64,000 nucleotides of DNA from Bdellovibrionales bacterium (GCA_965203095.1 OZ241877.1:1248001-1312000); one strand, 5' to 3'. Positions 1-64,000 are shown, numbered from the stretch's first letter. Numbers and translations are program-made. Notes: generated from the sequence alone by a model not told the origin.

Positions 1-126
1 TGGGTTTATTTTAGCATTCAAAAGAAAGTTCATAAAGAGAGCAAAAAAACCTAAAATCAGAGAGAATGAACCAGCAACAGCTATCACTATAGCGACTGTT
101 ATTTGTATTATTGTTAAAGTCTCCAT
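1..126 (-). CDS. Small membrane protein, runs off the window edge; paralog of 33309..33578
   Basis: My translation from ATG at 126: METLTIIQITVAIVIAVAGSFSLILGFFALFMNFLLNAKINP. AAGGAG RBS upstream. FLLNAxIxP motif shared with the 33309 ORF. Confidence 0.7.
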   Translation of the reverse strand, partial: METLTIIQITVAIVIAVAGSFSLILGFFALFMNFLLNAKINP

Positions 127-161
127 ATTATCTCCTTGTGGTTTTGTTCATATTCTTATCC

Positions 162-190
162 ATTATCGGCTCATTGCCCGGGAATGTCAA
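162..190 (-). promoter_or_regulatory. Sigma70-type promoter TTGACA-N17-GATAAT
   Basis: Minus strand reads TTGACA ttcccgggcaatgagcc GATAAT; nearly the same module lies at 33246-33274. Confidence 0.65.
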
Positions 191-230
191 GCCTTTTATT
201 TGAAGTGTTTGAAACCCCCTGCCTAAATAG

Positions 231-391
231 TCGTCCGTGAAAAACCTCTATAATTCACAGGGGATTCTTCAGTTTCTTTGCCTAAAGGTCCGTCCCATTT
301 CGGGACGGACCTTTAGGCAAAAGTCATTGAAAAGCCTGATCTTGTAAAAGCAGGGAATGAGAAGGTCTTACTGAGGCTTTTTCACGGGCGA
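231..391. mobile_element. MITE-like element with terminal inverted repeats, internal 20-bp hairpin and 8-bp flanking direct repeat
   Basis: Ends TCGTCCGTGAAAAACCTC ... GAGGCTTTTTCACGGGCGA. CTAAATAG at 223-230 and 392-399. Perfect stem 277-296/302-321. Confidence 0.7.
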
Positions 392-454
392 CTAAATAGG
401 CTTTTTTAGGACAAGGGATTAACTGAGGGGGTTGTTGTTGTTGATATTTAATCC

Positions 455-1087
455 TTAATCAAAAATATTTTCAAAAAAATGAATTATATTAAAATTGGCC
501 ATCCCGCACATAACAGCTCCGAAAAAAGCTCCCGTTGTAAAATGAGCTACCGGAAAAGAATATCTGAGAGCACTCTCAGCCTCAAAAGGCACGAAACTAA
601 TCATTGTAGCAAGGCTAACTCCTCCGATAATCAAAGTTGGAGTCGGGTCTTCTTTTGTAAGGTTTCCTATAAGGCAACCGATGCCTCCGCCAGCTAAAGT
701 CGGTCCTCCTATTCCAATAATAAGGGGGATGACAGCAGTTTGAGTTCCTTCCAAAACAAAATGATCTTTTAAGTAAGAGTAGTTTTCTTTTTCTATATCA
801 TTACAGGCCCGGAGATTATGAATAGAAATAGAAGACCTAAAATTTTCTGGAATTGATTTTGAAAAAGGAGGGAGTAAGACTTCTTGATTTTGCGAATCAG
901 CAAAATCAATATAACAAACCGCTTGGCCGTTTTGAACAATAACGGCTTTGCTAATGACAGCTTGTTTTGGATTTAGCTGTTCCATTAGTTCTGTGTTCTG
1001 AGATTGAATAATGGGATCAGCGGAGTCGGGCAAGCTGGCAAAAGCCGGCAAGCTCATTATAAAGAAAAGGCTCAATAACAATTTCAT
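455..1087 (-). CDS. Hypothetical exported/membrane protein with Gly-rich hydrophobic C-terminal helices
   Basis: 210-aa ORF with N-terminal signal peptide and glycine-zipper-like segments (GGGIGCLIG, GAFFGAVMCG). Confidence 0.65.
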   Translation of the reverse strand: MKLLLSLFFIMSLPAFASLPDSADPIIQSQNTELMEQLNPKQAVISKAVIVQNGQAVCYIDFADSQNQEVLLPPFSKSIPENFRSSISIHNLRACNDIEKENYSYLKDHFVLEGTQTAVIPLIIGIGGPTLAGGGIGCLIGNLTKEDPTPTLIIGGVSLATMISFVPFEAESALRYSFPVAHFTTGAFFGAVMCGMANFNIIHFFENIFD

Positions 1088-1315
1088 TGTGTTGTTTTAT
1101 AGCAGGCTTGTCCGGGAAAGTAAAGAAAATAAAGAGTCTTTTGTAAATTTTTCACACAAAGGGCAAAGATTAGGGCTTTTATCCCATTTTCCTAAATAAT
1201 AATGGCCCGTGAAAAATTTACACTTTTTTTAAAAAAGCTGGTCAAAGCGGGTCTGATTAGATTTAATTGATTTTAAGATGTTCACTTTAATAGAGAGGGC
1301 AAGTAGCACCCTATA

Positions 1316-2668
1316 ATGAAATGGAACCTTAACAAAATGGTTTTCCTAAAATGTCACAGCTTTTGCCTGCTTTTTATGCTTTTTCCCTGGTCAACTACAG
1401 CTGGTCGGCCAGTGTCCAAATGCCAAGAGGTAATGTCGGCTCTTTGGGAAAATGGGGGAGAGAAAAAGGCACAGAAGGCTCATCTGGAATCGGCCCTTCG
1501 TCAAGATGGTTCCACTTTGAGGTCCAACCCACCTCCTTTATCAGTAAAAAAAGCCCAGAAAGCTGTATGGAGGATAGGAACTTCCTTAGCAAAAAAAGGC
1601 AGTGGAACAGCTGTTTTTATAAGTCCAAACTTGGCTCTTACTAATTTCCATGTCTTGCAGGGGCTTTCATATCTTGGTGAGGAAAACATAAAATTAACAC
1701 AAAAAAACAGCTGGCGAACTTTGCGTTTAAACAGGGTGGAGCATCTGTCCGCTCTTGAGGATCTGGCCCTTATCTCCATTACATCATCTGTTAAAAATTA
1801 TTTAACTATAAAAGAGGATGAGATAGACCCTCAAGAGATAGCCTATATCCTCGGTTATCCTAAAGGGTTATTTAAAATCTCGCGAACAAGGGGTATGTTT
1901 TTTCCTTTACAGGGTGCTTTGCAATTCCCCATTGATAATTCTGTTCTTAAAGGAATTAGCGGTGCCCCTCTTACTAACCCCCATGGGGAAATCATAGGCT
2001 TGGTTTCTGCCGGAAACAGAAATATGCTTATTGCCAGATCTAATCACCGGTTAAAAAATTTTATTGAAGAAAGAAAGCTCTCAACAGATAAAACCGATTT
2101 AGACATGAAAATTATAGCAGAAATAGAAAGAATTAAGGGTTTGGCTATTGAAGGGGATTTTTCTGCACAATACGAATTAGCCTACATATATTTCTCATAC
2201 ATTTCTCATATAGAAAAATTTGCAGAAAAAGGCAGTGTTTTAGCTCAAAATATGCTGAAGAGCTTAAAAACTGAACAGAGTCCAAGTGTTTTTTATCTCT
2301 TCATTAAGAGTTCAGCAAAAAGTGGCCATGCTTTAGCACAATATTTTTTAGGGGAAATGTATTATAATGGTGAAAAGGTGGAGAAGGATCTCAAGCAAGC
2401 CTATTTTTGGATTAAAAAATCAGCAGAGCAGGGCCATATAATAGCTCAATCCTCTTTGGGAAAAATGTATTATTGGGGAGGGGAGGGTCGAGGAGTGGAA
2501 AAGGATTTAAACCAAGCTCGTTTTTGGGCAGAAAAAGCCAGCAAACAGGGCTATGCTCCGGCACAAGATTTCTTATCTAAATTGTATTTTAGAGAGGAAG
2601 GAGAGGGGCAGGAGCTCAACCAAGCTCGTTTTCGGGCAGAAAAAGCCGGCAAACAAGGCCCATATTAA
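1316..2668 (+). CDS. Trypsin-like serine protease with C-terminal Sel1-like repeats
   Basis: GSGTAVFI, LTNFHV (His), DLALI (Asp), GISGAP (Ser). Sel1 repeats of type AQYFLGEMYYNGEKVEKDLKQAYFWIKKSAEQG. Confidence 0.85.
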   Translation: MKWNLNKMVFLKCHSFCLLFMLFPWSTTAGRPVSKCQEVMSALWENGGEKKAQKAHLESALRQDGSTLRSNPPPLSVKKAQKAVWRIGTSLAKKGSGTAVFISPNLALTNFHVLQGLSYLGEENIKLTQKNSWRTLRLNRVEHLSALEDLALISITSSVKNYLTIKEDEIDPQEIAYILGYPKGLFKISRTRGMFFPLQGALQFPIDNSVLKGISGAPLTNPHGEIIGLVSAGNRNMLIARSNHRLKNFIEERKLSTDKTDLDMKIIAEIERIKGLAIEGDFSAQYELAYIYFSYISHIEKFAEKGSVLAQNMLKSLKTEQSPSVFYLFIKSSAKSGHALAQYFLGEMYYNGEKVEKDLKQAYFWIKKSAEQGHIIAQSSLGKMYYWGGEGRGVEKDLNQARFWAEKASKQGYAPAQDFLSKLYFREEGEGQELNQARFRAEKAGKQGPY

Positions 2669-2758
2669 GGGTTGAAATTTATTGATGAGGAATATTTTTA
2701 TTACTTCTTTGTAATTTGATCTTGAATTTTTAAAATTCATCCGATATAAAAAGCATTT

Positions 2759-3904
2759 GTGAAACCTGCCGGATTGGTTTTTGAAACAGGAGAGATCTTT
2801 AAAGGTTTTTTGCTTGGTGGTTCCGCTAAAGCAGGGGAAGCTGTTTTTAATACCTCTCATGCTGGCTATGAGGAAATGGCCACAGACCCCTCTTATTACA
2901 ATCACATTTTAATTATGACGGCCCCATTGCAGGGGAATTACGGTGCCAACCCTAATTTTTGGCAATCAGAAAATATATGGATCAAAGGTTTTGTCTGTTT
3001 AAGCTTACAAAAAAGCGAACGGGACAGGGGCTGGTTAAACCAACTCAGTGCCTGCGATGTTCCTGTTTTATCCTCTGTTGATACCAGGCAGGCTGTTCTT
3101 TGTTTGAGGGATAAAGGGACAGTTTGGTCAGCTATCGTCCCACTATCTAACAACAGCCGGGAGGAGGCTTTAAGCCTTATTGAAAAAGCCAAATCCGAAC
3201 CCAAGGATTGGACACAGGCGGTTTGTGTTTCATCGCCTAAGGAGTTTAAAGGCCAACAAAAAAAAGGCCCCAAACTGGCTCTTATAGATTTTGGCTTTAA
3301 AAAAAATATTTTAACAGAATTGTTAAAGCGATCCAGTCAGATCTGTGTTTTCCCTTCAAACAGTTCCCAACTGGAGATCAGCCAATGGTCACCCGATGGC
3401 ATAGTTTTATCTAATGGGCCTGGAGATCCAAAAGATGTGCTGGAAGGGGCAAAACTCGTTAAAGAGCTTTTAGGATACCGTCCTATTTTTGGAATCTGTA
3501 TGGGCCATCAAATTTTAGCCCGTGCTATGGGAGCCAGCACTTATAGGTTGAAATTTGGCCACCGGGCCAGCAATCACCCCGTGAAGGACAAACTGCTCAA
3601 TAAAATTTATATGTCCTCTCAAAACCACGGCTACGCGGTGAAAGCGGAGTCTTTACCTAAAGATATTCAAATAAGCCACATTAACTTAAATGATGGGACA
3701 GTGGCGGGTTTTTTTTCCTCAAAAAGAAAATGTTTAGGAACTCAATTTCACCCGGAAAATCACCCTGGCCCTAAAGAGGCGGAGGAGCTTTTTGATTTTT
3801 TTATAAACAAGATGATCCTTAAAAAAACATCAGGCAGTCAGGCCAAAGCGAAAAAAACCCGAAAGTCCACTTCTGTTTCAAAAAAGAGGGAAAATGCCAC
3901 TTAA
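2759..3904 (+). CDS. carA: Carbamoyl-phosphate synthase small subunit
   Basis: [35 protein letters not shown] and QFHPE motifs. Confidence 0.96.
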
Positions 3905-6900
3905 AAAAAATATAAAAAAGATCATGATTATTGGGAGTGGGCCTATTGTCATTGGGCAAGCTTGTGAGTTTGATTACTCCGGCGTTCAAGCTTGCAAAGC
4001 TTTAATGAGTTTGGGTTTAGAAGTGGTTTTAGTTAACTCCAATCCAGCAACTATTATGACAGATCCGGAAACAGCAACAAAAGTTTATATTGAGCCTTTA
4101 CAATTTGATTATGTAAAAACCATTTTAGAAAAAGAAAAGCCTGATGGCCTGATCTCCACTTTGGGCGGGCAAACGGCTTTAAACCTTTCTGTCCAACTGG
4201 CGGAAAAGGGCATTCTTCAAAAACATGGTGTCCAACTTTTAGGTGCTAATTTAAAAGTGATTAAAAAAGTAGAGGATAGAGAGCAATTTATTAAAATTCT
4301 ATCCCGTTTAAAGGCCAACTATGCCCCTAACTGTTTGATCACTAATTTAAAACAAGGCTTAAAATCAGCAGAAAAGTTAGGCTGGCCAGTGATCTTAAGG
4401 CCCAATTACACTTTGGGGGGAACAGGTGGTGGGGTGGCTTACTCTATGGAGGAATTGCGATCTTTGTTGGCTATTGCTCTTTCAGAAAGCCCCTCTTCTG
4501 AAGTGCTTATGGAAAAAAGCCTCTTAGGTTGGAAAGAGTTTGAACTGGAAGTCATGAGGGACTCTGAGGGGACCTCCGTTGTGGTTTGCTCTATTGAAAA
4601 TATTGACCCCTGTGGAGTTCATACTGGCGACAGCATAACTGTTGCCCCTCAAATCACCCTTTCGGATAGAGCCTATCAGGAAATGCGAAAAGAAGCCCTT
4701 AACATTATTGAAGAAATTGGTTTAGAGACCGGAGGGGCGAATATTCAGTTTGCTGTTCATCCGCAAACGGGCCAGAGGATGGTGATTGAGGTCAATCCCC
4801 GGGTGAGTCGCTCCTCGGCTTTGGCCAGCAAAGCTACAGGATTTCCTATTGCTAAAATATCAGCTCTTTTATCTGTGGGTTGGACTTTAGATGAAATACA
4901 AAACGACATTACCAAAGTCACCCCCTCTTGCTACGAGCCGGCTTTAGATTATATTGTGACGAAGATCCCCCGTTTTGATTTTGAAAAATATCCTGGTGCT
5001 GAGGACATTTTGCGAACACAAATGCAAAGTGTGGGGGAAGTTATGGCCATTGGCCGAAGTTTCAAAGAGTCTTTTCAAAAAGCTTTGCAATCTTTAGAAA
5101 AACCAGAAGTCAACTGTTCCCTTAACTTTGATGAAAAAAAACTCACCTATCCTAATAGCGAAAGGATCTATTACATTTTTGAATCTCTTAGAAGAGGATA
5201 CACTGTAGAGGCTTTAGGCTATCTTACTGGGATAGACCCTTGGTTTTTAGAGCAGTTTGAAAGCCTTGTTCAAACAGAAAATCAAATCCGGAAAGCAAAA
5301 GACAGGTGGGACACAAGGCTTATTTATCAAGCCAAACGGGATGGCTTTTCAGATAAACAACTGGCAAAATGGACAGACAAAACGGAAAAGGATATTTTTA
5401 AATTTCGTAAAAAGAAAGGCATTTTGCCCGCTTTTTACAAAGTGGATACTTGTGCCGGAGAATTTGAGTCAAAAACTCCTTATTATTACTCCACTTATTG
5501 GGGGAAAAGGGAATCTCACAAAAAATCCGGCAAAAAAATTATCGCCATAATAGGGAGTGGGCCTAACCGCATTGGCCAAGGTATTGAGTTTGATTACAGT
5601 TGTGTTCGTGGGGTGAAGGAGTTAAAAAGAATGGGATATGAAACAGCCCTTATCAACTCCAACCCAGAAACAGTTTCAACAGACTATGATATTTCCGATC
5701 AGCTGTTTTTTGAACCCATCACTTTAGAGCATGTTCGGGAAGTGCTGGATTTTATCAGCCCCTCTCATCTTATTGTTCAGTTAGGAGGGCAAAACCCCAT
5801 TGACTTATCCAGTGAGCTATCTAAAGAAAGTTATAAAATTGCTGGTTCTTCTGCTAAGGCTATTGATTTGGCTGAAGACAGAGGTCGTTTTGTCCGAGTT
5901 TGCTCCCATTTGGGTTTTAAAACCCCTCGCTCCGCTTTGGCAATAGATATTCAAACAGCTCTGAAGGTGGGAAAAAAGTTAGGCTACCCCTTGCTGGCTC
6001 GGCCCAGTTATGTTCTGGGAGGTCGCCGGATGGAAATTATAGAAACAGAAGAAGAACTTAAATCTTATTTTACAAAATACAGTCAATTTTTCTCCAAAAA
6101 TAAACCCTGTTTAATGGATCAATATTTGGAGAGTTTTTTAGAAGTGGATGTGGATATGGCCCGTGGAAAAGACTGGGCAATAATAGGAGGCATTGTGGAA
6201 CATATAGAAGCCGTGGGCATTCATAGCGGAGACAGCATGGGGGCACTCCCTCCGCAAAGGCTAAAGCCTGAGATATGCGAAAGGATAGAGCAGTTGAGTT
6301 TGAGTTTAGCTAAAGAGTTAAAAATTCTTGGGTTTTTAAATTTACAGCTGGCCATTCAAGAGGATGAAATTTATATGTTGGAGGCCAACCCCAGAAGTTC
6401 CAGAAGTGTTCCTTTTATCAGCAAAGCCACTGGGATTCCCCTTGTGGATTTTGGAATATGGGCTATGATGAAAAAATCCAAAAAAGAGCTTAAAAGAGAG
6501 CTTAAATCTTGGAAAAACCAAAATTATTTTTCTGTTAAGGGTGTGGTTTTCCCTTTTAAAAAAATCAAAAAAACGGATTCCATTTTAGGTCCTGAAATGA
6601 AATCCATTGGTGAGGTTATGGGTAGGGGAGAGGATTACCCTACGGCTTTGACAAAAGCTTTAATGTCCAGCGGGTTTCAGTTTCCGGCAAAAGGAGAGGT
6701 GTTTTTATCTCTAAGGGATAAGGACAAAATGCCCCTGCTTTCAGACATTCAAAAACTGGTCTCAGTAGGCTACACTCTTTCGGCAACAAAAGGGACGGCA
6801 GACTTCCTTCAAAAGCATGGCCTCAAATGCGAATATGTAAAAAAGGTTTTGCAAGGTCGCCCCCACTGTGTGGATCGCATTCTTTCCGGCAAAGTGGCTT

Positions 6901-7097
6901 TGGTTTTTAATACCACTTCTAAAAGCTCTTCTGTTCAAGCCAGTTTTAGCATTAGAAGGAGTTGTATTGACTTCAACATCCCCTGCCTGACAGAGGCCCA
7001 TGCCATTCAGGCTTTTGTAATGGCTTTAATTGGGCAGAGGGAAAGCCAACTCCCTATTTATCCTTTACAAAAATATGATTATCAGGAGGTAAAATGA
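3894..7097 (+). CDS. carB: Carbamoyl-phosphate synthase large subunit
   Basis: [27 protein letters not shown], duplicated ATP-grasp halves, C-terminal MGS domain; 1067 aa. Confidence 0.98.
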
Positions 7098-7969
7098 AAA
7101 ATGTTTTAGAGGTTAAAGATCTTAGGAAAAGCTTTAACCGGCCTTTTTTTAAAAAAGCAGAAGTTTTAAAAGGTTTAAGTTTTTCTATCCCTAAAGGTTC
7201 TGCTGTGGGCTTTCTTGGAGCTAATGGATCGGGAAAAACAACCACCTTCAAATGCCTTTTACAACTATTAAAAAAAGACAGTGGCGAGATTCATTTTTTT
7301 GGCCAGCCTTTATCTTCTGAAAGCCGATCCCGAATAGGCTTTTTGCCGGAACGGCCACAATTTTATGAAGAGCTAACAGCTCAGGAGTGCCTTCGTTTTT
7401 ACAGTTCCCTTAGTCGGCCTCTGTCCTCTTCTTTAAAATCGCGAATAGCGGAAGGTTTAAAAAAGTTAGGGCTTTATGAGTATCGGGATAAGAGGCTAAA
7501 AACTTTTTCTAAAGGAATGTTGCAAAAAGTGGGTTTACTTCAGGCCATGGTTCATGATCCTGATCTTTTAATTTTAGATGAGCCTTTTTCTGGTTTGGAT
7601 CCAGAAAGTCGGTTTACTGTTGCTGAACTTTTAGAGCAAGCTTTGCAAAAAGGCTGTTCTATTTTTTTAAGTAGTCATATTTTTCAAGATGTGGAGAGAA
7701 TTTGCAATAAATTGCTTATCCTTAAAGATGGCCGGCTTTTATTTAAAGGGGATTCCAGCCATTTGCAAGCCACCTCTCAGGGCAAAAAAAGCATTTTATT
7801 CCTTTTAAACGGCCAGCAACAGCATAAAACTGTGCCCTCTCAAGAGGCATGCCAAAAAGAGTTAAAAAGGCTTTTATCGGAAGGAGCTATCATTATTGCT
7901 ATTCATAGTCAGGGAGGAGATTTAGAGCAAAAATACAAAGACTTACTAAAAGAGGGAAAAGCAAAATGA
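7094..7969 (+). CDS. ABC transporter ATP-binding protein
   Basis: GANGSGKTT Walker A, FSKGMLQK signature, LILDEP Walker B, SSH switch. Confidence 0.92.
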
Positions 7970-8727
7970 GAGCCATCCTTATTGTTTCTGCCAATACTAT
8001 TCGCAAGGGATTGAGAAAGAAGTTTTTAGCTATTCTCCTTTTGTCTTGCTTTTTGGTTTTGTGTTTGAGCCTGTTATTTGCTCAACTCAGTTTAGATGAC
8101 AAAGGCCGTTTGACAGTGGATTTTGGATTAGCAACGGTTCAACTTTTGCTTGTGTCCCTATCTGTTTTTTTTGGGGCTGGTTTTATAAGTTCGGATATGG
8201 ATAAAAAATTGTGGATGATTTTAACTCGTCCGATTCGTCCCTCTGTCTTTTTTTTAGGTCGTTATTTTGGGCTTACGGGACTTTTGTTTTTAGGATGGCT
8301 TAGCCTCTCCCTGCTCTTGGTTTTATTTTTTGTCTTTTTAAAAATCCCTATTCAGCTGATTCTTTTATACGCCCTTTTGGGCTTTTTAGTAGAGAGCCTT
8401 TTCCTTTTGGCTTTTGTTTTGTTTTTTGCCTCTTACTCTCAATCTTTTCTGGTTTCGTTTTATTGTTTATCTATTTTCATAATTGGCCATTTTTTGGAAA
8501 CCCTATTTTATTTTATTGAAAAAATGCCGGGGGGCTTAAGCCTCATTTTATCTCAAATTTTAAGCTTTTTACCCAATTTAGAAAGAATCAACTGGAAGTC
8601 TGCTGTAGTTTATCAAGATCAGATCGCTTTTTCTGATTGGGCATTATCCTCTGTCCCCATTATTTTGTGGACGGGGCTTATTTTGAGTTGGGGCCTTTTG
8701 ATTATGGAAAACAGGGAATACGGCTAA
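7966..8727 (+). CDS. ABC-2 type transporter permease
   Basis: About six hydrophobic segments, ILTRPIRP..FFLGRYFG motif, overlaps the ATPase stop. Confidence 0.85.
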   Translation: MRAILIVSANTIRKGLRKKFLAILLLSCFLVLCLSLLFAQLSLDDKGRLTVDFGLATVQLLLVSLSVFFGAGFISSDMDKKLWMILTRPIRPSVFFLGRYFGLTGLLFLGWLSLSLLLVLFFVFLKIPIQLILLYALLGFLVESLFLLAFVLFFASYSQSFLVSFYCLSIFIIGHFLETLFYFIEKMPGGLSLILSQILSFLPNLERINWKSAVVYQDQIAFSDWALSSVPIILWTGLILSWGLLIMENREYG

Positions 8728-8737
8728 CTCTACATAC

Positions 8738-8888
8738 TCCTCCGTGAAAAAGCTGGACAAAAAGCCTCGTCCTCTTTTTCCTGCTTTTGTCCAAAGGCCA
8801 TTCCATGAGGGTCCAAGGTATTGCCGTCCCGAAATGGAATGGTCCTTTGGACAAAAAAAGTTAAAAAACAAAGGTTTTTCACGGACAA
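8738..8888. mobile_element. MITE-like element, second member of the 231..391 family
   Basis: Ends TCCTCCGTGAAAAAGCT ... AGGTTTTTCACGGACAA. CTACATAC at 8730-8737 and 8889-8896. Long internal hairpin ~8786-8856. Confidence 0.65.
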
Positions 8889-8944
8889 CTACATACTCCT
8901 TATCGCATAAGTTTCAACCATGGCCGGAGATCCTCCATAGGTCC

Positions 8945-9751
8945 TTACAATTTTTGCTTCACAGCTTCTTGTGATTCTTCCTCCACAGCGTCGTCTTGCG
9001 ATTCCTCCTCACATTTTTCATCTATAATAGCTCCATCCCAGATTGCATGCTCTGAGTCTGTTTCCCGCAAGTCGGCCCTACACAAGTTCGCATTTTGAAA
9101 GTTTGCATATTCCAAGTCAGCTCCAAACAAAATTGCATTTTGCAATTTTGCTGATTCCAAGATTGCTGAATACAAATCAGCCTCCCACAAGTTCGCATTT
9201 TGCAAGTTCGCTTTAGTTAAGTCCGCTCCATCTAAGTCCGCAGACTGCAATTTTGCCCTCTGCAATTTTGCAAGCCTCAAGTTTGCCCCTGTCAAGTCCG
9301 CAGACTGTAATTTTGCCAATATCAAGCTCGCCTCCTGTAAGTCGGCATACTCCAAGTCCGTTCCTCTCAAGTCCGCCATATCCAATTTTGCTGATATTAA
9401 GCTCGCGAACTCCAATTCGGCATTCCGCAAGTCCGCCCCTGTCAAGTCAGCTGTATTCAAATTTGCATACTGTAATTTTGTTCCTCGCAAATCAGCATGT
9501 CGCAAGTCCGCTCCATCTAAGTTCGCTCCTCGCAAATCAGCATGTCGCAAGTCTGTATTCTGTAAGTCCTTTTTCCCTTGTTTAATTTGTTCAATCAACT
9601 CTTCTGGTTGGACGGTATCAACTGGGCTTAGCTCTGCTGGCTGGACGGGATCAACTGGCTGGACGGGATCAACTGGTTGGACGGGATCAGCTGGGATTGT
9701 TGAACCAAAAGCCGGCAAGCTTATTAAAAAAAGGCTCAATAATAATTTCAT
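8945..9751 (-). CDS. Secreted pentapeptide-repeat protein
   Basis: Signal peptide, DPVQPV repeats, then a long run of A(D/N)Lxx pentapeptides and an acidic tail. Confidence 0.9.
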   Translation of the reverse strand: MKLLLSLFLISLPAFGSTIPADPVQPVDPVQPVDPVQPAELSPVDTVQPEELIEQIKQGKKDLQNTDLRHADLRGANLDGADLRHADLRGTKLQYANLNTADLTGADLRNAELEFASLISAKLDMADLRGTDLEYADLQEASLILAKLQSADLTGANLRLAKLQRAKLQSADLDGADLTKANLQNANLWEADLYSAILESAKLQNAILFGADLEYANFQNANLCRADLRETDSEHAIWDGAIIDEKCEEESQDDAVEEESQEAVKQKL

Positions 9752-9882
9752 AGGTTCCTCCTAATTTTTATGTGTATGAACTGAAGATAGCACAGCCATA
9801 ATGGGGAGTCAATTAAAGGCTGTGACTATAAGCAAACAGCCCACCGGAGCGGGCTGTAAGCTATATGCAACTTCCGATATTC

Positions 9883-9909
9883 TTATCGGCTGAATGGACC
9901 AAAACTTTA
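9883..9909 (-). promoter_or_regulatory. Sigma28 (FliA)-type promoter
   Basis: Minus strand TAAA-gttttggtccattca(15 nt)-GCCGATAA, an exact match to the canonical sigma28 consensus. Confidence 0.7.
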
Positions 9910-10157
9910 ATCTTTTTTTCAAATTTTATGGAAAAAATGACTAAAATGACCCTTTTTTTTGGACAAAAGTGTTCATTTTTTGGTCTATCGGATCAGAATT
10001 TTTTTCAAAAAGCCTCAATTTCTCATTAAAAACTGGCATTTTTTGAGTTTTTTTGTTATATATTCTATAAAAGGTTCTATGGGCTTTTAGATATTTCATC
10101 CATCAAAAAACCAAAAGTCATATCTATTCTTTTAATAGAGATGAGAAAGGATAAAAA

Positions 10158-11510
10158 ATGTATTTAAAAAAACTTTTATTTATTTTCTCTTTTATTATTT
10201 GCTTCCCTCCTGTGGCTCAAGCTTACCCCTGGATGTTTTTTCGGGAAGGAAAACCACTGGAAATATTGGAGTTAGACACTCATCTTTCCTATTTTGCAAA
10301 AAATAAGGCCACAGTTTTTTCCAGTGCTAAAGCCAACTACCACCGGCCGGAATTGGATATCAATGTAGGTTGGACTTACTCTTTTTTAGAAAAAATCCAT
10401 TACTTCCGCCTGAGCGAGTTGGCTGTGGTCTTCCCTCTCATTTCTAAAAAATGGACTTTTAGCCTGGGCTTTAAAGATGTTTTATGGAGCACAGCAGACA
10501 GGTATTGGAACTATGGTTTATGGCAACCTCGCTATCTACTGGACGCTTTTCGCCCTGTTCAGATGGGTTTACCGGGGCTCCATATAAATTATAAGGGAGA
10601 CACTTCTGTTTCGCTTTTGCTCTCTTATTTTTATCTGCCAGACATTATTATTTACCCTCAACTGAAAGATAAAAAAATCAGTTCTAAAAATCCTTTTTTT
10701 GTCGGTTCTTTCGGGAAATTTGAATGGGATATTAATGAAAAAGATCTCTTCCGGTTAACAAAATTTTTTGAGCCTGTAGCGGCTTTTCAAATCAAACACT
10801 CCATAAAAAAATCTCATGTGGCCTTTTCTTATGCCTATAAGCCTGTCAATCAATTAAACTATTCCATTTTAATGCAAGGGACTAACTTGTCTGACAGCTC
10901 CGATCAACTCACCGTTAAGGATTTTAATTACTCTGTCCTGTCTCATCATCTCACTGGTTTAGAGGGGGAAATAGCTTTAGCTGAAAATCTATCCGTATTT
11001 GCCAGTTTGTTTTATGAAAAGCCACAAAACCAGCCTACTCCAGGGGATTGGGTTAGTGATGAGTTTGAATCTCATACCACGCTTTCCCTCATAGCTTATT
11101 TTCAAGAGAATTGGGGAGAGGATCTAAAAACCTTATTCACATTAGGCTGGACAAAGACGATTGAAAATCGATCTCAAAAAGCCAAAAGCAATATATGGAC
11201 AGAGGATGTGGAGAGGCTTTTTGGCAGAAGTTTTAATTGGAAGGAGGCCATCAGTGGGTCTGTAGAATATCAAAACAAAAACTGGCTGGAAGGTTTTTTA
11301 ATGAGATTTCGTGCCAACTACGCTTTGGATAATGGCTTTTATGCCTTAGCTTGGGAAAATTATTTTTATTTGACCAAACATATTAGGATGTATTTATCAG
11401 GCGATGGGATTTTTCGCTCTTCTAAAGAAAAGTCTCCTGTTGGATCTTCTTCTATTGAGGATTATAAAGGTTTGTCTCGTTTGCTTGTAGGAGCACAATA
11501 TGTTTTTTAA
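10158..11510 (+). CDS. Putative outer-membrane beta-barrel protein
   Basis: Signal peptide (AQA), alternating aromatic/polar strands, C-terminal VGAQYVF; paralog of 13857. Confidence 0.65.
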   Translation: MYLKKLLFIFSFIICFPPVAQAYPWMFFREGKPLEILELDTHLSYFAKNKATVFSSAKANYHRPELDINVGWTYSFLEKIHYFRLSELAVVFPLISKKWTFSLGFKDVLWSTADRYWNYGLWQPRYLLDAFRPVQMGLPGLHINYKGDTSVSLLLSYFYLPDIIIYPQLKDKKISSKNPFFVGSFGKFEWDINEKDLFRLTKFFEPVAAFQIKHSIKKSHVAFSYAYKPVNQLNYSILMQGTNLSDSSDQLTVKDFNYSVLSHHLTGLEGEIALAENLSVFASLFYEKPQNQPTPGDWVSDEFESHTTLSLIAYFQENWGEDLKTLFTLGWTKTIENRSQKAKSNIWTEDVERLFGRSFNWKEAISGSVEYQNKNWLEGFLMRFRANYALDNGFYALAWENYFYLTKHIRMYLSGDGIFRSSKEKSPVGSSSIEDYKGLSRLLVGAQYVF

Positions 11511-13848
11511 AAAACTTCTTCCCTCTTTTTTTATTTTTTGCCTCCCTTTGGCTTCTTATTCTTCTACGGTGACTTTTTTTTCAGACGCCACTTGCCAGGA
11601 AGTGTCTCATAAAAGAGCTAAAAGCGATTCTGACTTTTTCGGGCAATTCACCTGTGCTAAAGATATAAAAAATTATTACCCCGCTTTAATGAAGGGCCAG
11701 TTAGATTGGCCTCAACAAAAAAGATTTTTCCGTTGTTTGCATGACGGTTTGGAGCTGATTGTTGAAAAACATATTTTTATCCATGACTCTCATCGTGATT
11801 ATTTTACAAAAAACGAAATTTTTAAAATGTTCCATTGGTATTTTAAATATGATTGCTCGCAGTCTGGCCGTATAACTGATCAGTTATTTGCCATAAAAAA
11901 ACTTCTTATTGGAGGTTCAATAGATAGATTAAAAGATAAGGAGCTGGCCGATCTTTACAAGCTGATGTATGACTATCGAGACATATACTATATCTTGCAT
12001 AGGGAAATTCCCATTTTTAAAAAAGCTCTTACAGGAGAAATAGGGAGCCTCACTATGGAGGAAACCGATCTGGCTATGGAACAGTTAAGGAAAGCTTTTA
12101 TCCTTTTAGAACGAGCTTATCTTCGTGAAAAGATTGTTTATTCTGTAGAAGATTTAAATAAATACGATCAGTATTTACAGCAATCAGGTATGATAGGGCG
12201 AAAGGAGGCACAAAGTGTCCGGCCGGCAGGTGTGCTTTTAAAAAATTTATTTGAGGGGTTATTATTTCCTGAAAAAGCTATTTATGGGGACAGCTGGCCT
12301 GTGGCTATTCGCTCTTTTTATGAAGTCTTCCGTTTGCTTTTCCATTATAAAACTCATTTCTCTGATGATATGGAATCAGTTGTTTGGACTTACAGAGTTC
12401 TTGAAGGTGCTGTTTTTTTTCTATCTGCCTTAGGGCTTGAGGGAACTCAATTTTTAGGCGACAGGAGAGGTTTCCCTTTAAGAAATTTAGACAAAATGCT
12501 TTCGGTTTTATTTTCTTTTTTTGATTCCAGTAGAAAAGGAATTGGGCAAAATAGTTTTTGGACAAAAAATCTTCAAAGTTCAGCTTTACCCTTACTTACA
12601 AGAACTTTAACTTGCTTTTCCCTATCTTTCCATAGTGAAAAAAATTGTGACAGTCACTGGGGGGAGGGGCCATCAGATCCTGTTATCACCCTGACTTTTC
12701 CTGATATGTTTTTTAAGATTTTTCCCAATCGAGTCAAAACTCAAAGAATTTCCGGGGCCACAACATTCATTAACCAAAGAAAACTTAATTTTTTAAAAAA
12801 TTGGCTTGTGGATTATAAAGATAGCCTTTGGCGGATTCATTATGGAGAGGGGTATGAGCTGGCTACTGAAAGAGGCTTTGCTCATTGGTTAAACTCTTTT
12901 TTTGGATGGGAGCCAAAAAGTGAAAGAATAGTGTTTGGCTCTTTTCATCGCCCAAAAACTCTTGACAAAATTTATCAATTATTTGGCTATCAAACTCTTT
13001 TGCCTCTTTTATTTTCCTCTTACTTGCCAAACAAATTTTTCTCACCTAATTCCAATGGAAAATTAGATTCCATTTCGTTAAAAACATGGCGAAAGATAGT
13101 TAAAGAGGTTATGCCTGCTTTGCTGATTTTTAGTGGAGGCAAAGGCTGGAAGTATTCTTTAGAGAAATCCTTTATCGATATGTTCCATTTCGCAGATTCT
13201 TTTTTGATCTCCTCTAACAGAGATGAAGAGCTGAACTCTCGTGAACTTATGGATCTCACAACATATCTTTTAGAAAGCATAAAAACTGTTCGGCTGGCGG
13301 AAAGTAAGATGCCGAACTGCCTGAGCACAAAGGGTTTAGCAATTCACTGTGTTGTTAAAAAAGTTTTAAATGATCCAGATGTGCTGTCTGTTTATCCTCG
13401 ATTTCAAAAATATCTTTTTCCCTCTCAAATAAACTCTTATAGGGAAAAGATGACAGCTGTTCTCGGAGGAGATAAAAAAGACTGGACAGAGGTTTTTAGC
13501 CTTTTGCCATTGTTTATTTTGATACAAACAATGGAGACAAATTACAATCAGATAGATACCAACCAGTCTTTTAACTTGGAGTCGCATGAACTGGCTCAAT
13601 TTGCAAAAAAATTTGAAGAGCAATTAGCTCATCAAATTCCATTTATCTTTAATAAAGAGCAAGCTCGCTCCTATTTAATGTATAGCTTTAAAACAGGAGA
13701 TATGCCATTCTTTACAGGAGACAGATGGACTCCTCTTGATTTTTCTCATTGGCATTTGAATCCAAAAAATCAAAAAGATTTTTTTATCACAGCTAATAAT
13801 TTTCATTTCCTTATCTTTGATTTTTATCAACTCTATCAAAATCTCTAA
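11500..13848 (+). CDS. Large exported hypothetical protein with EF-hand-like loops
   Basis: 782-aa ORF with signal peptide and loops SSNRDEELNSRE and DTNQSFNLESHE. Confidence 0.65.
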   Translation: MFFKKLLPSFFIFCLPLASYSSTVTFFSDATCQEVSHKRAKSDSDFFGQFTCAKDIKNYYPALMKGQLDWPQQKRFFRCLHDGLELIVEKHIFIHDSHRDYFTKNEIFKMFHWYFKYDCSQSGRITDQLFAIKKLLIGGSIDRLKDKELADLYKLMYDYRDIYYILHREIPIFKKALTGEIGSLTMEETDLAMEQLRKAFILLERAYLREKIVYSVEDLNKYDQYLQQSGMIGRKEAQSVRPAGVLLKNLFEGLLFPEKAIYGDSWPVAIRSFYEVFRLLFHYKTHFSDDMESVVWTYRVLEGAVFFLSALGLEGTQFLGDRRGFPLRNLDKMLSVLFSFFDSSRKGIGQNSFWTKNLQSSALPLLTRTLTCFSLSFHSEKNCDSHWGEGPSDPVITLTFPDMFFKIFPNRVKTQRISGATTFINQRKLNFLKNWLVDYKDSLWRIHYGEGYELATERGFAHWLNSFFGWEPKSERIVFGSFHRPKTLDKIYQLFGYQTLLPLLFSSYLPNKFFSPNSNGKLDSISLKTWRKIVKEVMPALLIFSGGKGWKYSLEKSFIDMFHFADSFLISSNRDEELNSRELMDLTTYLLESIKTVRLAESKMPNCLSTKGLAIHCVVKKVLNDPDVLSVYPRFQKYLFPSQINSYREKMTAVLGGDKKDWTEVFSLLPLFILIQTMETNYNQIDTNQSFNLESHELAQFAKKFEEQLAHQIPFIFNKEQARSYLMYSFKTGDMPFFTGDRWTPLDFSHWHLNPKNQKDFFITANNFHFLIFDFYQLYQNL

Positions 13849-13856
13849 GGTTTTTT

Positions 13857-15245
13857 ATGAACAGGAAATTTATTTTCTTGCTTTTTTTAGCACTGTTTTA
13901 CCCAAAACTTTCTTTAACCAGCTCATTAGATATGGAATGGCAACATTTTATATCCCCCCCTGGCTTAAAAAACCAGTTAAAAGATTATGCTTTTTTAAAA
14001 TGGAATCAAAAAAATAATTGGCAAGCAAAACCTTTTCGCTTTAATTCGCATATTCAGGCTGAATATGCTTTAGATCGAAGTCGAATCTTTTATTTTAATG
14101 TTTCTGAATTGTATTTTGCTTATAAATATAAGATGAAAAAGCCTCTTTATTTTATCAATTCCATTGAACTGAATGTAGGGCGAAAAATCAAAATATGGAG
14201 TTTAGCTGATGAATATTGGGATTTGGGTTTATGGAATCCTTTAAACCGATGGAATCCTCTTCACCCTCAAACTGATGGGTTGGTGGGTTCTTTATTAACA
14301 TTAAAATCTCACCAGTGGTCTGTTGATTTTTTTCTGGGTGCTTTGCACTTGTCCGCTCAAGAAGCACAACTTGTTGAGGAAAATGGCGAACTCTATTCTC
14401 GGTCGCGATGGTTTTCCCCTTTGCCTAATCAAATAGACACATTAAATGTAGATATTAATTATTTTATCCGCACCCCTTTTGTTTTTGATGTTTTATTTCA
14501 ACAAAGTTATTTGTTAAGTTTTAAAACTTGGTCATCCACACCGGAGACTTATTATTGGATGAAATGGGCTTTAGCAGATAAGCCAGTCAACCATTCCTTC
14601 ACTGTGCTAAATGAAACTAACCTTTTAAGACTGGAGCAAAATGGGGATTCTTTAGGAAGTGTCAATCAAAAAATCACTACTCTTCCTGTTCGTCAGAGAA
14701 TTTTATCAGCAGAATGGGGTTTGGATTACAATAACTTTTCTGCTGTTTTTACTTTGGAAAATACTAAAATGAGAGAAGTAGAGATTAGCCCAAAAGGTTG
14801 GAGTTTTTTTAACCGTCGAGAAAATTTCACTTACTTTTCCTCTTTATTAAAATATAATTTTCGGCCTAAGAGTTTTATTCAAGTGGCCTACATTCAATCA
14901 TGGTTTAAAAATTATAACATTCAATCTAATAACGAGATAGGTAAAAAAACACCATCCATTTTACAGAGATATAAAGTTTTAAGAGGCATAGGTGTTGATT
15001 GGCAAACTGAGTTTTTATCCTCTAAGGGCCTAAAACGAGTTTTCACTTTAAACTACCGATATCATTTTTTAAATGAAGGGGCTTGGCTTTTTCTTCAGGC
15101 ATTGTATTATATTACCCCACAAATTTACAGCTCTGTGGGTGTAGATATTTTAGGTGGTAAAACAGGGGAATCTCAAAAGAATTTTCTCTTGAGTAAATAT
15201 CGGCACAATGATTTTTTTTCGTGGAGGTGGGGTTATGAATTTTAA
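13857..15245 (+). CDS. Putative outer-membrane beta-barrel protein
   Basis: Signal peptide, C-terminal SWRWGYEF; WSLADEYWDLGLWNP matches WSTADRYWNYGLWQP of 10158. Confidence 0.65.
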   Translation: MNRKFIFLLFLALFYPKLSLTSSLDMEWQHFISPPGLKNQLKDYAFLKWNQKNNWQAKPFRFNSHIQAEYALDRSRIFYFNVSELYFAYKYKMKKPLYFINSIELNVGRKIKIWSLADEYWDLGLWNPLNRWNPLHPQTDGLVGSLLTLKSHQWSVDFFLGALHLSAQEAQLVEENGELYSRSRWFSPLPNQIDTLNVDINYFIRTPFVFDVLFQQSYLLSFKTWSSTPETYYWMKWALADKPVNHSFTVLNETNLLRLEQNGDSLGSVNQKITTLPVRQRILSAEWGLDYNNFSAVFTLENTKMREVEISPKGWSFFNRRENFTYFSSLLKYNFRPKSFIQVAYIQSWFKNYNIQSNNEIGKKTPSILQRYKVLRGIGVDWQTEFLSSKGLKRVFTLNYRYHFLNEGAWLFLQALYYITPQIYSSVGVDILGGKTGESQKNFLLSKYRHNDFFSWRWGYEF

Positions 15246-16515
15246 ATCTATATTCTTTTTTCCTCTTGTCATACTCTTACTCCCTCATTGTGGATTAAAA
15301 GTGGGGGAACCGGCCCCTTCTATTTTTAAATACAAACTGCCCCCCAGTGCGGGCTATTGTAAAGAAGTCAATTATAAATCCCTATTTGGTTCTTATTTTT
15401 TGGCAGAACAGGTGGAGGGTTCTCGCGATAGATCTCAAAACAACAAATTGGATAAAGCTTTAGAATGCCTTATTGCTAAAGTCCAGATGGCTGTGGATAC
15501 GATTGATCATGAGTATTTGGAAAAATCGGAATTGATCCATATTTTAAATCAAGATTTTATCAAAACAAAAGAGATAACACCTATTATAGATCATATTCTG
15601 AAACCGGATCGTTTCAACCATTACATTTTAATTAAAGACGCTGTGGCAGATCTCATTGAGGAAAATCCTGATAGCCCTTTTGTTCGTGGTGAAAACATGT
15701 GCCAAAAAAGAACTGTGGGAAAAGTAATTATTTCAAAACAAGAGGCATTGGCTTTTATGGATTTTTTAAAAAGATTGTCAGACTTCCTTTTAATAGTTGA
15801 TCGTAGTGCTTATGAAATTTTTGATCAATTTTTCAAAAACAAAAAAGCCAGCCCTACCTTGTTATCAAAAGAAAACTTAGGAGAATCTCATTATTTTAAC
15901 AATCATTTTATTCCTTTTTTATCTGAGTATTTTCATGATGATTTTCCGGAATATAGCCAATTTTTATCCAAAAATTTTCTTATGGAAAACTGGAAGGCGA
16001 AATCAAAAGCAAAATATAGCCCTTTTAGCCGGGTGGGACATATAAGAAAACATATCAAAACAAAAAAAATGGAGGAAGTGGGACAGCCCTTAGCGAATAT
16101 GGCCAAACTCCCTTTTTCATCCTCTGATGTTTTAACAGCTCAAAATATTAAATACATAGTGCTCAATATTTATATAATGAAAACATTTTTTTCTCTTTAT
16201 GATGTGAATAAAGATTCTGTTTTAAGCCCAGAGGAGATAAAGCCTTTGTCCTGCCTTATGACTTTTTTGCTATCTGTTTTTATATCTCCTGAGGCACAAA
16301 GTGAGTGGGGCTGGATTCAAGATCTGTATGCTCCGGAAAGCATTGTCAATTATGCATTGAAACGGCAAACACTGCCATCAGATATATCGGGATATATTGA
16401 TTATGGATTTTATTTTATTTTTTCTGACAAAGAATTAGAAGATTTATCTTATATGGATGTTTCACGCTTGATTTCTGTTCTGTTTCTGACTCTTTTTAAT
16501 GAGATAAAACTTTAG
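15235..16515 (+). CDS. Putative lipoprotein with EF-hand-like loop
   Basis: ATG at 15235 follows GGAGG; hydrophobic leader ending LLPHC-G; loop DVNKDSVLSPEE. Confidence 0.6.
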   Translation: MNFKSIFFFPLVILLLPHCGLKVGEPAPSIFKYKLPPSAGYCKEVNYKSLFGSYFLAEQVEGSRDRSQNNKLDKALECLIAKVQMAVDTIDHEYLEKSELIHILNQDFIKTKEITPIIDHILKPDRFNHYILIKDAVADLIEENPDSPFVRGENMCQKRTVGKVIISKQEALAFMDFLKRLSDFLLIVDRSAYEIFDQFFKNKKASPTLLSKENLGESHYFNNHFIPFLSEYFHDDFPEYSQFLSKNFLMENWKAKSKAKYSPFSRVGHIRKHIKTKKMEEVGQPLANMAKLPFSSSDVLTAQNIKYIVLNIYIMKTFFSLYDVNKDSVLSPEEIKPLSCLMTFLLSVFISPEAQSEWGWIQDLYAPESIVNYALKRQTLPSDISGYIDYGFYFIFSDKELEDLSYMDVSRLISVLFLTLFNEIKL

Positions 16516-16698
16516 GTTCATGGGTATTAAAATGGCCTTTTTTACGGAGGATTAAAAATAAAGGATAGCTTTCATGCCTGTTTTTTCTTTTCTTTTTTTT
16601 GCCTCTTTCGCCTTTCCTGAAGAGGCAAGAATCCCTAAAGCCTCTTTAAGTAAATCAAACCTTCAAGTGATAGGGCAAACTCAAAAAACTCTTAGCCA

Positions 16699-16723
16699 GT
16701 CATTCCCGCGAAAGCGAGAATCC
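16699..16723 (+). repeat. RPE/dRS3-like short palindrome in frame within a CDS
   Basis: GTCATTCCCGCGAAAGCGAGAATCC, one mismatch to 31589-31613; encodes SFPRKRES. Confidence 0.75.
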
Positions 16724-17762
16724 ATTCCCATTTTATTTTTCCAAAGCCAAAAAAAAAGAGAAAAAAAGCTTTATGCTCAGGCACAAAACCCCTCTGGCAG
16801 TTCACCTTTTTTTGAAAAAAGACTTCAGCACAGGAGACAAGGGCCAGAAAACCCTCCCTCTCCCCCCTGCCATATCAACAAAAAATGTTTGAACCAGCTA
16901 CACAACAAGCTCTTAAACAAGAAGGATGAAGATAGCATACATTTTAACTGCCAATGGGCTTATAAGAACAATCACCTTTGTTGTAAAAACCCTACGGACT
17001 GTTTCCTCTCTTATGCTACAGATGAGATTAAAGAGGAGTTAGATGATAAGCTCAAGACTCTTGTTGTATCTCAAGCTTGCTCTCAGGAGGGGATTTCTTC
17101 TTTAAACTCTTTTTTGTCTGACTTTCAGGGGGATTTTTGTGAAAAGGGAGTTCGGCATTGTAAAGAGTTTTGTGAGCATACGCTTAGGGATTTTCAGCAA
17201 AGTTTTAGGGCTTGTTTTTCCATAAAAAAATCTGTTTCTATAGATGAGGCATTGAGGAGAGCCAGGCAAGATCCCTTATGTCACAGGGAAATGAGCAAAA
17301 TATCTCAAATTTATAAAGAATTGAGTTTTGATTCTTTGAGTGGTTTTTATAAAAATTTGAAATGGGAGTCTTTGTTGAGTTTTCGTGAGGCTCTTTCTTT
17401 TGAGGATTTTGTGGATTGTGAGCGGGTGAGGGAGGGGAAGGGGGATGGGAGTTTTAAAAGCTCAGCTTTTTCTATGTGTCAGATGGCCAGCGCTATAAAA
17501 TCAGGTGCGGATGTTCTTGCAGGTTCTAAGGCAAATAATCCAGAGGAGGAAAACACAGAGGAAAACTTAAATAACGAGGGATCAAAGAGTTCTGCGGGAG
17601 GAGGTTTTGTGGGCGAAGGTTATCAGCCCTCTGTTTCAAATTTTCCTCTAAACCCCTCTTTTCCTGATGAAGGAAAAGGCTTGCTGGAAGAGGACAAAAA
17701 GGATTTGAGCAAAAGAGAGCTTTCTTCCATAAAGACTCCTTCACTAAAAGAACCTTTACTTA

Positions 17763-18897
17763 TACTGGTTTGATTTAAAAAATCAAGTTTTTTTGATAAA
17801 GGTTTAGTTTTTGGCATTATGAGTTTTCCAAATCTTTTGGATGTTCTATAATATGTTTCTATGAACTCATTTTTAACTGGCAAGCAAAAAGCAGAGCTTT
17901 TAACTTTTCTTCGTTTGGAAAGGAATCGTAGGCGAGCGGATCGTATCCGGGTTATTTTGTTGCTGGATAGTGGAGAGTCTGTCACCGATATTGCGAGATT
18001 TTTATTTTTTGATGAAGGAACTATCAGAAACTGCAAAAGGCGTTATGAAGAAGGAGGTTTGTCGAGGTTGGTTTATGACGATCATAGAGGTCGCATGTCG
18101 TATTTATCTGAGGAACAACGGAAGAAACTGGTTTTGGAGTTGGAGTCAAAGGTATATCCCACAACAAAGGCAGTTGTTTTATATGTTCAAAAGACATTTG
18201 GGGTTGTTTATACTGTGAATGGAATGACGGCTTTACTTCACAAGTTAGATTTTTCATATAAGAAGCCAAAGGGTGTGCCTGGGAAGGCTGATATTGAGAA
18301 GCAGAAGGTGTTTATTCAAAGATATCGCAGGATAAAAAAGAGAGGTGATTTAGTGTATTTTGCGGATTCAACTCATCCTATGCTCAATCCTGTAATATCA
18401 TCGGGTTGGATTAAGAAGGGGGTGGAGTTTAAGGTTAAAACTAATTCAGGTCGTGAGCGGGTGAATATAAATGGTGCGATAGAGATAAATAGTTTAGATT
18501 TTGTCAGTAGAAGCTGTGAGAGGGTTAATAAAAATTCAATGCAGGAGTTATTGCGAGCTGTGAGGGCGAGACAGCCTATGAGGGATAAAAGGTTGTATTT
18601 GGTTTTAGACAATGCACCATATAACAGGGCCTTTCAGGTGAGGGATTTAGCGAAAAGTTTGGATATTACTTTGCTGTATTTGCCTCCATTTTCTCCTAAT
18701 TTGAATCCTATTGAGAGGTTTTGGAAATTTGTAAAGAAGAAGACAATGGCTAATGTGTATTTTTCAGATCTTAAAACTTTTCGTAAAGAGTTGATGCTGT
18801 TTTTAAGAGGTGTTAGAAAATACAGGGCTGAATTGTCCATGCTTATTACTGATAATTTTCATGTCATCGAAACCTGAAAATTCAAACAAGACCAGTA
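17763..18897 (+). mobile_element. IS630-family insertion sequence, copy 1 (1135 bp, TA duplication)
   Basis: Ends TACTGGT...ACCAGTA flanked by TA on both sides; second copy at 36136-37270. Confidence 0.93.
17861..18877 (+). CDS. IS630 transposase
   Basis: N-terminal HTH; DDE residues in FADSTH, LVLDNA and YLPPFSPNLNPIERFW. Confidence 0.95.
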   Translation: MNSFLTGKQKAELLTFLRLERNRRRADRIRVILLLDSGESVTDIARFLFFDEGTIRNCKRRYEEGGLSRLVYDDHRGRMSYLSEEQRKKLVLELESKVYPTTKAVVLYVQKTFGVVYTVNGMTALLHKLDFSYKKPKGVPGKADIEKQKVFIQRYRRIKKRGDLVYFADSTHPMLNPVISSGWIKKGVEFKVKTNSGRERVNINGAIEINSLDFVSRSCERVNKNSMQELLRAVRARQPMRDKRLYLVLDNAPYNRAFQVRDLAKSLDITLLYLPPFSPNLNPIERFWKFVKKKTMANVYFSDLKTFRKELMLFLRGVRKYRAELSMLITDNFHVIET

Positions 18898-21598
18898 TAA
18901 AAGCCCAGAAAGTTCTATTTCAAAAAAAGCTTTATCTTCAAAAGCTATAGCGGGAAAAACCCAAGAAAACTCTCAATTAAATCCTCAATCTATTAACAAG
19001 GCCAAAACTTCTACTCCTCCTCAAGCCGTTAATCCACTGGGATCAGGGGCAAAAATTCCTGAAGGAGCTTATAAAGCTCCCTCTTATGAAGATTATTTAG
19101 GAGGGAGGTCCCCTTCTTCAAAAATATCTTCTTCAGAAAAGGCGTGGAGAGAATTGTTTGAAGACTCTCCCCTATCTAAAGAACCCCAAGGTTTTTTTGA
19201 AAAAACAGAGGATTTTTGGTTTCATTTTGTTGGGAAACCCCGTCAATACTTCAGTAAGTTGTGGTTTTCTAAGCTTAGGGGTGGCCCACAAGTGGTCTAT
19301 CAGATGCTGTTTCAATCGGTATCAGCCCCTCAATTAGAGCCTTTGTTTGTTCAGGAACATCAAAAGTATCTTCCTCAACCTGTTTTTAAAAGCTATGATC
19401 TTCTGAGAGGAAAACCCGCTGGTCTTTTAGTTGAAATCAAATACAAATTGCCCAAGCTTTGTCTTCAGTTGAGAGGTCCTAAAAAATGTTTCCCAAAAAG
19501 AGAGTTTAAGTTAAAATTACAGGTTAAAGAGGATAAAAATATTCCTACCTTTTGCCATTCTGTAAGTAAAGAGGAAGGGAGGCTTGTAATAGAGGCGGAT
19601 GATAAAAATGAAGAGCCTTGTTTTTTTAATAGTGAGGAGTTTTTTTCATCAAGGGATTCTCATAAGGTTCATAAAAATTCCTCTCAAGATTTTTTTGAAG
19701 GCTCAGTTTTTAAGTTGATAGAGTTTCCCACAAGATTTATAGAGCCTGTGGATTTGAAGGAGTATATTGATATTGGTGAGCTGACAAACATTAGTTATCC
19801 TTTCAATGTTTTGCTTTCTTTTTCTGGTTTTAATGATCGGGTAGTGAAGGATATTGATGGTGAAAATTCCCATGTTCCGGTTCGTATAAACATTGTGGAG
19901 TTGAAAAAGGCTTTTTTGCCAGATATGTCTATTCTTCGGTCGATGAGGAATGGGGAAAGAGCTACTCCGGGGAAGTCTATTTTAAAGCTATTTCGTGCAA
20001 GGGAGAAAGAAATCATTTTGCCCAATATGTCTGTTTTAGAAAACAGAGTATCTTGGAAGAAGGGCTTAGGGAATTGTGAGAAAAACATTAAAAATTATTT
20101 TAAAACCAGGCTCTCTTCTTCCAATGTTTTTTGCGTAAATGCTTTGGATCTTTGGTCATTGAATTTGGGTTGGACAAGGATTAAGGGGGCGGAAGGAGCA
20201 AGCGATATTGCGGGGGTTAAAAAAGGGACTGAGGAGGCTTTGAGAATCAAAAGGGCAGAGGCGGATAAGAAAAGATGCATTTTAAGTGAGGAGGAAGCCG
20301 AGATAAATGCTAAAATCCCAAACTGGGGGGAAAGCAGTAAAAATGGCTATAAAATGACAGATTTGGAAAAAGTTCAAGCCTTTGCTTCTTCAGAGGAGAT
20401 AAGAATTTTTGTGCCCACAGTGTTTCCCATTGCGGAGATCAGCTCAGAGGTTTTAAGGACTACAGTAGGTAAAGATTTTGTTATTGGGAGTTGTGATACT
20501 TATACAACAGCTCAAGAATATTCGTCTTTTCAAAAAGATTCTGTTCCCGATTTAGATTTTTGCCGGGAGATTTATGTTCATCCTAAACTTTATCATCGTT
20601 ATCAAACTTATGGTTTGTTAAATGACCTTCAACTTTTAGAGGATGAAAGATTTAAAGGCGATTTTAGCAAACTTATTGTTGTGGTTCCAAGGGATTATTT
20701 TGTCTACCATGGTATTCAAAGGGAGGGGGAGCATGAACCAGAAGTTTATGGCTGGACCCCTTTGCCTTATTTTAAACAGACGGCAGGGGGGTATTTAGCT
20801 GACCTGGGTTGGGGTTTTCTTGGAGGAATTACTTTTATTCGGGAGGATCAGTTGGATCGAGGGGTTTTAAGCCATGAGTTGGCTCATCTTTTAGGCCAGC
20901 GGAGGGATTTTTATGATCAAGAGGGAAAGCAACAGCAAAAGTGCCGCAGGTTTTCCGGGGATGAGTTGATTCCTTGTGATGGATACAAAATCCCAAGGGC
21001 TTTAGAGGTTAAATTAGATAAGGAGAACAAACAAATTTGGCAATTTATAAGAAATAGATTCAGCATTATGGACAATAAAAATGAGCCTGATATTGAAAAT
21101 GTTTTAGAAATTTTATGGATAGATCGGGAGAGCCATCAGAGAGTGTTTTCACCTTACGCTAAAGTCAGTTCTGTTCTTTACGAGATTAAAAATTTTAGAA
21201 GCCATTTACCTAAAAAGAAGATTAAACCAAAAAAGCTTTTAGTTTCTGGTTTTTACGATAAGAAGAGGAATCGGTTTTTATCTCCTCAGTTGAGGGTTTT
21301 AGAGACGGACGGGATAACTCCTTCTTTATCTAAGGACTGGGATGTGAAGGAAGTGTCTTTAGTTTCATTTCATGTAAAAAACAGGGAGGGCTCTCCTTTG
21401 CAGACGATTCGTCGTCCTGCTTTTGATGTGGAGTCCCGATTTCTTTATGAGGAGGGGAAGAGTAGAGAATGTGGTTCCAAGTCTTTTGGTTTATCGATGG
21501 TTTCAGCTATTTTTAATTTATCAAAGTTGAAGACGGAGGCAAAGGATCTCAAACTTTCGGTTTTTGGCCCGGAGGGGGAGGAAATTTTTTCCTCCTTC

Positions 21599-21663
21599 TT
21601 GCCTGAGGATTGACAAAATCCCATAAAATAGTTTATAGTTTTTTCATTATGAAGTTCTTTTTT
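21599..21663 (+). repeat. ~65-bp direct repeat containing a promoter and start codon, copy 1
   Basis: TTGCCTGAGGATTGACAAAATCCCATAAAATAG..TATAGT..CATTATGAAGTTCTTTTTT recurs at 22313-22378. Confidence 0.85.
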
Positions 21664-22233
21664 GTTTTATATTTATTATTTTTTTCTTCAAATGCTATGG
21701 CTTGGGAATGGCTTTGGGATTGGGCGACTCGTGGCCCTCTTCGTCAGATTGTGATGTGGGGCTTTTACACCTCTGTGGATGAGAGAGAACTGAAGGAATT
21801 AGAGAACAAGGTTATAAAAGACAAATCCCCTTATTCCAGGTATTCCATATATGGAGAGAAACACTTTTATCCTTATGATTCGATGTATTGCCATGAAGAA
21901 AAGGATATTGAATTTAAGAGATATAGAATTATTGTAAGTCCAAATTTAAGAGCCCGGCTTTATGATGAGGGAGGGAATTTGTTGGAGGATGTGCCTTTAC
22001 ATACCTATTCTACTGAAGCATATATTGGTAAAGGATGGAGGGTGGTAGCTTATATTCCCTACCATCCAGAAGCTCGAAGTAGAAAAATTGTGCGATTAGT
22101 AGATGGGGATAAGGAGATAATTATTTGGGAAAGAAGGCTTCTCGATTTAGAGGAATTGGAAACTCACAATAGTTTTCTTTATAATAAAGATTTAAACTGC
22201 TACCGGATTTCTCGCTTTCAAATTCCTATATAA
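21649..22233 (+). CDS. Hypothetical secreted protein, probably leaderless transcript
   Basis: MKFFFVLYLLFFSSNAMA signal peptide; TTGACA-N18-TATAGT ends 9 nt before the ATG; no Shine-Dalgarno. Confidence 0.65.
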   Translation: MKFFFVLYLLFFSSNAMAWEWLWDWATRGPLRQIVMWGFYTSVDERELKELENKVIKDKSPYSRYSIYGEKHFYPYDSMYCHEEKDIEFKRYRIIVSPNLRARLYDEGGNLLEDVPLHTYSTEAYIGKGWRVVAYIPYHPEARSRKIVRLVDGDKEIIIWERRLLDLEELETHNSFLYNKDLNCYRISRFQIPI

Positions 22234-22312
22234 ATTAGAGAAAAATAGCCTCTTTTTTATCAAAAAGAGCTTTCCGTTTTGGATTCCCACTCTCAAAGGC
22301 ATGACTTCTTTT

Positions 22313-22378
22313 TTGCCTGAGGATTGACAAAATCCCATAAAATAGACTATAGTTTTTAACATTATGAAGTTCTTTTTT
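22313..22378 (+). repeat. ~65-bp direct repeat, copy 2, followed by only a 13-codon ORF
   Basis: Matches 21599-21663; ORF MKFFFIFLIIIWV* at 22364-22405. Confidence 0.8.
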
Positions 22379-22504
22379 ATTTTTCTAATAATTATATGGG
22401 TTTAAGCCTTCCATATTTAAAAGGCCATTTTTACAGAGGATTAAAAATAATAGTCTGTAAAAAACCTTGAATCAAGAAACAAATACAAGTATAATTTATA
22501 AAAA

Positions 22505-23146
22505 ATGCCTCCGATCAAACTTTACAGCTATTATCGATCCTCTTGCTCTTATCGGGTAAGGATTGGTTTGTATTTAAAAAAGCTGGAATTTAGCTATCAA
22601 GCTGTTCATCTTATAAAATCTGGAGGGGAGCAATTTAAGAGTGAGTTTCAAAAAATCAACCCTTTTGCTCAAGTCCCTGGATTGCAAGTGGGGAAAAGCT
22701 TTTTAAGCCAATCCTTACCCATCCTCCTTTACTTGGAATCACTTCAAGCAGAACCTCCATTTTTGCCAAAAGACTCATTTCAAAAAGCAAAAGTTTTGTC
22801 CTTTTGTGAAATGATCAACAGTGGGATTCAGCCTTTACAAAACCTATCAGTCTTAAACTATTTGGAAAGCCAAACTTCGCTCAATAAAAACCAATGGGCA
22901 CAGTATTGGCTGGAAAAGGGCCTCAGCCAAGTAATGCACTTTTTAAAACCTCATGCTCAATCCTTTTGCTTTGGTGATCAGGTGAGTTTGGCCGATGTTT
23001 TTCTCATTCCTCAAATTCACAGTGCCCGCCGGTTTAAAGCACAGGTCCCTCCTCTGCTTGCAAAAATTGATAAGCTCTGCCTGAAACTCCCTGCTTTTCA
23101 AAAAGCCCACCCAGACAATCAGCCGGACAGTCCAAAAAGTAGCTGA
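22505..23146 (+). CDS. maiA: Maleylacetoacetate isomerase (GST zeta class)
   Basis: LYSYYRSSCSYRVRI, SGIQPLQNL, AHPDNQPD; adjacent to hppD and hmgA. Confidence 0.93.
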   Translation: MPPIKLYSYYRSSCSYRVRIGLYLKKLEFSYQAVHLIKSGGEQFKSEFQKINPFAQVPGLQVGKSFLSQSLPILLYLESLQAEPPFLPKDSFQKAKVLSFCEMINSGIQPLQNLSVLNYLESQTSLNKNQWAQYWLEKGLSQVMHFLKPHAQSFCFGDQVSLADVFLIPQIHSARRFKAQVPPLLAKIDKLCLKLPAFQKAHPDNQPDSPKSS

Positions 23147-23225
23147 TCCTGCCAGAATTTTACTATCTCTTTAGAAAAGTAAAAACAAGGCTTGCAAAAA
23201 TCAAAAATTTGAGTTTATATTTCTC

Positions 23226-24278
23226 TTGATGACTAAAAAAGATTTTTCCATCCCTTTAAACGGTATAGATTTTATAGAATATGCCAGCCCTCAACCGGAC
23301 AAGTTAGAAAGGCAATTTGAGCAGTTGAATTTTATCTACCGGGCCAAACATTTAAAAAAAGATGTATTTTTATATCAACAAGGGGACTGCCAATTTGTCA
23401 TCAACAAGCAAAAAAACAGCTTTTCTGATGAATTTATGAAAAAACGAGGGGGGCCTTGTGTTTGCTCAATAGGTTTTAGGGTAAATATCCCAGCAAAAAA
23501 GGCTTTAGACATTGTTTGCTCCTTAGGGGCAAAGCCTGCGGAAAAGGATCCTTTAAGCCATAGTTTTCCTGCTATTTATGGTGTGGGGGGTTCTTTAATT
23601 TATTTTGTGGAGGATTATCAAAAAGCCAGCAATCATTGGACAAAAAACTTTTCATTCCACAATAAAGCTGTGGCACAGTCTCAACTGCTATTGATTGATC
23701 ACCTTACAAATAATGTTCCTGTAGGGAAAATGAACGAATGGTGTGATTTTTATTCCCGCCTTTTTGGTTTTACTGAAAGAAGATATTTTGACATTAAAGG
23801 GTTAAAAACAGGACTGATCTCCAAAGTAATGAAATCCCCTTGTGACAGCATAAGCATCCCCATCAATGAACCCTCCGCAGATGAATCTGGCAAAAAATCT
23901 CAAATTCAGGAATATTTAGATGAATACAAAGGTGCGGGCATTCAACATATTGCCCTTTTAACTAAAGAGATTGTTCCCACTATAAAGGATTTAAAAGCCA
24001 AAGGGGTTTGCTTTTTAGATATCCCCTCAAGCTATTATGATGTTTTAAAAGATCGCCTCCCTGTTCTTAAAGAGGATGTTCAAGATCTTAAAGCCATGCA
24101 AATTTTAGCTGATGGAGATCAAAAAACTTATCTCCTTCAAATTTTTACAAAGAATATGATTGGCCCGATTTTTTTTGAAGTGATAGAAAGGCATGGCCAT
24201 GATGGTTTTGGCGAGGGTAATTTTCAAGCCCTTTTTGACGCTATGGAAAGGGATCAGATCCAAAGGGGATATTTGTGA
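23226..24278 (+). CDS. hppD: 4-hydroxyphenylpyruvate dioxygenase
   Basis: IDHLTNNV, IPINE, SQIQEYL..YKGAGIQHIAL, FFEVIER..GFGEGNFQALF. Confidence 0.95.
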   Translation: MMTKKDFSIPLNGIDFIEYASPQPDKLERQFEQLNFIYRAKHLKKDVFLYQQGDCQFVINKQKNSFSDEFMKKRGGPCVCSIGFRVNIPAKKALDIVCSLGAKPAEKDPLSHSFPAIYGVGGSLIYFVEDYQKASNHWTKNFSFHNKAVAQSQLLLIDHLTNNVPVGKMNEWCDFYSRLFGFTERRYFDIKGLKTGLISKVMKSPCDSISIPINEPSADESGKKSQIQEYLDEYKGAGIQHIALLTKEIVPTIKDLKAKGVCFLDIPSSYYDVLKDRLPVLKEDVQDLKAMQILADGDQKTYLLQIFTKNMIGPIFFEVIERHGHDGFGEGNFQALFDAMERDQIQRGYL

Positions 24279-25348
24279 AAAAATGGCGACCCCATAAAAA
24301 CATTCCTAAAGGTCACTTTGAAGAGGAGCAAGGGCAAAAGGGTTTTTACGGCCCCGTCTCTCACTTGATAAGAAAGCAACCCAGCACAAGATGGTCTCAC
24401 ATTGAGGGGCCTTTAAAACCTCGTATGTTTGACCTCAACCCCTTAAGAGAAAAAGAATGCTGGCAAAAACTCTTGCACAATGACAATTTATGCATTCATT
24501 TCTATCATCTCCAATTTTCTCCACAAACAGCTTTTCGAAGTGCTGATGGGGATCTGCTGTTTTTTTGTCATGAAGGGGAAGGGCATTTGCTCACTGAGTA
24601 TGGACTTTTAAATTACTCAGAGAGTCAATACATTTTGATCCCCAAGTGTTTTACTCATGTATTTATCCCTCAAAAAGCTTCCAGCTTTTTTGTTGTGGAA
24701 AGTTTAAAAGGTCATTTTCGCGAACCAGCAAGAGGGCTTTTAGGCCGGAACAGCCTTTATGATTCAGGCTCTCTTGTTCGCCCCGATCTGAAGGCTATGG
24801 ATCGCTATTTAAAAGAAAACAAACTGGAATTTAAAAAAATTGCTGTTTATCGCCAAGATGAAGTGACGAACTTTCATTATAAAGAAAACATTTTTGATGT
24901 GGTGGAGTGGAAAGGAGATCTTTTCCCCTTTACTTTGAGTATGGAGGACATTATGCCGGTCATGAGCCACCGGGCCCATCTCCCTCCCAGTGCCCACACC
25001 ACTTTTCTAACTGATGACTTTATTGTGTGTAGTTTTCTCCCTCGCCCTTTAGAACAAGATGAAGACGCATTAAAAGTTCCCTTTTATCATCAGAACACTG
25101 ATTACGATGAAGTGATTTTTTATCACAAGGGGGATTTTTTTAGCCGAAGTGATTTGCGTTCTGGAGTGATGAGCCTTCATCCCGCAGGCTTTCCCCATGG
25201 CCCCCACCCCAAAGCTATAGAAAACATTAAAGGCAAAACTCACACTAACGAATATGCTGTGATGATTGATTCTCGCTCAGCTTTAAAAGCAGTTAAAGAT
25301 CTCTCCTCTTTAGAATTAAGCTCTTATTGGAAGTCTTGGCAAGATTGA
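24275..25348 (+). CDS. hmgA: Homogentisate 1,2-dioxygenase (short form)
   Basis: FRSADGD, HLPPSAHTTF, PFYHQNTDYDEV, LHPAGFPHGPHP; tyrosine-catabolism context. Confidence 0.9.
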   Translation: MKKWRPHKNIPKGHFEEEQGQKGFYGPVSHLIRKQPSTRWSHIEGPLKPRMFDLNPLREKECWQKLLHNDNLCIHFYHLQFSPQTAFRSADGDLLFFCHEGEGHLLTEYGLLNYSESQYILIPKCFTHVFIPQKASSFFVVESLKGHFREPARGLLGRNSLYDSGSLVRPDLKAMDRYLKENKLEFKKIAVYRQDEVTNFHYKENIFDVVEWKGDLFPFTLSMEDIMPVMSHRAHLPPSAHTTFLTDDFIVCSFLPRPLEQDEDALKVPFYHQNTDYDEVIFYHKGDFFSRSDLRSGVMSLHPAGFPHGPHPKAIENIKGKTHTNEYAVMIDSRSALKAVKDLSSLELSSYWKSWQD

Positions 25349-25350
25349 GA

Positions 25351-26235
25351 TCAAACCTTTTCCACTGATAATAGAGATAGAAAAATCCACAAAGCATAAG
25401 CCATCATCAAATGTGTTATTTTCATCCATAAAGGGGATAAAGAGATCAAAGTGGCAAAGCCAAACAAAGCCACTGTGAGAATAAAAACTAAAGTGACCTG
25501 AGGCTTTGGCCATCGTTTAAAAAATAAAGAGGACTCTGCTTTTGCAGAAAATGCCCATACACTAAAAGTTATTATAAACAAAACAGCCAGTAAAGGGTGT
25601 AGTGGCCTCAGCTGGATACTGATATGAGCTGAAGGCAAAAAATCTAAAACCAAAGCTTGCCAAAGGGATACAGTGGGAAAAAGCTGTCCGGCTAAAGAGG
25701 CAATGTTTCCGGTTAAAGCGATTAAGGGGAAAAACAAAACAAAAAACAGCATTGGCTTTTTTACTTTTAAACCTTCCCACAAACTGACTCGCCAACATAG
25801 TGTTAGAGCTGAGGTCAAAAACAAACTGTTAACCGAGTGAAAGGCCAAAATCCCCACTCTGGTTTTATCTAAGTTTAAGCCCACAAAGCCTCCCATCACT
25901 AACAAGGCCCCTATAAGAGCCTCAATAAGAATGAGAGCAAAACTTAGCATTGAGAGTTTTCTCACAATATGATTTCTATGATAAATTTTTAAGGCCGAAA
26001 GCCACAAGACAAAAACAAAAATAAGGGATAGACCCGAACTCAACCGATGGGTCCACTCAATAAAACTAACTGAATCTTCTGGAAAAATTTTTTGCCGGCA
26101 AAGGGGCCAACTCGCCCCACAACCATCTCCGGAAAGGCTGAGCCTCACCCAAGTCCCCCAAAAAATAGTTATTAGTGTCCAAAAAAGTGTGAACAGACTG
26201 TAAGATTTAAAAAAATTCTTTTTATTTTCAATCAC
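25351..26235 (-). CDS. ctaA: COX15/CtaA family heme A synthase-like protein
   Basis: VRLSLSGDGCGASWPLC, IEWTHR, conserved histidines in TM helices. Confidence 0.8.
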   Translation of the reverse strand: MIENKKNFFKSYSLFTLFWTLITIFWGTWVRLSLSGDGCGASWPLCRQKIFPEDSVSFIEWTHRLSSGLSLIFVFVLWLSALKIYHRNHIVRKLSMLSFALILIEALIGALLVMGGFVGLNLDKTRVGILAFHSVNSLFLTSALTLCWRVSLWEGLKVKKPMLFFVLFFPLIALTGNIASLAGQLFPTVSLWQALVLDFLPSAHISIQLRPLHPLLAVLFIITFSVWAFSAKAESSLFFKRWPKPQVTLVFILTVALFGFATLISLSPLWMKITHLMMAYALWIFLSLLSVEKV

Positions 26236-27626
26236 ATTTGCCGTGCTCTTTTATGAAGGGCTAAACAGGCTTCTCGCAAAGCTTCGTTCAATGTGGGATG
26301 AGCGTGAAAACTCCTGGCCAGATCCTCAGCACTGGCTTGAAATTCCATAGCCACAACCGCCTCAGCAATCAGATCTCCTGCATGAGGCCCTAAGATATGA
26401 ACCCCTAAAATTTTATCCGTTGTTTTGTGAGCCAGAACTTTAACAAAGCCCTCTGTTTGCCCTATAGAATGTGCCCGGCCGTTGGCCAAAAAAGGAAATG
26501 TGCCACTCAAGTAGGGGATTTTCCCTTCGGAAAGCTCTTGCTCTGTTTTCCCCACACTGGCCGACTCTGGCCAAGTGTAGATCACACTGGGAATGGTCTC
26601 ATAGTTGACATGACTCCATTTGGTAGTAATAAACTCGGCCACAGCTACAGCTTCTTCCTCTGCTTTATGAGCCAGCTGAGGGCCGGGGATAAGATCACCT
26701 ATGGCAAAAATGTTAGGGACAGTGGTTTGAAAGTGTTTATTTACCTCCACTTGCCCTAAGGAGTTGAGCGGAATGTTTACATTTTTTAAGCCCAAGTTTT
26801 CAGTAAAAGGTTTTCTTCCCACACAAACTAAAACTTTGTTGCTTTTTAGGCTTTGATCTTCTCCCTTTTCATTTGTGAATTGAACTTCTGCCTGTTTGTT
26901 TTTAGTATGAACTGAGGTCACTTTGGATTTTAAATAAAATTTTAAACCCTGTTTTTTTAAAAGGGCTAAAAGTTTATCCCGAATATCTTTATCCATAGAA
27001 CCAGCTATGTTGGGGCTGGCCTCTATCACGGTGACTTCACTGCCTAAGCGATTCCAAACAGAACCTAACTCCAAACCAATATAACCACCTCCAATCACAA
27101 TGAGTTTTTTTGGGACAGTGGAAAAGCTTAAAGCCTCTGTGGAGGAAAGCACAGTTTCGCCATCCCATTTTGCAAAAGAGGGCTGAAAGGTAGAACTTCC
27201 TGTAGCCAGCAAAATGTTTTTCCCAGTGATGATTTCTTTTTTACTTCCTGAAACCACTTCCACATCTGTTGAAGATTTGAGCCGGCCCCAAGACTTATAA
27301 GTTGTGATTTTATTTTTTTTAAGCAGAAATTTTATGCCTTCAGTGAGTTGGGAGACCACCTTGTTTTTCCGTTTCATCATTGTAGGTAAATCTAACTGAA
27401 TGTTTTTGCAAACAATGCCATGCTCTTTAAGGGATTGCTTAGCGAACGCATAGTGCTCACTGGATTCCAACAGGGCCTTTGATGGGATGCAACCTATGTT
27501 CAGGCAAGTCCCTCCAAAGCTTTTGGATTTTTCCACAACAGCTGTTTTCAAGCCTAACTGACTCGCTCGGATAGCTCCAATATAGCCCCCTGGGCCGGAA
27601 CCTATTACAATCAAATCAAATTTCAT
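26232..27626 (-). CDS. lpdA: Dihydrolipoyl dehydrogenase
   Basis: GSGPGG, GGTCLNIGCIPSK, HAHPTLNE. Confidence 0.96.
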   Translation of the reverse strand: MKFDLIVIGSGPGGYIGAIRASQLGLKTAVVEKSKSFGGTCLNIGCIPSKALLESSEHYAFAKQSLKEHGIVCKNIQLDLPTMMKRKNKVVSQLTEGIKFLLKKNKITTYKSWGRLKSSTDVEVVSGSKKEIITGKNILLATGSSTFQPSFAKWDGETVLSSTEALSFSTVPKKLIVIGGGYIGLELGSVWNRLGSEVTVIEASPNIAGSMDKDIRDKLLALLKKQGLKFYLKSKVTSVHTKNKQAEVQFTNEKGEDQSLKSNKVLVCVGRKPFTENLGLKNVNIPLNSLGQVEVNKHFQTTVPNIFAIGDLIPGPQLAHKAEEEAVAVAEFITTKWSHVNYETIPSVIYTWPESASVGKTEQELSEGKIPYLSGTFPFLANGRAHSIGQTEGFVKVLAHKTTDKILGVHILGPHAGDLIAEAVVAMEFQASAEDLARSFHAHPTLNEALREACLALHKRARQM

Positions 27627-27742
27627 ATATACCTCCTGATTTTATAGAGCGGGATCTCCTTGTAAAATTTATCCCCACAACATTGTCTTGTCCAAAGTTA
27701 GAACCAACAGGTTATTTTTATCTCAACAATAGCCTTTATTTT

Positions 27743-29011
27743 TTAAACATCCACTAAAAGCCGGGCCGGTTCTTCTAAAACTTCCTTGACCTTAACTAAA
27801 AAACCCACAGCCTCCTTCCCATCTACAATCCTGTGATCGTAAGATAAAGCGACATACATCATTTGGCTAATCTCCACCTGGCCTTTCCGGGCCACAGGGC
27901 GAGGTTCAATTTTATGCATTCCCAAAATACCACTTTGCGGAGGATTTAAAATAGGGGTGGATAGAAGGGAACCAAACACCCCTCCATTACTGATAGTGAA
28001 AGTCCCCCCTAAGAGATCAGAGGGGCTGAGTTTACGGGAGAGGGCTTTATCCCTAAGCTTGATAATTCTTTTTTCTATATCCGCAAGGCTTAAACTTTCT
28101 GCTTGAAAAATTACGGGGACAACTAAACCCGCCCCTGCACTAACAGCAACGCCAATATGTTGATGATCGTTAAATACAATGTCCTCTCCGTCGATAAAGG
28201 CATTAAGGCGAGGGCATTCTTTAAGCCCGGCCACAACAGCCTTAACAAAAAAACTCATAAAACCCAATTTACATCCATGTTTTTTGACAAAACTCTCTTG
28301 ATAGTTTTTTCTGATCTCAATAATGCGAGACATATCCACTTCGTTAAAAGTGCTTAAAGTGGCTGTGGTATGTTGTGAATGCACTAACCTTTGGGCTGTT
28401 GTTTTGCGAAGCCTTGTCATGGCCTCCCTTCTTTGGCCTTCCCTAAGGGAGGGGCTTTTCTCTATTAAGGGGGTAGTAGGGGGAGGTTGAATCAAAGTTT
28501 CTTTTTCATTCAAAACTTTTAAAATGTCCGCTTTAGTTAATCTTCCTCCTTTACCCGTTCCCTGTAAATTTGAAGGTTTGAGTTTATGGCTTTCCACTAA
28601 CCGGCGGACGGCAGGGCTTAATGCCTCTTTTGCCACTTGAGGGGCAGGGGATGATGGCATTTTATTATTTTTTAGATCCGACACGGGTTGTTCCATCGGG
28701 CGAATATTAGAACTTATTATATGTTTTTCTGGATCTGCAGTATTTTTTTTTATTGGAGTGTTTTCCTTAGAAACAGAATGGGTATCTATAAAACCAATCA
28801 CTTCTCCTATGGAAACGGATTTTCCCTGGCTCTGGACAATGTTGAGCTGGCCACTGCCGGGGGCGGGAATTTCCATAGAGGCTTTGTCCGTCCCTAAAAT
28901 GGCTACGATATCCCCTTTTTTGACCGGATCGCCTGTGCTCCGCTCCCAGCTTTCAATATCAGCTGAACTGACGGACTCTCCAACAGAGGGGACTTTGATT
29001 TCTAACTTCAT
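27743..29011 (-). CDS. sucB: 2-oxoglutarate dehydrogenase E2 (dihydrolipoamide succinyltransferase)
   Basis: Lipoyl TDKA, E3-binding [27 protein letters not shown]. Confidence 0.93.
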
Positions 29012-29156
29012 TGGTTCATGGCATTTTAAAGGCTTATTTTCTCACATTGTCAATATAAATTACTCCTGTTTATGGATTAAATTAAAATTCATATAAGTTA
29101 GGTTAAAACTTTGATTTTTTATGGACAAGTCTTTTTGTATGGGTTAAAAAACCCTC

Positions 29157-29798
29157 ATGAAACTTTTTTTAGACACCGCTTTTATAGAGGAAATTCAGCA
29201 AGCGGATCAACAAGGGGGCTTAGATGGTGTCACTACCAATCCCTCTTTAGTGGCTCAAACAGGGAAAAAGCATGAAGTGCTTATCAAAGAGATTTGCGAG
29301 TTTTTAAAGGATCGGCCGGTTTCAGCAGAGGTGCTTTCTGTCACAGAGGAGGCTATGTATTCTGAAGCCCAGCAATTATCTCAAATTCACCCTCAAGTTG
29401 TGGTAAAAATTCCTTTAACTTCAGAGGGCCTAAAAGTGGTGAAGAGGTTGAGTCGGGAAGGCATATCTACCAATGTCACTTTGTGTTTTAGCCCCAATCA
29501 AGCTCTTTTAGCGGCTAAAGCGGGAGCCACTTTTATCTCTGTTTTTGTGGGCCGTTTAGATGATATAGGTCATGACGGCTGTAAAATCGCTACAGATTGC
29601 CATAAAATTTTACAAAATTATCAATTCCCCTCACAAATACTTTCAGCCAGTATCCGCCATCCCAAGCACATTGCCCAACTGAGCCGGAAAGGCTTGCCCC
29701 TTTGCACGGCACCCTATAAGGTATTTAAGCAACTGCTCCAACACCCTTTAACAGGAACAGGGTTAGAAAAGTTTTTAGCTGATGCCAAAAAGACTTAA
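29157..29798 (+). CDS. fsa: Short transaldolase / fructose-6-phosphate aldolase family protein
   Basis: MKLFLDTA, GVTTNPSL, VVKIP, NVTLCFS, FVGRLDD. Confidence 0.9.
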   Translation: MKLFLDTAFIEEIQQADQQGGLDGVTTNPSLVAQTGKKHEVLIKEICEFLKDRPVSAEVLSVTEEAMYSEAQQLSQIHPQVVVKIPLTSEGLKVVKRLSREGISTNVTLCFSPNQALLAAKAGATFISVFVGRLDDIGHDGCKIATDCHKILQNYQFPSQILSASIRHPKHIAQLSRKGLPLCTAPYKVFKQLLQHPLTGTGLEKFLADAKKT

Positions 29799-31345
29799 GC
29801 TCCCTCTTTTTTATCCAAGCCATACTCTTTACTTTTTAAGACAACAGAAGTCCGGCTGGCCCCTAACTGTTTTGCCACTTGGCTTTTATTCCAATTGTTT
29901 TTTCTCAAAGATTCTAAAAGGATTCGCTTTTCAACAGAACGAAGAGCATCTTTAAGATTTTTTTGCTGACCTAATTGAAGAGCTTGGTTTAAGGAGTATG
30001 AAAAATTTCTAATATGAGGAGAGAGATCTCGATCAGTCACAATCATTTGATCTTTGGGGATTAAAGACATGATTTTTTCAATTTCGCTTTTCAATTCCCG
30101 GACATTTCCCGGCCAAGAATAATTGTAAAAAGAAGTCATAGCTTTAGAAGAGAACTGTGTTTTTTTTAAAGGGTTTTTCATTTTCATAAAGTGCTGGATG
30201 AGCAAGGGGATGTCTTCTTTTCTCTGTTTCAAAGGAGGGACTTTTATAGTTAAAGCACTGAGATGCAAGTAAAGCCCTTTATTGAATCTTCCCTCTTTAA
30301 CCAAAGTGGACAAATGGCTACTTGTCCCGATAATAATTTTCACATTAGATTTTTTTGGTTTTGTGTCTCCTTCAACAAAAAACATTCCTTTTTTTAAAAA
30401 ATGTAAAAGTTTTTCTTGAAACTCTAAACTAGTATTTTCAATACCATTGAGGAATAAGGCCCCTCCGTTGATTTTTTCTACTAAAGGAACAGGTCTTTTC
30501 CGCCTTTTTTGCTTTTTTTTGGGAAAAATCTTAGGGTTATATCCAAAAAATTCCATCTCTAAAAGTTTTCCATTAAAAGTGGAAAAGTTTTGCAAATGAA
30601 AAGGTTTTTTTGCCCTCGGAGATTGGGCATGAATGATTTTAGCAAGTAGACTTTTTCCCACTCCATTAGCTCCCATAATTAAGAGTCCAGATGGCCAATC
30701 ATTTTTTAGTTTTTTGAGAAGGCTAAAAATATACTGCATGGATGGGGATTGCCCTAACATTAGGCCATAGCGAGGGCGAGCATTGGTATGGTTTAGCTTT
30801 TCGATCAGACGAGCCTGCCTTGTTTTTTCCTGAAGTAAGATAAAAAACTCCTCTGCCAATATTTTTAGCATTTTTTGAACATAAACCTCATCCGTTGAAG
30901 AAAGTTTTTTTAAATTATTTATTTTTTGTTTGATTGCTGTTTTTGACAAACCTAAGTATAAAAGGGATTGGAAAAGCCTCTCTCCTTTTTGTGGAGCAAA
31001 TCCTGTAGCCACTAAAAAAGCCTCTAAAGGAGCATTCCTTAATAACAAAGGGACAACAAAAAGGTTGAGACCTGTTTGTTTCCAAGGTAGCAACTTGGCC
31101 CCTTGCCTTGGGTTTGTTTTTCTGCTTGTGGCAATATTTAAAGAACCAAGAAAATGATTTTTAAATAGAGAGGATTTTAAAAGACTTTGGACTATGGGAT
31201 TATTCAGTTGCTGAATATTGTCATAAAAAAACCTTTTGTTGTTTTTAACAACAACCAAAATATCTATACCCCACCAGTCTCTAAGAAGATATTTGAATCT
31301 CTTAAAGATATGAAAATCGCGAAACTGATTATAAATGTCTAACAT
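29795..31345 (-). CDS. Sigma54-activator-like (AAA+ and Fis-type HTH) regulator with degenerate catalytic motifs
   Basis: GANGVGKS, WPGNVREL and C-terminal HTH present; GAFTGA loop and DE Walker B absent. Confidence 0.85.
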   Translation of the reverse strand: MLDIYNQFRDFHIFKRFKYLLRDWWGIDILVVVKNNKRFFYDNIQQLNNPIVQSLLKSSLFKNHFLGSLNIATSRKTNPRQGAKLLPWKQTGLNLFVVPLLLRNAPLEAFLVATGFAPQKGERLFQSLLYLGLSKTAIKQKINNLKKLSSTDEVYVQKMLKILAEEFFILLQEKTRQARLIEKLNHTNARPRYGLMLGQSPSMQYIFSLLKKLKNDWPSGLLIMGANGVGKSLLAKIIHAQSPRAKKPFHLQNFSTFNGKLLEMEFFGYNPKIFPKKKQKRRKRPVPLVEKINGGALFLNGIENTSLEFQEKLLHFLKKGMFFVEGDTKPKKSNVKIIIGTSSHLSTLVKEGRFNKGLYLHLSALTIKVPPLKQRKEDIPLLIQHFMKMKNPLKKTQFSSKAMTSFYNYSWPGNVRELKSEIEKIMSLIPKDQMIVTDRDLSPHIRNFSYSLNQALQLGQQKNLKDALRSVEKRILLESLRKNNWNKSQVAKQLGASRTSVVLKSKEYGLDKKEGA

Positions 31346-31381
31346 AAGAGCTTTTTCCTTTTTAAAGAACCTCTATAAGAT

Positions 31382-31408
31382 TTATCGTAAAAAAAGAGGA
31401 ATATCTTA
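31382..31408 (-). promoter_or_regulatory. Possible sigma28-type promoter of the 29795..31345 regulator
   Basis: Minus strand TAAG-N15-TACGATAA, about 36 nt upstream of the ATG. Confidence 0.45.
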
Positions 31409-31500
31409 AGTAAAATTCACAAAAATATATGTTATAGAGTGAAAATATAGGTTTTTTTAAAAAATTAGCTGGTTTTGCTTATTAAACAGGACTAAAGTAA

Positions 31501-31686
31501 TCGCCCGTGAAAAAGGCTACATTTGACAGATCGCATAAGCAAAAGTCCATCTTGGCTGTAGCGAACACATACAATTCCCGCGAAACAAGTCATTCCCGCG
31601 AAAGCGGGAATCCATAAAATCCAGTTTTTGTGAAAACAGGGGGTCTTCCTGTAAAGCAAGGTTTCTGGATTCCTGCTTTCGCAGGA
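31501..31686. repeat. Composite repeat: MITE-family left end plus an inverted pair of RPE/dRS3-like palindromes
   Basis: TCGCCCGTGAAAAAGGCT at 31501; GTCATTCCCGCGAAAGCGGGAATCC at 31589-31613; GGATTCCTGCTTTCGCAGGA at 31667-31686. Confidence 0.7.
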
Positions 31687-31888
31687 GCCAAAAAAATTAG
31701 GGGACTTTTTGGCAAATTAGCCGGGGGCAAGCTTTAAATCCACCCTCACTATCCAGCTCTTTACAAACCTTAATCCTCTTTTCTGAGTGAAATCAGATTA
31801 TAAAAAGCAAAGCCTAAAGTTGATTTTATAGATAAAATTTAAAGTTTAATATTGAAATATTTAAAATTGAATTTTAAAATTTACCATT

Positions 31889-33052
31889 ATGTGGATTGAG
31901 AGAGAAATCTCAAAAAAAATTTTAAATTTGCGAAAAGCAAAAAAAGTTATTCTGCTTACAGGCCCCAGGCAAACAGGAAAGTCCAGTTTGTTTAAAAGGC
32001 TGTTTCCAAAAATGAGATATATTAGTTTGGATCGGCCCTCCACTGCTTATAGGGCGGAGCACTCTGGAGAAGATTTTTTAAAAAGTATAGGTGCCCCAGC
32101 AATTATAGATGAAGTTCAGTATGCTCCCTCTTTGTTCCGGCACATAAAGCACTTTGTAGATCAAAACGAGCGAAAAGCTCTGTTTATTCTAACAGGCTCT
32201 CAAAAATTTAACCTGATGGCCAATGTTTCTGATTCTCTCGCGGGCCGAGTGGCCTTATTGGATTTGCATTCCCTCTCTGTTGAAGAGCTTAAAAGCCATT
32301 TTAAATGGAGGATAGATCAAAAAAAGATAATGGAGCTGATATTTAAAGGTGGATACCCGGAAATCTGGAGCACAAAAAGTGCTGTGGATGAGTTTTTTTT
32401 AAATTATATAAGCTCTTATATTCAAAGGGATATTCGGCAAATTGTTCAAGTTAAAAATCTTCATGACTTTGAGACTTTTATGGGCCTTTTGGCCAGCCGA
32501 GTAGGGCAGTTGTTAAATTATAACAAGATAGCCTGTGATGTAGGGGTGAGTTGCCCTACCATAAAATCCTGGGTGAGTGCTTTAGAGACAGGCAATGTGT
32601 TATTTCTCCTAAAACCTTTTTACAACAATTTGGGCAAACGATTAGTAAAAAGCCCCAAGCTTTATTTTACGGATACAGGCTTGCTTTGTCATCTTATCGG
32701 TTTTAGGCACCAGCAAGAGATTAAAAACTCAAATCTCCTTGGCAAACTTTTTGAAAATTTTGTTTTAGGACAAATTCTTAGAAAAGAGGCTAATCAGGGG
32801 AAAAAGGCCAATTTATTTTTTTACAGGGATCAAAAAGGGCTGGAAATAGATTTTGTTCGGCCTGTGGGAGAAAAACTTCATCTTTATGAATGCAAATGGA
32901 GTAGCGAACCAAAGACACAACTAAAGGGATTTTTAAAAATTCAACAACTGGCTGGCAAAAAAAATATTCTGTCAAAAAATATTTTTTCCACTTCAACCGA
33001 ATCTTATTTAAATGAAGGTTGTAATGTCATTTCCCTTAATGACAAAAAGTGA
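31889..33052 (+). CDS. AAA_14 ATPase with DUF4143 domain
   Basis: GPRQTGKS, IIDEVQ, LTGS, KSPKLYFTDTG, FENFV, YRDQKGLEIDFV..YECK. Confidence 0.9.
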   Translation: MWIEREISKKILNLRKAKKVILLTGPRQTGKSSLFKRLFPKMRYISLDRPSTAYRAEHSGEDFLKSIGAPAIIDEVQYAPSLFRHIKHFVDQNERKALFILTGSQKFNLMANVSDSLAGRVALLDLHSLSVEELKSHFKWRIDQKKIMELIFKGGYPEIWSTKSAVDEFFLNYISSYIQRDIRQIVQVKNLHDFETFMGLLASRVGQLLNYNKIACDVGVSCPTIKSWVSALETGNVLFLLKPFYNNLGKRLVKSPKLYFTDTGLLCHLIGFRHQQEIKNSNLLGKLFENFVLGQILRKEANQGKKANLFFYRDQKGLEIDFVRPVGEKLHLYECKWSSEPKTQLKGFLKIQQLAGKKNILSKNIFSTSTESYLNEGCNVISLNDKK

Positions 33053-33245
33053 GTGAGGCAAGTCACAGCTTGAGACTCCAAGAAAATTGTATGGAGCATT
33101 GAACACAGACAAGATTAACTGGGTGGATAGCGAGAGCAAATAAGTCTCAAACCCTCTATTTTTCTCTCTAATCTCTTCTTTATCCAGCATTCAAGACACA
33201 AAAAAGCCATATTCTGGCTGATATTTGAGCACTTAAAAAAAAGGC

Positions 33246-33274
33246 TTGACATTCCCAAACAATGGACTGATAAT
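33246..33274 (+). promoter_or_regulatory. Sigma70-type promoter TTGACA-N17-GATAAT
   Basis: TTGACA ttcccaaacaatggact GATAAT followed by an AAGGAGG RBS; homologous to 162-190. Confidence 0.7.
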
Positions 33275-33308
33275 GGATATATAAACTAATAACCACAAGG
33301 AGGTTGAT

Positions 33309-33578
33309 ATGATTGAAGGTTTATCTCAATTTACTCCATTCTTTACAGCTGGAATTTTTTTTATTGGTTTTTTAGCTGTTTTGTTGGGAGTTATTTATTT
33401 TCTTTTGAATGCAATGATAGAGCCAGTTAAAAAAGATATGGCTAAGATTGAGAAAAGGATAGAAGGGCTTGAGACTGGACAAGCTAATCTTGAGACTGGA
33501 CAAGCTAATCTTGAGAAAAGGATAGACGGCATTGAAGTTAAGCTGGATACTCTTTTAGAGCTAATCAAAAAGCAATAG
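33309..33578 (+). CDS. Small single-TM protein with heptad-repeat coiled coil
   Basis: Strong RBS; TM helix followed by LETGQAN x2, an exact 21-bp tandem repeat at 33468-33509. Confidence 0.8.
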   Translation: MIEGLSQFTPFFTAGIFFIGFLAVLLGVIYFLLNAMIEPVKKDMAKIEKRIEGLETGQANLETGQANLEKRIDGIEVKLDTLLELIKKQ

Positions 33579-33611
33579 TTTAAGGATATTTCAAACCGAA
33601 TGCCTAAAGTC

Positions 33612-34859
33612 TTAGTGCCATAAAAATTGTAAAGGAACAGCATAAAGGCTATTCCCAAAACTAAGACTCCTATCTCCATTATAAAAAACCACCCCACAAA
33701 TAAACCGCTTTCCCAAAGTCTCTTTAATTTTGCGTAAGCCTTTAAAATCTGACATATAGACCGTAGCAGAAGATTTAACTTCCAAGCCTGCTGTCATATA
33801 ATCCCTTTCTATCACAATATCCACCTCAGTTCCTTTTTTATCCCGATAGTGAAAAAAACTGTGATGATGCTTATTATAACTGGCTTGCCTTTTTAGTTCT
33901 TGAAACACAAAAGTCTCCGTCAATTGTCCTAACAAAGCTGGGGTTTTTCCCAAAGATGAACGACTCAAATTAAGCAAAGCACAAGCTAAACCTGTGTCAC
34001 TGATATGAATTTTAGGAGTTTTAACAAGTCTTTTTAAATAGCGACTGTGCCAAGGAGGCAGTCTTTCCAAAAAAAACATTTGCTCAAGCAAAGCCACATA
34101 ATCACAAATTGTAGGGCGACTCACTTGAAAAGCACTTGCCAAATTAGAAAAATTTACAAGCTGAGCAGTTTGGCCAGCAGATAAAGCCAAAAGCCTTGGC
34201 AGTATATCGATGGATCGTGCTTTGGATATATCCCTTATATCTCTCTGAATAAGAGTTTCTATATAATCTCTATGCCAATCAGCTCTTCGCCTTCCCACTG
34301 GACGACTAAGTGCTGGAGGATAGCCACCGGAAACAATTTGATCCATCAAAAAACTCTTTACCGGCGATTTCGCTTTTTTAGCTTTAAATTTACAGTTAAA
34401 AAGATCATCCAAGAAATAAGACTGCCGGCGATTCAGCTCTTCTTGGGATAAAGGATGAAGCCTCAAAATTTTCATCCGCCCTGCCAATGAATCTGAAAGT
34501 TTTTTCATGCGTAAAATATTTGCAGAACCGGTCAATATGAAGCGACCGTATACATGGCGTTTTTTATCAATAGCTGTTTTAAGAGCAGAAAAAATTTGAG
34601 GTGCTTTTTGAGCCTCATCTAAAATGACTTTTTTGGGCAGATTTCTTACAAAACCAACAGGATCCGCTTTAGCCGAGGAAACTATCTCATCGTTGTCAAA
34701 ACTGATATAATCATATTTCTTAAGCTTTCCCACCATAAGAGCTAATGTTGTTTTTCCACATTGGCGAGGGCCATGAATAAGCGTTAGAGGAGAATCTCTC
34801 AAGCCTTCCAAAAAGAGAGCCTTTATGTGACGAGGATAAAAAGCTATTTTTTTAGCCAT
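33612..34859 (-). CDS. AAA_14 ATPase with DUF4143 domain
   Basis: GPRQCGKT, ILDEAQ, LTGS, KTPKIHISDTG, ETFVFQEL, YRDKKGTEVD..LEVK. Confidence 0.9.
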   Translation of the reverse strand: MAKKIAFYPRHIKALFLEGLRDSPLTLIHGPRQCGKTTLALMVGKLKKYDYISFDNDEIVSSAKADPVGFVRNLPKKVILDEAQKAPQIFSALKTAIDKKRHVYGRFILTGSANILRMKKLSDSLAGRMKILRLHPLSQEELNRRQSYFLDDLFNCKFKAKKAKSPVKSFLMDQIVSGGYPPALSRPVGRRRADWHRDYIETLIQRDIRDISKARSIDILPRLLALSAGQTAQLVNFSNLASAFQVSRPTICDYVALLEQMFFLERLPPWHSRYLKRLVKTPKIHISDTGLACALLNLSRSSLGKTPALLGQLTETFVFQELKRQASYNKHHHSFFHYRDKKGTEVDIVIERDYMTAGLEVKSSATVYMSDFKGLRKIKETLGKRFICGVVFYNGDRSLSFGNSLYAVPLQFLWH

Positions 34860-34900
34860 ACATCCACTTTACTTGATAGGAACAAAAATGTCAAACGAAA

Positions 34901-34964
34901 ACAGGGGCCAATTGAAAGATTATACAGGGGCCAATTGAAAGATTGCATGGGGGCTAATTGAAAG
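34901..34964. repeat. Three direct repeats of (ACA)GGGGCYAATTGAAAG(ATT)
   Basis: Exact 21-mers at 34901 and 34924 and a partial third copy ending at 34964; upstream of the 34859 start. Confidence 0.8.
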
Positions 34965-36135
34965 GTAAAAATACAAAAAAAGCCCCTTATTCTTTAGGAT
35001 ATAGCTTATTTCTTTTTTTGTAAGTTTGAATTTATGAGTAATATAGTTATCCAATTCCTGAATTTTATTTTTATTTTGCAAGATTTTATCTACCAATCTA
35101 ACCATTTTTGAAAAAGTTTTTTTATCCCACAAAGGTAAAGGCAAAGCTGAAATATGGCTTCGCAAAACTTTTATACTGGAAAATTTTTTTTGAAATAAAA
35201 ACTGATATAAAGAAGAGTTAAAAAGGGCTAAAATAACCTTAATGGGATAATCAGGGATTTTAGGAATCAGTATATTGGCACTGTTTAAAGTCAATCTTTT
35301 TTGATTGTCATAAGCAAAGATTAATTTATTTGAAATAAATTTGTAAATTAGCTTTTCTTTAGCCCGATACTTATATTCTGGAGCTGTTTGCTGGAATTTT
35401 TTAGGCTGGAATCGAATATAATGAGAAGGCTCAGCTAAAACAAACTTTTTAATGTCTTTTCCTAAATAAATAGGCTCAAAACCCGATTTATTTTTGGGAA
35501 TAATAAATTTTTTATTATTCCCCGTCACAATTCCTAAAGCCCAACTGGCATTATTTTTTAAAGTCATGTGTTTTGTTTTATATATTTTATCAATAATTTT
35601 AGAGTCCAATTTATTGGAATGAATATCAAAAATAAAATCATGATTGCTCATCCATTTTATTTGCCTCACTTTATATTTTTTATCTATATTCTGAATAACT
35701 GTTTGTTTTGCATTTTTGTTAGTTTTTTCCAAATCTAACCGGATTACAGGGGTAAAAACATATTTAAAAACACGGTGAAGATAAACGATTTTTTTGATTT
35801 GAGCTGTTTTTAAAATAAATTCTCTTATATCCTTATGTAGGCAAACATTTAAAATAGATTCAGGAAGTAAAAATGAAATTACCCCATCAGTGCCCAGCAA
35901 ACTAAAGCTTTTCTTGAGAAAATAAGAAAAAGACTCAAAAGAGGAAATTTGAGGATAAAGGCTTTTAAGCTGTTTTATCTCTGCTCTTGAAAAACTTGCA
36001 CCCCAAGGTGGATTTGTGGCTATAACATCAAAGTTTTTTATATCTTTATCCTTATGAAAGCTGAATAAGTCATTGTTTCTCACATCAAAAAGAGTATTTT
36101 TACAAAAGATATTTGGCTCAAAATTTTTATTTTTA

Positions 36136-37270
36136 TACTGGTTTGATTTAAAAAATCAAGTTTTTTTGATAAAGGTTTAGTTTTTGGCATTATGAGTTTT
36201 CCAAATCTTTTGGATGTTCTATAATATGTTTCTATGAACTCATTTTTAACTGGCAAGCAAAAAGCAGAGCTTTTAACTTTTCTTCGTTTGGAAAGGAATC
36301 GTAGGCGAGCGGATCGTATCCGGGTTATTTTGTTGCTGGATAGTGGAGAGTCTGTCACCGATATTGCGAGATTTTTATTTTTTGATGAAGGAACTATCAG
36401 AAACTGCAAAAGGCGTTATGAAGAAGGAGGTTTGTCGAGGTTGGTTTATGACGATCATAGAGGTCGCATGTCGTATTTATCTGAGGAACAACGGAAGAAA
36501 CTGGTTTTGGAGTTGGAGTCAAAGGTATATCCCACAACAAAGGCAGTTGTTTTATATGTTCAAAAGACATTTGGGGTTGTTTATACTGTGAATGGAATGA
36601 CGGCTTTACTTCACAAGTTAGATTTTTCATATAAGAAGCCAAAGGGTGTGCCTGGGAAGGCTGATATTGAGAAGCAGAAGGTGTTTATTCAAAGATATCG
36701 CAGGATAAAAAAGAGAGGTGATTTAGTGTATTTTGCGGATTCAACTCATCCTATGCTCAATCCTGTAATATCATCGGGTTGGATTAAGAAGGGGGTGGAG
36801 TTTAAGGTTAAAACTAATTCAGGTCGTGAGCGGGTGAATATAAATGGTGCGATAGAGATAAATAGTTTAGATTTTGTCAGTAGAAGCTGTGAGAGGGTTA
36901 ATAAAAATTCAATGCAGGAGTTATTGCGAGCTGTGAGGGCGAGACAGCCTATGAGGGATAAAAGGTTGTATTTGGTTTTAGACAATGCACCATATAACAG
37001 GGCCTTTCAGGTGAGGGATTTAGCGAAAAGTTTGGATATTACTTTGCTGTATTTGCCTCCATTTTCTCCTAATTTGAATCCTATTGAGAGGTTTTGGAAA
37101 TTTGTAAAGAAGAAGACAATGGCTAATGTGTATTTTTCAGATCTTAAAACTTTTCGTAAAGAGTTGATGCTGTTTTTAAGAGGTGTTAGAAAATACAGGG
37201 CTGAATTGTCCATGCTTATTACTGATAATTTTCATGTCATCGAAACCTGAAAATTCAAACAAGACCAGTA
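36136..37270 (+). mobile_element. IS630-family insertion sequence, copy 2 (TA duplication)
   Basis: Same length and ends as copy 1; TA at 36134-36135 and 37271-37272. Confidence 0.93.
36234..37250 (+). CDS. IS630 transposase
   Basis: Translation identical to 17861..18877. Confidence 0.95.
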   Translation: MNSFLTGKQKAELLTFLRLERNRRRADRIRVILLLDSGESVTDIARFLFFDEGTIRNCKRRYEEGGLSRLVYDDHRGRMSYLSEEQRKKLVLELESKVYPTTKAVVLYVQKTFGVVYTVNGMTALLHKLDFSYKKPKGVPGKADIEKQKVFIQRYRRIKKRGDLVYFADSTHPMLNPVISSGWIKKGVEFKVKTNSGRERVNINGAIEINSLDFVSRSCERVNKNSMQELLRAVRARQPMRDKRLYLVLDNAPYNRAFQVRDLAKSLDITLLYLPPFSPNLNPIERFWKFVKKKTMANVYFSDLKTFRKELMLFLRGVRKYRAELSMLITDNFHVIET

Positions 37271-38254
37271 TAAATTTTGTTAAAATATTAATTCTGGCAA
37301 TTCGGACGGCGGTTTTATCACAATCCATGCCATAGATATTTAATGGATTTTCCACAATATCAGCATAAGCCAACAAAAACTGGCCTGTTCCACAACAAGG
37401 GTCTAAAACTTTGGAATCTTTTTTTACATAATCTGTTATTATATCATTAACTATATTTGAAGGACTGTAATAAGATCCATTTTGAGATTTTTCTCCCTCA
37501 AATAAGAGGGATTGATAGAATATTCCTAAAATATCCCTTTGTTCCGGAAGATCGCAATCCAACAAAAAAGAAAAATAAGGCAGAATGTCTTGGTTTTTAA
37601 GTCCTAAAAGCCATGCTTTTATCTCTTTTTGAATTTTTTGATTGGCAAAAAGCCCGTTTTTGTTTTCTATAATGTCTTTAATACTTGTTTTTAAAAGTAT
37701 TCTTTCCTTTTTTAGAAAATTTAAACTGAGCAGGAAAAGAGCAGTTGTCGTTTTGATATTGTTTTTTTTGATAAAACTAATAATACGGTTAAACTCATTA
37801 AAATTGGCTTGGGTTTTCATAAGCTCTTTGGGGATAAATACCCTTCTGGCTTTGAGCTTATTGGCTCGTTTGTTTAATTTTTTTAACTCTCCAGTTGCAA
37901 GCTTTAGCTTGATCTTTTCAATATCAGATCTATAAAAAAAATGTTTATTTTTCTTTTTATGTGTAGGGATCTGTCTGCATTTTACCCAGTTGCGAACAGT
38001 GGCTGTTGAAATCCCCAGCAATTCAGCTGTTTCCTCTATATTTAGAATTTTCTCGGGGCTGGCCAATCCAAAATCAGAGACATTGTTGATCATTACTTAG
38101 CTCCTCTTGTTATTAAAACCTGTTTAATAACACTTTGCAAGCTCAAAATTTTAATTGATAAATGTCCTTACATTATGTTTGATTCTATGGTGACTGTCTC
38201 AATATGAGACATTTTTTTTGCAGATACAGTAAAGTTCATCAAAAAAGCTTGCAT

Positions 38255-38298
38255 TTTACTCATTACATTGAGTAAAATTACTCAATGTAATGAGTAAA
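38255..38298. promoter_or_regulatory. Perfect 21-bp inverted repeat overlapping a promoter and start codon (putative double operator)
   Basis: TTTACTCATTACATTGAGTAA-AA-TTACTCAATGTAATGAGTAAA. Confidence 0.6.
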
Positions 38299-38511
38299 TT
38301 AAAATTTATTCGTCCTCAAGCCCAAATCCTTTTATCTCGCCTTATGAAGCCACGCCAATTCCTTCAAGTGATTTCCGGTGCAAGGCAGGTAGGCAAAACT
38401 ACTTTAATCACTCAAATAATTCCTAAACTTAAAGGACCTTGCCATTTTGTTAGTGCAGATGAGCCAGGCTTACACCAAAGTGAAAAGGCTTTTTTGCCAC
38501 TAAAACCTTAG
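38290..38511 (+). pseudogene. Truncated AAA_14 ATPase (N-terminal fragment only)
   Basis: SGARQVGKTT Walker A; ORF ends after 73 aa against the convergent nth gene. Confidence 0.75.
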
Positions 38512-39164
38512 TTTTGAACTGTGTTTCGTGGGCAGAGCTTATAAAGTGAACAGAGGGAGCAAAGGGCTTTTCTGGCTCTGCAAATTTTTCGGCCATGGGC
38601 TATCATCAGATGGGAGAGCATGATCCAGTTTTTTTTGTGGCTCAATTTTTCCAACTGCTTTTCAATTGTGCGAACATTGTCTGTTTGAACCAACCCCATC
38701 CTGTTAGATAATCTTTTAACATGGGTATCTACCACTACACCAGAGGGGATTTGAAAGCCGTTTCCCATAACTACATGAGCTGTCTTCCTCCCCACACCTG
38801 CAAGCTCTGTAAGCTGATCAAAATTTTTGGGAACTTTCCCCTGGTAAAACTTTTCCAAAGTTTGGCAAGATTTTTTTAAATTGCGAGCTTTGTTCCTGAA
38901 AAAGCCGGTGGATTGAATGTCTTTTTCTAAACTCTTAATAGGGGCTGTGGCATAAGCTTTAGCATTAGGGTATTTTTGAAAAAGTTTTTTAGTGACCTCA
39001 TTGACTCTTTTATCTGTGCATTGAGCACTCAACTGAGTAGCAACCAACAATTCTAAAGGATTTTTAAAGTTCAAAGAGCAAGAGGCAGAGGGATAAGTCC
39101 TCCTCAATAAAGTTATAATTTGCTGGAATCGCTTTTGTTTTTTTTTTAAAGATTCTAAAGGCAT
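38508..39164 (-). CDS. nth: Endonuclease III
   Basis: LSAQCTD, LAGVGRKTA (HhH), VDTHVKR, C-x6-C-x2-C-x5-C Fe-S motif. Confidence 0.96.
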   Translation of the reverse strand: MPLESLKKKQKRFQQIITLLRRTYPSASCSLNFKNPLELLVATQLSAQCTDKRVNEVTKKLFQKYPNAKAYATAPIKSLEKDIQSTGFFRNKARNLKKSCQTLEKFYQGKVPKNFDQLTELAGVGRKTAHVVMGNGFQIPSGVVVDTHVKRLSNRMGLVQTDNVRTIEKQLEKLSHKKNWIMLSHLMIAHGRKICRARKALCSLCSLYKLCPRNTVQN

Positions 39165-39179
39165 TTATCCCACTATGCC

Positions 39180-40322
39180 TTAAGATCGGTCACTTAAGGC
39201 GGGCCAGTTTTTGTTTTTCTCGCCTTTATAGTGACTGGCAGGGCGATAAATCCGATTACCAGAATACTGTTCTTGAATATGGGCCAACCAGCCGGGCATG
39301 CGGGACATGGCAAAAATAGGGGTAAAAAGATCAGTAGGGATGCTCAAACAATGATAGACAGAGGCAGAGTAAAAATCCACATTGGCACAAAGACCTTTTT
39401 TCTCCTTAACCCTTTGCTCTATTGTTTGACTGATTAAAAAAAGTTTTTCTTTGTTTTTGCTTTTAGTGATCTTTTCGCTTACTGATTTTAGTAAAAGAGC
39501 ACGAGGGTCCTGGTTTTTATAAACCCTATGGCCAAAACCCATAATCTTTTCTTTTTTAGATAGAGCCTCATCCACAAATTCTTTGGCTTGACTCTCAGAA
39601 TCTATTTGGTTGAGCATTCGCATGACTTGCTCGTTAGCTCCACCGTGAAGAGGCCCTTTTAAAGCACCTATCGCACTTACAATCGCTGAGTAAAGATCAC
39701 TCAATGAGGAACTGACCACTCTGGCGGAAAAAGTAGAGCAGTTAAGCCCGTGCTCTGCATGGAGGATGAGGGCACGGTCTAAAATTTTGCTATCTTCCAA
39801 AGAAGGCTCTACCCCTGTTAAAGTGTAAAGAAAGTTCCATGCCAAACTTTTGTCTTTTTTAGGAGGGATAAAATGCAAATTTTGCCTTTGCCGATGGAAA
39901 AATGCTATCAATAAAGGAGTTTTTGCTATGAGCCTTAAACTGGCTTTCTCCACAAGGGAAGGATTTTGATAAAAAGAGGTTTGGCCCTCACCCATTTTTA
40001 AAGACAGGAGGGAGATTGCCGTCCTCAACCATGCCATAGGATGAACATTTTTTGTGGGCAATTTAGCCCAAGCCAAATCAGAATCCAAAACAAGCTGAAG
40101 GCTTAGGGCCTCATTCCAACTTTTTAGTTGAGCAGAAGAGGGGAGATGGCCCTTGAGTAAAAGATAAGCTGTTTCAGAAAAGCTGGAATGTTGAAATAGA
40201 TCTTCCAGACGATAACCCCTCAAACAGATGCCAGACTCATGAACATCCGAAAGAGCGGTGGAGCAAGCTTTAACCCCTTCTAAGCCTCTATCAATAGCCC
40301 CTTCATAAATAGTTGAAGACAT
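39180..40322 (-). CDS. Citrate / 2-methylcitrate synthase
   Basis: GLEGV, LHAEHGLNCSTF, GPLHGGANE, MGFGHRVYK, NVDFYS. Confidence 0.93.
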   Translation of the reverse strand: MSSTIYEGAIDRGLEGVKACSTALSDVHESGICLRGYRLEDLFQHSSFSETAYLLLKGHLPSSAQLKSWNEALSLQLVLDSDLAWAKLPTKNVHPMAWLRTAISLLSLKMGEGQTSFYQNPSLVEKASLRLIAKTPLLIAFFHRQRQNLHFIPPKKDKSLAWNFLYTLTGVEPSLEDSKILDRALILHAEHGLNCSTFSARVVSSSLSDLYSAIVSAIGALKGPLHGGANEQVMRMLNQIDSESQAKEFVDEALSKKEKIMGFGHRVYKNQDPRALLLKSVSEKITKSKNKEKLFLISQTIEQRVKEKKGLCANVDFYSASVYHCLSIPTDLFTPIFAMSRMPGWLAHIQEQYSGNRIYRPASHYKGEKNKNWPALSDRS

Positions 40323-40782
40323 TTAAGTTTCCCTCTTTAGTTTGTGTTATTTGCCAGATTCCATTCTTGCGTGATTTTAAAAACTCACAAAAACAGATTT
40401 TTTTGCCGGCTTTTTTTAAAGCAAAGCTTTTTCCCATTATGAAACAAAAAAACTGGTTTGTCCATTTTATTTTTAGCTTGAACAAAAGCGATTCAAAAGA
40501 TAGTTTTCTACAGGTTTTTTAAACTCCTGCCTTTAGCAAGAATCCAGAAATCTCTCTTCTTCCTCTATAGATATAACTCAGTGCATTATAAAATCTAAGA
40601 GCTGAGAGCTTTGATAATGCTGAAAACCCTAATTTTAAAGGTTTTGAAAAAACTGGACTCTTTACCAGCTATTAAATATTAAATAGCCATTCCGCTCAAT
40701 TTACTTATATATTGTAGATAATTGGTTTTTGGGGAATCATTAGTAGATTTCCCCAAAAGCTATCATCAATCAAGGGGTTGTC

Positions 40783-41652
40783 TTGAGATTTGGCGGGCAT
40801 CAAAGTTTTCATTTAAGGGATCACTGGCTTTATAAAGGTAGCCAAGGTGTGAAAAAATCTCCTTCCCTCCTTTTTAAGCCTCATAAAGCTATGGAACAAA
40901 TAGGAGTTGGCAAAAACATGATGGAATCCATCAGATATTGGCTTACAGCCACTCGACTGATAAAAGAGGAGTCTGCGGGTATTTCCCTAACAGACACTGC
41001 AAAAAAGATTTTAGAAAAAGATCCTTACTTTGAGTTGGACGGCACTCTTTTTTTAATCCATTATCTTCTATCCACAAACAAGGAATCAGCCACAACATGG
41101 CATTGGTTTTTTAATCATTTTTCAGCTATGGAATTTGACAAAGAATCCTTAACTAACAGCTATCTTTCTTACATATCCATCCAATCAAGAAAAAAAATTA
41201 AAGACACAACATTAGAAAAAGATTTGAATTGCCTTTTAAGAATGTATCAATCTATAGAATATACTGGCAAAAAAAATCCTGAGACAGAAACCCCCTCTCC
41301 CTTTGTCAAGTATGGCTGGATAGAAAAGAAGGGGGATCGCTGGATCAGGCAAAAATTAAACATTGTGGATTTTGCTCCCGATATATTTGCTCATATTTTT
41401 TATATATTTTGGAAAAAAGATCTCAAGCAACCAGAGTCAGTTAAATTGGACGAACTGGCAAATAAGGAAAATTCTATAGGGCGAATCTTTCTCTTCACTT
41501 TAGAGGAGTTAGGTAGTTTTATAGAAGATCAATCTCAAAAAACAAATTATTTCCAATACTCCCGAACGGGTGGCTATCTTATTGTTTTGCCTAATGAGAG
41601 AGGTTTAAAAAAAGCTTTAGATAATTATTATAAGAAGGTCAATATTCAGTGA
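40783..41652 (+). CDS. sspB: DUF4007 family protein, SspB-like
   Basis: FGGHQSFHLRDHWLYKG, GVGKNMMESIRYWL, DPYFE..TLFLIHY, WHWFFN; first gene of the DUF4007-ATPase-PAPS reductase trio. Confidence 0.82.
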   Translation: MRFGGHQSFHLRDHWLYKGSQGVKKSPSLLFKPHKAMEQIGVGKNMMESIRYWLTATRLIKEESAGISLTDTAKKILEKDPYFELDGTLFLIHYLLSTNKESATTWHWFFNHFSAMEFDKESLTNSYLSYISIQSRKKIKDTTLEKDLNCLLRMYQSIEYTGKKNPETETPSPFVKYGWIEKKGDRWIRQKLNIVDFAPDIFAHIFYIFWKKDLKQPESVKLDELANKENSIGRIFLFTLEELGSFIEDQSQKTNYFQYSRTGGYLIVLPNERGLKKALDNYYKKVNIQ

Positions 41653-44600
41653 GGCCATATATCCAATTATCAGACAGCTATTACCGATCTACAAATTTAG
41701 ATCTGGACTTTAAAGATCCTTCCAAACTAAAGCCAATTTATTTTTCCTCTAAATTTCAAACCGGCTATCAAGAGATTTTGGTAACCATTTTAGAATCTAA
41801 CTCTAAACATAGGGTCAAAGTGTTAAGCGGATCGCCAGGGCTTGGAAAATCTACTTTTGCCCTATTTATAGCTCAAGCGGTATCAAAAAAACATCCACAA
41901 ATTGTCAAAAACTTAATTGCAAAAAGTAGAGCAAAATTAAAAAAAGAACATAAGCGATTTGCAAAAAGCAAAACAACAAAACTCCTTCCGGTTTTCATCA
42001 ATGGCTATGAGGGAGAAATAGAAACAGCTTTTAAAAACAAGTTAAAAAAATCTTTAACCGAGATAGGTATAGATCTAAAACAGCCCCCTAAAAGTGCTTT
42101 AGCTACTTATAAAAAAGCTTTGGATCTTTTAAAAACAAAAGGTTATGGGGGAATTTTTGTAATATATGATGAGTTTGGTAAATATCTTGAAAAAGGAATA
42201 CACAACCCAACCAATATGAACATTCAATTTTTGCAAGATTTTGCAGAGTTTTGCGACAGATCAGGTGCAAAACAATGCCACCTCATGCTTATTACTCATT
42301 TGTCTATTTCCCAATATGCCAGCCAACTCCCTATCAATATTCAACAAGAATGGGCCAAAATAGAAGGGCGGTTTCAAGAATCTGCTTTTTATGACAAAAA
42401 CACAGATTACTATAAGATGATATCTTTTGTTTTTAAAAAAAATATTTCTCAAACCAACAAAAAATTGAGCACAAAATATCAATCTTTTATAAAAAAATAT
42501 TTAAAAGGATTTAAAGCTAAAGGTTTTGAGGCGTTTATTGATCAAAAAAATTTAAAAGCCTTTCTTTTAAATTGTTATCCCTTGCATCCTGTTGTTTTGG
42601 GCCTTTTGCCTCATCTATCAAAAAAAATCTCTCAAAACGAGAGAACTATGTATACTTTTTTAACTCGCGATGAAAATCACTCCTTGAAAAGATTTTTATC
42701 TACCAACCTACAAGAAGACATTGCTTTATTAAAACCTTTTGATTTGTATAAATATTTTAGCCCTCTTATCGGAAAAGATGTAGGCATTGGTGGAACTTAT
42801 AAAATCCAGCTCATAGCAGAGGAGGCTTTTAACCTTATTGATAAAAAAGACGAAGTCTCTAAACAAATTATAAGTTTAATGGCTTTGTGTGGGGCTATCC
42901 GGGATTTCTATTTCACACCTTTAACGGAGGATTTTATATCCTCCTGTTTCAATCAAAGTTGGAGCAAAGTTCAAATTAAAAAAGCCATAAAAAACTTAAA
43001 AAACAAAAAACTTATTTTTTATAATAAAAATATCAAACAGTATTTATTGCAGGAGGGCTCCCCTATAGACATTGATGAAGAAATCTCTAAAATAAAAAAT
43101 GTTTCTTTAACCAGTAAAGCTTTAGTGCAAATTTTAAAAAGACATTTTAAAACTGATTTTATCACTCCCAAAAAATATAACTTTGATCATGCCATTACTC
43201 GCTTTTATAGGACAGAAATGATCTCTGTTGAAGAGCTAAAAAGCTTAAAATCGAGAAAAACTGTGGATTTTTACCGGGAGGACGGAGCTGTTTTTTATGT
43301 TATTCCCTTCAGCCATGACGAGCTAATTTACGCGAAAAAATTTATAAAAAATTTTTCATCCCCTTTAACCGTTTTTGTCCTCCCCCATCAGTTTGTGGAA
43401 TGCCGAAAAGACATTGAGGAGCTAAACGCTGTCCATTGCTTATCCAACAACAAAGAAATTGTATCCACTACCCCTTTAGTTAAAAAAGAGTTGGATCGCT
43501 ATAAGGATATTTTGCTTCATTCTATAAGCTCCCTCTTAAAACCTCTTATTGGCAGTATGAGAATGAGTGCAACAGTTCATTATCCTTTAAAAGGCAAAAA
43601 CAAAAAAATTAAGTGCTTTAATGATTTACAAAGGTTTTTAGGCGATTTGTTTGTAAAGGAATACAGCAAATACATAAAATTTAATTTAGAATATATGAAC
43701 CGCCACTCAGTTTCAGGAAGTATCACCTTAGGCCGGAAAAATTTTATTGATAAATTAAGGGCTTATAAAAAAGATTTAAAAGACATTCGGCAAAGCTACA
43801 CAGGCAAAGGGCCTGATTACGCGATATTTGATACTATGTGTAGATTCTCTAACTTTAAATACAACTCTAATCAAAGCATTTATGAAATTCCAAAAAAATC
43901 AGATTTTTATAGATTTTTTAAAGAATATAAGGCGATTCTAAATAAATATTCTAATGGAATCTCCGTTGATAAACTTTTAGATCTGCTTATTGCACCCCCT
44001 TTTGGCTTTCGTTTGGGAACTATTCCTGTCTTTATTGCTCTATCGGATTTATGCCTTAAACAACCAGTCAATCATTATTTTGATTCGGCTTATGTTAAAG
44101 ATTTAGACGGAGATCATTATGATCTGTTGATGAAATATCCTAAAAAAACTGTTATTCACTACATGGCTATAGATAACAAGCAACAAAGTTTTTTAGATGA
44201 AATAGGTAGTATTTTTAACACTAAAAATTCATCTATAAGAGGAGTTATTGAAGGGCTTTTAAAATGGAGAAAAACTGTTCCGGAATCTACAAAACTTTCT
44301 CAAAATTTATCTAAGGCGGGGAGAAAACTACTTATTCAAATCGACTCCTCTATAAAACCTGATCAACTTCTATTTGATGGAATCCCTAAAGCTTTTGAAA
44401 AGTCAAAAATAAATAGTCAAACAACAAATACGGAAATCAAGGATACTTTAAAAAAAATATCTCAAACAAAAAAAGAAATTGACGGAGTTTATAAAAAGCT
44501 GTTATTAAAAATAAAATTTGATCTTATAAGCTTTGCTAATTACATAACCAAGCAATGTTTTAACAACTCCTCTAAACTCATTAACAACAAACTCAATTTG

Positions 44601-45197
44601 TCTAATTTGGATTTTGTAAAAACTATGCCTGAAAATGCTCTACCTGAAACAACAGAAAACCTTAAACCGTCCAATAAGATTAAATTTGTTCAAAATACTC
44701 TTAAGCAGGTAAAAGATTATCCTTTAAGTTCTGGCACTAATCATTTTATAGGCCGGGTTTTAAACTTTGATCCTTCTAATTATGAGCAGTATTTTTTAGA
44801 AACTTCAGCTGATGTATTAACGGGTTCTTCCCCTCGGCATTGGAACAGCAAAACTTATTCTCAGTTTAAATTTGCTTTAAAGAAGATTACAACAGAAATA
44901 GAACTGGCTTGTGAGATAGCTCAGCCCAATTTTAATGGACAAACTGTATTGGCTTTTATAGATAAAGGGAAAAATAAAAAAACTTTTATAAAGCTTAGCA
45001 CTTATTCCGGTATAGATAGAGGTCTTAACTCTGCTACTAAAGAGATACAAAACCAGCTCAAAAATTTTGATGAGATAGATAAAAGAAAAATCATTCTATC
45101 TGTTTTAGAGGCAATGAACAAACAATCTTTAGAAAAAGACGATGAGGAAAATAGGGAAAGCGAAACCTATAATGAGGGGGTAGATGCCAATGTCTAA
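41649..45197 (+). CDS. sspC: Large P-loop ATPase, SspC-like
   Basis: RSTNLDLD, GSPGLGKS Walker A, IYDEFGKYLE Walker B, FLQDFAE, EWAKIEGRF, YPLHP, QNERT; 1182 aa. Confidence 0.8.
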   Translation: MRPYIQLSDSYYRSTNLDLDFKDPSKLKPIYFSSKFQTGYQEILVTILESNSKHRVKVLSGSPGLGKSTFALFIAQAVSKKHPQIVKNLIAKSRAKLKKEHKRFAKSKTTKLLPVFINGYEGEIETAFKNKLKKSLTEIGIDLKQPPKSALATYKKALDLLKTKGYGGIFVIYDEFGKYLEKGIHNPTNMNIQFLQDFAEFCDRSGAKQCHLMLITHLSISQYASQLPINIQQEWAKIEGRFQESAFYDKNTDYYKMISFVFKKNISQTNKKLSTKYQSFIKKYLKGFKAKGFEAFIDQKNLKAFLLNCYPLHPVVLGLLPHLSKKISQNERTMYTFLTRDENHSLKRFLSTNLQEDIALLKPFDLYKYFSPLIGKDVGIGGTYKIQLIAEEAFNLIDKKDEVSKQIISLMALCGAIRDFYFTPLTEDFISSCFNQSWSKVQIKKAIKNLKNKKLIFYNKNIKQYLLQEGSPIDIDEEISKIKNVSLTSKALVQILKRHFKTDFITPKKYNFDHAITRFYRTEMISVEELKSLKSRKTVDFYREDGAVFYVIPFSHDELIYAKKFIKNFSSPLTVFVLPHQFVECRKDIEELNAVHCLSNNKEIVSTTPLVKKELDRYKDILLHSISSLLKPLIGSMRMSATVHYPLKGKNKKIKCFNDLQRFLGDLFVKEYSKYIKFNLEYMNRHSVSGSITLGRKNFIDKLRAYKKDLKDIRQSYTGKGPDYAIFDTMCRFSNFKYNSNQSIYEIPKKSDFYRFFKEYKAILNKYSNGISVDKLLDLLIAPPFGFRLGTIPVFIALSDLCLKQPVNHYFDSAYVKDLDGDHYDLLMKYPKKTVIHYMAIDNKQQSFLDEIGSIFNTKNSSIRGVIEGLLKWRKTVPESTKLSQNLSKAGRKLLIQIDSSIKPDQLLFDGIPKAFEKSKINSQTTNTEIKDTLKKISQTKKEIDGVYKKLLLKIKFDLISFANYITKQCFNNSSKLINNKLNLSNLDFVKTMPENALPETTENLKPSNKIKFVQNTLKQVKDYPLSSGTNHFIGRVLNFDPSNYEQYFLETSADVLTGSSPRHWNSKTYSQFKFALKKITTEIELACEIAQPNFNGQTVLAFIDKGKNKKTFIKLSTYSGIDRGLNSATKEIQNQLKNFDEIDKRKIILSVLEAMNKQSLEKDDEENRESETYNEGVDANV

Positions 45198-46017
45198 AAT
45201 GTCTCATTTTAATTATGATAAAAAAAGACGGCAAGTTTGCCCGCTTTCTGGAGGTAAAGATTCTACGGCTTTGGCTATTTTTCTTAAAAGTAAAATTAAA
45301 AATTTAGAATATGTTTTTTGTGACACAGGGAGTGAGCTACCGGAAACATACCAATATTTAGATAAATTAGAAGCTTTTTTAGGTCAAAAAATCGTCCGGT
45401 TGAATAGTGAAAAAAATTTTGATTATTTATTAAAGCAACATTCAGATTATTTACCTTCCCCAAGAGCCCGCTGGTGCACTTTGGAAATGAAGATCAAATC
45501 TTTTGAAAAATATATCGGGAATGATCCTATAGAGAGTTATATTGGGATAAGGGCGGATGAACAGAGAGGGGGTTATATTTCTCAAAAAAACACAATTTTG
45601 CCTCGCTACCCTTTTAAAGAGGAGGGAATTGGTTTGGAGGGGGTAAATCAAATTTTAGAAGAATCGGGCATTGGCCTCCCAAAATATTATGAATGGAGAT
45701 CCCGATCGGGTTGTTATTTTTGCTTTTTTCAGAGGAAAATTGAATGGGTGGGTCTGTTGGAAAAACACCCCAAGCTTTTTGAAAAAGCCAAATGGTATGA
45801 AAAGCAAAATTATAAAGGGGACCATGTCTCTTTTACATGGGTTGAAGGCATGCCTTTAGAAGAAGTAGAAAAAAACAAAGAAAAAATCAAACAAAACTAT
45901 AAAACTCGTATGGAAAAGGCCCAACGGAATCAAAAAGGGAAACACATTACAGATGTTTTTAAGGATGTTGTAAATGATGACGATCAAGAGGACGCCTGCT
46001 TGATATGCGATTTGTGA
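45184..46017 (+). CDS. sspD: PAPS reductase family protein, SspD-like
   Basis: SGGKDS PP-loop, FCDTGSELPETY, RWCT, GIRADE, RSGCYFCFFQ, C-terminal CLIC. Confidence 0.85.
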   Translation: MPMSKMSHFNYDKKRRQVCPLSGGKDSTALAIFLKSKIKNLEYVFCDTGSELPETYQYLDKLEAFLGQKIVRLNSEKNFDYLLKQHSDYLPSPRARWCTLEMKIKSFEKYIGNDPIESYIGIRADEQRGGYISQKNTILPRYPFKEEGIGLEGVNQILEESGIGLPKYYEWRSRSGCYFCFFQRKIEWVGLLEKHPKLFEKAKWYEKQNYKGDHVSFTWVEGMPLEEVEKNKEKIKQNYKTRMEKAQRNQKGKHITDVFKDVVNDDDQEDACLICDL

Positions 46018-46039
46018 CACATAGTGGTTTTTAAAATAC

Positions 46040-47002
46040 ATGAAAACTGTTGAAATTTTTAAAAAATTTATAGAGAAAGTTTTTAAAACGACTTTGGAAG
46101 TATTTTTCCAAGCTTTAAAGATGAGTCCAAATGCTCAAGGGTATGTAGGGGGTTCAATTACTGAAATTCTGCTATGGAAAAAACTAAAAAGTCATGGTCT
46201 TGAAACTTTGCGTATTCGTGAAAAATGGGAAGGTACTAAACATAGAAATCATCGAGGGGATTTTTACTTTAAATACCAGTCAAGTTGGTATGTTGTTGAA
46301 GCTAAAGGAATCAAGTCCAATGCAGAGATATGGCATAAATTATATAATAAAAAAAATCTAAAAGATTTTTTAGTTAGGCATTCTAGCCTTCTTCCCTGGG
46401 TAAAAAATAAAAAATCTTCTGAAGACCAAGTTGAGAAATGGATGCTCTCTCACCTTCCTTATTTTTACAGCAATTATTCTGAGAATCTTTACAGCTTTGA
46501 AGAAGTTAAAAGATACAGTTTAAAGGGAGTCGGGACAAAGAAAGCACATTCTATTTCAAAACTAAAGAACAAATCTCAAGATGAAATAAATAAACTTATT
46601 TCCGAGAGAGTCAATTATATCAGATCAAAAATATCTGTATTGGAAACACATTTTGTTTCCGGAGTATCTGGTGGAGGATATAGAAGACAAGCCACACCCT
46701 GTTTTGATGAATTTAACCTTTTAGCAGTAGATATTTATCTTCAATATCCAAAACATTATTTTTTATTTGCAAATCCAAATAATTTATCTTCATCTGAGAA
46801 AGACAGCGATCATTTAAGACAAAATTATATTATGGGTTTTGTTTTAAATGATAAAAAAGGGAGAGCTTATTTATCATTAGATGAAGAGTGGATTCCTGAT
46901 TTAGACACAGTATTAAAAAGGCTTGATCCTAAAAAATCTATATTGGAAAAAGATATGCAAGTAGATAATCGTTATAATGATTTTAATAATATAAAGAAAT
47001 AG
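46040..47002 (+). CDS. Putative PD-(D/E)XK nuclease (restriction-endonuclease-like)
   Basis: E...GDFYF...VVEAK motif; directly upstream of a DNA methyltransferase. Confidence 0.6.
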   Translation: MKTVEIFKKFIEKVFKTTLEVFFQALKMSPNAQGYVGGSITEILLWKKLKSHGLETLRIREKWEGTKHRNHRGDFYFKYQSSWYVVEAKGIKSNAEIWHKLYNKKNLKDFLVRHSSLLPWVKNKKSSEDQVEKWMLSHLPYFYSNYSENLYSFEEVKRYSLKGVGTKKAHSISKLKNKSQDEINKLISERVNYIRSKISVLETHFVSGVSGGGYRRQATPCFDEFNLLAVDIYLQYPKHYFLFANPNNLSSSEKDSDHLRQNYIMGFVLNDKKGRAYLSLDEEWIPDLDTVLKRLDPKKSILEKDMQVDNRYNDFNNIKK

Positions 47003-47010
47003 AAGGTAAA

Positions 47011-49011
47011 ATGGAACAAATGCCACTAATAAAAAATCTATCTGATTTTTCTCAAAAAGAAAAATTAAGTCAAAAAACAATAATTTTATCTGCTCTTGAA
47101 GACTGTCATAACTATATTTATGCTAATGAGGGAATTTTAAAAGAAAAAGCTTTTCGAGAAATAATAAAAATTCTTTTTATGAAAATTTACTCTGAAAAGG
47201 CAGAAAATAGTTTGTTTCAAATTACTGAAAAAGAATATAAAAACATTTTTTTAGATATTTCATGCGAAAGCTTTAAGAAAAGAGTTAAAAAATTATATTG
47301 TAAGATTTCTGAAAGATCCTCGTTGAATGTTTGGAATGAGGGACTTCTTCTTAGTGTAAAAACTATAGCTTATATAATAGATCGCCTTCAATCTATTTCT
47401 TTAAAAAAAACTGTAGGAGATATATCTGGTCAAGCGTTTCAAACCTTTATTCATTCCCATCAGCGTGGAGAGAGGGGGGAGTTTTTTACCCCATCCCCTG
47501 TTGTGGAATTAGCTGTTAATATAATTAACCCTCGATTTGGCGAGAGGATAATTGATCCTGCTTGTGGAAGTGGTGGCTTTCTCTTGAGTGCTATTAAGTA
47601 TGTTGGTGGGCAAGTTTCAAATAAGAAACTGTCTCACTATATAAAACATAATATTCATGGTATTGAATTTAATCCTGATGTGGCCTTAACTGCTAAATTA
47701 CTGATTGAAATGGAAGGAGGGAGGGAATCCAATATCATTTGTGCCAATTCTCTCAGTATAGAAGAGCAACATGGCTCATTTGATATTACTCTTGCTAATC
47801 CACCCTTTGGCCGGAGAGGAAAAGTTGTAGATCCATCCATCCTTAATAAATATGACTTAGGTAAAAAATGGAGGCTTTCCGGCAAGAACCTTTGGTGTGC
47901 AAACAAATCTGTTTTGCATAACCAACCGCCAGAAATTTTGTTTATTGAAAAGTGTTTAAAACTTTTAAGGCCAGAGGGACGAATGGCTATTGTGGTTCCG
48001 GATGGCTTGTTGCAAAATTCTTCTTTAGCTTTTGTCAGGCATTGGATAAAATCACGAACCAGTGTTATAGGAATCATATCTCTTCCACAAGAAACTTTTA
48101 TGCCTTTTGGAACAGGGGTAAAAACCTCTTTGATTTTTTTAAGAAAAAACTTTCAAAAAAAGAATGTATTTTTCTCAAAAATAAAAAATATTGGTTATGA
48201 TGTTAAAGGAAATATACATTATAAACAACCTGTTCCTCTTTTGAACAATAAAAAAAATATCAAAACTGGCAACTTTTCTATCTTACAGAATATAAACAGT
48301 GACATTGATCAAGTAGTAAAAGCATTTCACAACAAAAAAAGAAAGAGAGCGTCATCTATTGCTTGGGAATTAAAACACTCTTTACTTAAAGATAGGTGGG
48401 ATGCTGAACATTACTCTTTAAATGACTTAGAGATGATTAGCCATTTGGATCCTAATAATATTCTTTCAAATTTTGTGGAAATTGTCCGGAAAAAAGAGGA
48501 TTTTTCCAAAATCAACCAAGATAAACTTAAATATATAGCTATATCTGACATAGACCGCTATGGGATGAGAATTGCCAATCATCAAAAACTATGCACTAAG
48601 GAATTGCCTTCAAGAGCTTCTTATAAAATAATTGAGGGGGATATCTTGTTGGCTGTATCAGGAGCTAATACAGGAACAGAAAAGCAAGCTGTGGCTATTG
48701 TCACAAAAGATTATAATGGGGCTATATGTTCCAACGGTTTTGCAGTATTGAGAAATACAAAAAACATAAACAAATATTACCTTTTAGCGTTTTTTAAAAC
48801 AGGAATTTTTATAAAACAAGTTCGCCGGATGATGACAGGCCATGCTATTCCTTGTATATCTTTAACCAATTTAGGAAATATTATTATCCCTATTCCTAAA
48901 AAAAATGTTCAAAACAAAATTGCTGAGAAAACAAAACGAATTATTAAACTCAGTCAAATTCAGAATAAAGAATTGGATTATTTAAAAAAAGAAGCCATTT
49001 TTAACCTGTGA
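47011..49011 (+). CDS. N6-adenine DNA methyltransferase with fused C-terminal specificity (TRD/HsdS-like) domain
   Basis: GEFFTP, IIDPACGSGGFL, ANPPFG, AIVVPDG; C-terminal LPSRA..GDILL..CSNGFAVL..IPIP..Q. Confidence 0.88.
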   Translation: MEQMPLIKNLSDFSQKEKLSQKTIILSALEDCHNYIYANEGILKEKAFREIIKILFMKIYSEKAENSLFQITEKEYKNIFLDISCESFKKRVKKLYCKISERSSLNVWNEGLLLSVKTIAYIIDRLQSISLKKTVGDISGQAFQTFIHSHQRGERGEFFTPSPVVELAVNIINPRFGERIIDPACGSGGFLLSAIKYVGGQVSNKKLSHYIKHNIHGIEFNPDVALTAKLLIEMEGGRESNIICANSLSIEEQHGSFDITLANPPFGRRGKVVDPSILNKYDLGKKWRLSGKNLWCANKSVLHNQPPEILFIEKCLKLLRPEGRMAIVVPDGLLQNSSLAFVRHWIKSRTSVIGIISLPQETFMPFGTGVKTSLIFLRKNFQKKNVFFSKIKNIGYDVKGNIHYKQPVPLLNNKKNIKTGNFSILQNINSDIDQVVKAFHNKKRKRASSIAWELKHSLLKDRWDAEHYSLNDLEMISHLDPNNILSNFVEIVRKKEDFSKINQDKLKYIAISDIDRYGMRIANHQKLCTKELPSRASYKIIEGDILLAVSGANTGTEKQAVAIVTKDYNGAICSNGFAVLRNTKNINKYYLLAFFKTGIFIKQVRRMMTGHAIPCISLTNLGNIIIPIPKKNVQNKIAEKTKRIIKLSQIQNKELDYLKKEAIFNL

Positions 49012-49247
49012 AAAAACTTTTGAAATACCCGCTCAGCCTGCCAAAAAGTCCCTCAGACTTTTTTATTCCACTGCAAAAAGGAATCCACATCTTCTCTCAG
49101 AAAAGCCTCACCACAGGAATTTTGCTTATGCCAATGAGAGGATTAAAAAAATAGCTTTTCCTAATTTCCAGTCTTGACAGCATAAAGATAGCTGATATAT
49201 CGTCTATTTTATAGGAGCTTATTTAAAACCAATAAGGAGATTAAAAA

Positions 49248-51149
49248 ATGTCTGAAAAACTAAAAGTTCAAGTTTTAGAAGGAGCTGATAATAAGCTGGA
49301 TCTGGCAAAATTGGAAGATATTTTAAAAAGAAAGCTTATTATCCCCTCTTATCAGCGACCTTATTCTTGGAAAACTGAAGATATAAAAGAGATATTTGAA
49401 ACAATTAAAACAGCAAGAGAAAATGAAGAGAACCTTTACTTTTTTGGATCCATAATTTTATCTCAAAAAAGCAATGCTACTTATGGACAAGAGGAATACT
49501 ATATTATTGACGGACAACAAAGGCTCTCTTCATTTCTTCTTATATTGAAGGTTATTTTAATTGAGTTAAAACATCTTCTCAAAGAATTAGAGGGAAAGGG
49601 GAACCAATCAAAAGAGCAAATAAAAAAGGAAACTGAACTGGAATCTAAAAAAGAGGAACTGTCAAAAATAATTGATACTGTAAGTTTAACAAGAGAACAG
49701 TCTGATGATAGTGAGGAAAAATCTATACTCCATTTCATTAAAAAGGGCAAAGATTATGAGAATCTTCCAGATCATTTAGACAAAAAAATAAAAGAAATAT
49801 ATGAGCATTCTATAGTTCCCTTTCAAAAGGAATGGCCAGATCCAGCTGACGAGAAGTTTTTAAATAAATACATTGATGAAACTCTAAGTTTTTTAGATCA
49901 AATTTTAAATCAAATTAAATTTTGTTTGATCAACATTACAGGGCAAAATTCAGAAGATTTTGCCATTAACCTGTTCAATACATTAAACACAACAGGTCAA
50001 CCTTTGACTGCTTTTGAGGTTTTAAAATCAGAACTGTATAAGATTGATCCAAAATTATCAAAAACCATTGATGAGATACAAAAAGATATCATAAAAAAAT
50101 ATACTTTTCAGAGAAAAAAAATTATCAGCCATACAGGAAAACTCCTTCTTTACCTTCCTCTTTACAGAGGGGATTTTAAAGAAGATAGCTACACCCTATC
50201 GGACAGAAAATTTAAAGATCAAAGAGGCTATTTAAAAGAGGTTTTAGATTCAAAAACAGCCTCTCAACTGGTAGAAGATATTAAAACTGTTGATGAGTTT
50301 TATTCCCAATTTTGGCTGGATCCGGACTCTATAAAAAAATTGCTGAAAAAAGATGACGAGCGAGTCTGTTTTCATTTTTTATCAGAGTTAACACATGATC
50401 GCGTTTTGCCTATAATGATCCGCTTTCATAAAAACCAAAGAGAATCCTTGGGCAAGTGTGTAAAAGTTTGCACAGCCTTTTCCAGCCTTTGGCGTGCATT
50501 TTCTGATGGAGGCACTTCTGGAGTGGATAAAGCTTATAAAGATATTTCATTAGATCTAAAAGAGGATCATAGTATTGAAAATCTGAATAAGAAGTTAAAG
50601 GAGCTTTTTCTAAAAAAATTATCATCTAAACCATCCAGTAGTATTAATATTGAGGAAGCTAAAGATACATGGTTGAAAAAATTAAAAATAAGCACTGTAT
50701 ATAAAAATCAAAAACTCTCTAAGTTTTTGCTTTTCATAGCTTATAATAAATTACATTTTAATTCTAACACAAAACTTTTGCAAAAAAGCAAGGGGATAGA
50801 CATTCTAAAATTACATTATTGGAAAGATGAAGATTATAAAACCATAGAACATATAATCCCTAAGACTAATAGAACATTCTTTAGTCATATTCATACTTTA
50901 GGCAATCTTACTCTTTTGCCTCAAAAATTAAATTCCTCTGTAGGAGATAAGCCTTTCTCAGAAAAACTTAAACAATACAAAAAATTTTGCTCAACAGAAA
51001 ACGAAGATAAATATCCCTACCTTCCCCTAATAAAGCATATTGCCCATTGTAATCAGTTTAAGCAAGAAGAGATAGAAGATCGATCAAAAATTCTATCTGA
51101 ATTTGTTTGGAAGACATTGGCTGAGGATTGGTTGGGTTGGAGAGAATGA
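49248..51149 (+). CDS. sspE: DUF262-DUF1524 (HNH) protein, SspE/GmrSD-like
   Basis: IPSYQRPYSW, FFGSII, IIDGQQRL, FNTLNTTG; TIEHIIP...LGNLTLL..LNS. Confidence 0.78.
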   Translation: MSEKLKVQVLEGADNKLDLAKLEDILKRKLIIPSYQRPYSWKTEDIKEIFETIKTARENEENLYFFGSIILSQKSNATYGQEEYYIIDGQQRLSSFLLILKVILIELKHLLKELEGKGNQSKEQIKKETELESKKEELSKIIDTVSLTREQSDDSEEKSILHFIKKGKDYENLPDHLDKKIKEIYEHSIVPFQKEWPDPADEKFLNKYIDETLSFLDQILNQIKFCLINITGQNSEDFAINLFNTLNTTGQPLTAFEVLKSELYKIDPKLSKTIDEIQKDIIKKYTFQRKKIISHTGKLLLYLPLYRGDFKEDSYTLSDRKFKDQRGYLKEVLDSKTASQLVEDIKTVDEFYSQFWLDPDSIKKLLKKDDERVCFHFLSELTHDRVLPIMIRFHKNQRESLGKCVKVCTAFSSLWRAFSDGGTSGVDKAYKDISLDLKEDHSIENLNKKLKELFLKKLSSKPSSSINIEEAKDTWLKKLKISTVYKNQKLSKFLLFIAYNKLHFNSNTKLLQKSKGIDILKLHYWKDEDYKTIEHIIPKTNRTFFSHIHTLGNLTLLPQKLNSSVGDKPFSEKLKQYKKFCSTENEDKYPYLPLIKHIAHCNQFKQEEIEDRSKILSEFVWKTLAEDWLGWRE

Positions 51150-52411
51150 TTTATTTTGATTATAATTCCACAGCTCCTTATTCCCCTTTGGTGAGGGAGT
51201 ATTTGCAGGCAAATATATTGGAGGATTGGCAAAACCCTTCCTCTGTTTATCCACAAGCACAAGTTTTGGATCAAAGGCTTAAGGAATGCCGAAAAGCTAT
51301 TGCAGAGCATTTGAACTGTTCTCCTAAAAATATGTTTTTCACAAGTGGTGGAACAGAATCCATTAACACCATCTTATCACCGGAAACATTGAGATTGAAC
51401 CAGCTATCCGGTTTTATCACTTCCCCCTTAGAACACCATGCAAGCTTAAAAAGATTGGAATATTTATCTCAAAACAGGAGCTTTTACCAAAAAATTAAAA
51501 GTGAAAAGTATAGTGGAGGGGGGCACGATCCACAAACCAAAATTCATTGGGTAGGACATAATAGCCAAGGGGAGATGGATCTTAACAGTTTGGAGAAAAT
51601 TTGTTCTCAAAACCCTTGTTCTTTGCTTTCCTTTCTGAGTGCTAATAATGAAACTGGGGTAATCAACAATATTCAGGAAATAAGCAAAATTGCCAGAAAA
51701 TATAAATGCCTTGTTCATATAGACATGGCTCAATCCCTTGGAAAAATTTTTATAGATTTAGAGGATGTGGATTTTGCCAGTTTCTCAGGCCATAAAGTGG
51801 GAGCTATGAAGGGCATTGGCCTGCTTTATGCTAAAAAAGCCTTTGCCCCTTTAATGCAGGGCGGAGGGCAAGAGCAAGGTTTTAGGCCGGGGACTTATAA
51901 TTTCCCAGCCATTTACTCTTTAAAATTAGCTGTTCAAGATATTGATTTTTCAAAATGGGAATTTATCAGAAAATTAAGAAATTATTTTGAAAATTCTTTA
52001 TTGGGCAAAAAAGAAGATGAAACAACGCTCTCCGCCCATAAAACCCATTTAACTCCTTTTAAAATTAATTGCCAGGGGGCTAATCGCTTGCCAAACACTA
52101 CCAATCTTTATTGTGGTCCCGGTATAAGCAATCAAGCCGTTTTACTGTTTTTAGCTCAAAGAGGGATATGTGTTTCTACTGGATCAGCTTGCAATGCCGG
52201 ATCCCCTGAGCCTTCCCATGTTCTTACAAACTTAGCAAGATTAGAAACTTTAGATGATCCTTTGTATGATCCAAGGGGATATGCAAGATCCTGCATTAGA
52301 GTTTCTTTTTCCCCTAATAACACAAAACAGGAAGTGGATAATTTGATAGGAGCTTTATATGATTTTCATTCTAAAAACCACCGATTAGATATACCCGCCA
52401 TAACACTTTAA
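51146..52411 (+). CDS. sspA: Cysteine desulfurase (IscS/DndA/SspA-like)
   Basis: IYFDYNST, FTSGGTES, ANNETG, SFSGHK (PLP Lys), STGSAC (catalytic Cys). ATG overlaps the TGA of the upstream gene. Confidence 0.82.
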   Translation: MIYFDYNSTAPYSPLVREYLQANILEDWQNPSSVYPQAQVLDQRLKECRKAIAEHLNCSPKNMFFTSGGTESINTILSPETLRLNQLSGFITSPLEHHASLKRLEYLSQNRSFYQKIKSEKYSGGGHDPQTKIHWVGHNSQGEMDLNSLEKICSQNPCSLLSFLSANNETGVINNIQEISKIARKYKCLVHIDMAQSLGKIFIDLEDVDFASFSGHKVGAMKGIGLLYAKKAFAPLMQGGGQEQGFRPGTYNFPAIYSLKLAVQDIDFSKWEFIRKLRNYFENSLLGKKEDETTLSAHKTHLTPFKINCQGANRLPNTTNLYCGPGISNQAVLLFLAQRGICVSTGSACNAGSPEPSHVLTNLARLETLDDPLYDPRGYARSCIRVSFSPNNTKQEVDNLIGALYDFHSKNHRLDIPAITL

Positions 52412-52496
52412 GTTCAGTGACGGTTGTGGCAGGAAATATTTAATTTGTGACTGATGAAAATAGTTTAGTCCTGGGTATTAAAGGGAGGGTTGTTTT

Positions 52497-53408
52497 TCAG
52501 CTTTTCTTTTTTTCAGAAAAATAGTTTAAAGCCAAAAAGCCAAAAAAAGCAGATGTGGCATAAAAAATAAAAATCAGCTTTTCTTCTGAAAGAACAAAAA
52601 AATCCGTTTTAGGTTCCGTTTTAGATAAGGGGTAAATGGCATAAAGACTGGTTAAAAGCAAGGCGGAGACAAAAGCCATAGTCTCATCAAAATGATTTTT
52701 CAAAAAATAATTCATCCACCGGGCCATAAAAAAGATCCCTAACAGTGCTCCCACAAAAAAACAAAAAATAATAGGGAGATCTCCTGCCTTTAAAGCTAAA
52801 AGTGTTTTTTCATACAAACCCAAAATGAGCAGAATATAAGATCCGGAAAGCCCAGGAATAATCAAAGTGCCCGCCACCACAAAACCGGCGGGGAAAAAAA
52901 GAAAAGGGGAAGGGTTTTTGGCAGGAAAAGAAAAAAGATTTTCCCCAAAAACAAAAACTCCACCACTAAGCAGGAAGAACATACAAAACAAAGTGAGGGT
53001 CCGGCGGGTCTTTTTCATTTCCCTAAAAGGTTTAAAGAGGCTGGCCAAAACCAAACCCACCAGAGCAGAATAAAATGGCAAAGCCCATCGCTCAATAAGC
53101 TCTGGAGCCAGGGCCACAAAAAGGAAAACTGCCAATAAAAGCCCCAACAATAAAGGGCTTAAAAAAGCCCAGTCATAGTTATTCCAAAAAAAAGGGCTTT
53201 TTGGCTTTTTTTTAAACAACAAGTAGGGCCTAATGCTTTTGAAATGCTTAGGCCCAGTTTTAGAAATCTCAAAAATAAGCTTTTTGTAAATGCCCAAAAC
53301 AAAGGCCATAGTTCCGCCGGAAATGCCAGGGAGCATAATGGAAGTCCCTAAAACAAAGCCTTTTAAAATAAGAGTGAGGAGGATCTTTGTCCGGTGAGTG
53401 GGCTTCAA
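52497..53408 (-). CDS. DUF368 family membrane protein
   Basis: PGISGGTMAFVLGIY and IIPGLSGSYILLILGLY repeated motifs. Confidence 0.88.
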   Translation of the reverse strand: MKPTHRTKILLTLILKGFVLGTSIMLPGISGGTMAFVLGIYKKLIFEISKTGPKHFKSIRPYLLFKKKPKSPFFWNNYDWAFLSPLLLGLLLAVFLFVALAPELIERWALPFYSALVGLVLASLFKPFREMKKTRRTLTLFCMFFLLSGGVFVFGENLFSFPAKNPSPFLFFPAGFVVAGTLIIPGLSGSYILLILGLYEKTLLALKAGDLPIIFCFFVGALLGIFFMARWMNYFLKNHFDETMAFVSALLLTSLYAIYPLSKTEPKTDFFVLSEEKLIFIFYATSAFFGFLALNYFSEKKKS

Positions 53409-54766
53409 GGGCGGGCCTCTCTCATTGTGACGAACTCTTCAGCACTGGTGGGATGAATGCCTATGGTTTTGTCCCAATCCGATTTTTTTAATTGGTTTTG
53501 AACCGCCACAGCAAAACCTTGCAAAATCTCCCCAGCAGAGTCGCCTAAAATATGGCAACCTAAAACCCGATCGGTTTTAAGGCAAACAATCAATTTCATG
53601 TAAGTCTTTTCTTGAAATGGGGTCAAAGTGAGTTTTAAAGGTCGGAAATGGCTTTCATAAACTTTGATTTGAAAGCCTTTTTGCAAGGCCTGTTCCTCAC
53701 TCAAGCCCACTGTCCCCACCTCTGGTTGAGTAAAAATAGCAGAAGGGATATTTTCATAATTAAAACCATCATTTTTTTTATTGGCTTTATCGGAAAATAA
53801 TTTTTCACTAACAAAAATTCCCTCATTTAAGGCTACAGGGGTTAAATCATAAGGCCGATGGGCACAGTCCCCTATGGCCAACACATTAGGGCAAGAGGTT
53901 TGAAACTTTTTGTTCACAATAATTTGAGAAGAATCAGTTGAAATGCCCAAATCAGCTAAAGCCAATCCCTCAGTGTTGGCTTTTCGGCCTGTGGCCATTA
54001 AAACCTGATCTCCGGACCAAATATCTCCTTTGCTATCAGTCACATAAAGGCTTTGGCCTTTTTTTTCTATCAATATAGGAGTGCGATGGGCCAGCATTTT
54101 AATATTTTTTTGAGCCATCTCTTTTTGAAGATTTTTTCTTATATCTTTATCAAAACCAGACAAAACAAGCTGTTTTCTAAACATTACAGCTGTATCTGAG
54201 CCTAATCCTTTAAAAATACCGGCAAACTCCAAACCAATATAGCCTGCCCCTAAAACTAACAGAGATTGAGGAAGCTTTTTTAGTAAAAAAAGCTCATCCG
54301 AAGTAATGCAAAGCTCAGCCCCTTTCACTGGTAATTTGTGGGGTCGGCCCCCAACAGCAATCAGAATATATCGAGCAGTATAGGTTTTCCCTTGAACCTC
54401 CACAGTATGAGGCCCTTTTAAAACCCCTGAACCGGGAATATAATCCACATTATGCTTTTTTAAAATTTGCCTGTAGATGTTTTCTAACCGGCGAATTTCC
54501 CTATCTCTTGCACTGTAGAATTGAGACCAATTCAGTTTTGGGCTTTCCTTCAGTTCCCAGCCATAACTTTGAGCCACTTCAAAATCTTTTTTGAATGAGG
54601 AAGCATACAGCATGAGCTTTTTAGGGATACAGCCTCTGATGACACAAGTCCCGCCTAAGCGATCCTTTTCACACAAAGCGACCTTAGCCCCTAAGATAGA
54701 GGACCATCGTGCAGAACGGATACCCCCAGAGCCTCCGCCTATCACAAAAAGGTCATAATCATACAT
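53405..54766 (-). CDS. gor: Glutathione-disulfide reductase
   Basis: GGGSGG, GGTCVIRGCIPKK, LTPVA, GIHPTSAEEFVTMR. Confidence 0.94.
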   Translation of the reverse strand: MYDYDLFVIGGGSGGIRSARWSSILGAKVALCEKDRLGGTCVIRGCIPKKLMLYASSFKKDFEVAQSYGWELKESPKLNWSQFYSARDREIRRLENIYRQILKKHNVDYIPGSGVLKGPHTVEVQGKTYTARYILIAVGGRPHKLPVKGAELCITSDELFLLKKLPQSLLVLGAGYIGLEFAGIFKGLGSDTAVMFRKQLVLSGFDKDIRKNLQKEMAQKNIKMLAHRTPILIEKKGQSLYVTDSKGDIWSGDQVLMATGRKANTEGLALADLGISTDSSQIIVNKKFQTSCPNVLAIGDCAHRPYDLTPVALNEGIFVSEKLFSDKANKKNDGFNYENIPSAIFTQPEVGTVGLSEEQALQKGFQIKVYESHFRPLKLTLTPFQEKTYMKLIVCLKTDRVLGCHILGDSAGEILQGFAVAVQNQLKKSDWDKTIGIHPTSAEEFVTMREARP

Positions 54767-54784
54767 AGCTTGAAAAATAAAGGT

Positions 54785-55384
54785 TCAAAAAAAGGCCATT
54801 TGCCCCGCTGTTTGAGAATAAGGAAACTTCAAAGCCTGCCGACCGGAAAGCCGAATAAGCTCTTGAACATCATTTGTGGAGAGAGAGTTCTTTTTTAAAA
54901 TATGCGTGAAAAGATAGCCACAGTGAAGGGCATCATTTTTCGCCCTGTGAAAACCACTCCCTTTAATTTTAAGATAACGACAAAGGGTTGAGAGTTTGTA
55001 ATTGGCTAAACCGGGAAAGCTCTTTCTGGCCAGTTGGCAAGTATCTAAAACCGATCCTGTAGGGGCGGGGGCTTCCTGCTCTTCGATCGCCCGACGGAGA
55101 AATTGAAAATCAAAAGGGGCATTGTGAGCCACTAAAAGACTATTCCCGCAAAATTGAGCGAAAGAAGGCAAAACTTCTTTAATAGGAGGTTGCCCTTTAA
55201 GCATCTCATCTGTAATCCCGTTGACGGCAGAAGCCTGTTCGGGAATGGGAATATCAATAGAAACCAGTTGTTGGTAGGATTCTTTCAGCTCGCCGTTTTC
55301 AAACCGCACAGCCCCTAATTCCACAATCTGATCGGCATGACTTAAGGTGCCTGTAGTCTCTAAATCAAAACTGACAAAATCCAT
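54785..55384 (-). CDS. DEDDh 3'-5' exonuclease (DnaQ/PolC-exonuclease-like)
   Basis: FDLETTG, VAHNAPFD, HRAKNDA. Confidence 0.9.
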   Translation of the reverse strand: MDFVSFDLETTGTLSHADQIVELGAVRFENGELKESYQQLVSIDIPIPEQASAVNGITDEMLKGQPPIKEVLPSFAQFCGNSLLVAHNAPFDFQFLRRAIEEQEAPAPTGSVLDTCQLARKSFPGLANYKLSTLCRYLKIKGSGFHRAKNDALHCGYLFTHILKKNSLSTNDVQELIRLSGRQALKFPYSQTAGQMAFF

Positions 55385-55627
55385 AAAAGCTCCTTTTTAA
55401 CTTATACTCGATCACATTTGATTTAAAAAAGAAAATTCGCCCTGTGTCAAAGCCTTTAAAAAGCCCTCCGTGAAAAAGTTAGTTCAAAAGTGGCTGAGTT
55501 TTAAAAAATTTTTGAATTGACCTCATCCTATTTTCTCTATTTTAATAAAGAGGGCAAAAAAGCTCCCTGTTTGAACAGGAGCTGGCTTATTCTATGAAAA
55601 TTCAAAACAGAGCCTAAGAGTTAAAAA

Positions 55628-57181
55628 ATGATTTTAGAACCTTTAATAGATTTCAATTCAGAGGAATTTAAAACTAACCGATCGGCTATGTTGGCCCGTG
55701 TGGCAAAGTTTCATAAAAGCTCAGAGGAGGTTTTCTCAGAGGGGTATCAGTCTGTTGGTAAAAAACTTCCTGTTCGAAAAAGGATTGAGCTTTTAAAAGA
55801 CCCTCAAACCGAATTTTTAGAATTTTCCCCTTTGGCCGGCTATAAAGTTTATGGGAAAAACTCTGCGGGTATAATTACTGGTGTGGCTCAGGTGTCCGGC
55901 CGAAAATGCGTGATTGTGGCCAACAACCCGGCAGTGAAAGGGGGAGCTTATTACCCCTTAACTGTTAAAAAACATTTACGAGCACAGGAAATAGCTTTAG
56001 AAAACCACTTACCCTGCATTTATTTAGTAGATAGTGGAGGGGCTTTTTTGCCTTTGCAGGCAGAGGTTTTTCCCGATAAGGATCATTTTGGAAGAATTTT
56101 TTACAATCAAGCTCAGCTCTCTGCTAAAGCCTGCCCTCAAATTTCTGTTGTGTTAGGGAGTTGCACTGCTGGCGGAGCTTATGTGCCCGCTATGTCAGAC
56201 GAAAATATAATCGTTCAAAATCAGGGAACTGTTTTTTTAGGAGGCCCCCCTTTAGTGGAGGCCGCTACGGGGGAAAAAGTCAGTGCTGAGGACTTGGGCG
56301 GGGCTTCCCTCCACTGTAGAACTTCTGGAGTTTGTGATCATCTCTCTTTAACGGAAGAAAAGGCTTTGCAAAAAGCTCGGCAAATCATTTCTCGCTTAGG
56401 TGCCAGCCTCCAGGACAAAAATAATGGAAAGCCCCTTCGTGAACCTCTTTATCCTTTAAAAAATCTTTATGGGATGATGCCTCCTTCTTTAAAAAAACCA
56501 GTGAATATGAAAAACATTTTGGCTTTCATTTTAGATGGCAGTGAGATAGATGAGTTTAAACCAGAGTATGGCCAAAGCCTCTTGACCGGCTGGGCTTATA
56601 TTTGCGGTTCTTTAGTTGGCATTGTGGCTAATAATGGGGTTTTATTTTCTGAAAGTGCTTTAAAAGCCTGCCATTTTATCGATCTTTGTGATCAACGGGG
56701 CATCCCTTTGGTTTTTTTTCAAAACATTACGGGCTTTATGGTGGGTAAGGAGTATGAAGAGCGGGGGATTGCTAAAGACGGAGCTAAAATGGTGACAGCA
56801 GTGAGTTTGGTTAGAGTGCCTAAATTCACTGTGATTGTGGGAGGTTCTTTTGGTGCAGGCAACTATGGTTTGTGTGGGAGGGCTTATCAGCCTCGGTTTT
56901 TGTGGATCTGGCCTTCAGCCCATATCTCTGTAATGGGGGGAGAGCAGGCCAGCAGTGTTCTGTGGGCATTAAAGAAAGGAACAGGGGCCAAAGAGGAAGA
57001 AGTTAAAAAGCCCATTTTGGAAAAATATGAAAAAGAAAGCTGTCCTTATTTTGCCACAGCTCGGCTTTGGGATGATGGCTTGATTGATCCTTTAGACACC
57101 AGAAAAGTTTTGGCTATGGGCTTAAACCTTGCTGGCAAAACTCCCGGAACTCTAAGGCAAAAAGCAGTTTATAGAATGTAA
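55628..57181 (+). CDS. Methylcrotonoyl-CoA carboxylase carboxyltransferase subunit
   Basis: [49 protein letters not shown]. Confidence 0.9.
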
Positions 57182-57308
57182 GCCTCCGGCTTTTTTGGCA
57201 GGCCCACAATTTAATTTCTATGGAAATAGCCCTGCCACTTTTATCTATTTTAACATAAGCCAGTAAAAATAACTTGATAAGGCGGGAATTTTCAAGCAAA
57301 ACCAATAT

Positions 57309-58082
57309 ATGCCTACAGTTCTTGTTCATAAATTAAAAGAAGGCCGAGTTTGCCATCTGCAACTGAATCTTCCAGAAAAAAGAAATATTTTATCCTTAGA
57401 GGCCATTCAATCTTTAACAGCTCACTTAGAGGCTTTAAGCCAGGACCCTCATATTCATTTACTGCTTTTGTCTGGTAAGGGAGGGCATTTTTGTGCTGGA
57501 GGAGATCTGCGTTGGATGGTTCTCTCTCAAGAAAGCTCTGATTTGGAAAATATCAATCAAGTCAATTTACTGGCTAAAATGTTTTATACTCTTTCGGCTT
57601 TCCCCTTTCCTGTGATTGGGGAAATACAAGGTTCTGTTTTTGGAGGAGGGTTAGGCTTAATCGCACTTTGTGACATAGCTTTGGCCCATAAAGACTCTCA
57701 GTTTTGTTTTAGTGAGTTGAAGTTGGCCCTTGTGCCCGCACTGATTGCCCCTTTTGTTTTTAAAAAAATGCCTTTTTCCGCAGGGAGGGAGCTTATGCTG
57801 TCGGCCAGAGTTTTTAAAGCGGAGGAGGCTAAAAACTTAGGTTTGATTCACTTTGTGGGAGATAAAAAAGAATGTGATAGCTATTTAAATAAAACTATTG
57901 ATCAGATTTTAAATAATGACAAGATCGCTTTGAAACAAACTAAAAAACTTTTTTCAGTTTTGCCAGGGCTTTCTGAATCGGAGATGAGGGAATACACTGT
58001 TCAAGCTCTGGCGGAGAGGAGAAAAAGCCCAGAGGTTTCTAAACGAATAACTCGATTTTTAAAATCCCGGAAAAAAATTTGA
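57309..58082 (+). CDS. Enoyl-CoA hydratase family (methylglutaconyl-CoA hydratase-like)
   Basis: FCAGGDL, FGGGLGL, FSELKLAL; leucine-degradation cluster context. Confidence 0.85.
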   Translation: MPTVLVHKLKEGRVCHLQLNLPEKRNILSLEAIQSLTAHLEALSQDPHIHLLLLSGKGGHFCAGGDLRWMVLSQESSDLENINQVNLLAKMFYTLSAFPFPVIGEIQGSVFGGGLGLIALCDIALAHKDSQFCFSELKLALVPALIAPFVFKKMPFSAGRELMLSARVFKAEEAKNLGLIHFVGDKKECDSYLNKTIDQILNNDKIALKQTKKLFSVLPGLSESEMREYTVQALAERRKSPEVSKRITRFLKSRKKI

Positions 58083-58163
58083 GATGTTTAATTTTTGCAT
58101 AAGTCTGTCAAGTCTAAAAAAAGAATTGGCTTTTGAGAATGAGGTAAAACACTTTTAAAAAAT

Positions 58164-59642
58164 ATGGCTGTAATTAAAAAAGTAGCTGTGGCTAACCGAG
58201 GGGAAATCGCTAAAAGAATCCTTGGGGTTTGCCGGGAGATGGGCTTGCAAACGGTTTTACTTTATTCTGCCGGGGACAGGCAAAACGAAGCGTTTCGCTT
58301 AGCAGATGAGCGAATTTGCATCGGCCCTTCAGACCCTACTGAGTCTTATTTAAGTATTGAAAAGAATATCAATGGAGCTTTGTCCTCTGGGGCAGAGGCC
58401 CTTCATCCCGGCTATGGTTTTTTGTCTGAAAATTCGGAGTTGGCCCGGCAGTGTGAAAACAAGGGTCTTATTTTTATTGGTCCTCCTGCAGGGGCCATTT
58501 CGCTTTTAGGGAATAAAATTTCCAGCAAAAAACTGGCAGAAAAAGTGGGTGTGCCTACTCTCCCGGCCACAGGTGATTCTCACTCAGAGGAGTTTTTTGT
58601 TCAAAAAGCAAAGGAGATGTCTTACCCCGTCCTGATTAAAGCGGTTTGTGGCGGAGGAGGGCGAGCTTTAAGCTTGGTTCATAACGAAAAAGAATTAAAA
58701 CAAGCCCTGCCCTTAGCCCGTTTGTCCGCTTTGCAGAATTTTGGCAGTGAAGATGTTTTTTTGGAAAAATATTTATCTCAAGCAAAACATATTGAAGTTC
58801 AATTTTTTGTTTCAGCTGATAAAGAATTTTTTATTTTAGGCGATAGGGATTGCTCTTTGCAAAGGAGGCGTCAAAAAGTTATTGAGACTGCCCCCTCAGG
58901 CTTATCTCAAAAAATAAAGCGAGAAATGGAAGAGGCTTGCCGTGCTCTATGCCTCTCTTTAGATTATCGGTCAGCAGGAACTGTAGAATTTTTAGTTCAG
59001 GATGAAAAATTTTATTTTATGGAAATAAATACAAGATTACAGGTGGAGCACACAGTGACAGAAATGATTTATGGTGTGGATTTAGTAAGGGCACAAATTT
59101 TAACTGCTATGGGGCAACCTGCTTTTTGGAATAATGATATGAAACCCAAGGGATACAGTCTCCAGTGCCGGATATGTGCTGAAGATCCTCATCAAAATTT
59201 TTTACCTTCTGCTGGGCCTTTATTGTTTTGCCAGTGGCCCCAAGGAAGAGCTGTCCGGGGGGATACAGCTTATCAAACTGGGGATCTGATCTCTGCTCTC
59301 TATGATTCTTTAATGGCCAAAATTATTGTTTGGGATGACTCGCGGGTGAGGGCTATAGAAAAAATGAAAAAGGCTTTAGAAGAGACAATTATTTTTGGAG
59401 TTCAAACAAATATTCCGTTTTTAAATTGGCTTTTATCACATGAAGAGTTTATTGCTGATAAAGCCCAAACTCACAGTTTGGAAAGTTGGCACTCTTCTAA
59501 ATGGAGGGCGGAGGCTTTGCCTTTCCCTAAGGGCTTTCTTCAAGATTTTTTTAAAGAGTTGGAGGAACATCCTATTGATAACACAAAAAAGATTTCCTCT
59601 TTTAACCCTTGGTCTTATTTTTACAAACCCAACAAGAGTTAG
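58164..59642 (+). CDS. Biotin carboxylase subunit of an acyl-CoA carboxylase
   Basis: ANRGEIA, HPGYGFLSEN, RDCSLQRRRQKVIE, FMEINTRLQVEH, YDSLMAK. Confidence 0.93.
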   Translation: MAVIKKVAVANRGEIAKRILGVCREMGLQTVLLYSAGDRQNEAFRLADERICIGPSDPTESYLSIEKNINGALSSGAEALHPGYGFLSENSELARQCENKGLIFIGPPAGAISLLGNKISSKKLAEKVGVPTLPATGDSHSEEFFVQKAKEMSYPVLIKAVCGGGGRALSLVHNEKELKQALPLARLSALQNFGSEDVFLEKYLSQAKHIEVQFFVSADKEFFILGDRDCSLQRRRQKVIETAPSGLSQKIKREMEEACRALCLSLDYRSAGTVEFLVQDEKFYFMEINTRLQVEHTVTEMIYGVDLVRAQILTAMGQPAFWNNDMKPKGYSLQCRICAEDPHQNFLPSAGPLLFCQWPQGRAVRGDTAYQTGDLISALYDSLMAKIIVWDDSRVRAIEKMKKALEETIIFGVQTNIPFLNWLLSHEEFIADKAQTHSLESWHSSKWRAEALPFPKGFLQDFFKELEEHPIDNTKKISSFNPWSYFYKPNKS

Positions 59643-59644
59643 CC

Positions 59645-60016
59645 ATGATTTTTTTTGACAGAGAATGGAAAGGCAAAAACTACAGATTTTATGCACAAAA
59701 AGACGGGCAGTTTTTGTGGATACATTTCCAGGGGAGAACTTGGCTTTGGAATAGCAAAAAAACAGCTCCTAAGGCGGAAAAAGCGAGATTAAAAAAACAA
59801 AGCCTTATCAAGTCGGCTTTACCGGGGCAAATCCAAAAGATCAATGTCAAAAAAAATGAAATGATAAAAAAAGGGCAAAGCCTTTTGATAATGTCGGCTA
59901 TGAAGATAGAATACGATTTTAAAGCGGAAGGGTCGGGCCAAGTGGAGGAGGTTTTTTGCACCCCTCATCAGGTTGTGCCTGTTGGTCAAAAGCTTATGAA
60001 AATAAAATATTTTTAG
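59645..60016 (+). CDS. Biotin carboxyl carrier protein
   Basis: SAMKIE biotinyl-Lys motif; ATG just after the carboxylase stop. Confidence 0.82.
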   Translation: MIFFDREWKGKNYRFYAQKDGQFLWIHFQGRTWLWNSKKTAPKAEKARLKKQSLIKSALPGQIQKINVKKNEMIKKGQSLLIMSAMKIEYDFKAEGSGQVEEVFCTPHQVVPVGQKLMKIKYF

Positions 60017-60083
60017 ATAAATGGATTAAAAAATTGAAAGAAAAGGATGAGTTGGTATATAAAAAGGAAAGCGGGAGGTTTTT

Positions 60084-61382
60084 TTGATTTCTAATATATT
60101 TATAAAAGATCTGGCTGAGTTTGAGGGGAAGGAGGTCCGGCTGAAGGGCTGGCTTTGCCAATTCCGATCCAGCGGGAAAATCTCTTTTTTGGTTTTAAGG
60201 GATGGCACGGGGGAAATTCAATGCGTGTTTTCTGAAAAAACAAGTGAAAAAGAGAGTTTAAACCATCTCTCTAAAGTGAGTTTAGAGTGCTCAGTTCAAG
60301 TTGAGGGAAAAGTTAAAAAATGGAAACAAGGTTTTGAGATAGAGGCTCGCTATCTCAAAATTTTATCTCATAGCCACAACTACCCCATAGCCAAAAAATC
60401 TCATGGGGTGGATTTTCTCTTAAAGCATAGGCATCTTTGGTTGAGGTCTAAAAGGCAAAGGGCCATACTCTATATTCGTAATAAGGTAGGGCAAAATATT
60501 CATCGTTTTTTCCAAAAAGAGAATTTTGTTCAAATAGATACCCCTATCCTTATGCCCACAAGCAGTGAGGGGACTTCCTCTTTGTTTTCTGTCCGGTTTT
60601 TTGAGGAGGAAGATGTTTTTTTAAGCCAAAGTGGGCAGTTGCATGCTGAGGCGACGGTGCCTGCTTTTAGCCGAGTTTATTCCTTCGGCCCTACCTTTCG
60701 GGCGGAAAAATCCAGCACCCGGCGCCACCTGTTGGAGTTTTGGATGATAGAACCAGAAATGGCTTTTTGCACCTATCAAGAGGCCATGTCTATAGCAGAA
60801 AATTTGATAGAGTTTGTTGTTCAAAAAACCATTTCTTCTTGCAAAAGCCAGTTTGAAGTTTTAGGTAGGGATCTTAGCGGTTTAAAAAAAATTAAAGCTC
60901 CATTTCCTAAAATAAGTTATCAGTCGGCTTGTGAGATTTTAAAAGCTAAAAACCCGGATTTTCTCCCTGGAAAAGACTTTGGCGGGGCAGACGAAAGCAT
61001 TTTGAGCCAAGAGTTTGATCGCCCGGTTTTTGTCCATCACTACCCTAAAAACATTAAGGCTTTTTATATGAAAGAAGATCCTGAAGATCCTCAGCTGTCC
61101 TTAAGTTTTGATCTTTTAGGCACAGAATCTTGCGGAGAGCTTATTGGGGGCAGTCAAAGGGAGGATGACTTGGAGCTTTTAAAACAAAACATAAAAACTT
61201 TTGGCCTGGATGAAAAACACTTGGATTGGTATTTGGATTTAAGACGCTATGGCAGTTTCCCGCATTCTGGTTTTGGTTTGGGTTTAGAGAGGTTGGTCAG
61301 TTGGCTTTGTGCTTTAGATCATGTCCGGGAGGCCATCCCCTTCCCCCGCTTGTATGGTCGCTCTTTTTTTGAAAAAGGCTGA
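60084..61382 (+). CDS. asnS: Asparagine--tRNA ligase
   Basis: OB-fold FLVLRDGTG, LSQSGQL, FRAEKSSTRRHLLEFWMIEPE, GELIGGSQRE, GFGLGLER. Confidence 0.94.
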   Translation: MISNIFIKDLAEFEGKEVRLKGWLCQFRSSGKISFLVLRDGTGEIQCVFSEKTSEKESLNHLSKVSLECSVQVEGKVKKWKQGFEIEARYLKILSHSHNYPIAKKSHGVDFLLKHRHLWLRSKRQRAILYIRNKVGQNIHRFFQKENFVQIDTPILMPTSSEGTSSLFSVRFFEEEDVFLSQSGQLHAEATVPAFSRVYSFGPTFRAEKSSTRRHLLEFWMIEPEMAFCTYQEAMSIAENLIEFVVQKTISSCKSQFEVLGRDLSGLKKIKAPFPKISYQSACEILKAKNPDFLPGKDFGGADESILSQEFDRPVFVHHYPKNIKAFYMKEDPEDPQLSLSFDLLGTESCGELIGGSQREDDLELLKQNIKTFGLDEKHLDWYLDLRRYGSFPHSGFGLGLERLVSWLCALDHVREAIPFPRLYGRSFFEKG

Positions 61383-61535
61383 TATACTATAGGCTTTTTT
61401 TAAAACTGTCTTATTTTGAGACACTTTTTATAAAAAAGCTTCTTTTAAAAATTTCGCATAAAGGTTGACATATTGTTGGAAAAAATGACACAAAAGCAGT
61501 AAATAGATTTACACTTTAATTAAAAGGAGTAGAAC

Positions 61536-61955
61536 ATGAGTGAAACCCCTCGCCGGCTCATCATACCGGAGGACAACTACTACTACACAGCAACCCATGA
61601 GTGGATCTGTATGGACGATAAAAACTCCATCACTGTGGGGATTACCTATTATGCTCAAGATAGCTTAGGGGAAATTGTCAGCTGGAAACTGCCTCAAAAA
61701 GGCCAGTTTTTTGAAAAAGCTCAAGCTTTTGGTTGGGTGGAAAGCAATAAAAGTGTCAGTGATATTTATATGCCAGTCTCCGGCGAAGTTGTGGAGATAA
61801 ATAATTCTCTCAGCCCCAGTCTCATTAGCGATCGGCCTATGGACGAAGGTTGGCTGATTCGGGTAGAGATCACTAAGGAGGGGGATTTGGTCTCTTTGCT
61901 CAACCCTTTAGCTTATCGAAAACTCATTGAACAGGAAATCAAAAACTTGAAATAA
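61536..61955 (+). CDS. gcvH: Glycine cleavage system H protein
   Basis: THEWI, VGITYYAQDSLGEI, VESNKSVSDIYMPVSGEV (lipoyl Lys). Confidence 0.88.
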   Translation: MSETPRRLIIPEDNYYYTATHEWICMDDKNSITVGITYYAQDSLGEIVSWKLPQKGQFFEKAQAFGWVESNKSVSDIYMPVSGEVVEINNSLSPSLISDRPMDEGWLIRVEITKEGDLVSLLNPLAYRKLIEQEIKNLK

Positions 61956-62123
61956 AACCAGCTGAAGTGCATTTTGATAGGCTGGTTTTTATATGGGTTC
62001 ATGACATTTTAAGCTATGTTTGATATTATGCTGATCACAGTTGAATTTTCCGGTCAAAACAGAGTAGAAAAAGTAGGAATTTTCAAATAAAATCAGTATA
62101 GATAAAGTGTTGAAATGGTTTAA

Positions 62124-62210
62124 GCCCGCGTGGCGGAACTGGCAGACGTGCTGGACTTAGGATCCAGTGCCTTTTTAGGCGTGGGGGTTCGACTCCCTCC
62201 GCGGGCACCA
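62124..62210 (+). tRNA. tRNA-Leu (anticodon UAG)
   Basis: GCCCGCG/CGCGGGC acceptor stem, CTGGA-CTTAGGA-TCCAG anticodon arm, long variable arm, GTTCGAC T-loop, encoded CCA. Confidence 0.96.
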
Positions 62211-62271
62211 ATTTTTATGGATAAGCCTTCCCTATTTTTTTAATCAAAATGGTTAAGCTTTTCCACTTGTT

Positions 62272-62429
62272 AAAGCCTTATTTTTCAAGCCCGCTTTGTG
62301 AGCTTGCTAAAAATTCCCCCGGACTTGTTGGCTCTTGCAACAGCGGGAATCCAAAAAACCTTGCCATTTTGAAAACAGAGGGCAGGAGGGAGTCAAGGAC
62401 ATCCCTCTCAAAGCCTTATTTTTCAAGCC
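62272..62429. repeat. 20-bp direct repeat pair downstream of the tRNA
   Basis: AAAGCCTTATTTTTCAAGCC at 62272-62291 and 62410-62429; a GCGGGAATCC half-palindrome lies between them. Confidence 0.7.
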
Positions 62430-62529
62430 TTGTCTGGTTTTTTATAAAATAGCTTAAAGTTTTTTACAAAACCAACCGATAGATAAATTAGTTTAAAAAA
62501 ATCTCTAAAACACACATTAGGAGGAATCA

Positions 62530-64000
62530 ATGGAAGACATTTTTAAACCAGAAAGTTTAAGCATAAAAAATCTATTTAGCTCGCCTGATTCCTTATTTGA
62601 AGTCCCCATATACCAACGACCTTACAGTTGGGGAGAAGAAGAAGTGGAGCAACTTTGGGATGACTTATATACAGCTTGGATAGAACAAGAAGAAAATCAA
62701 AATTACTTTTTAGGTTCTATTATTACTATTTCTAAGGATAACAGTTATCAAGACATAGTGGATGGCCAACAAAGGCTTACAACCCTTATGATTCTTTTTT
62801 GTGTAATTAGAGACATCTATCCAAAGATCAATTCAAAAATTGACATCAATAAATATCCAGGAGTTATTAGAATCAATAGAATTAAAGGTTTTATTTGTGA
62901 TACAGATGACAGGAAAAGATTAAAATTATTTACTCATGCCTCCCATCAAAATGATTTTGAAACATGTATTTTGAAAGAAGGGGCTACAAATAAAACACAA
63001 CAAAAAAACAGAGATCAAGGACATGTAAGAGATAGATTTATACAGGTTTCTGATTTTTTTAGAGAAAAGTTATGTGAGATGGGGGAAGAAGAAACAGGCA
63101 AATTACTAAATTATATTGGAAATCATGTAAAAATGATAAAAATCACATGCAAAGACAGATCTTTTGCTATAAAATTATTTCAAGTATTAAATGATAGAGG
63201 TAAAAATTTAGAACCTTCTGACTTAATAAAAAGTGCTTTAATTTCAAGACTTCCAGAGAACAAACATAAACAATTTATTGCAGATTGGGATAAAGCCAAC
63301 AATATAATAGAAAGTTTTGATTGTGACACAAATATTGATGATATGTTCACTTTATATGTCTATTATAATCTTGCCTCTAATCCTAAAAGGAATAACTATG
63401 AAGAAGTTGAAGGTTTTTCTAAAAATAAAGATTCAAACGAAGTTATAAATGATTTTAAAAACTTTTGCAGTTTATATGAAAAACACATATCCAATTCAAA
63501 TAATAAAATTATAAATAGTTTATGGTATTTGAGATGGAAATATCACTGGAAAGCTGTAATGATAACTGCTTTAAAACATGATTTTTCAGAATACAAAGAA
63601 CTTCTATTTGAATTGAGAAGATTTTATTATCTCAACTGGATTGCGGGAAAAACTGTTAACACAATTAAACAAGCTTCGTTTAATCTTATAAAATTTATCA
63701 AAGAGGGAAAGCCCCTTTCTTTTATTAAAGAGGAACTAAATAAAAAATTAGAAGAGGATAATATTTTTCAACTTATTCTGTCCAACTTAAAATCAAATTC
63801 TGCAAAGCCTCGTTGGATTAGACCTGTTTTAATGATGATAGAATACAATCAAACAGACAATGAGGATAAAGACTTTATTCCTTTAAACAGCAAAATTCAT
63901 TTAGAGCATGTTTTACCCATTCAATATAAAAAAATTTCAGGATGGGAGCATATTGAAGAAGATACAGCAAATAACTATCTAAATTCTATAGGGAATTTGA
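62530..64000 (+). CDS. DUF262-DUF1524 (GmrSD/SspE-like) protein, runs off the window edge
   Basis: My translation: MEDIFKPESLSIKNLF..VPIYQRPYSW..YFLGSII..IVDGQQRLTT..FQVLNDRG..HLEHVLP..IGNL. AGGAGG RBS. Confidence 0.88.
   Translation, partial: MEDIFKPESLSIKNLFSSPDSLFEVPIYQRPYSWGEEEVEQLWDDLYTAWIEQEENQNYFLGSIITISKDNSYQDIVDGQQRLTTLMILFCVIRDIYPKINSKIDINKYPGVIRINRIKGFICDTDDRKRLKLFTHASHQNDFETCILKEGATNKTQQKNRDQGHVRDRFIQVSDFFREKLCEMGEEETGKLLNYIGNHVKMIKITCKDRSFAIKLFQVLNDRGKNLEPSDLIKSALISRLPENKHKQFIADWDKANNIIESFDCDTNIDDMFTLYVYYNLASNPKRNNYEEVEGFSKNKDSNEVINDFKNFCSLYEKHISNSNNKIINSLWYLRWKYHWKAVMITALKHDFSEYKELLFELRRFYYLNWIAGKTVNTIKQASFNLIKFIKEGKPLSFIKEELNKKLEEDNIFQLILSNLKSNSAKPRWIRPVLMMIEYNQTDNEDKDFIPLNSKIHLEHVLPIQYKKISGWEHIEEDTANNYLNSIGNL

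Follow-up and report, generated by a model that had tools for sequence, protein, structure and literature searches.

A predicted Type II restriction-modification cassette nested in the Ssp phosphorothioation operon of a Bdellovibrionales bacterium

Introduction

If a nuclease gene and a methyltransferase gene are found between the genes of a phosphorothioation (PT) defence operon, do they form a hybrid system with it or do two systems share one locus? This question is raised by a stretch of 64,000 nucleotides from a Bdellovibrionales bacterium (GCA_965203095.1, OZ241877.1:1248001-1312000; here called the window), in which seven co-oriented genes, all on the plus strand, span positions 40783-52411. 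A sequence-only reading had recognized a complete sspBCD-sspE-sspA set with a nuclease/methyltransferase pair nested at the sspD-sspE junction. It had proposed either a functional PT/methylation hybrid or an Ssp locus serving as a hotspot for defence cargo.

SspABCD is described as writing single-strand PT at CpsCA and SspE as a PT-stimulated NTPase and nickase (PMC9646914, PMC8092258). The nesting of defence genes has been treated as 'guilt-by-embedding' by Payne et al. (preprint, bioRxiv 10.1101/2024.01.29.577857). There, the hosts named in the text available to us are Hma, BREX, DISARM and Type I restriction-modification (R-M) systems, and BrxU is a Type IV enzyme embedded in BREX. In the same text Ssp enters only through SspE, which is compared as a GmrSD-like protein, and does not figure among the hosts.

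Results

A standard Ssp operon surrounds the inserted genes

The coordinates from ORF calling (Table 1) confirm the nested arrangement, with gaps of 22 bp between sspD and the nuclease gene, 8 bp between the nuclease and the methyltransferase genes and 236 bp between the latter and sspE, the last of which the sequence-only reading had left unmentioned. Overlaps are found between sspB and sspC (4 nt), sspC and sspD (14 nt) as well as sspE and sspA (22 nt). All seven ORFs are full length with intact motifs.

Table 1. Features of the ssp locus and its flanks, in positions of the window.
Feature	Position	Strand	Basis
Citrate synthase (flank)	39180-40322	-	Domain search
sspB (DUF4007), 289 aa	40783..41652	+	Pfam DUF4007 1.5e-69; PADLOC SspB 6.6e-61
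sspC, 1182-aa ATPase	41649..45197	+	PADLOC SspC 2e-129 (covers 9-1084)
sspD, PAPS-reductase-like, 277 aa	45184..46017	+	PADLOC SspD 9.2e-107; Pfam PAPS_reduct 1.1e-10
Inserted segment, ~3.2 kb, sspD stop codon to sspE RBS	46018..49247	+	Right edge approximate
Candidate restriction endonuclease, 320 aa, predicted PD-(D/E)XK fold	46040..47002	+	Motif and predicted-fold comparison
Predicted N6-adenine DNA methyltransferase with one Type-I-like TRD (M~S chain), 666 aa	47011..49011	+	Pfam N6_Mtase, Methylase_S
Spacer, 236 bp, AT-rich 8-bp hairpin and promoter-like site	49012..49247	+	Fold; promoter scan
sspE, DUF262 and DUF1524, 633 aa	49248..51149	+	Pfam GmrSD_N 7.7e-33, GmrSD_C 1e-09; PADLOC SspE 5.9e-69
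sspA, cysteine desulfurase, 427 aa	51128..52411	+	Pfam Aminotran_5 6.1e-52; PADLOC SspA 7.3e-78
DUF368/VCA0040-like gene (flank)	52497-53408	-	Domain search

The Ssp core is complete, since SspB, SspC, SspD, SspE and SspA were all matched by their PADLOC models (E-values 6.6e-61 to 2e-129). The sspC product has no Pfam match, and the next other PADLOC family after SspC, BrxC, reaches only 9e-45. For SspD, the other models are BrxP with 9.4e-07 and DndC with 4.7e-4, and the protein shares 82-88% identity with the SspD of relatives. The sspA product scores on DndA (8.3e-76) near to SspA; it contains the Aminotran_5 domain, and its NCBIfam scores for NifS and DndA lie under the curated cut-offs. 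Within the DUF262 domain of SspE, the DGQQR motif is read in the translation at residues 88-92. By these matches the locus represents a standard SspBCD-SspE-SspA phosphorothioation defence operon, with PT activity as a prediction.

All five components of the described SspABCD-SspE system are thus present, including an SspE with DGQQR in DUF262 followed by DUF1524, as reported. The differences are the gene order sspB-C-D-[insert]-E-A with sspA last, a shorter SspE (633 aa compared to ~770 positions in the PADLOC profiles) and the 3.2-kb cassette between sspD and sspE.

The possibility that these ORFs fit BREX better than Ssp did not hold, as every core gene is better matched by Ssp than by BREX models in PADLOC. 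None of the seven proteins matches PglZ, the ATPase is a far closer fit to SspC than to BrxC, the methyltransferase reaches 27.9 bits on PglX against a model cut-off of 500, and neither PglZ nor PglX nor BrxL was seen at the locus. MADS was rejected as well, with 284.4 bits for MAD2 (cut-off 720), 61.2 bits for MAD5 (cut-off 400) and no other mad genes in the locus. Orthologues of the flanking citrate synthase and DUF368 genes were not adjacent in any of five congeners, so that synteny gave no limits for the island. Rfam gave no match on the locus, nor on the ORF-less 2.8 kb of a relative's locus (L094).

The nested genes encode a candidate endonuclease and a fused methyltransferase

The 320-aa protein matches no Pfam, PADLOC or NCBIfam family, a sequence search of the PDB returned nothing at E ≤ 1 and a search of phage records gave no match. 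Its 690 homologues are, without exception, named 'hypothetical', and its D74...E87-x-K89 motif is invariant. A structure model (pLDDT 82) was compared by VIA-align, which placed I-Ssp6803I at the top (Z 12.3, rmsd 4.1, 146 aligned), followed by Hjc (Z 9.2) and then NhoI, HhaI and PvuII. Foldseek against the PDB listed nothing at E ≤ 0.001; its weak rows are PD-(D/E)XK enzymes. The nearest named cluster in the ESM Atlas, a 'putative MspA1I restriction endonuclease' (0.92), serves as a lead only. From motif and model together, the protein is predicted to adopt the PD-(D/E)XK nuclease fold and is regarded as a candidate restriction endonuclease.

The 666-aa protein carries an N6_Mtase domain at residues 137-396 (3.4e-36) and Methylase_S at 488-658 (1.5e-07) in Pfam. 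It matches MTase_II (3e-69) and Specificity_I (3.6e-18) in PADLOC, and StySJI M (5.3e-29) as well as S subunits (1.7e-13) in the PDB. The motifs D-P-A-C-G-x-G-G-F (D182-F190) and N-P-P-F (N263-F266) are invariant in an alignment of 27 methyltransferase sequences. This architecture indicates an M~S chain fused in the manner of XmnI/DrdI/XcmI, a putative gamma-class N6-adenine methyltransferase. M.XmnI and M.DrdI, together with M.XcmI, form a described class of dimeric M~S fused gamma-methyltransferases (PMC3874165), and AhdI is a related 'Type 1 1/2' or Type IIH system (PMC4081073). As in the M.XmnI class, one C-terminal Type-I-like TRD lies on the same chain and a separate small endonuclease is present, a likeness to these enzymes and AhdI by class description. 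AhdI keeps M and S on separate chains, whereas they are fused here, and in contrast to the Type II M~S systems the endonuclease family here has no name in any of the four databases.

Hypervariability of the TRD, which would point to a nuclease that borrows its specificity, was not seen (mean pairwise identity 51% for the TRD, 55% for the methyltransferase core, 63% for the nuclease). A search of the genome for avoidance of symmetric 3+N+3 sites gave no single-spacer outlier; GAA and TTC separated by N3, N4 or N5 are all low, a strand-composition effect.

The pair occurs independently of ssp genes

At 78 of 80 other genome loci of the nuclease, spread over many phyla and archaea, a homologue of the same methyltransferase follows directly downstream. 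Both genes are full length in 60 of the 80 loci, with a median gap of 3 bp, and the same pair is found on a Thermus thermophilus plasmid, where it is annotated as 'hypothetical protein' and 'N-6 DNA methylase'. True ssp genes are nearby in one of the 80; since many of these loci are short contigs, the absence of ssp can be judged on both sides in the 34 that have at least 5 kb there. A survey of metagenomic sspD neighbourhoods, which the sequence-only reading had suggested, found the pair in none of 80. The near-constant pairing, together with the near absence of ssp, argues that the pair is an autonomous, mobile Type II R-M cassette with predicted enzyme activities.

Within the order, the cassette nuclease is sporadic (6 of 384 genomes). 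Four genomes contain both systems, which are nested in one, adjacent in one, 50 kb apart in one and on different contigs in one. Nested or adjacent positions in two of four genomes exceed what is expected if placement in a genome of 2 Mb were random.

The insertion site and its transcription

Compared with a relative (L097), DNA similarity ends at the stop codon of sspD. In canonical relatives sspD runs straight into sspE with 35-74 bp at the junction, and the segment 'CAATAAGGAG' upstream of sspE is common to the window and another relative (L098). The cassette flanks contain no direct or inverted repeats, i.e., no target duplications or terminal repeats as insertion scars. Neither the fetched loci nor the rest of the window contain anything similar to the 236-bp spacer, and a near-repeat of the sspE RBS region is present (49131-49150 and 49229-49248).

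The spacer hairpin (49043-49063) is AT-rich with 8 bp and not unusually stable (fold z-score 0.55), and it was not called as a terminator. A promoter-like site, TTGACA-18-TATCGT at 49174-49203, agrees in 10 of 12 positions, with the number of such sites in the region being near the shuffled expectation. As the nuclease gene begins only 22 bp after the stop codon of sspD, its cassette is probably expressed through transcripts that read on from the ssp promoter or that start at a promoter within sspD. Co-transcription with sspBCD, as suggested before, is to this extent plausible. For their own expression, sspE-sspA may now need either read-through or a newly arisen promoter within the spacer.

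The junctions around sspD vary among relatives

Across the family, the eight Ssp loci all show differences at the sspC|sspD or the sspD|effector junction. One is canonical (G011). In another, sspC and sspD are separated by a GmrSD-like gene plus two small ORFs (G009), and in a third sspD and sspE lie 2.8 kb apart with no ORF in the interval (G006). In two, a different DUF262 protein replaces sspE (G002, G366), in the latter together with a 168-aa ORF. In G007 sspE is internally deleted to a remnant of residues 1-58 plus 602-632, and G356 contains a 138-aa ORF and a duplicated 3' fragment of sspD. Further embedded genes are present in four metagenomic loci (L104, L105, L124, L157). The junction contents of the eight loci support the view of Ssp as a slot for defence cargo, the alternative put forward by the sequence-only reading.

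An antisense methyltransferase-like gene was also observed at the sspD|effector junction in relatives.

Discussion

The locus is most likely a standard Ssp operon in which a mobile, self-sufficient Type II R-M cassette has landed in the variable sspD|effector junction, so that two systems stand side by side and their link is positional. This reading builds on what the genes encode, on a cassette that occurs independently of ssp, on a junction that varies among relatives and on junctions that are physically real. Here, Ssp would write and read the sulfur backbone mark. The cassette would write m6A, presumably as a dimeric methyltransferase, and cut unmethylated sites, and the two would provide additive defence.

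An assembly chimera, in which the R-M cassette of another organism was joined into the ssp operon, might be suspected, as the genome seems to have been assembled from a metagenome and the same runs also contain related strains (loose ends at 49357). However, independent Logan contigs of two runs, one of 6.7 kb from X1 (44500-49914) and one of 13 kb from X3 (44500-50500), span both junctions with zero differences, although both runs may derive from the sample used for the window assembly. In addition, a second sample (X4) contributes a contig of 304 nt that reaches across the sspD|nuclease junction. The nesting is no artefact of assembly, and a chimera is extremely improbable. A true hybrid would require that the nuclease and the methyltransferase co-operate with SspBCD/SspE, e.g., that the methyl mark guides or limits PT writing or that the PD-(D/E)XK protein is a second PT-dependent effector. 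The co-orientation and tight packing of the genes are in line with this, as is the second genome of the genus, G007, where a same-family cassette lies 2.7 kb from the ssp locus. This copy, however, is only 52% identical and divergently oriented, with an IS gene between it and ssp and a truncated methyltransferase, and the two systems are far apart in G356 and G366. Moreover, the pair is found on its own at 78 of the 80 loci, is missing from every surveyed sspD neighbourhood, and sspD leads directly into sspE in canonical relatives. The sequence-only reading had itself held that a pair occurring independently of ssp genes and acting additively would be a passenger R-M system; the independence is observed, and the hybrid is now very unlikely.

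Hardly more probable is an Ssp locus in decay, in which sspE-sspA lost their coupling to the sspBCD promoter through the insertion, the effector is being lost and the R-M system is a selfish element kept by post-segregational killing. The hairpin-bearing spacer and the loss or replacement of the effector in relatives (the sspE remnant, the two replacements) would agree with this. So would G356, where the cassette nuclease is frameshifted and its methyltransferase intact. Loss of the nuclease with an intact methyltransferase is a usual path of R-M decay. Against it stand the intact window ORFs, the perfect -35 hexamer of the promoter-like site and an AT-rich hairpin that was not called as a terminator. 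The preferred reading, two systems side by side, leaves room for some selective or functional tie between cassette and Ssp, which may exist beyond the clustering within defence islands.

A more far-reaching proposal is that the sspD|effector junction is a dedicated slot in which effectors and unrelated cargo are exchanged via recombination. Cargo would then be wired to the ssp promoter, both marks would be regulated, inherited and lost as a unit, and the R-M system would be an addiction module stabilizing the operon. We consider this proposal rather unlikely.

The arrangement resembles the cases of guilt-by-embedding in that a defence cassette lies between the genes of a multi-gene DNA-modification system and is mostly non-embedded elsewhere, the cargo being located between sspD and sspE here and non-embedded in 78 of 80 other loci. 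It also resembles BREX with the embedded BrxU, as both are modification-based, possess a BrxC-like ATPase and harbor an unrelated nuclease system inside the operon. The cargo here is a predicted modification-blocked R-M pair and not a modification-dependent enzyme. A literature search of partly accessible sources found no description of an R-M system nested in an ssp operon, a weak negative.

The striking seven-gene "hybrid" thus becomes a stack of two systems, each of a known kind, within one operon, and the original claim weighs less. The cassette gives the impression of a passenger that occupies a variable slot rather than of a new hybrid system, and the nesting of defence genes has already been described elsewhere. 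Nevertheless, its nuclease is a member of a large and well conserved family without Pfam, PADLOC, NCBIfam or PDB entry, from which a restriction enzyme family could easily be named and its site found. At least in the present small-genome lineage, Ssp operons possess a variable slot after sspD that gathers nucleases and unknown genes. This carries the idea of embedding over to another host, Ssp, that is not analysed in the available text of the Payne preprint, and offers a few candidate genes. If the exchange slot proves true, Ssp would be a further host for guilt-by-embedding, and the small unnamed ORFs as well as the antisense methyltransferase-like gene would become new defence candidates.

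The nested arrangement

The seven co-oriented ORFs of the sequence-only reading were recovered at the same coordinates. The operon is flanked by citrate synthase on one side and by a VCA0040-like (DUF368) gene on the other, each encoded on the opposite strand. Successive ORFs are separated by a 4-nt and a 14-nt overlap, gaps of 22, 8 and 236 bp, and a 22-nt overlap. The 236-bp gap, absent from that reading, separates the methyltransferase gene from the DUF262-DUF1524 gene. The GC content of the locus is 0.30–0.35, compared with 0.38–0.41 in the flanks.

The claim of a complete Ssp locus was borne out by PADLOC matches to all five proteins (Table), with rival families far weaker (BrxC 9e-45, BrxP 9.4e-07, DndC 4.7e-4). 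Pfam is in agreement where models exist (DUF4007, PAPS_reduct, GmrSD_N and GmrSD_C, Aminotran_5), and the DGQQR motif is found at SspE residues 88–92. The five ssp genes of the window are a complete Ssp set. A BREX identity was rejected on PglX and a MADS identity on MAD2; since both NCBIfam scores are far under their cut-offs, the locus is neither.

The nested arrangement is physically real. Logan contigs from two runs, which may be the source of the window's assembly, cover 44500–49914 and 44500–50500, respectively, without any difference, and the junction of sspD and the nuclease gene is bridged by a contig from a second sample. DNA similarity of the window to its closest relative stops at the sspD stop codon, and the ribosome-binding region CAATAAGGAG 5' of sspE is common to the window and G009, a genome of the same family. 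Neither target duplication nor terminal repeats were found around the cassette. Inside the 236-bp spacer lies a 20-nt stretch that nearly repeats (85%) the ribosome-binding region of sspE; it may be left over from the insertion or may have arisen by chance.

Features of the window, of Ssp loci in its family and of metagenomic Ssp loci
Source	Feature	Position	Strand	Match or remark
Window	SspB		+	PADLOC 6.6e-61
Window	SspC		+	PADLOC 2e-129
Window	SspD		+	PADLOC 9.2e-107
Window	SspE		+	PADLOC 5.9e-69
Window	SspA		+	PADLOC 7.3e-78
Window (G000)	R-M cassette	46040-49011	+	between sspD and sspE
Window	near-repeat in spacer	49131-49150 vs 49229-49248		20 nt
Window	split methyltransferase	34920-38093	-	N6-adenine
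Window	its N-terminal piece	37176-38093	-	HTH_17, start of N6_Mtase
Window	its C-terminal piece	34920-36083	-	rest of N6_Mtase, Eco57I, TaqI_C
Window	transposase gene	36234-37250	+	IS630-like DDE_3
Window	ATPase gene	31889-33052	+	AAA_14, DUF4143
Window	ATPase gene	33612-34859	-	AAA_14, DUF4143
G011	canonical sspB-C-D-E-A			sspD to sspE ~50 bp
G009 (L098)	692-aa GmrSD-like gene, 175-aa and 95-aa ORFs	10698-13673		between sspC and sspD
G006 (L094)	2.8-kb stretch	10210-13000		between sspD and sspE; largest ORF <=95 aa
G002	different DUF262 protein			in sspE position
G366	different DUF262 protein			in sspE position; additional 168-aa ORF
G007	sspE remnant			residues 1-58 and 602-632; neighbours: IS gene, truncated cassette-family copy
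G356 (L191)	second sspD 3' end	5504-5749		residues 210-277; 44% identical; directly upstream of sspE
G356 (L188)	cassette-family nuclease	9698-10637		split by frameshift
L104	505-507-aa Methyltransf_23 ORF	9308-10825	-	antisense, between sspD and sspA; no PADLOC match
L105	505-507-aa Methyltransf_23 ORF	1117-2640	-	antisense, between sspD and sspA; no PADLOC match
L124	deoxyribosyltransferase-like gene			5' of sspF
L157	UPF0236 gene			between sspC and sspD

The nuclease and methyltransferase pair

The nesting of a nuclease and methyltransferase pair at the sspD-sspE junction was confirmed by the ORF positions, a PD-(D/E)XK fold and the N6_Mtase domain. By its Pfam domains, the 666-aa protein is assigned as an N6-adenine methyltransferase (N6_Mtase, residues 137–396) fused to a single Type-I-like target recognition domain (TRD; Methylase_S, residues 488–658). 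Across 27 family members, the SAM-binding and NPPF motifs of this methyltransferase do not vary. The 320-aa protein has no match in Pfam, PADLOC, NCBIfam or PDB sequences, and its 690 homologues, with more than 50% identity across phyla, are all named "hypothetical"; D74, E87 and K89 are invariant. An AlphaFold model (pLDDT 82) aligns best with the PD-(D/E)XK enzymes I-Ssp6803I (Z 12.3) and Hjc (Z 9.2), and with lower scores to NhoI, HhaI and PvuII; Foldseek alone gave no significant match.

Within the cassette-family methyltransferases, mean pairwise identity is similar for the TRD (51%) and the catalytic core (55%), and the family therefore looks like a fixed-specificity R-M. The AhdI system ("Type 1 1/2", Type IIH) is the separate-chain version of this design (PMC3874165, PMC4081073): AhdI has M and S on separate chains, whereas they are fused in the window.

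Hybrid system or cargo

The pair could form, as the sequence-only reading proposed, a hybrid PT/methylation system together with Ssp, or it could be cargo in a defence hotspot; its occurrence outside ssp loci, which that reading had taken, together with additive action, as the mark of a passenger, bears on both. Eighty genomic loci with a nuclease of this family were fetched; their titles span many bacterial phyla and archaea. A methyltransferase homologue directly follows the nuclease in 78 of them; 60 loci carry the two genes at full length, separated by a median of 3 bp. True ssp genes lie within a single locus (L079) of these 80, of which 34 extend 5 kb or more to each side; a further locus (L068) has a weak DUF262 match only. 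The pair is also carried by a Thermus thermophilus plasmid. Conversely, the survey of sspD neighbourhoods that had been suggested revealed no match to either cassette protein (0/80 metagenomic loci).

Within the window's order, the nuclease is present in 6 of 384 genomes, and SspD also in four of those six. Here, both systems are nested in the window, adjacent and divergent with an IS between them in G007, 50 kb apart in G366 and on different contigs in G356. With 75% identity, the frameshifted copy in G356 is the nearest homologue of the window's nuclease; the G356 methyltransferase is intact, in keeping with the usual decay order of an R-M pair. The pair is not tied to Ssp; it occurs independently of ssp genes, and the hybrid system is unsupported.

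The cargo hotspot, on the other hand, is supported by the differing junction contents of the family. Among 61 relatives, 6 encode true SspD, as do two other genomes of the family, and the layouts of these eight Ssp loci all differ (Table). The GmrSD-like gene of G009 matches GmrSD_N (6.6e-25) and, in PADLOC, PDC-M55C and HEC-05. The 2.8-kb stretch of G006 has no Rfam match, its small ORFs have no Pfam or PADLOC match, and it may be decayed cargo. In G356, the intact sspD is followed by a 138-aa ORF, the duplicated sspD 3' end and sspE; this duplicated end looks like a trace left when effector modules were exchanged through recombination inside sspD.

In the metagenomic loci, sspB-C-D are almost always contiguous, with gaps above 200 bp in 0/38 cases between sspB and sspC and in 5/58 between sspC and sspD. 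The genes after sspD are highly varied (SspFGH, PbeA-like, DndB-like, NsnA-like, HIT-family and many unknowns). The metagenomic loci closest to the window, L104 and L105 (SspD 70–71% identical), carry an antisense methyltransferase ORF.

A possible second patch upstream

Upstream in the window, a second N6-adenine methyltransferase gene is apparently split by a transposase gene, and the GC content in this region falls to 0.27–0.32. Two paralogous ATPase genes adjoin the broken methyltransferase, which points to another mobile or defence patch, ~6 kb before the Ssp locus.

Proposed working and meaning

Most likely, the window holds two independent self/non-self systems in a single transcription context. 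For the Ssp family, it is established that SspBCD and SspA write PT and SspE reads it (PMC9646914, PMC8092258); by family membership, the same division of labor would apply in the window. A count of 2,678 sspBCD loci is given in PMC8092258. The cassette methyltransferase, probably a homodimer, would modify the adenines of each half of a symmetric site; unmethylated sites would be cleaved by the PD-(D/E)XK enzyme. The nuclease gene starts 22 bp past sspD and no terminator-like site was found between them, which argues that the cassette is probably transcribed from the ssp promoter or from within sspD. The 236-bp spacer contains an AT-rich hairpin and a TTGACA-18-TATCGT site, both weak signals, and promoter-like sites are about as numerous in the region as expected from shuffled sequence.

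Nesting of defence genes in multi-gene modification-based systems has been reported for Hma, BREX, DISARM and Type I R-M, and the nested genes are mostly other defence systems that elsewhere stand outside such hosts (Payne et al., bioRxiv 10.1101/2024.01.29.577857). Acr-aca operons have also been reported to embed Type II R-M cassettes. Ssp as a host is not treated in the consulted text of Payne et al., and the literature searched, as far as its text was available, did not yield any account of an ssp operon with an R-M nested in it. The window locus adds a case to a known phenomenon, embedded defence genes; in contrast to the hosts reported by Payne et al., the host here is Ssp. This represents a modest extension of embedding, to Ssp as a host and to an unnamed restriction endonuclease family.
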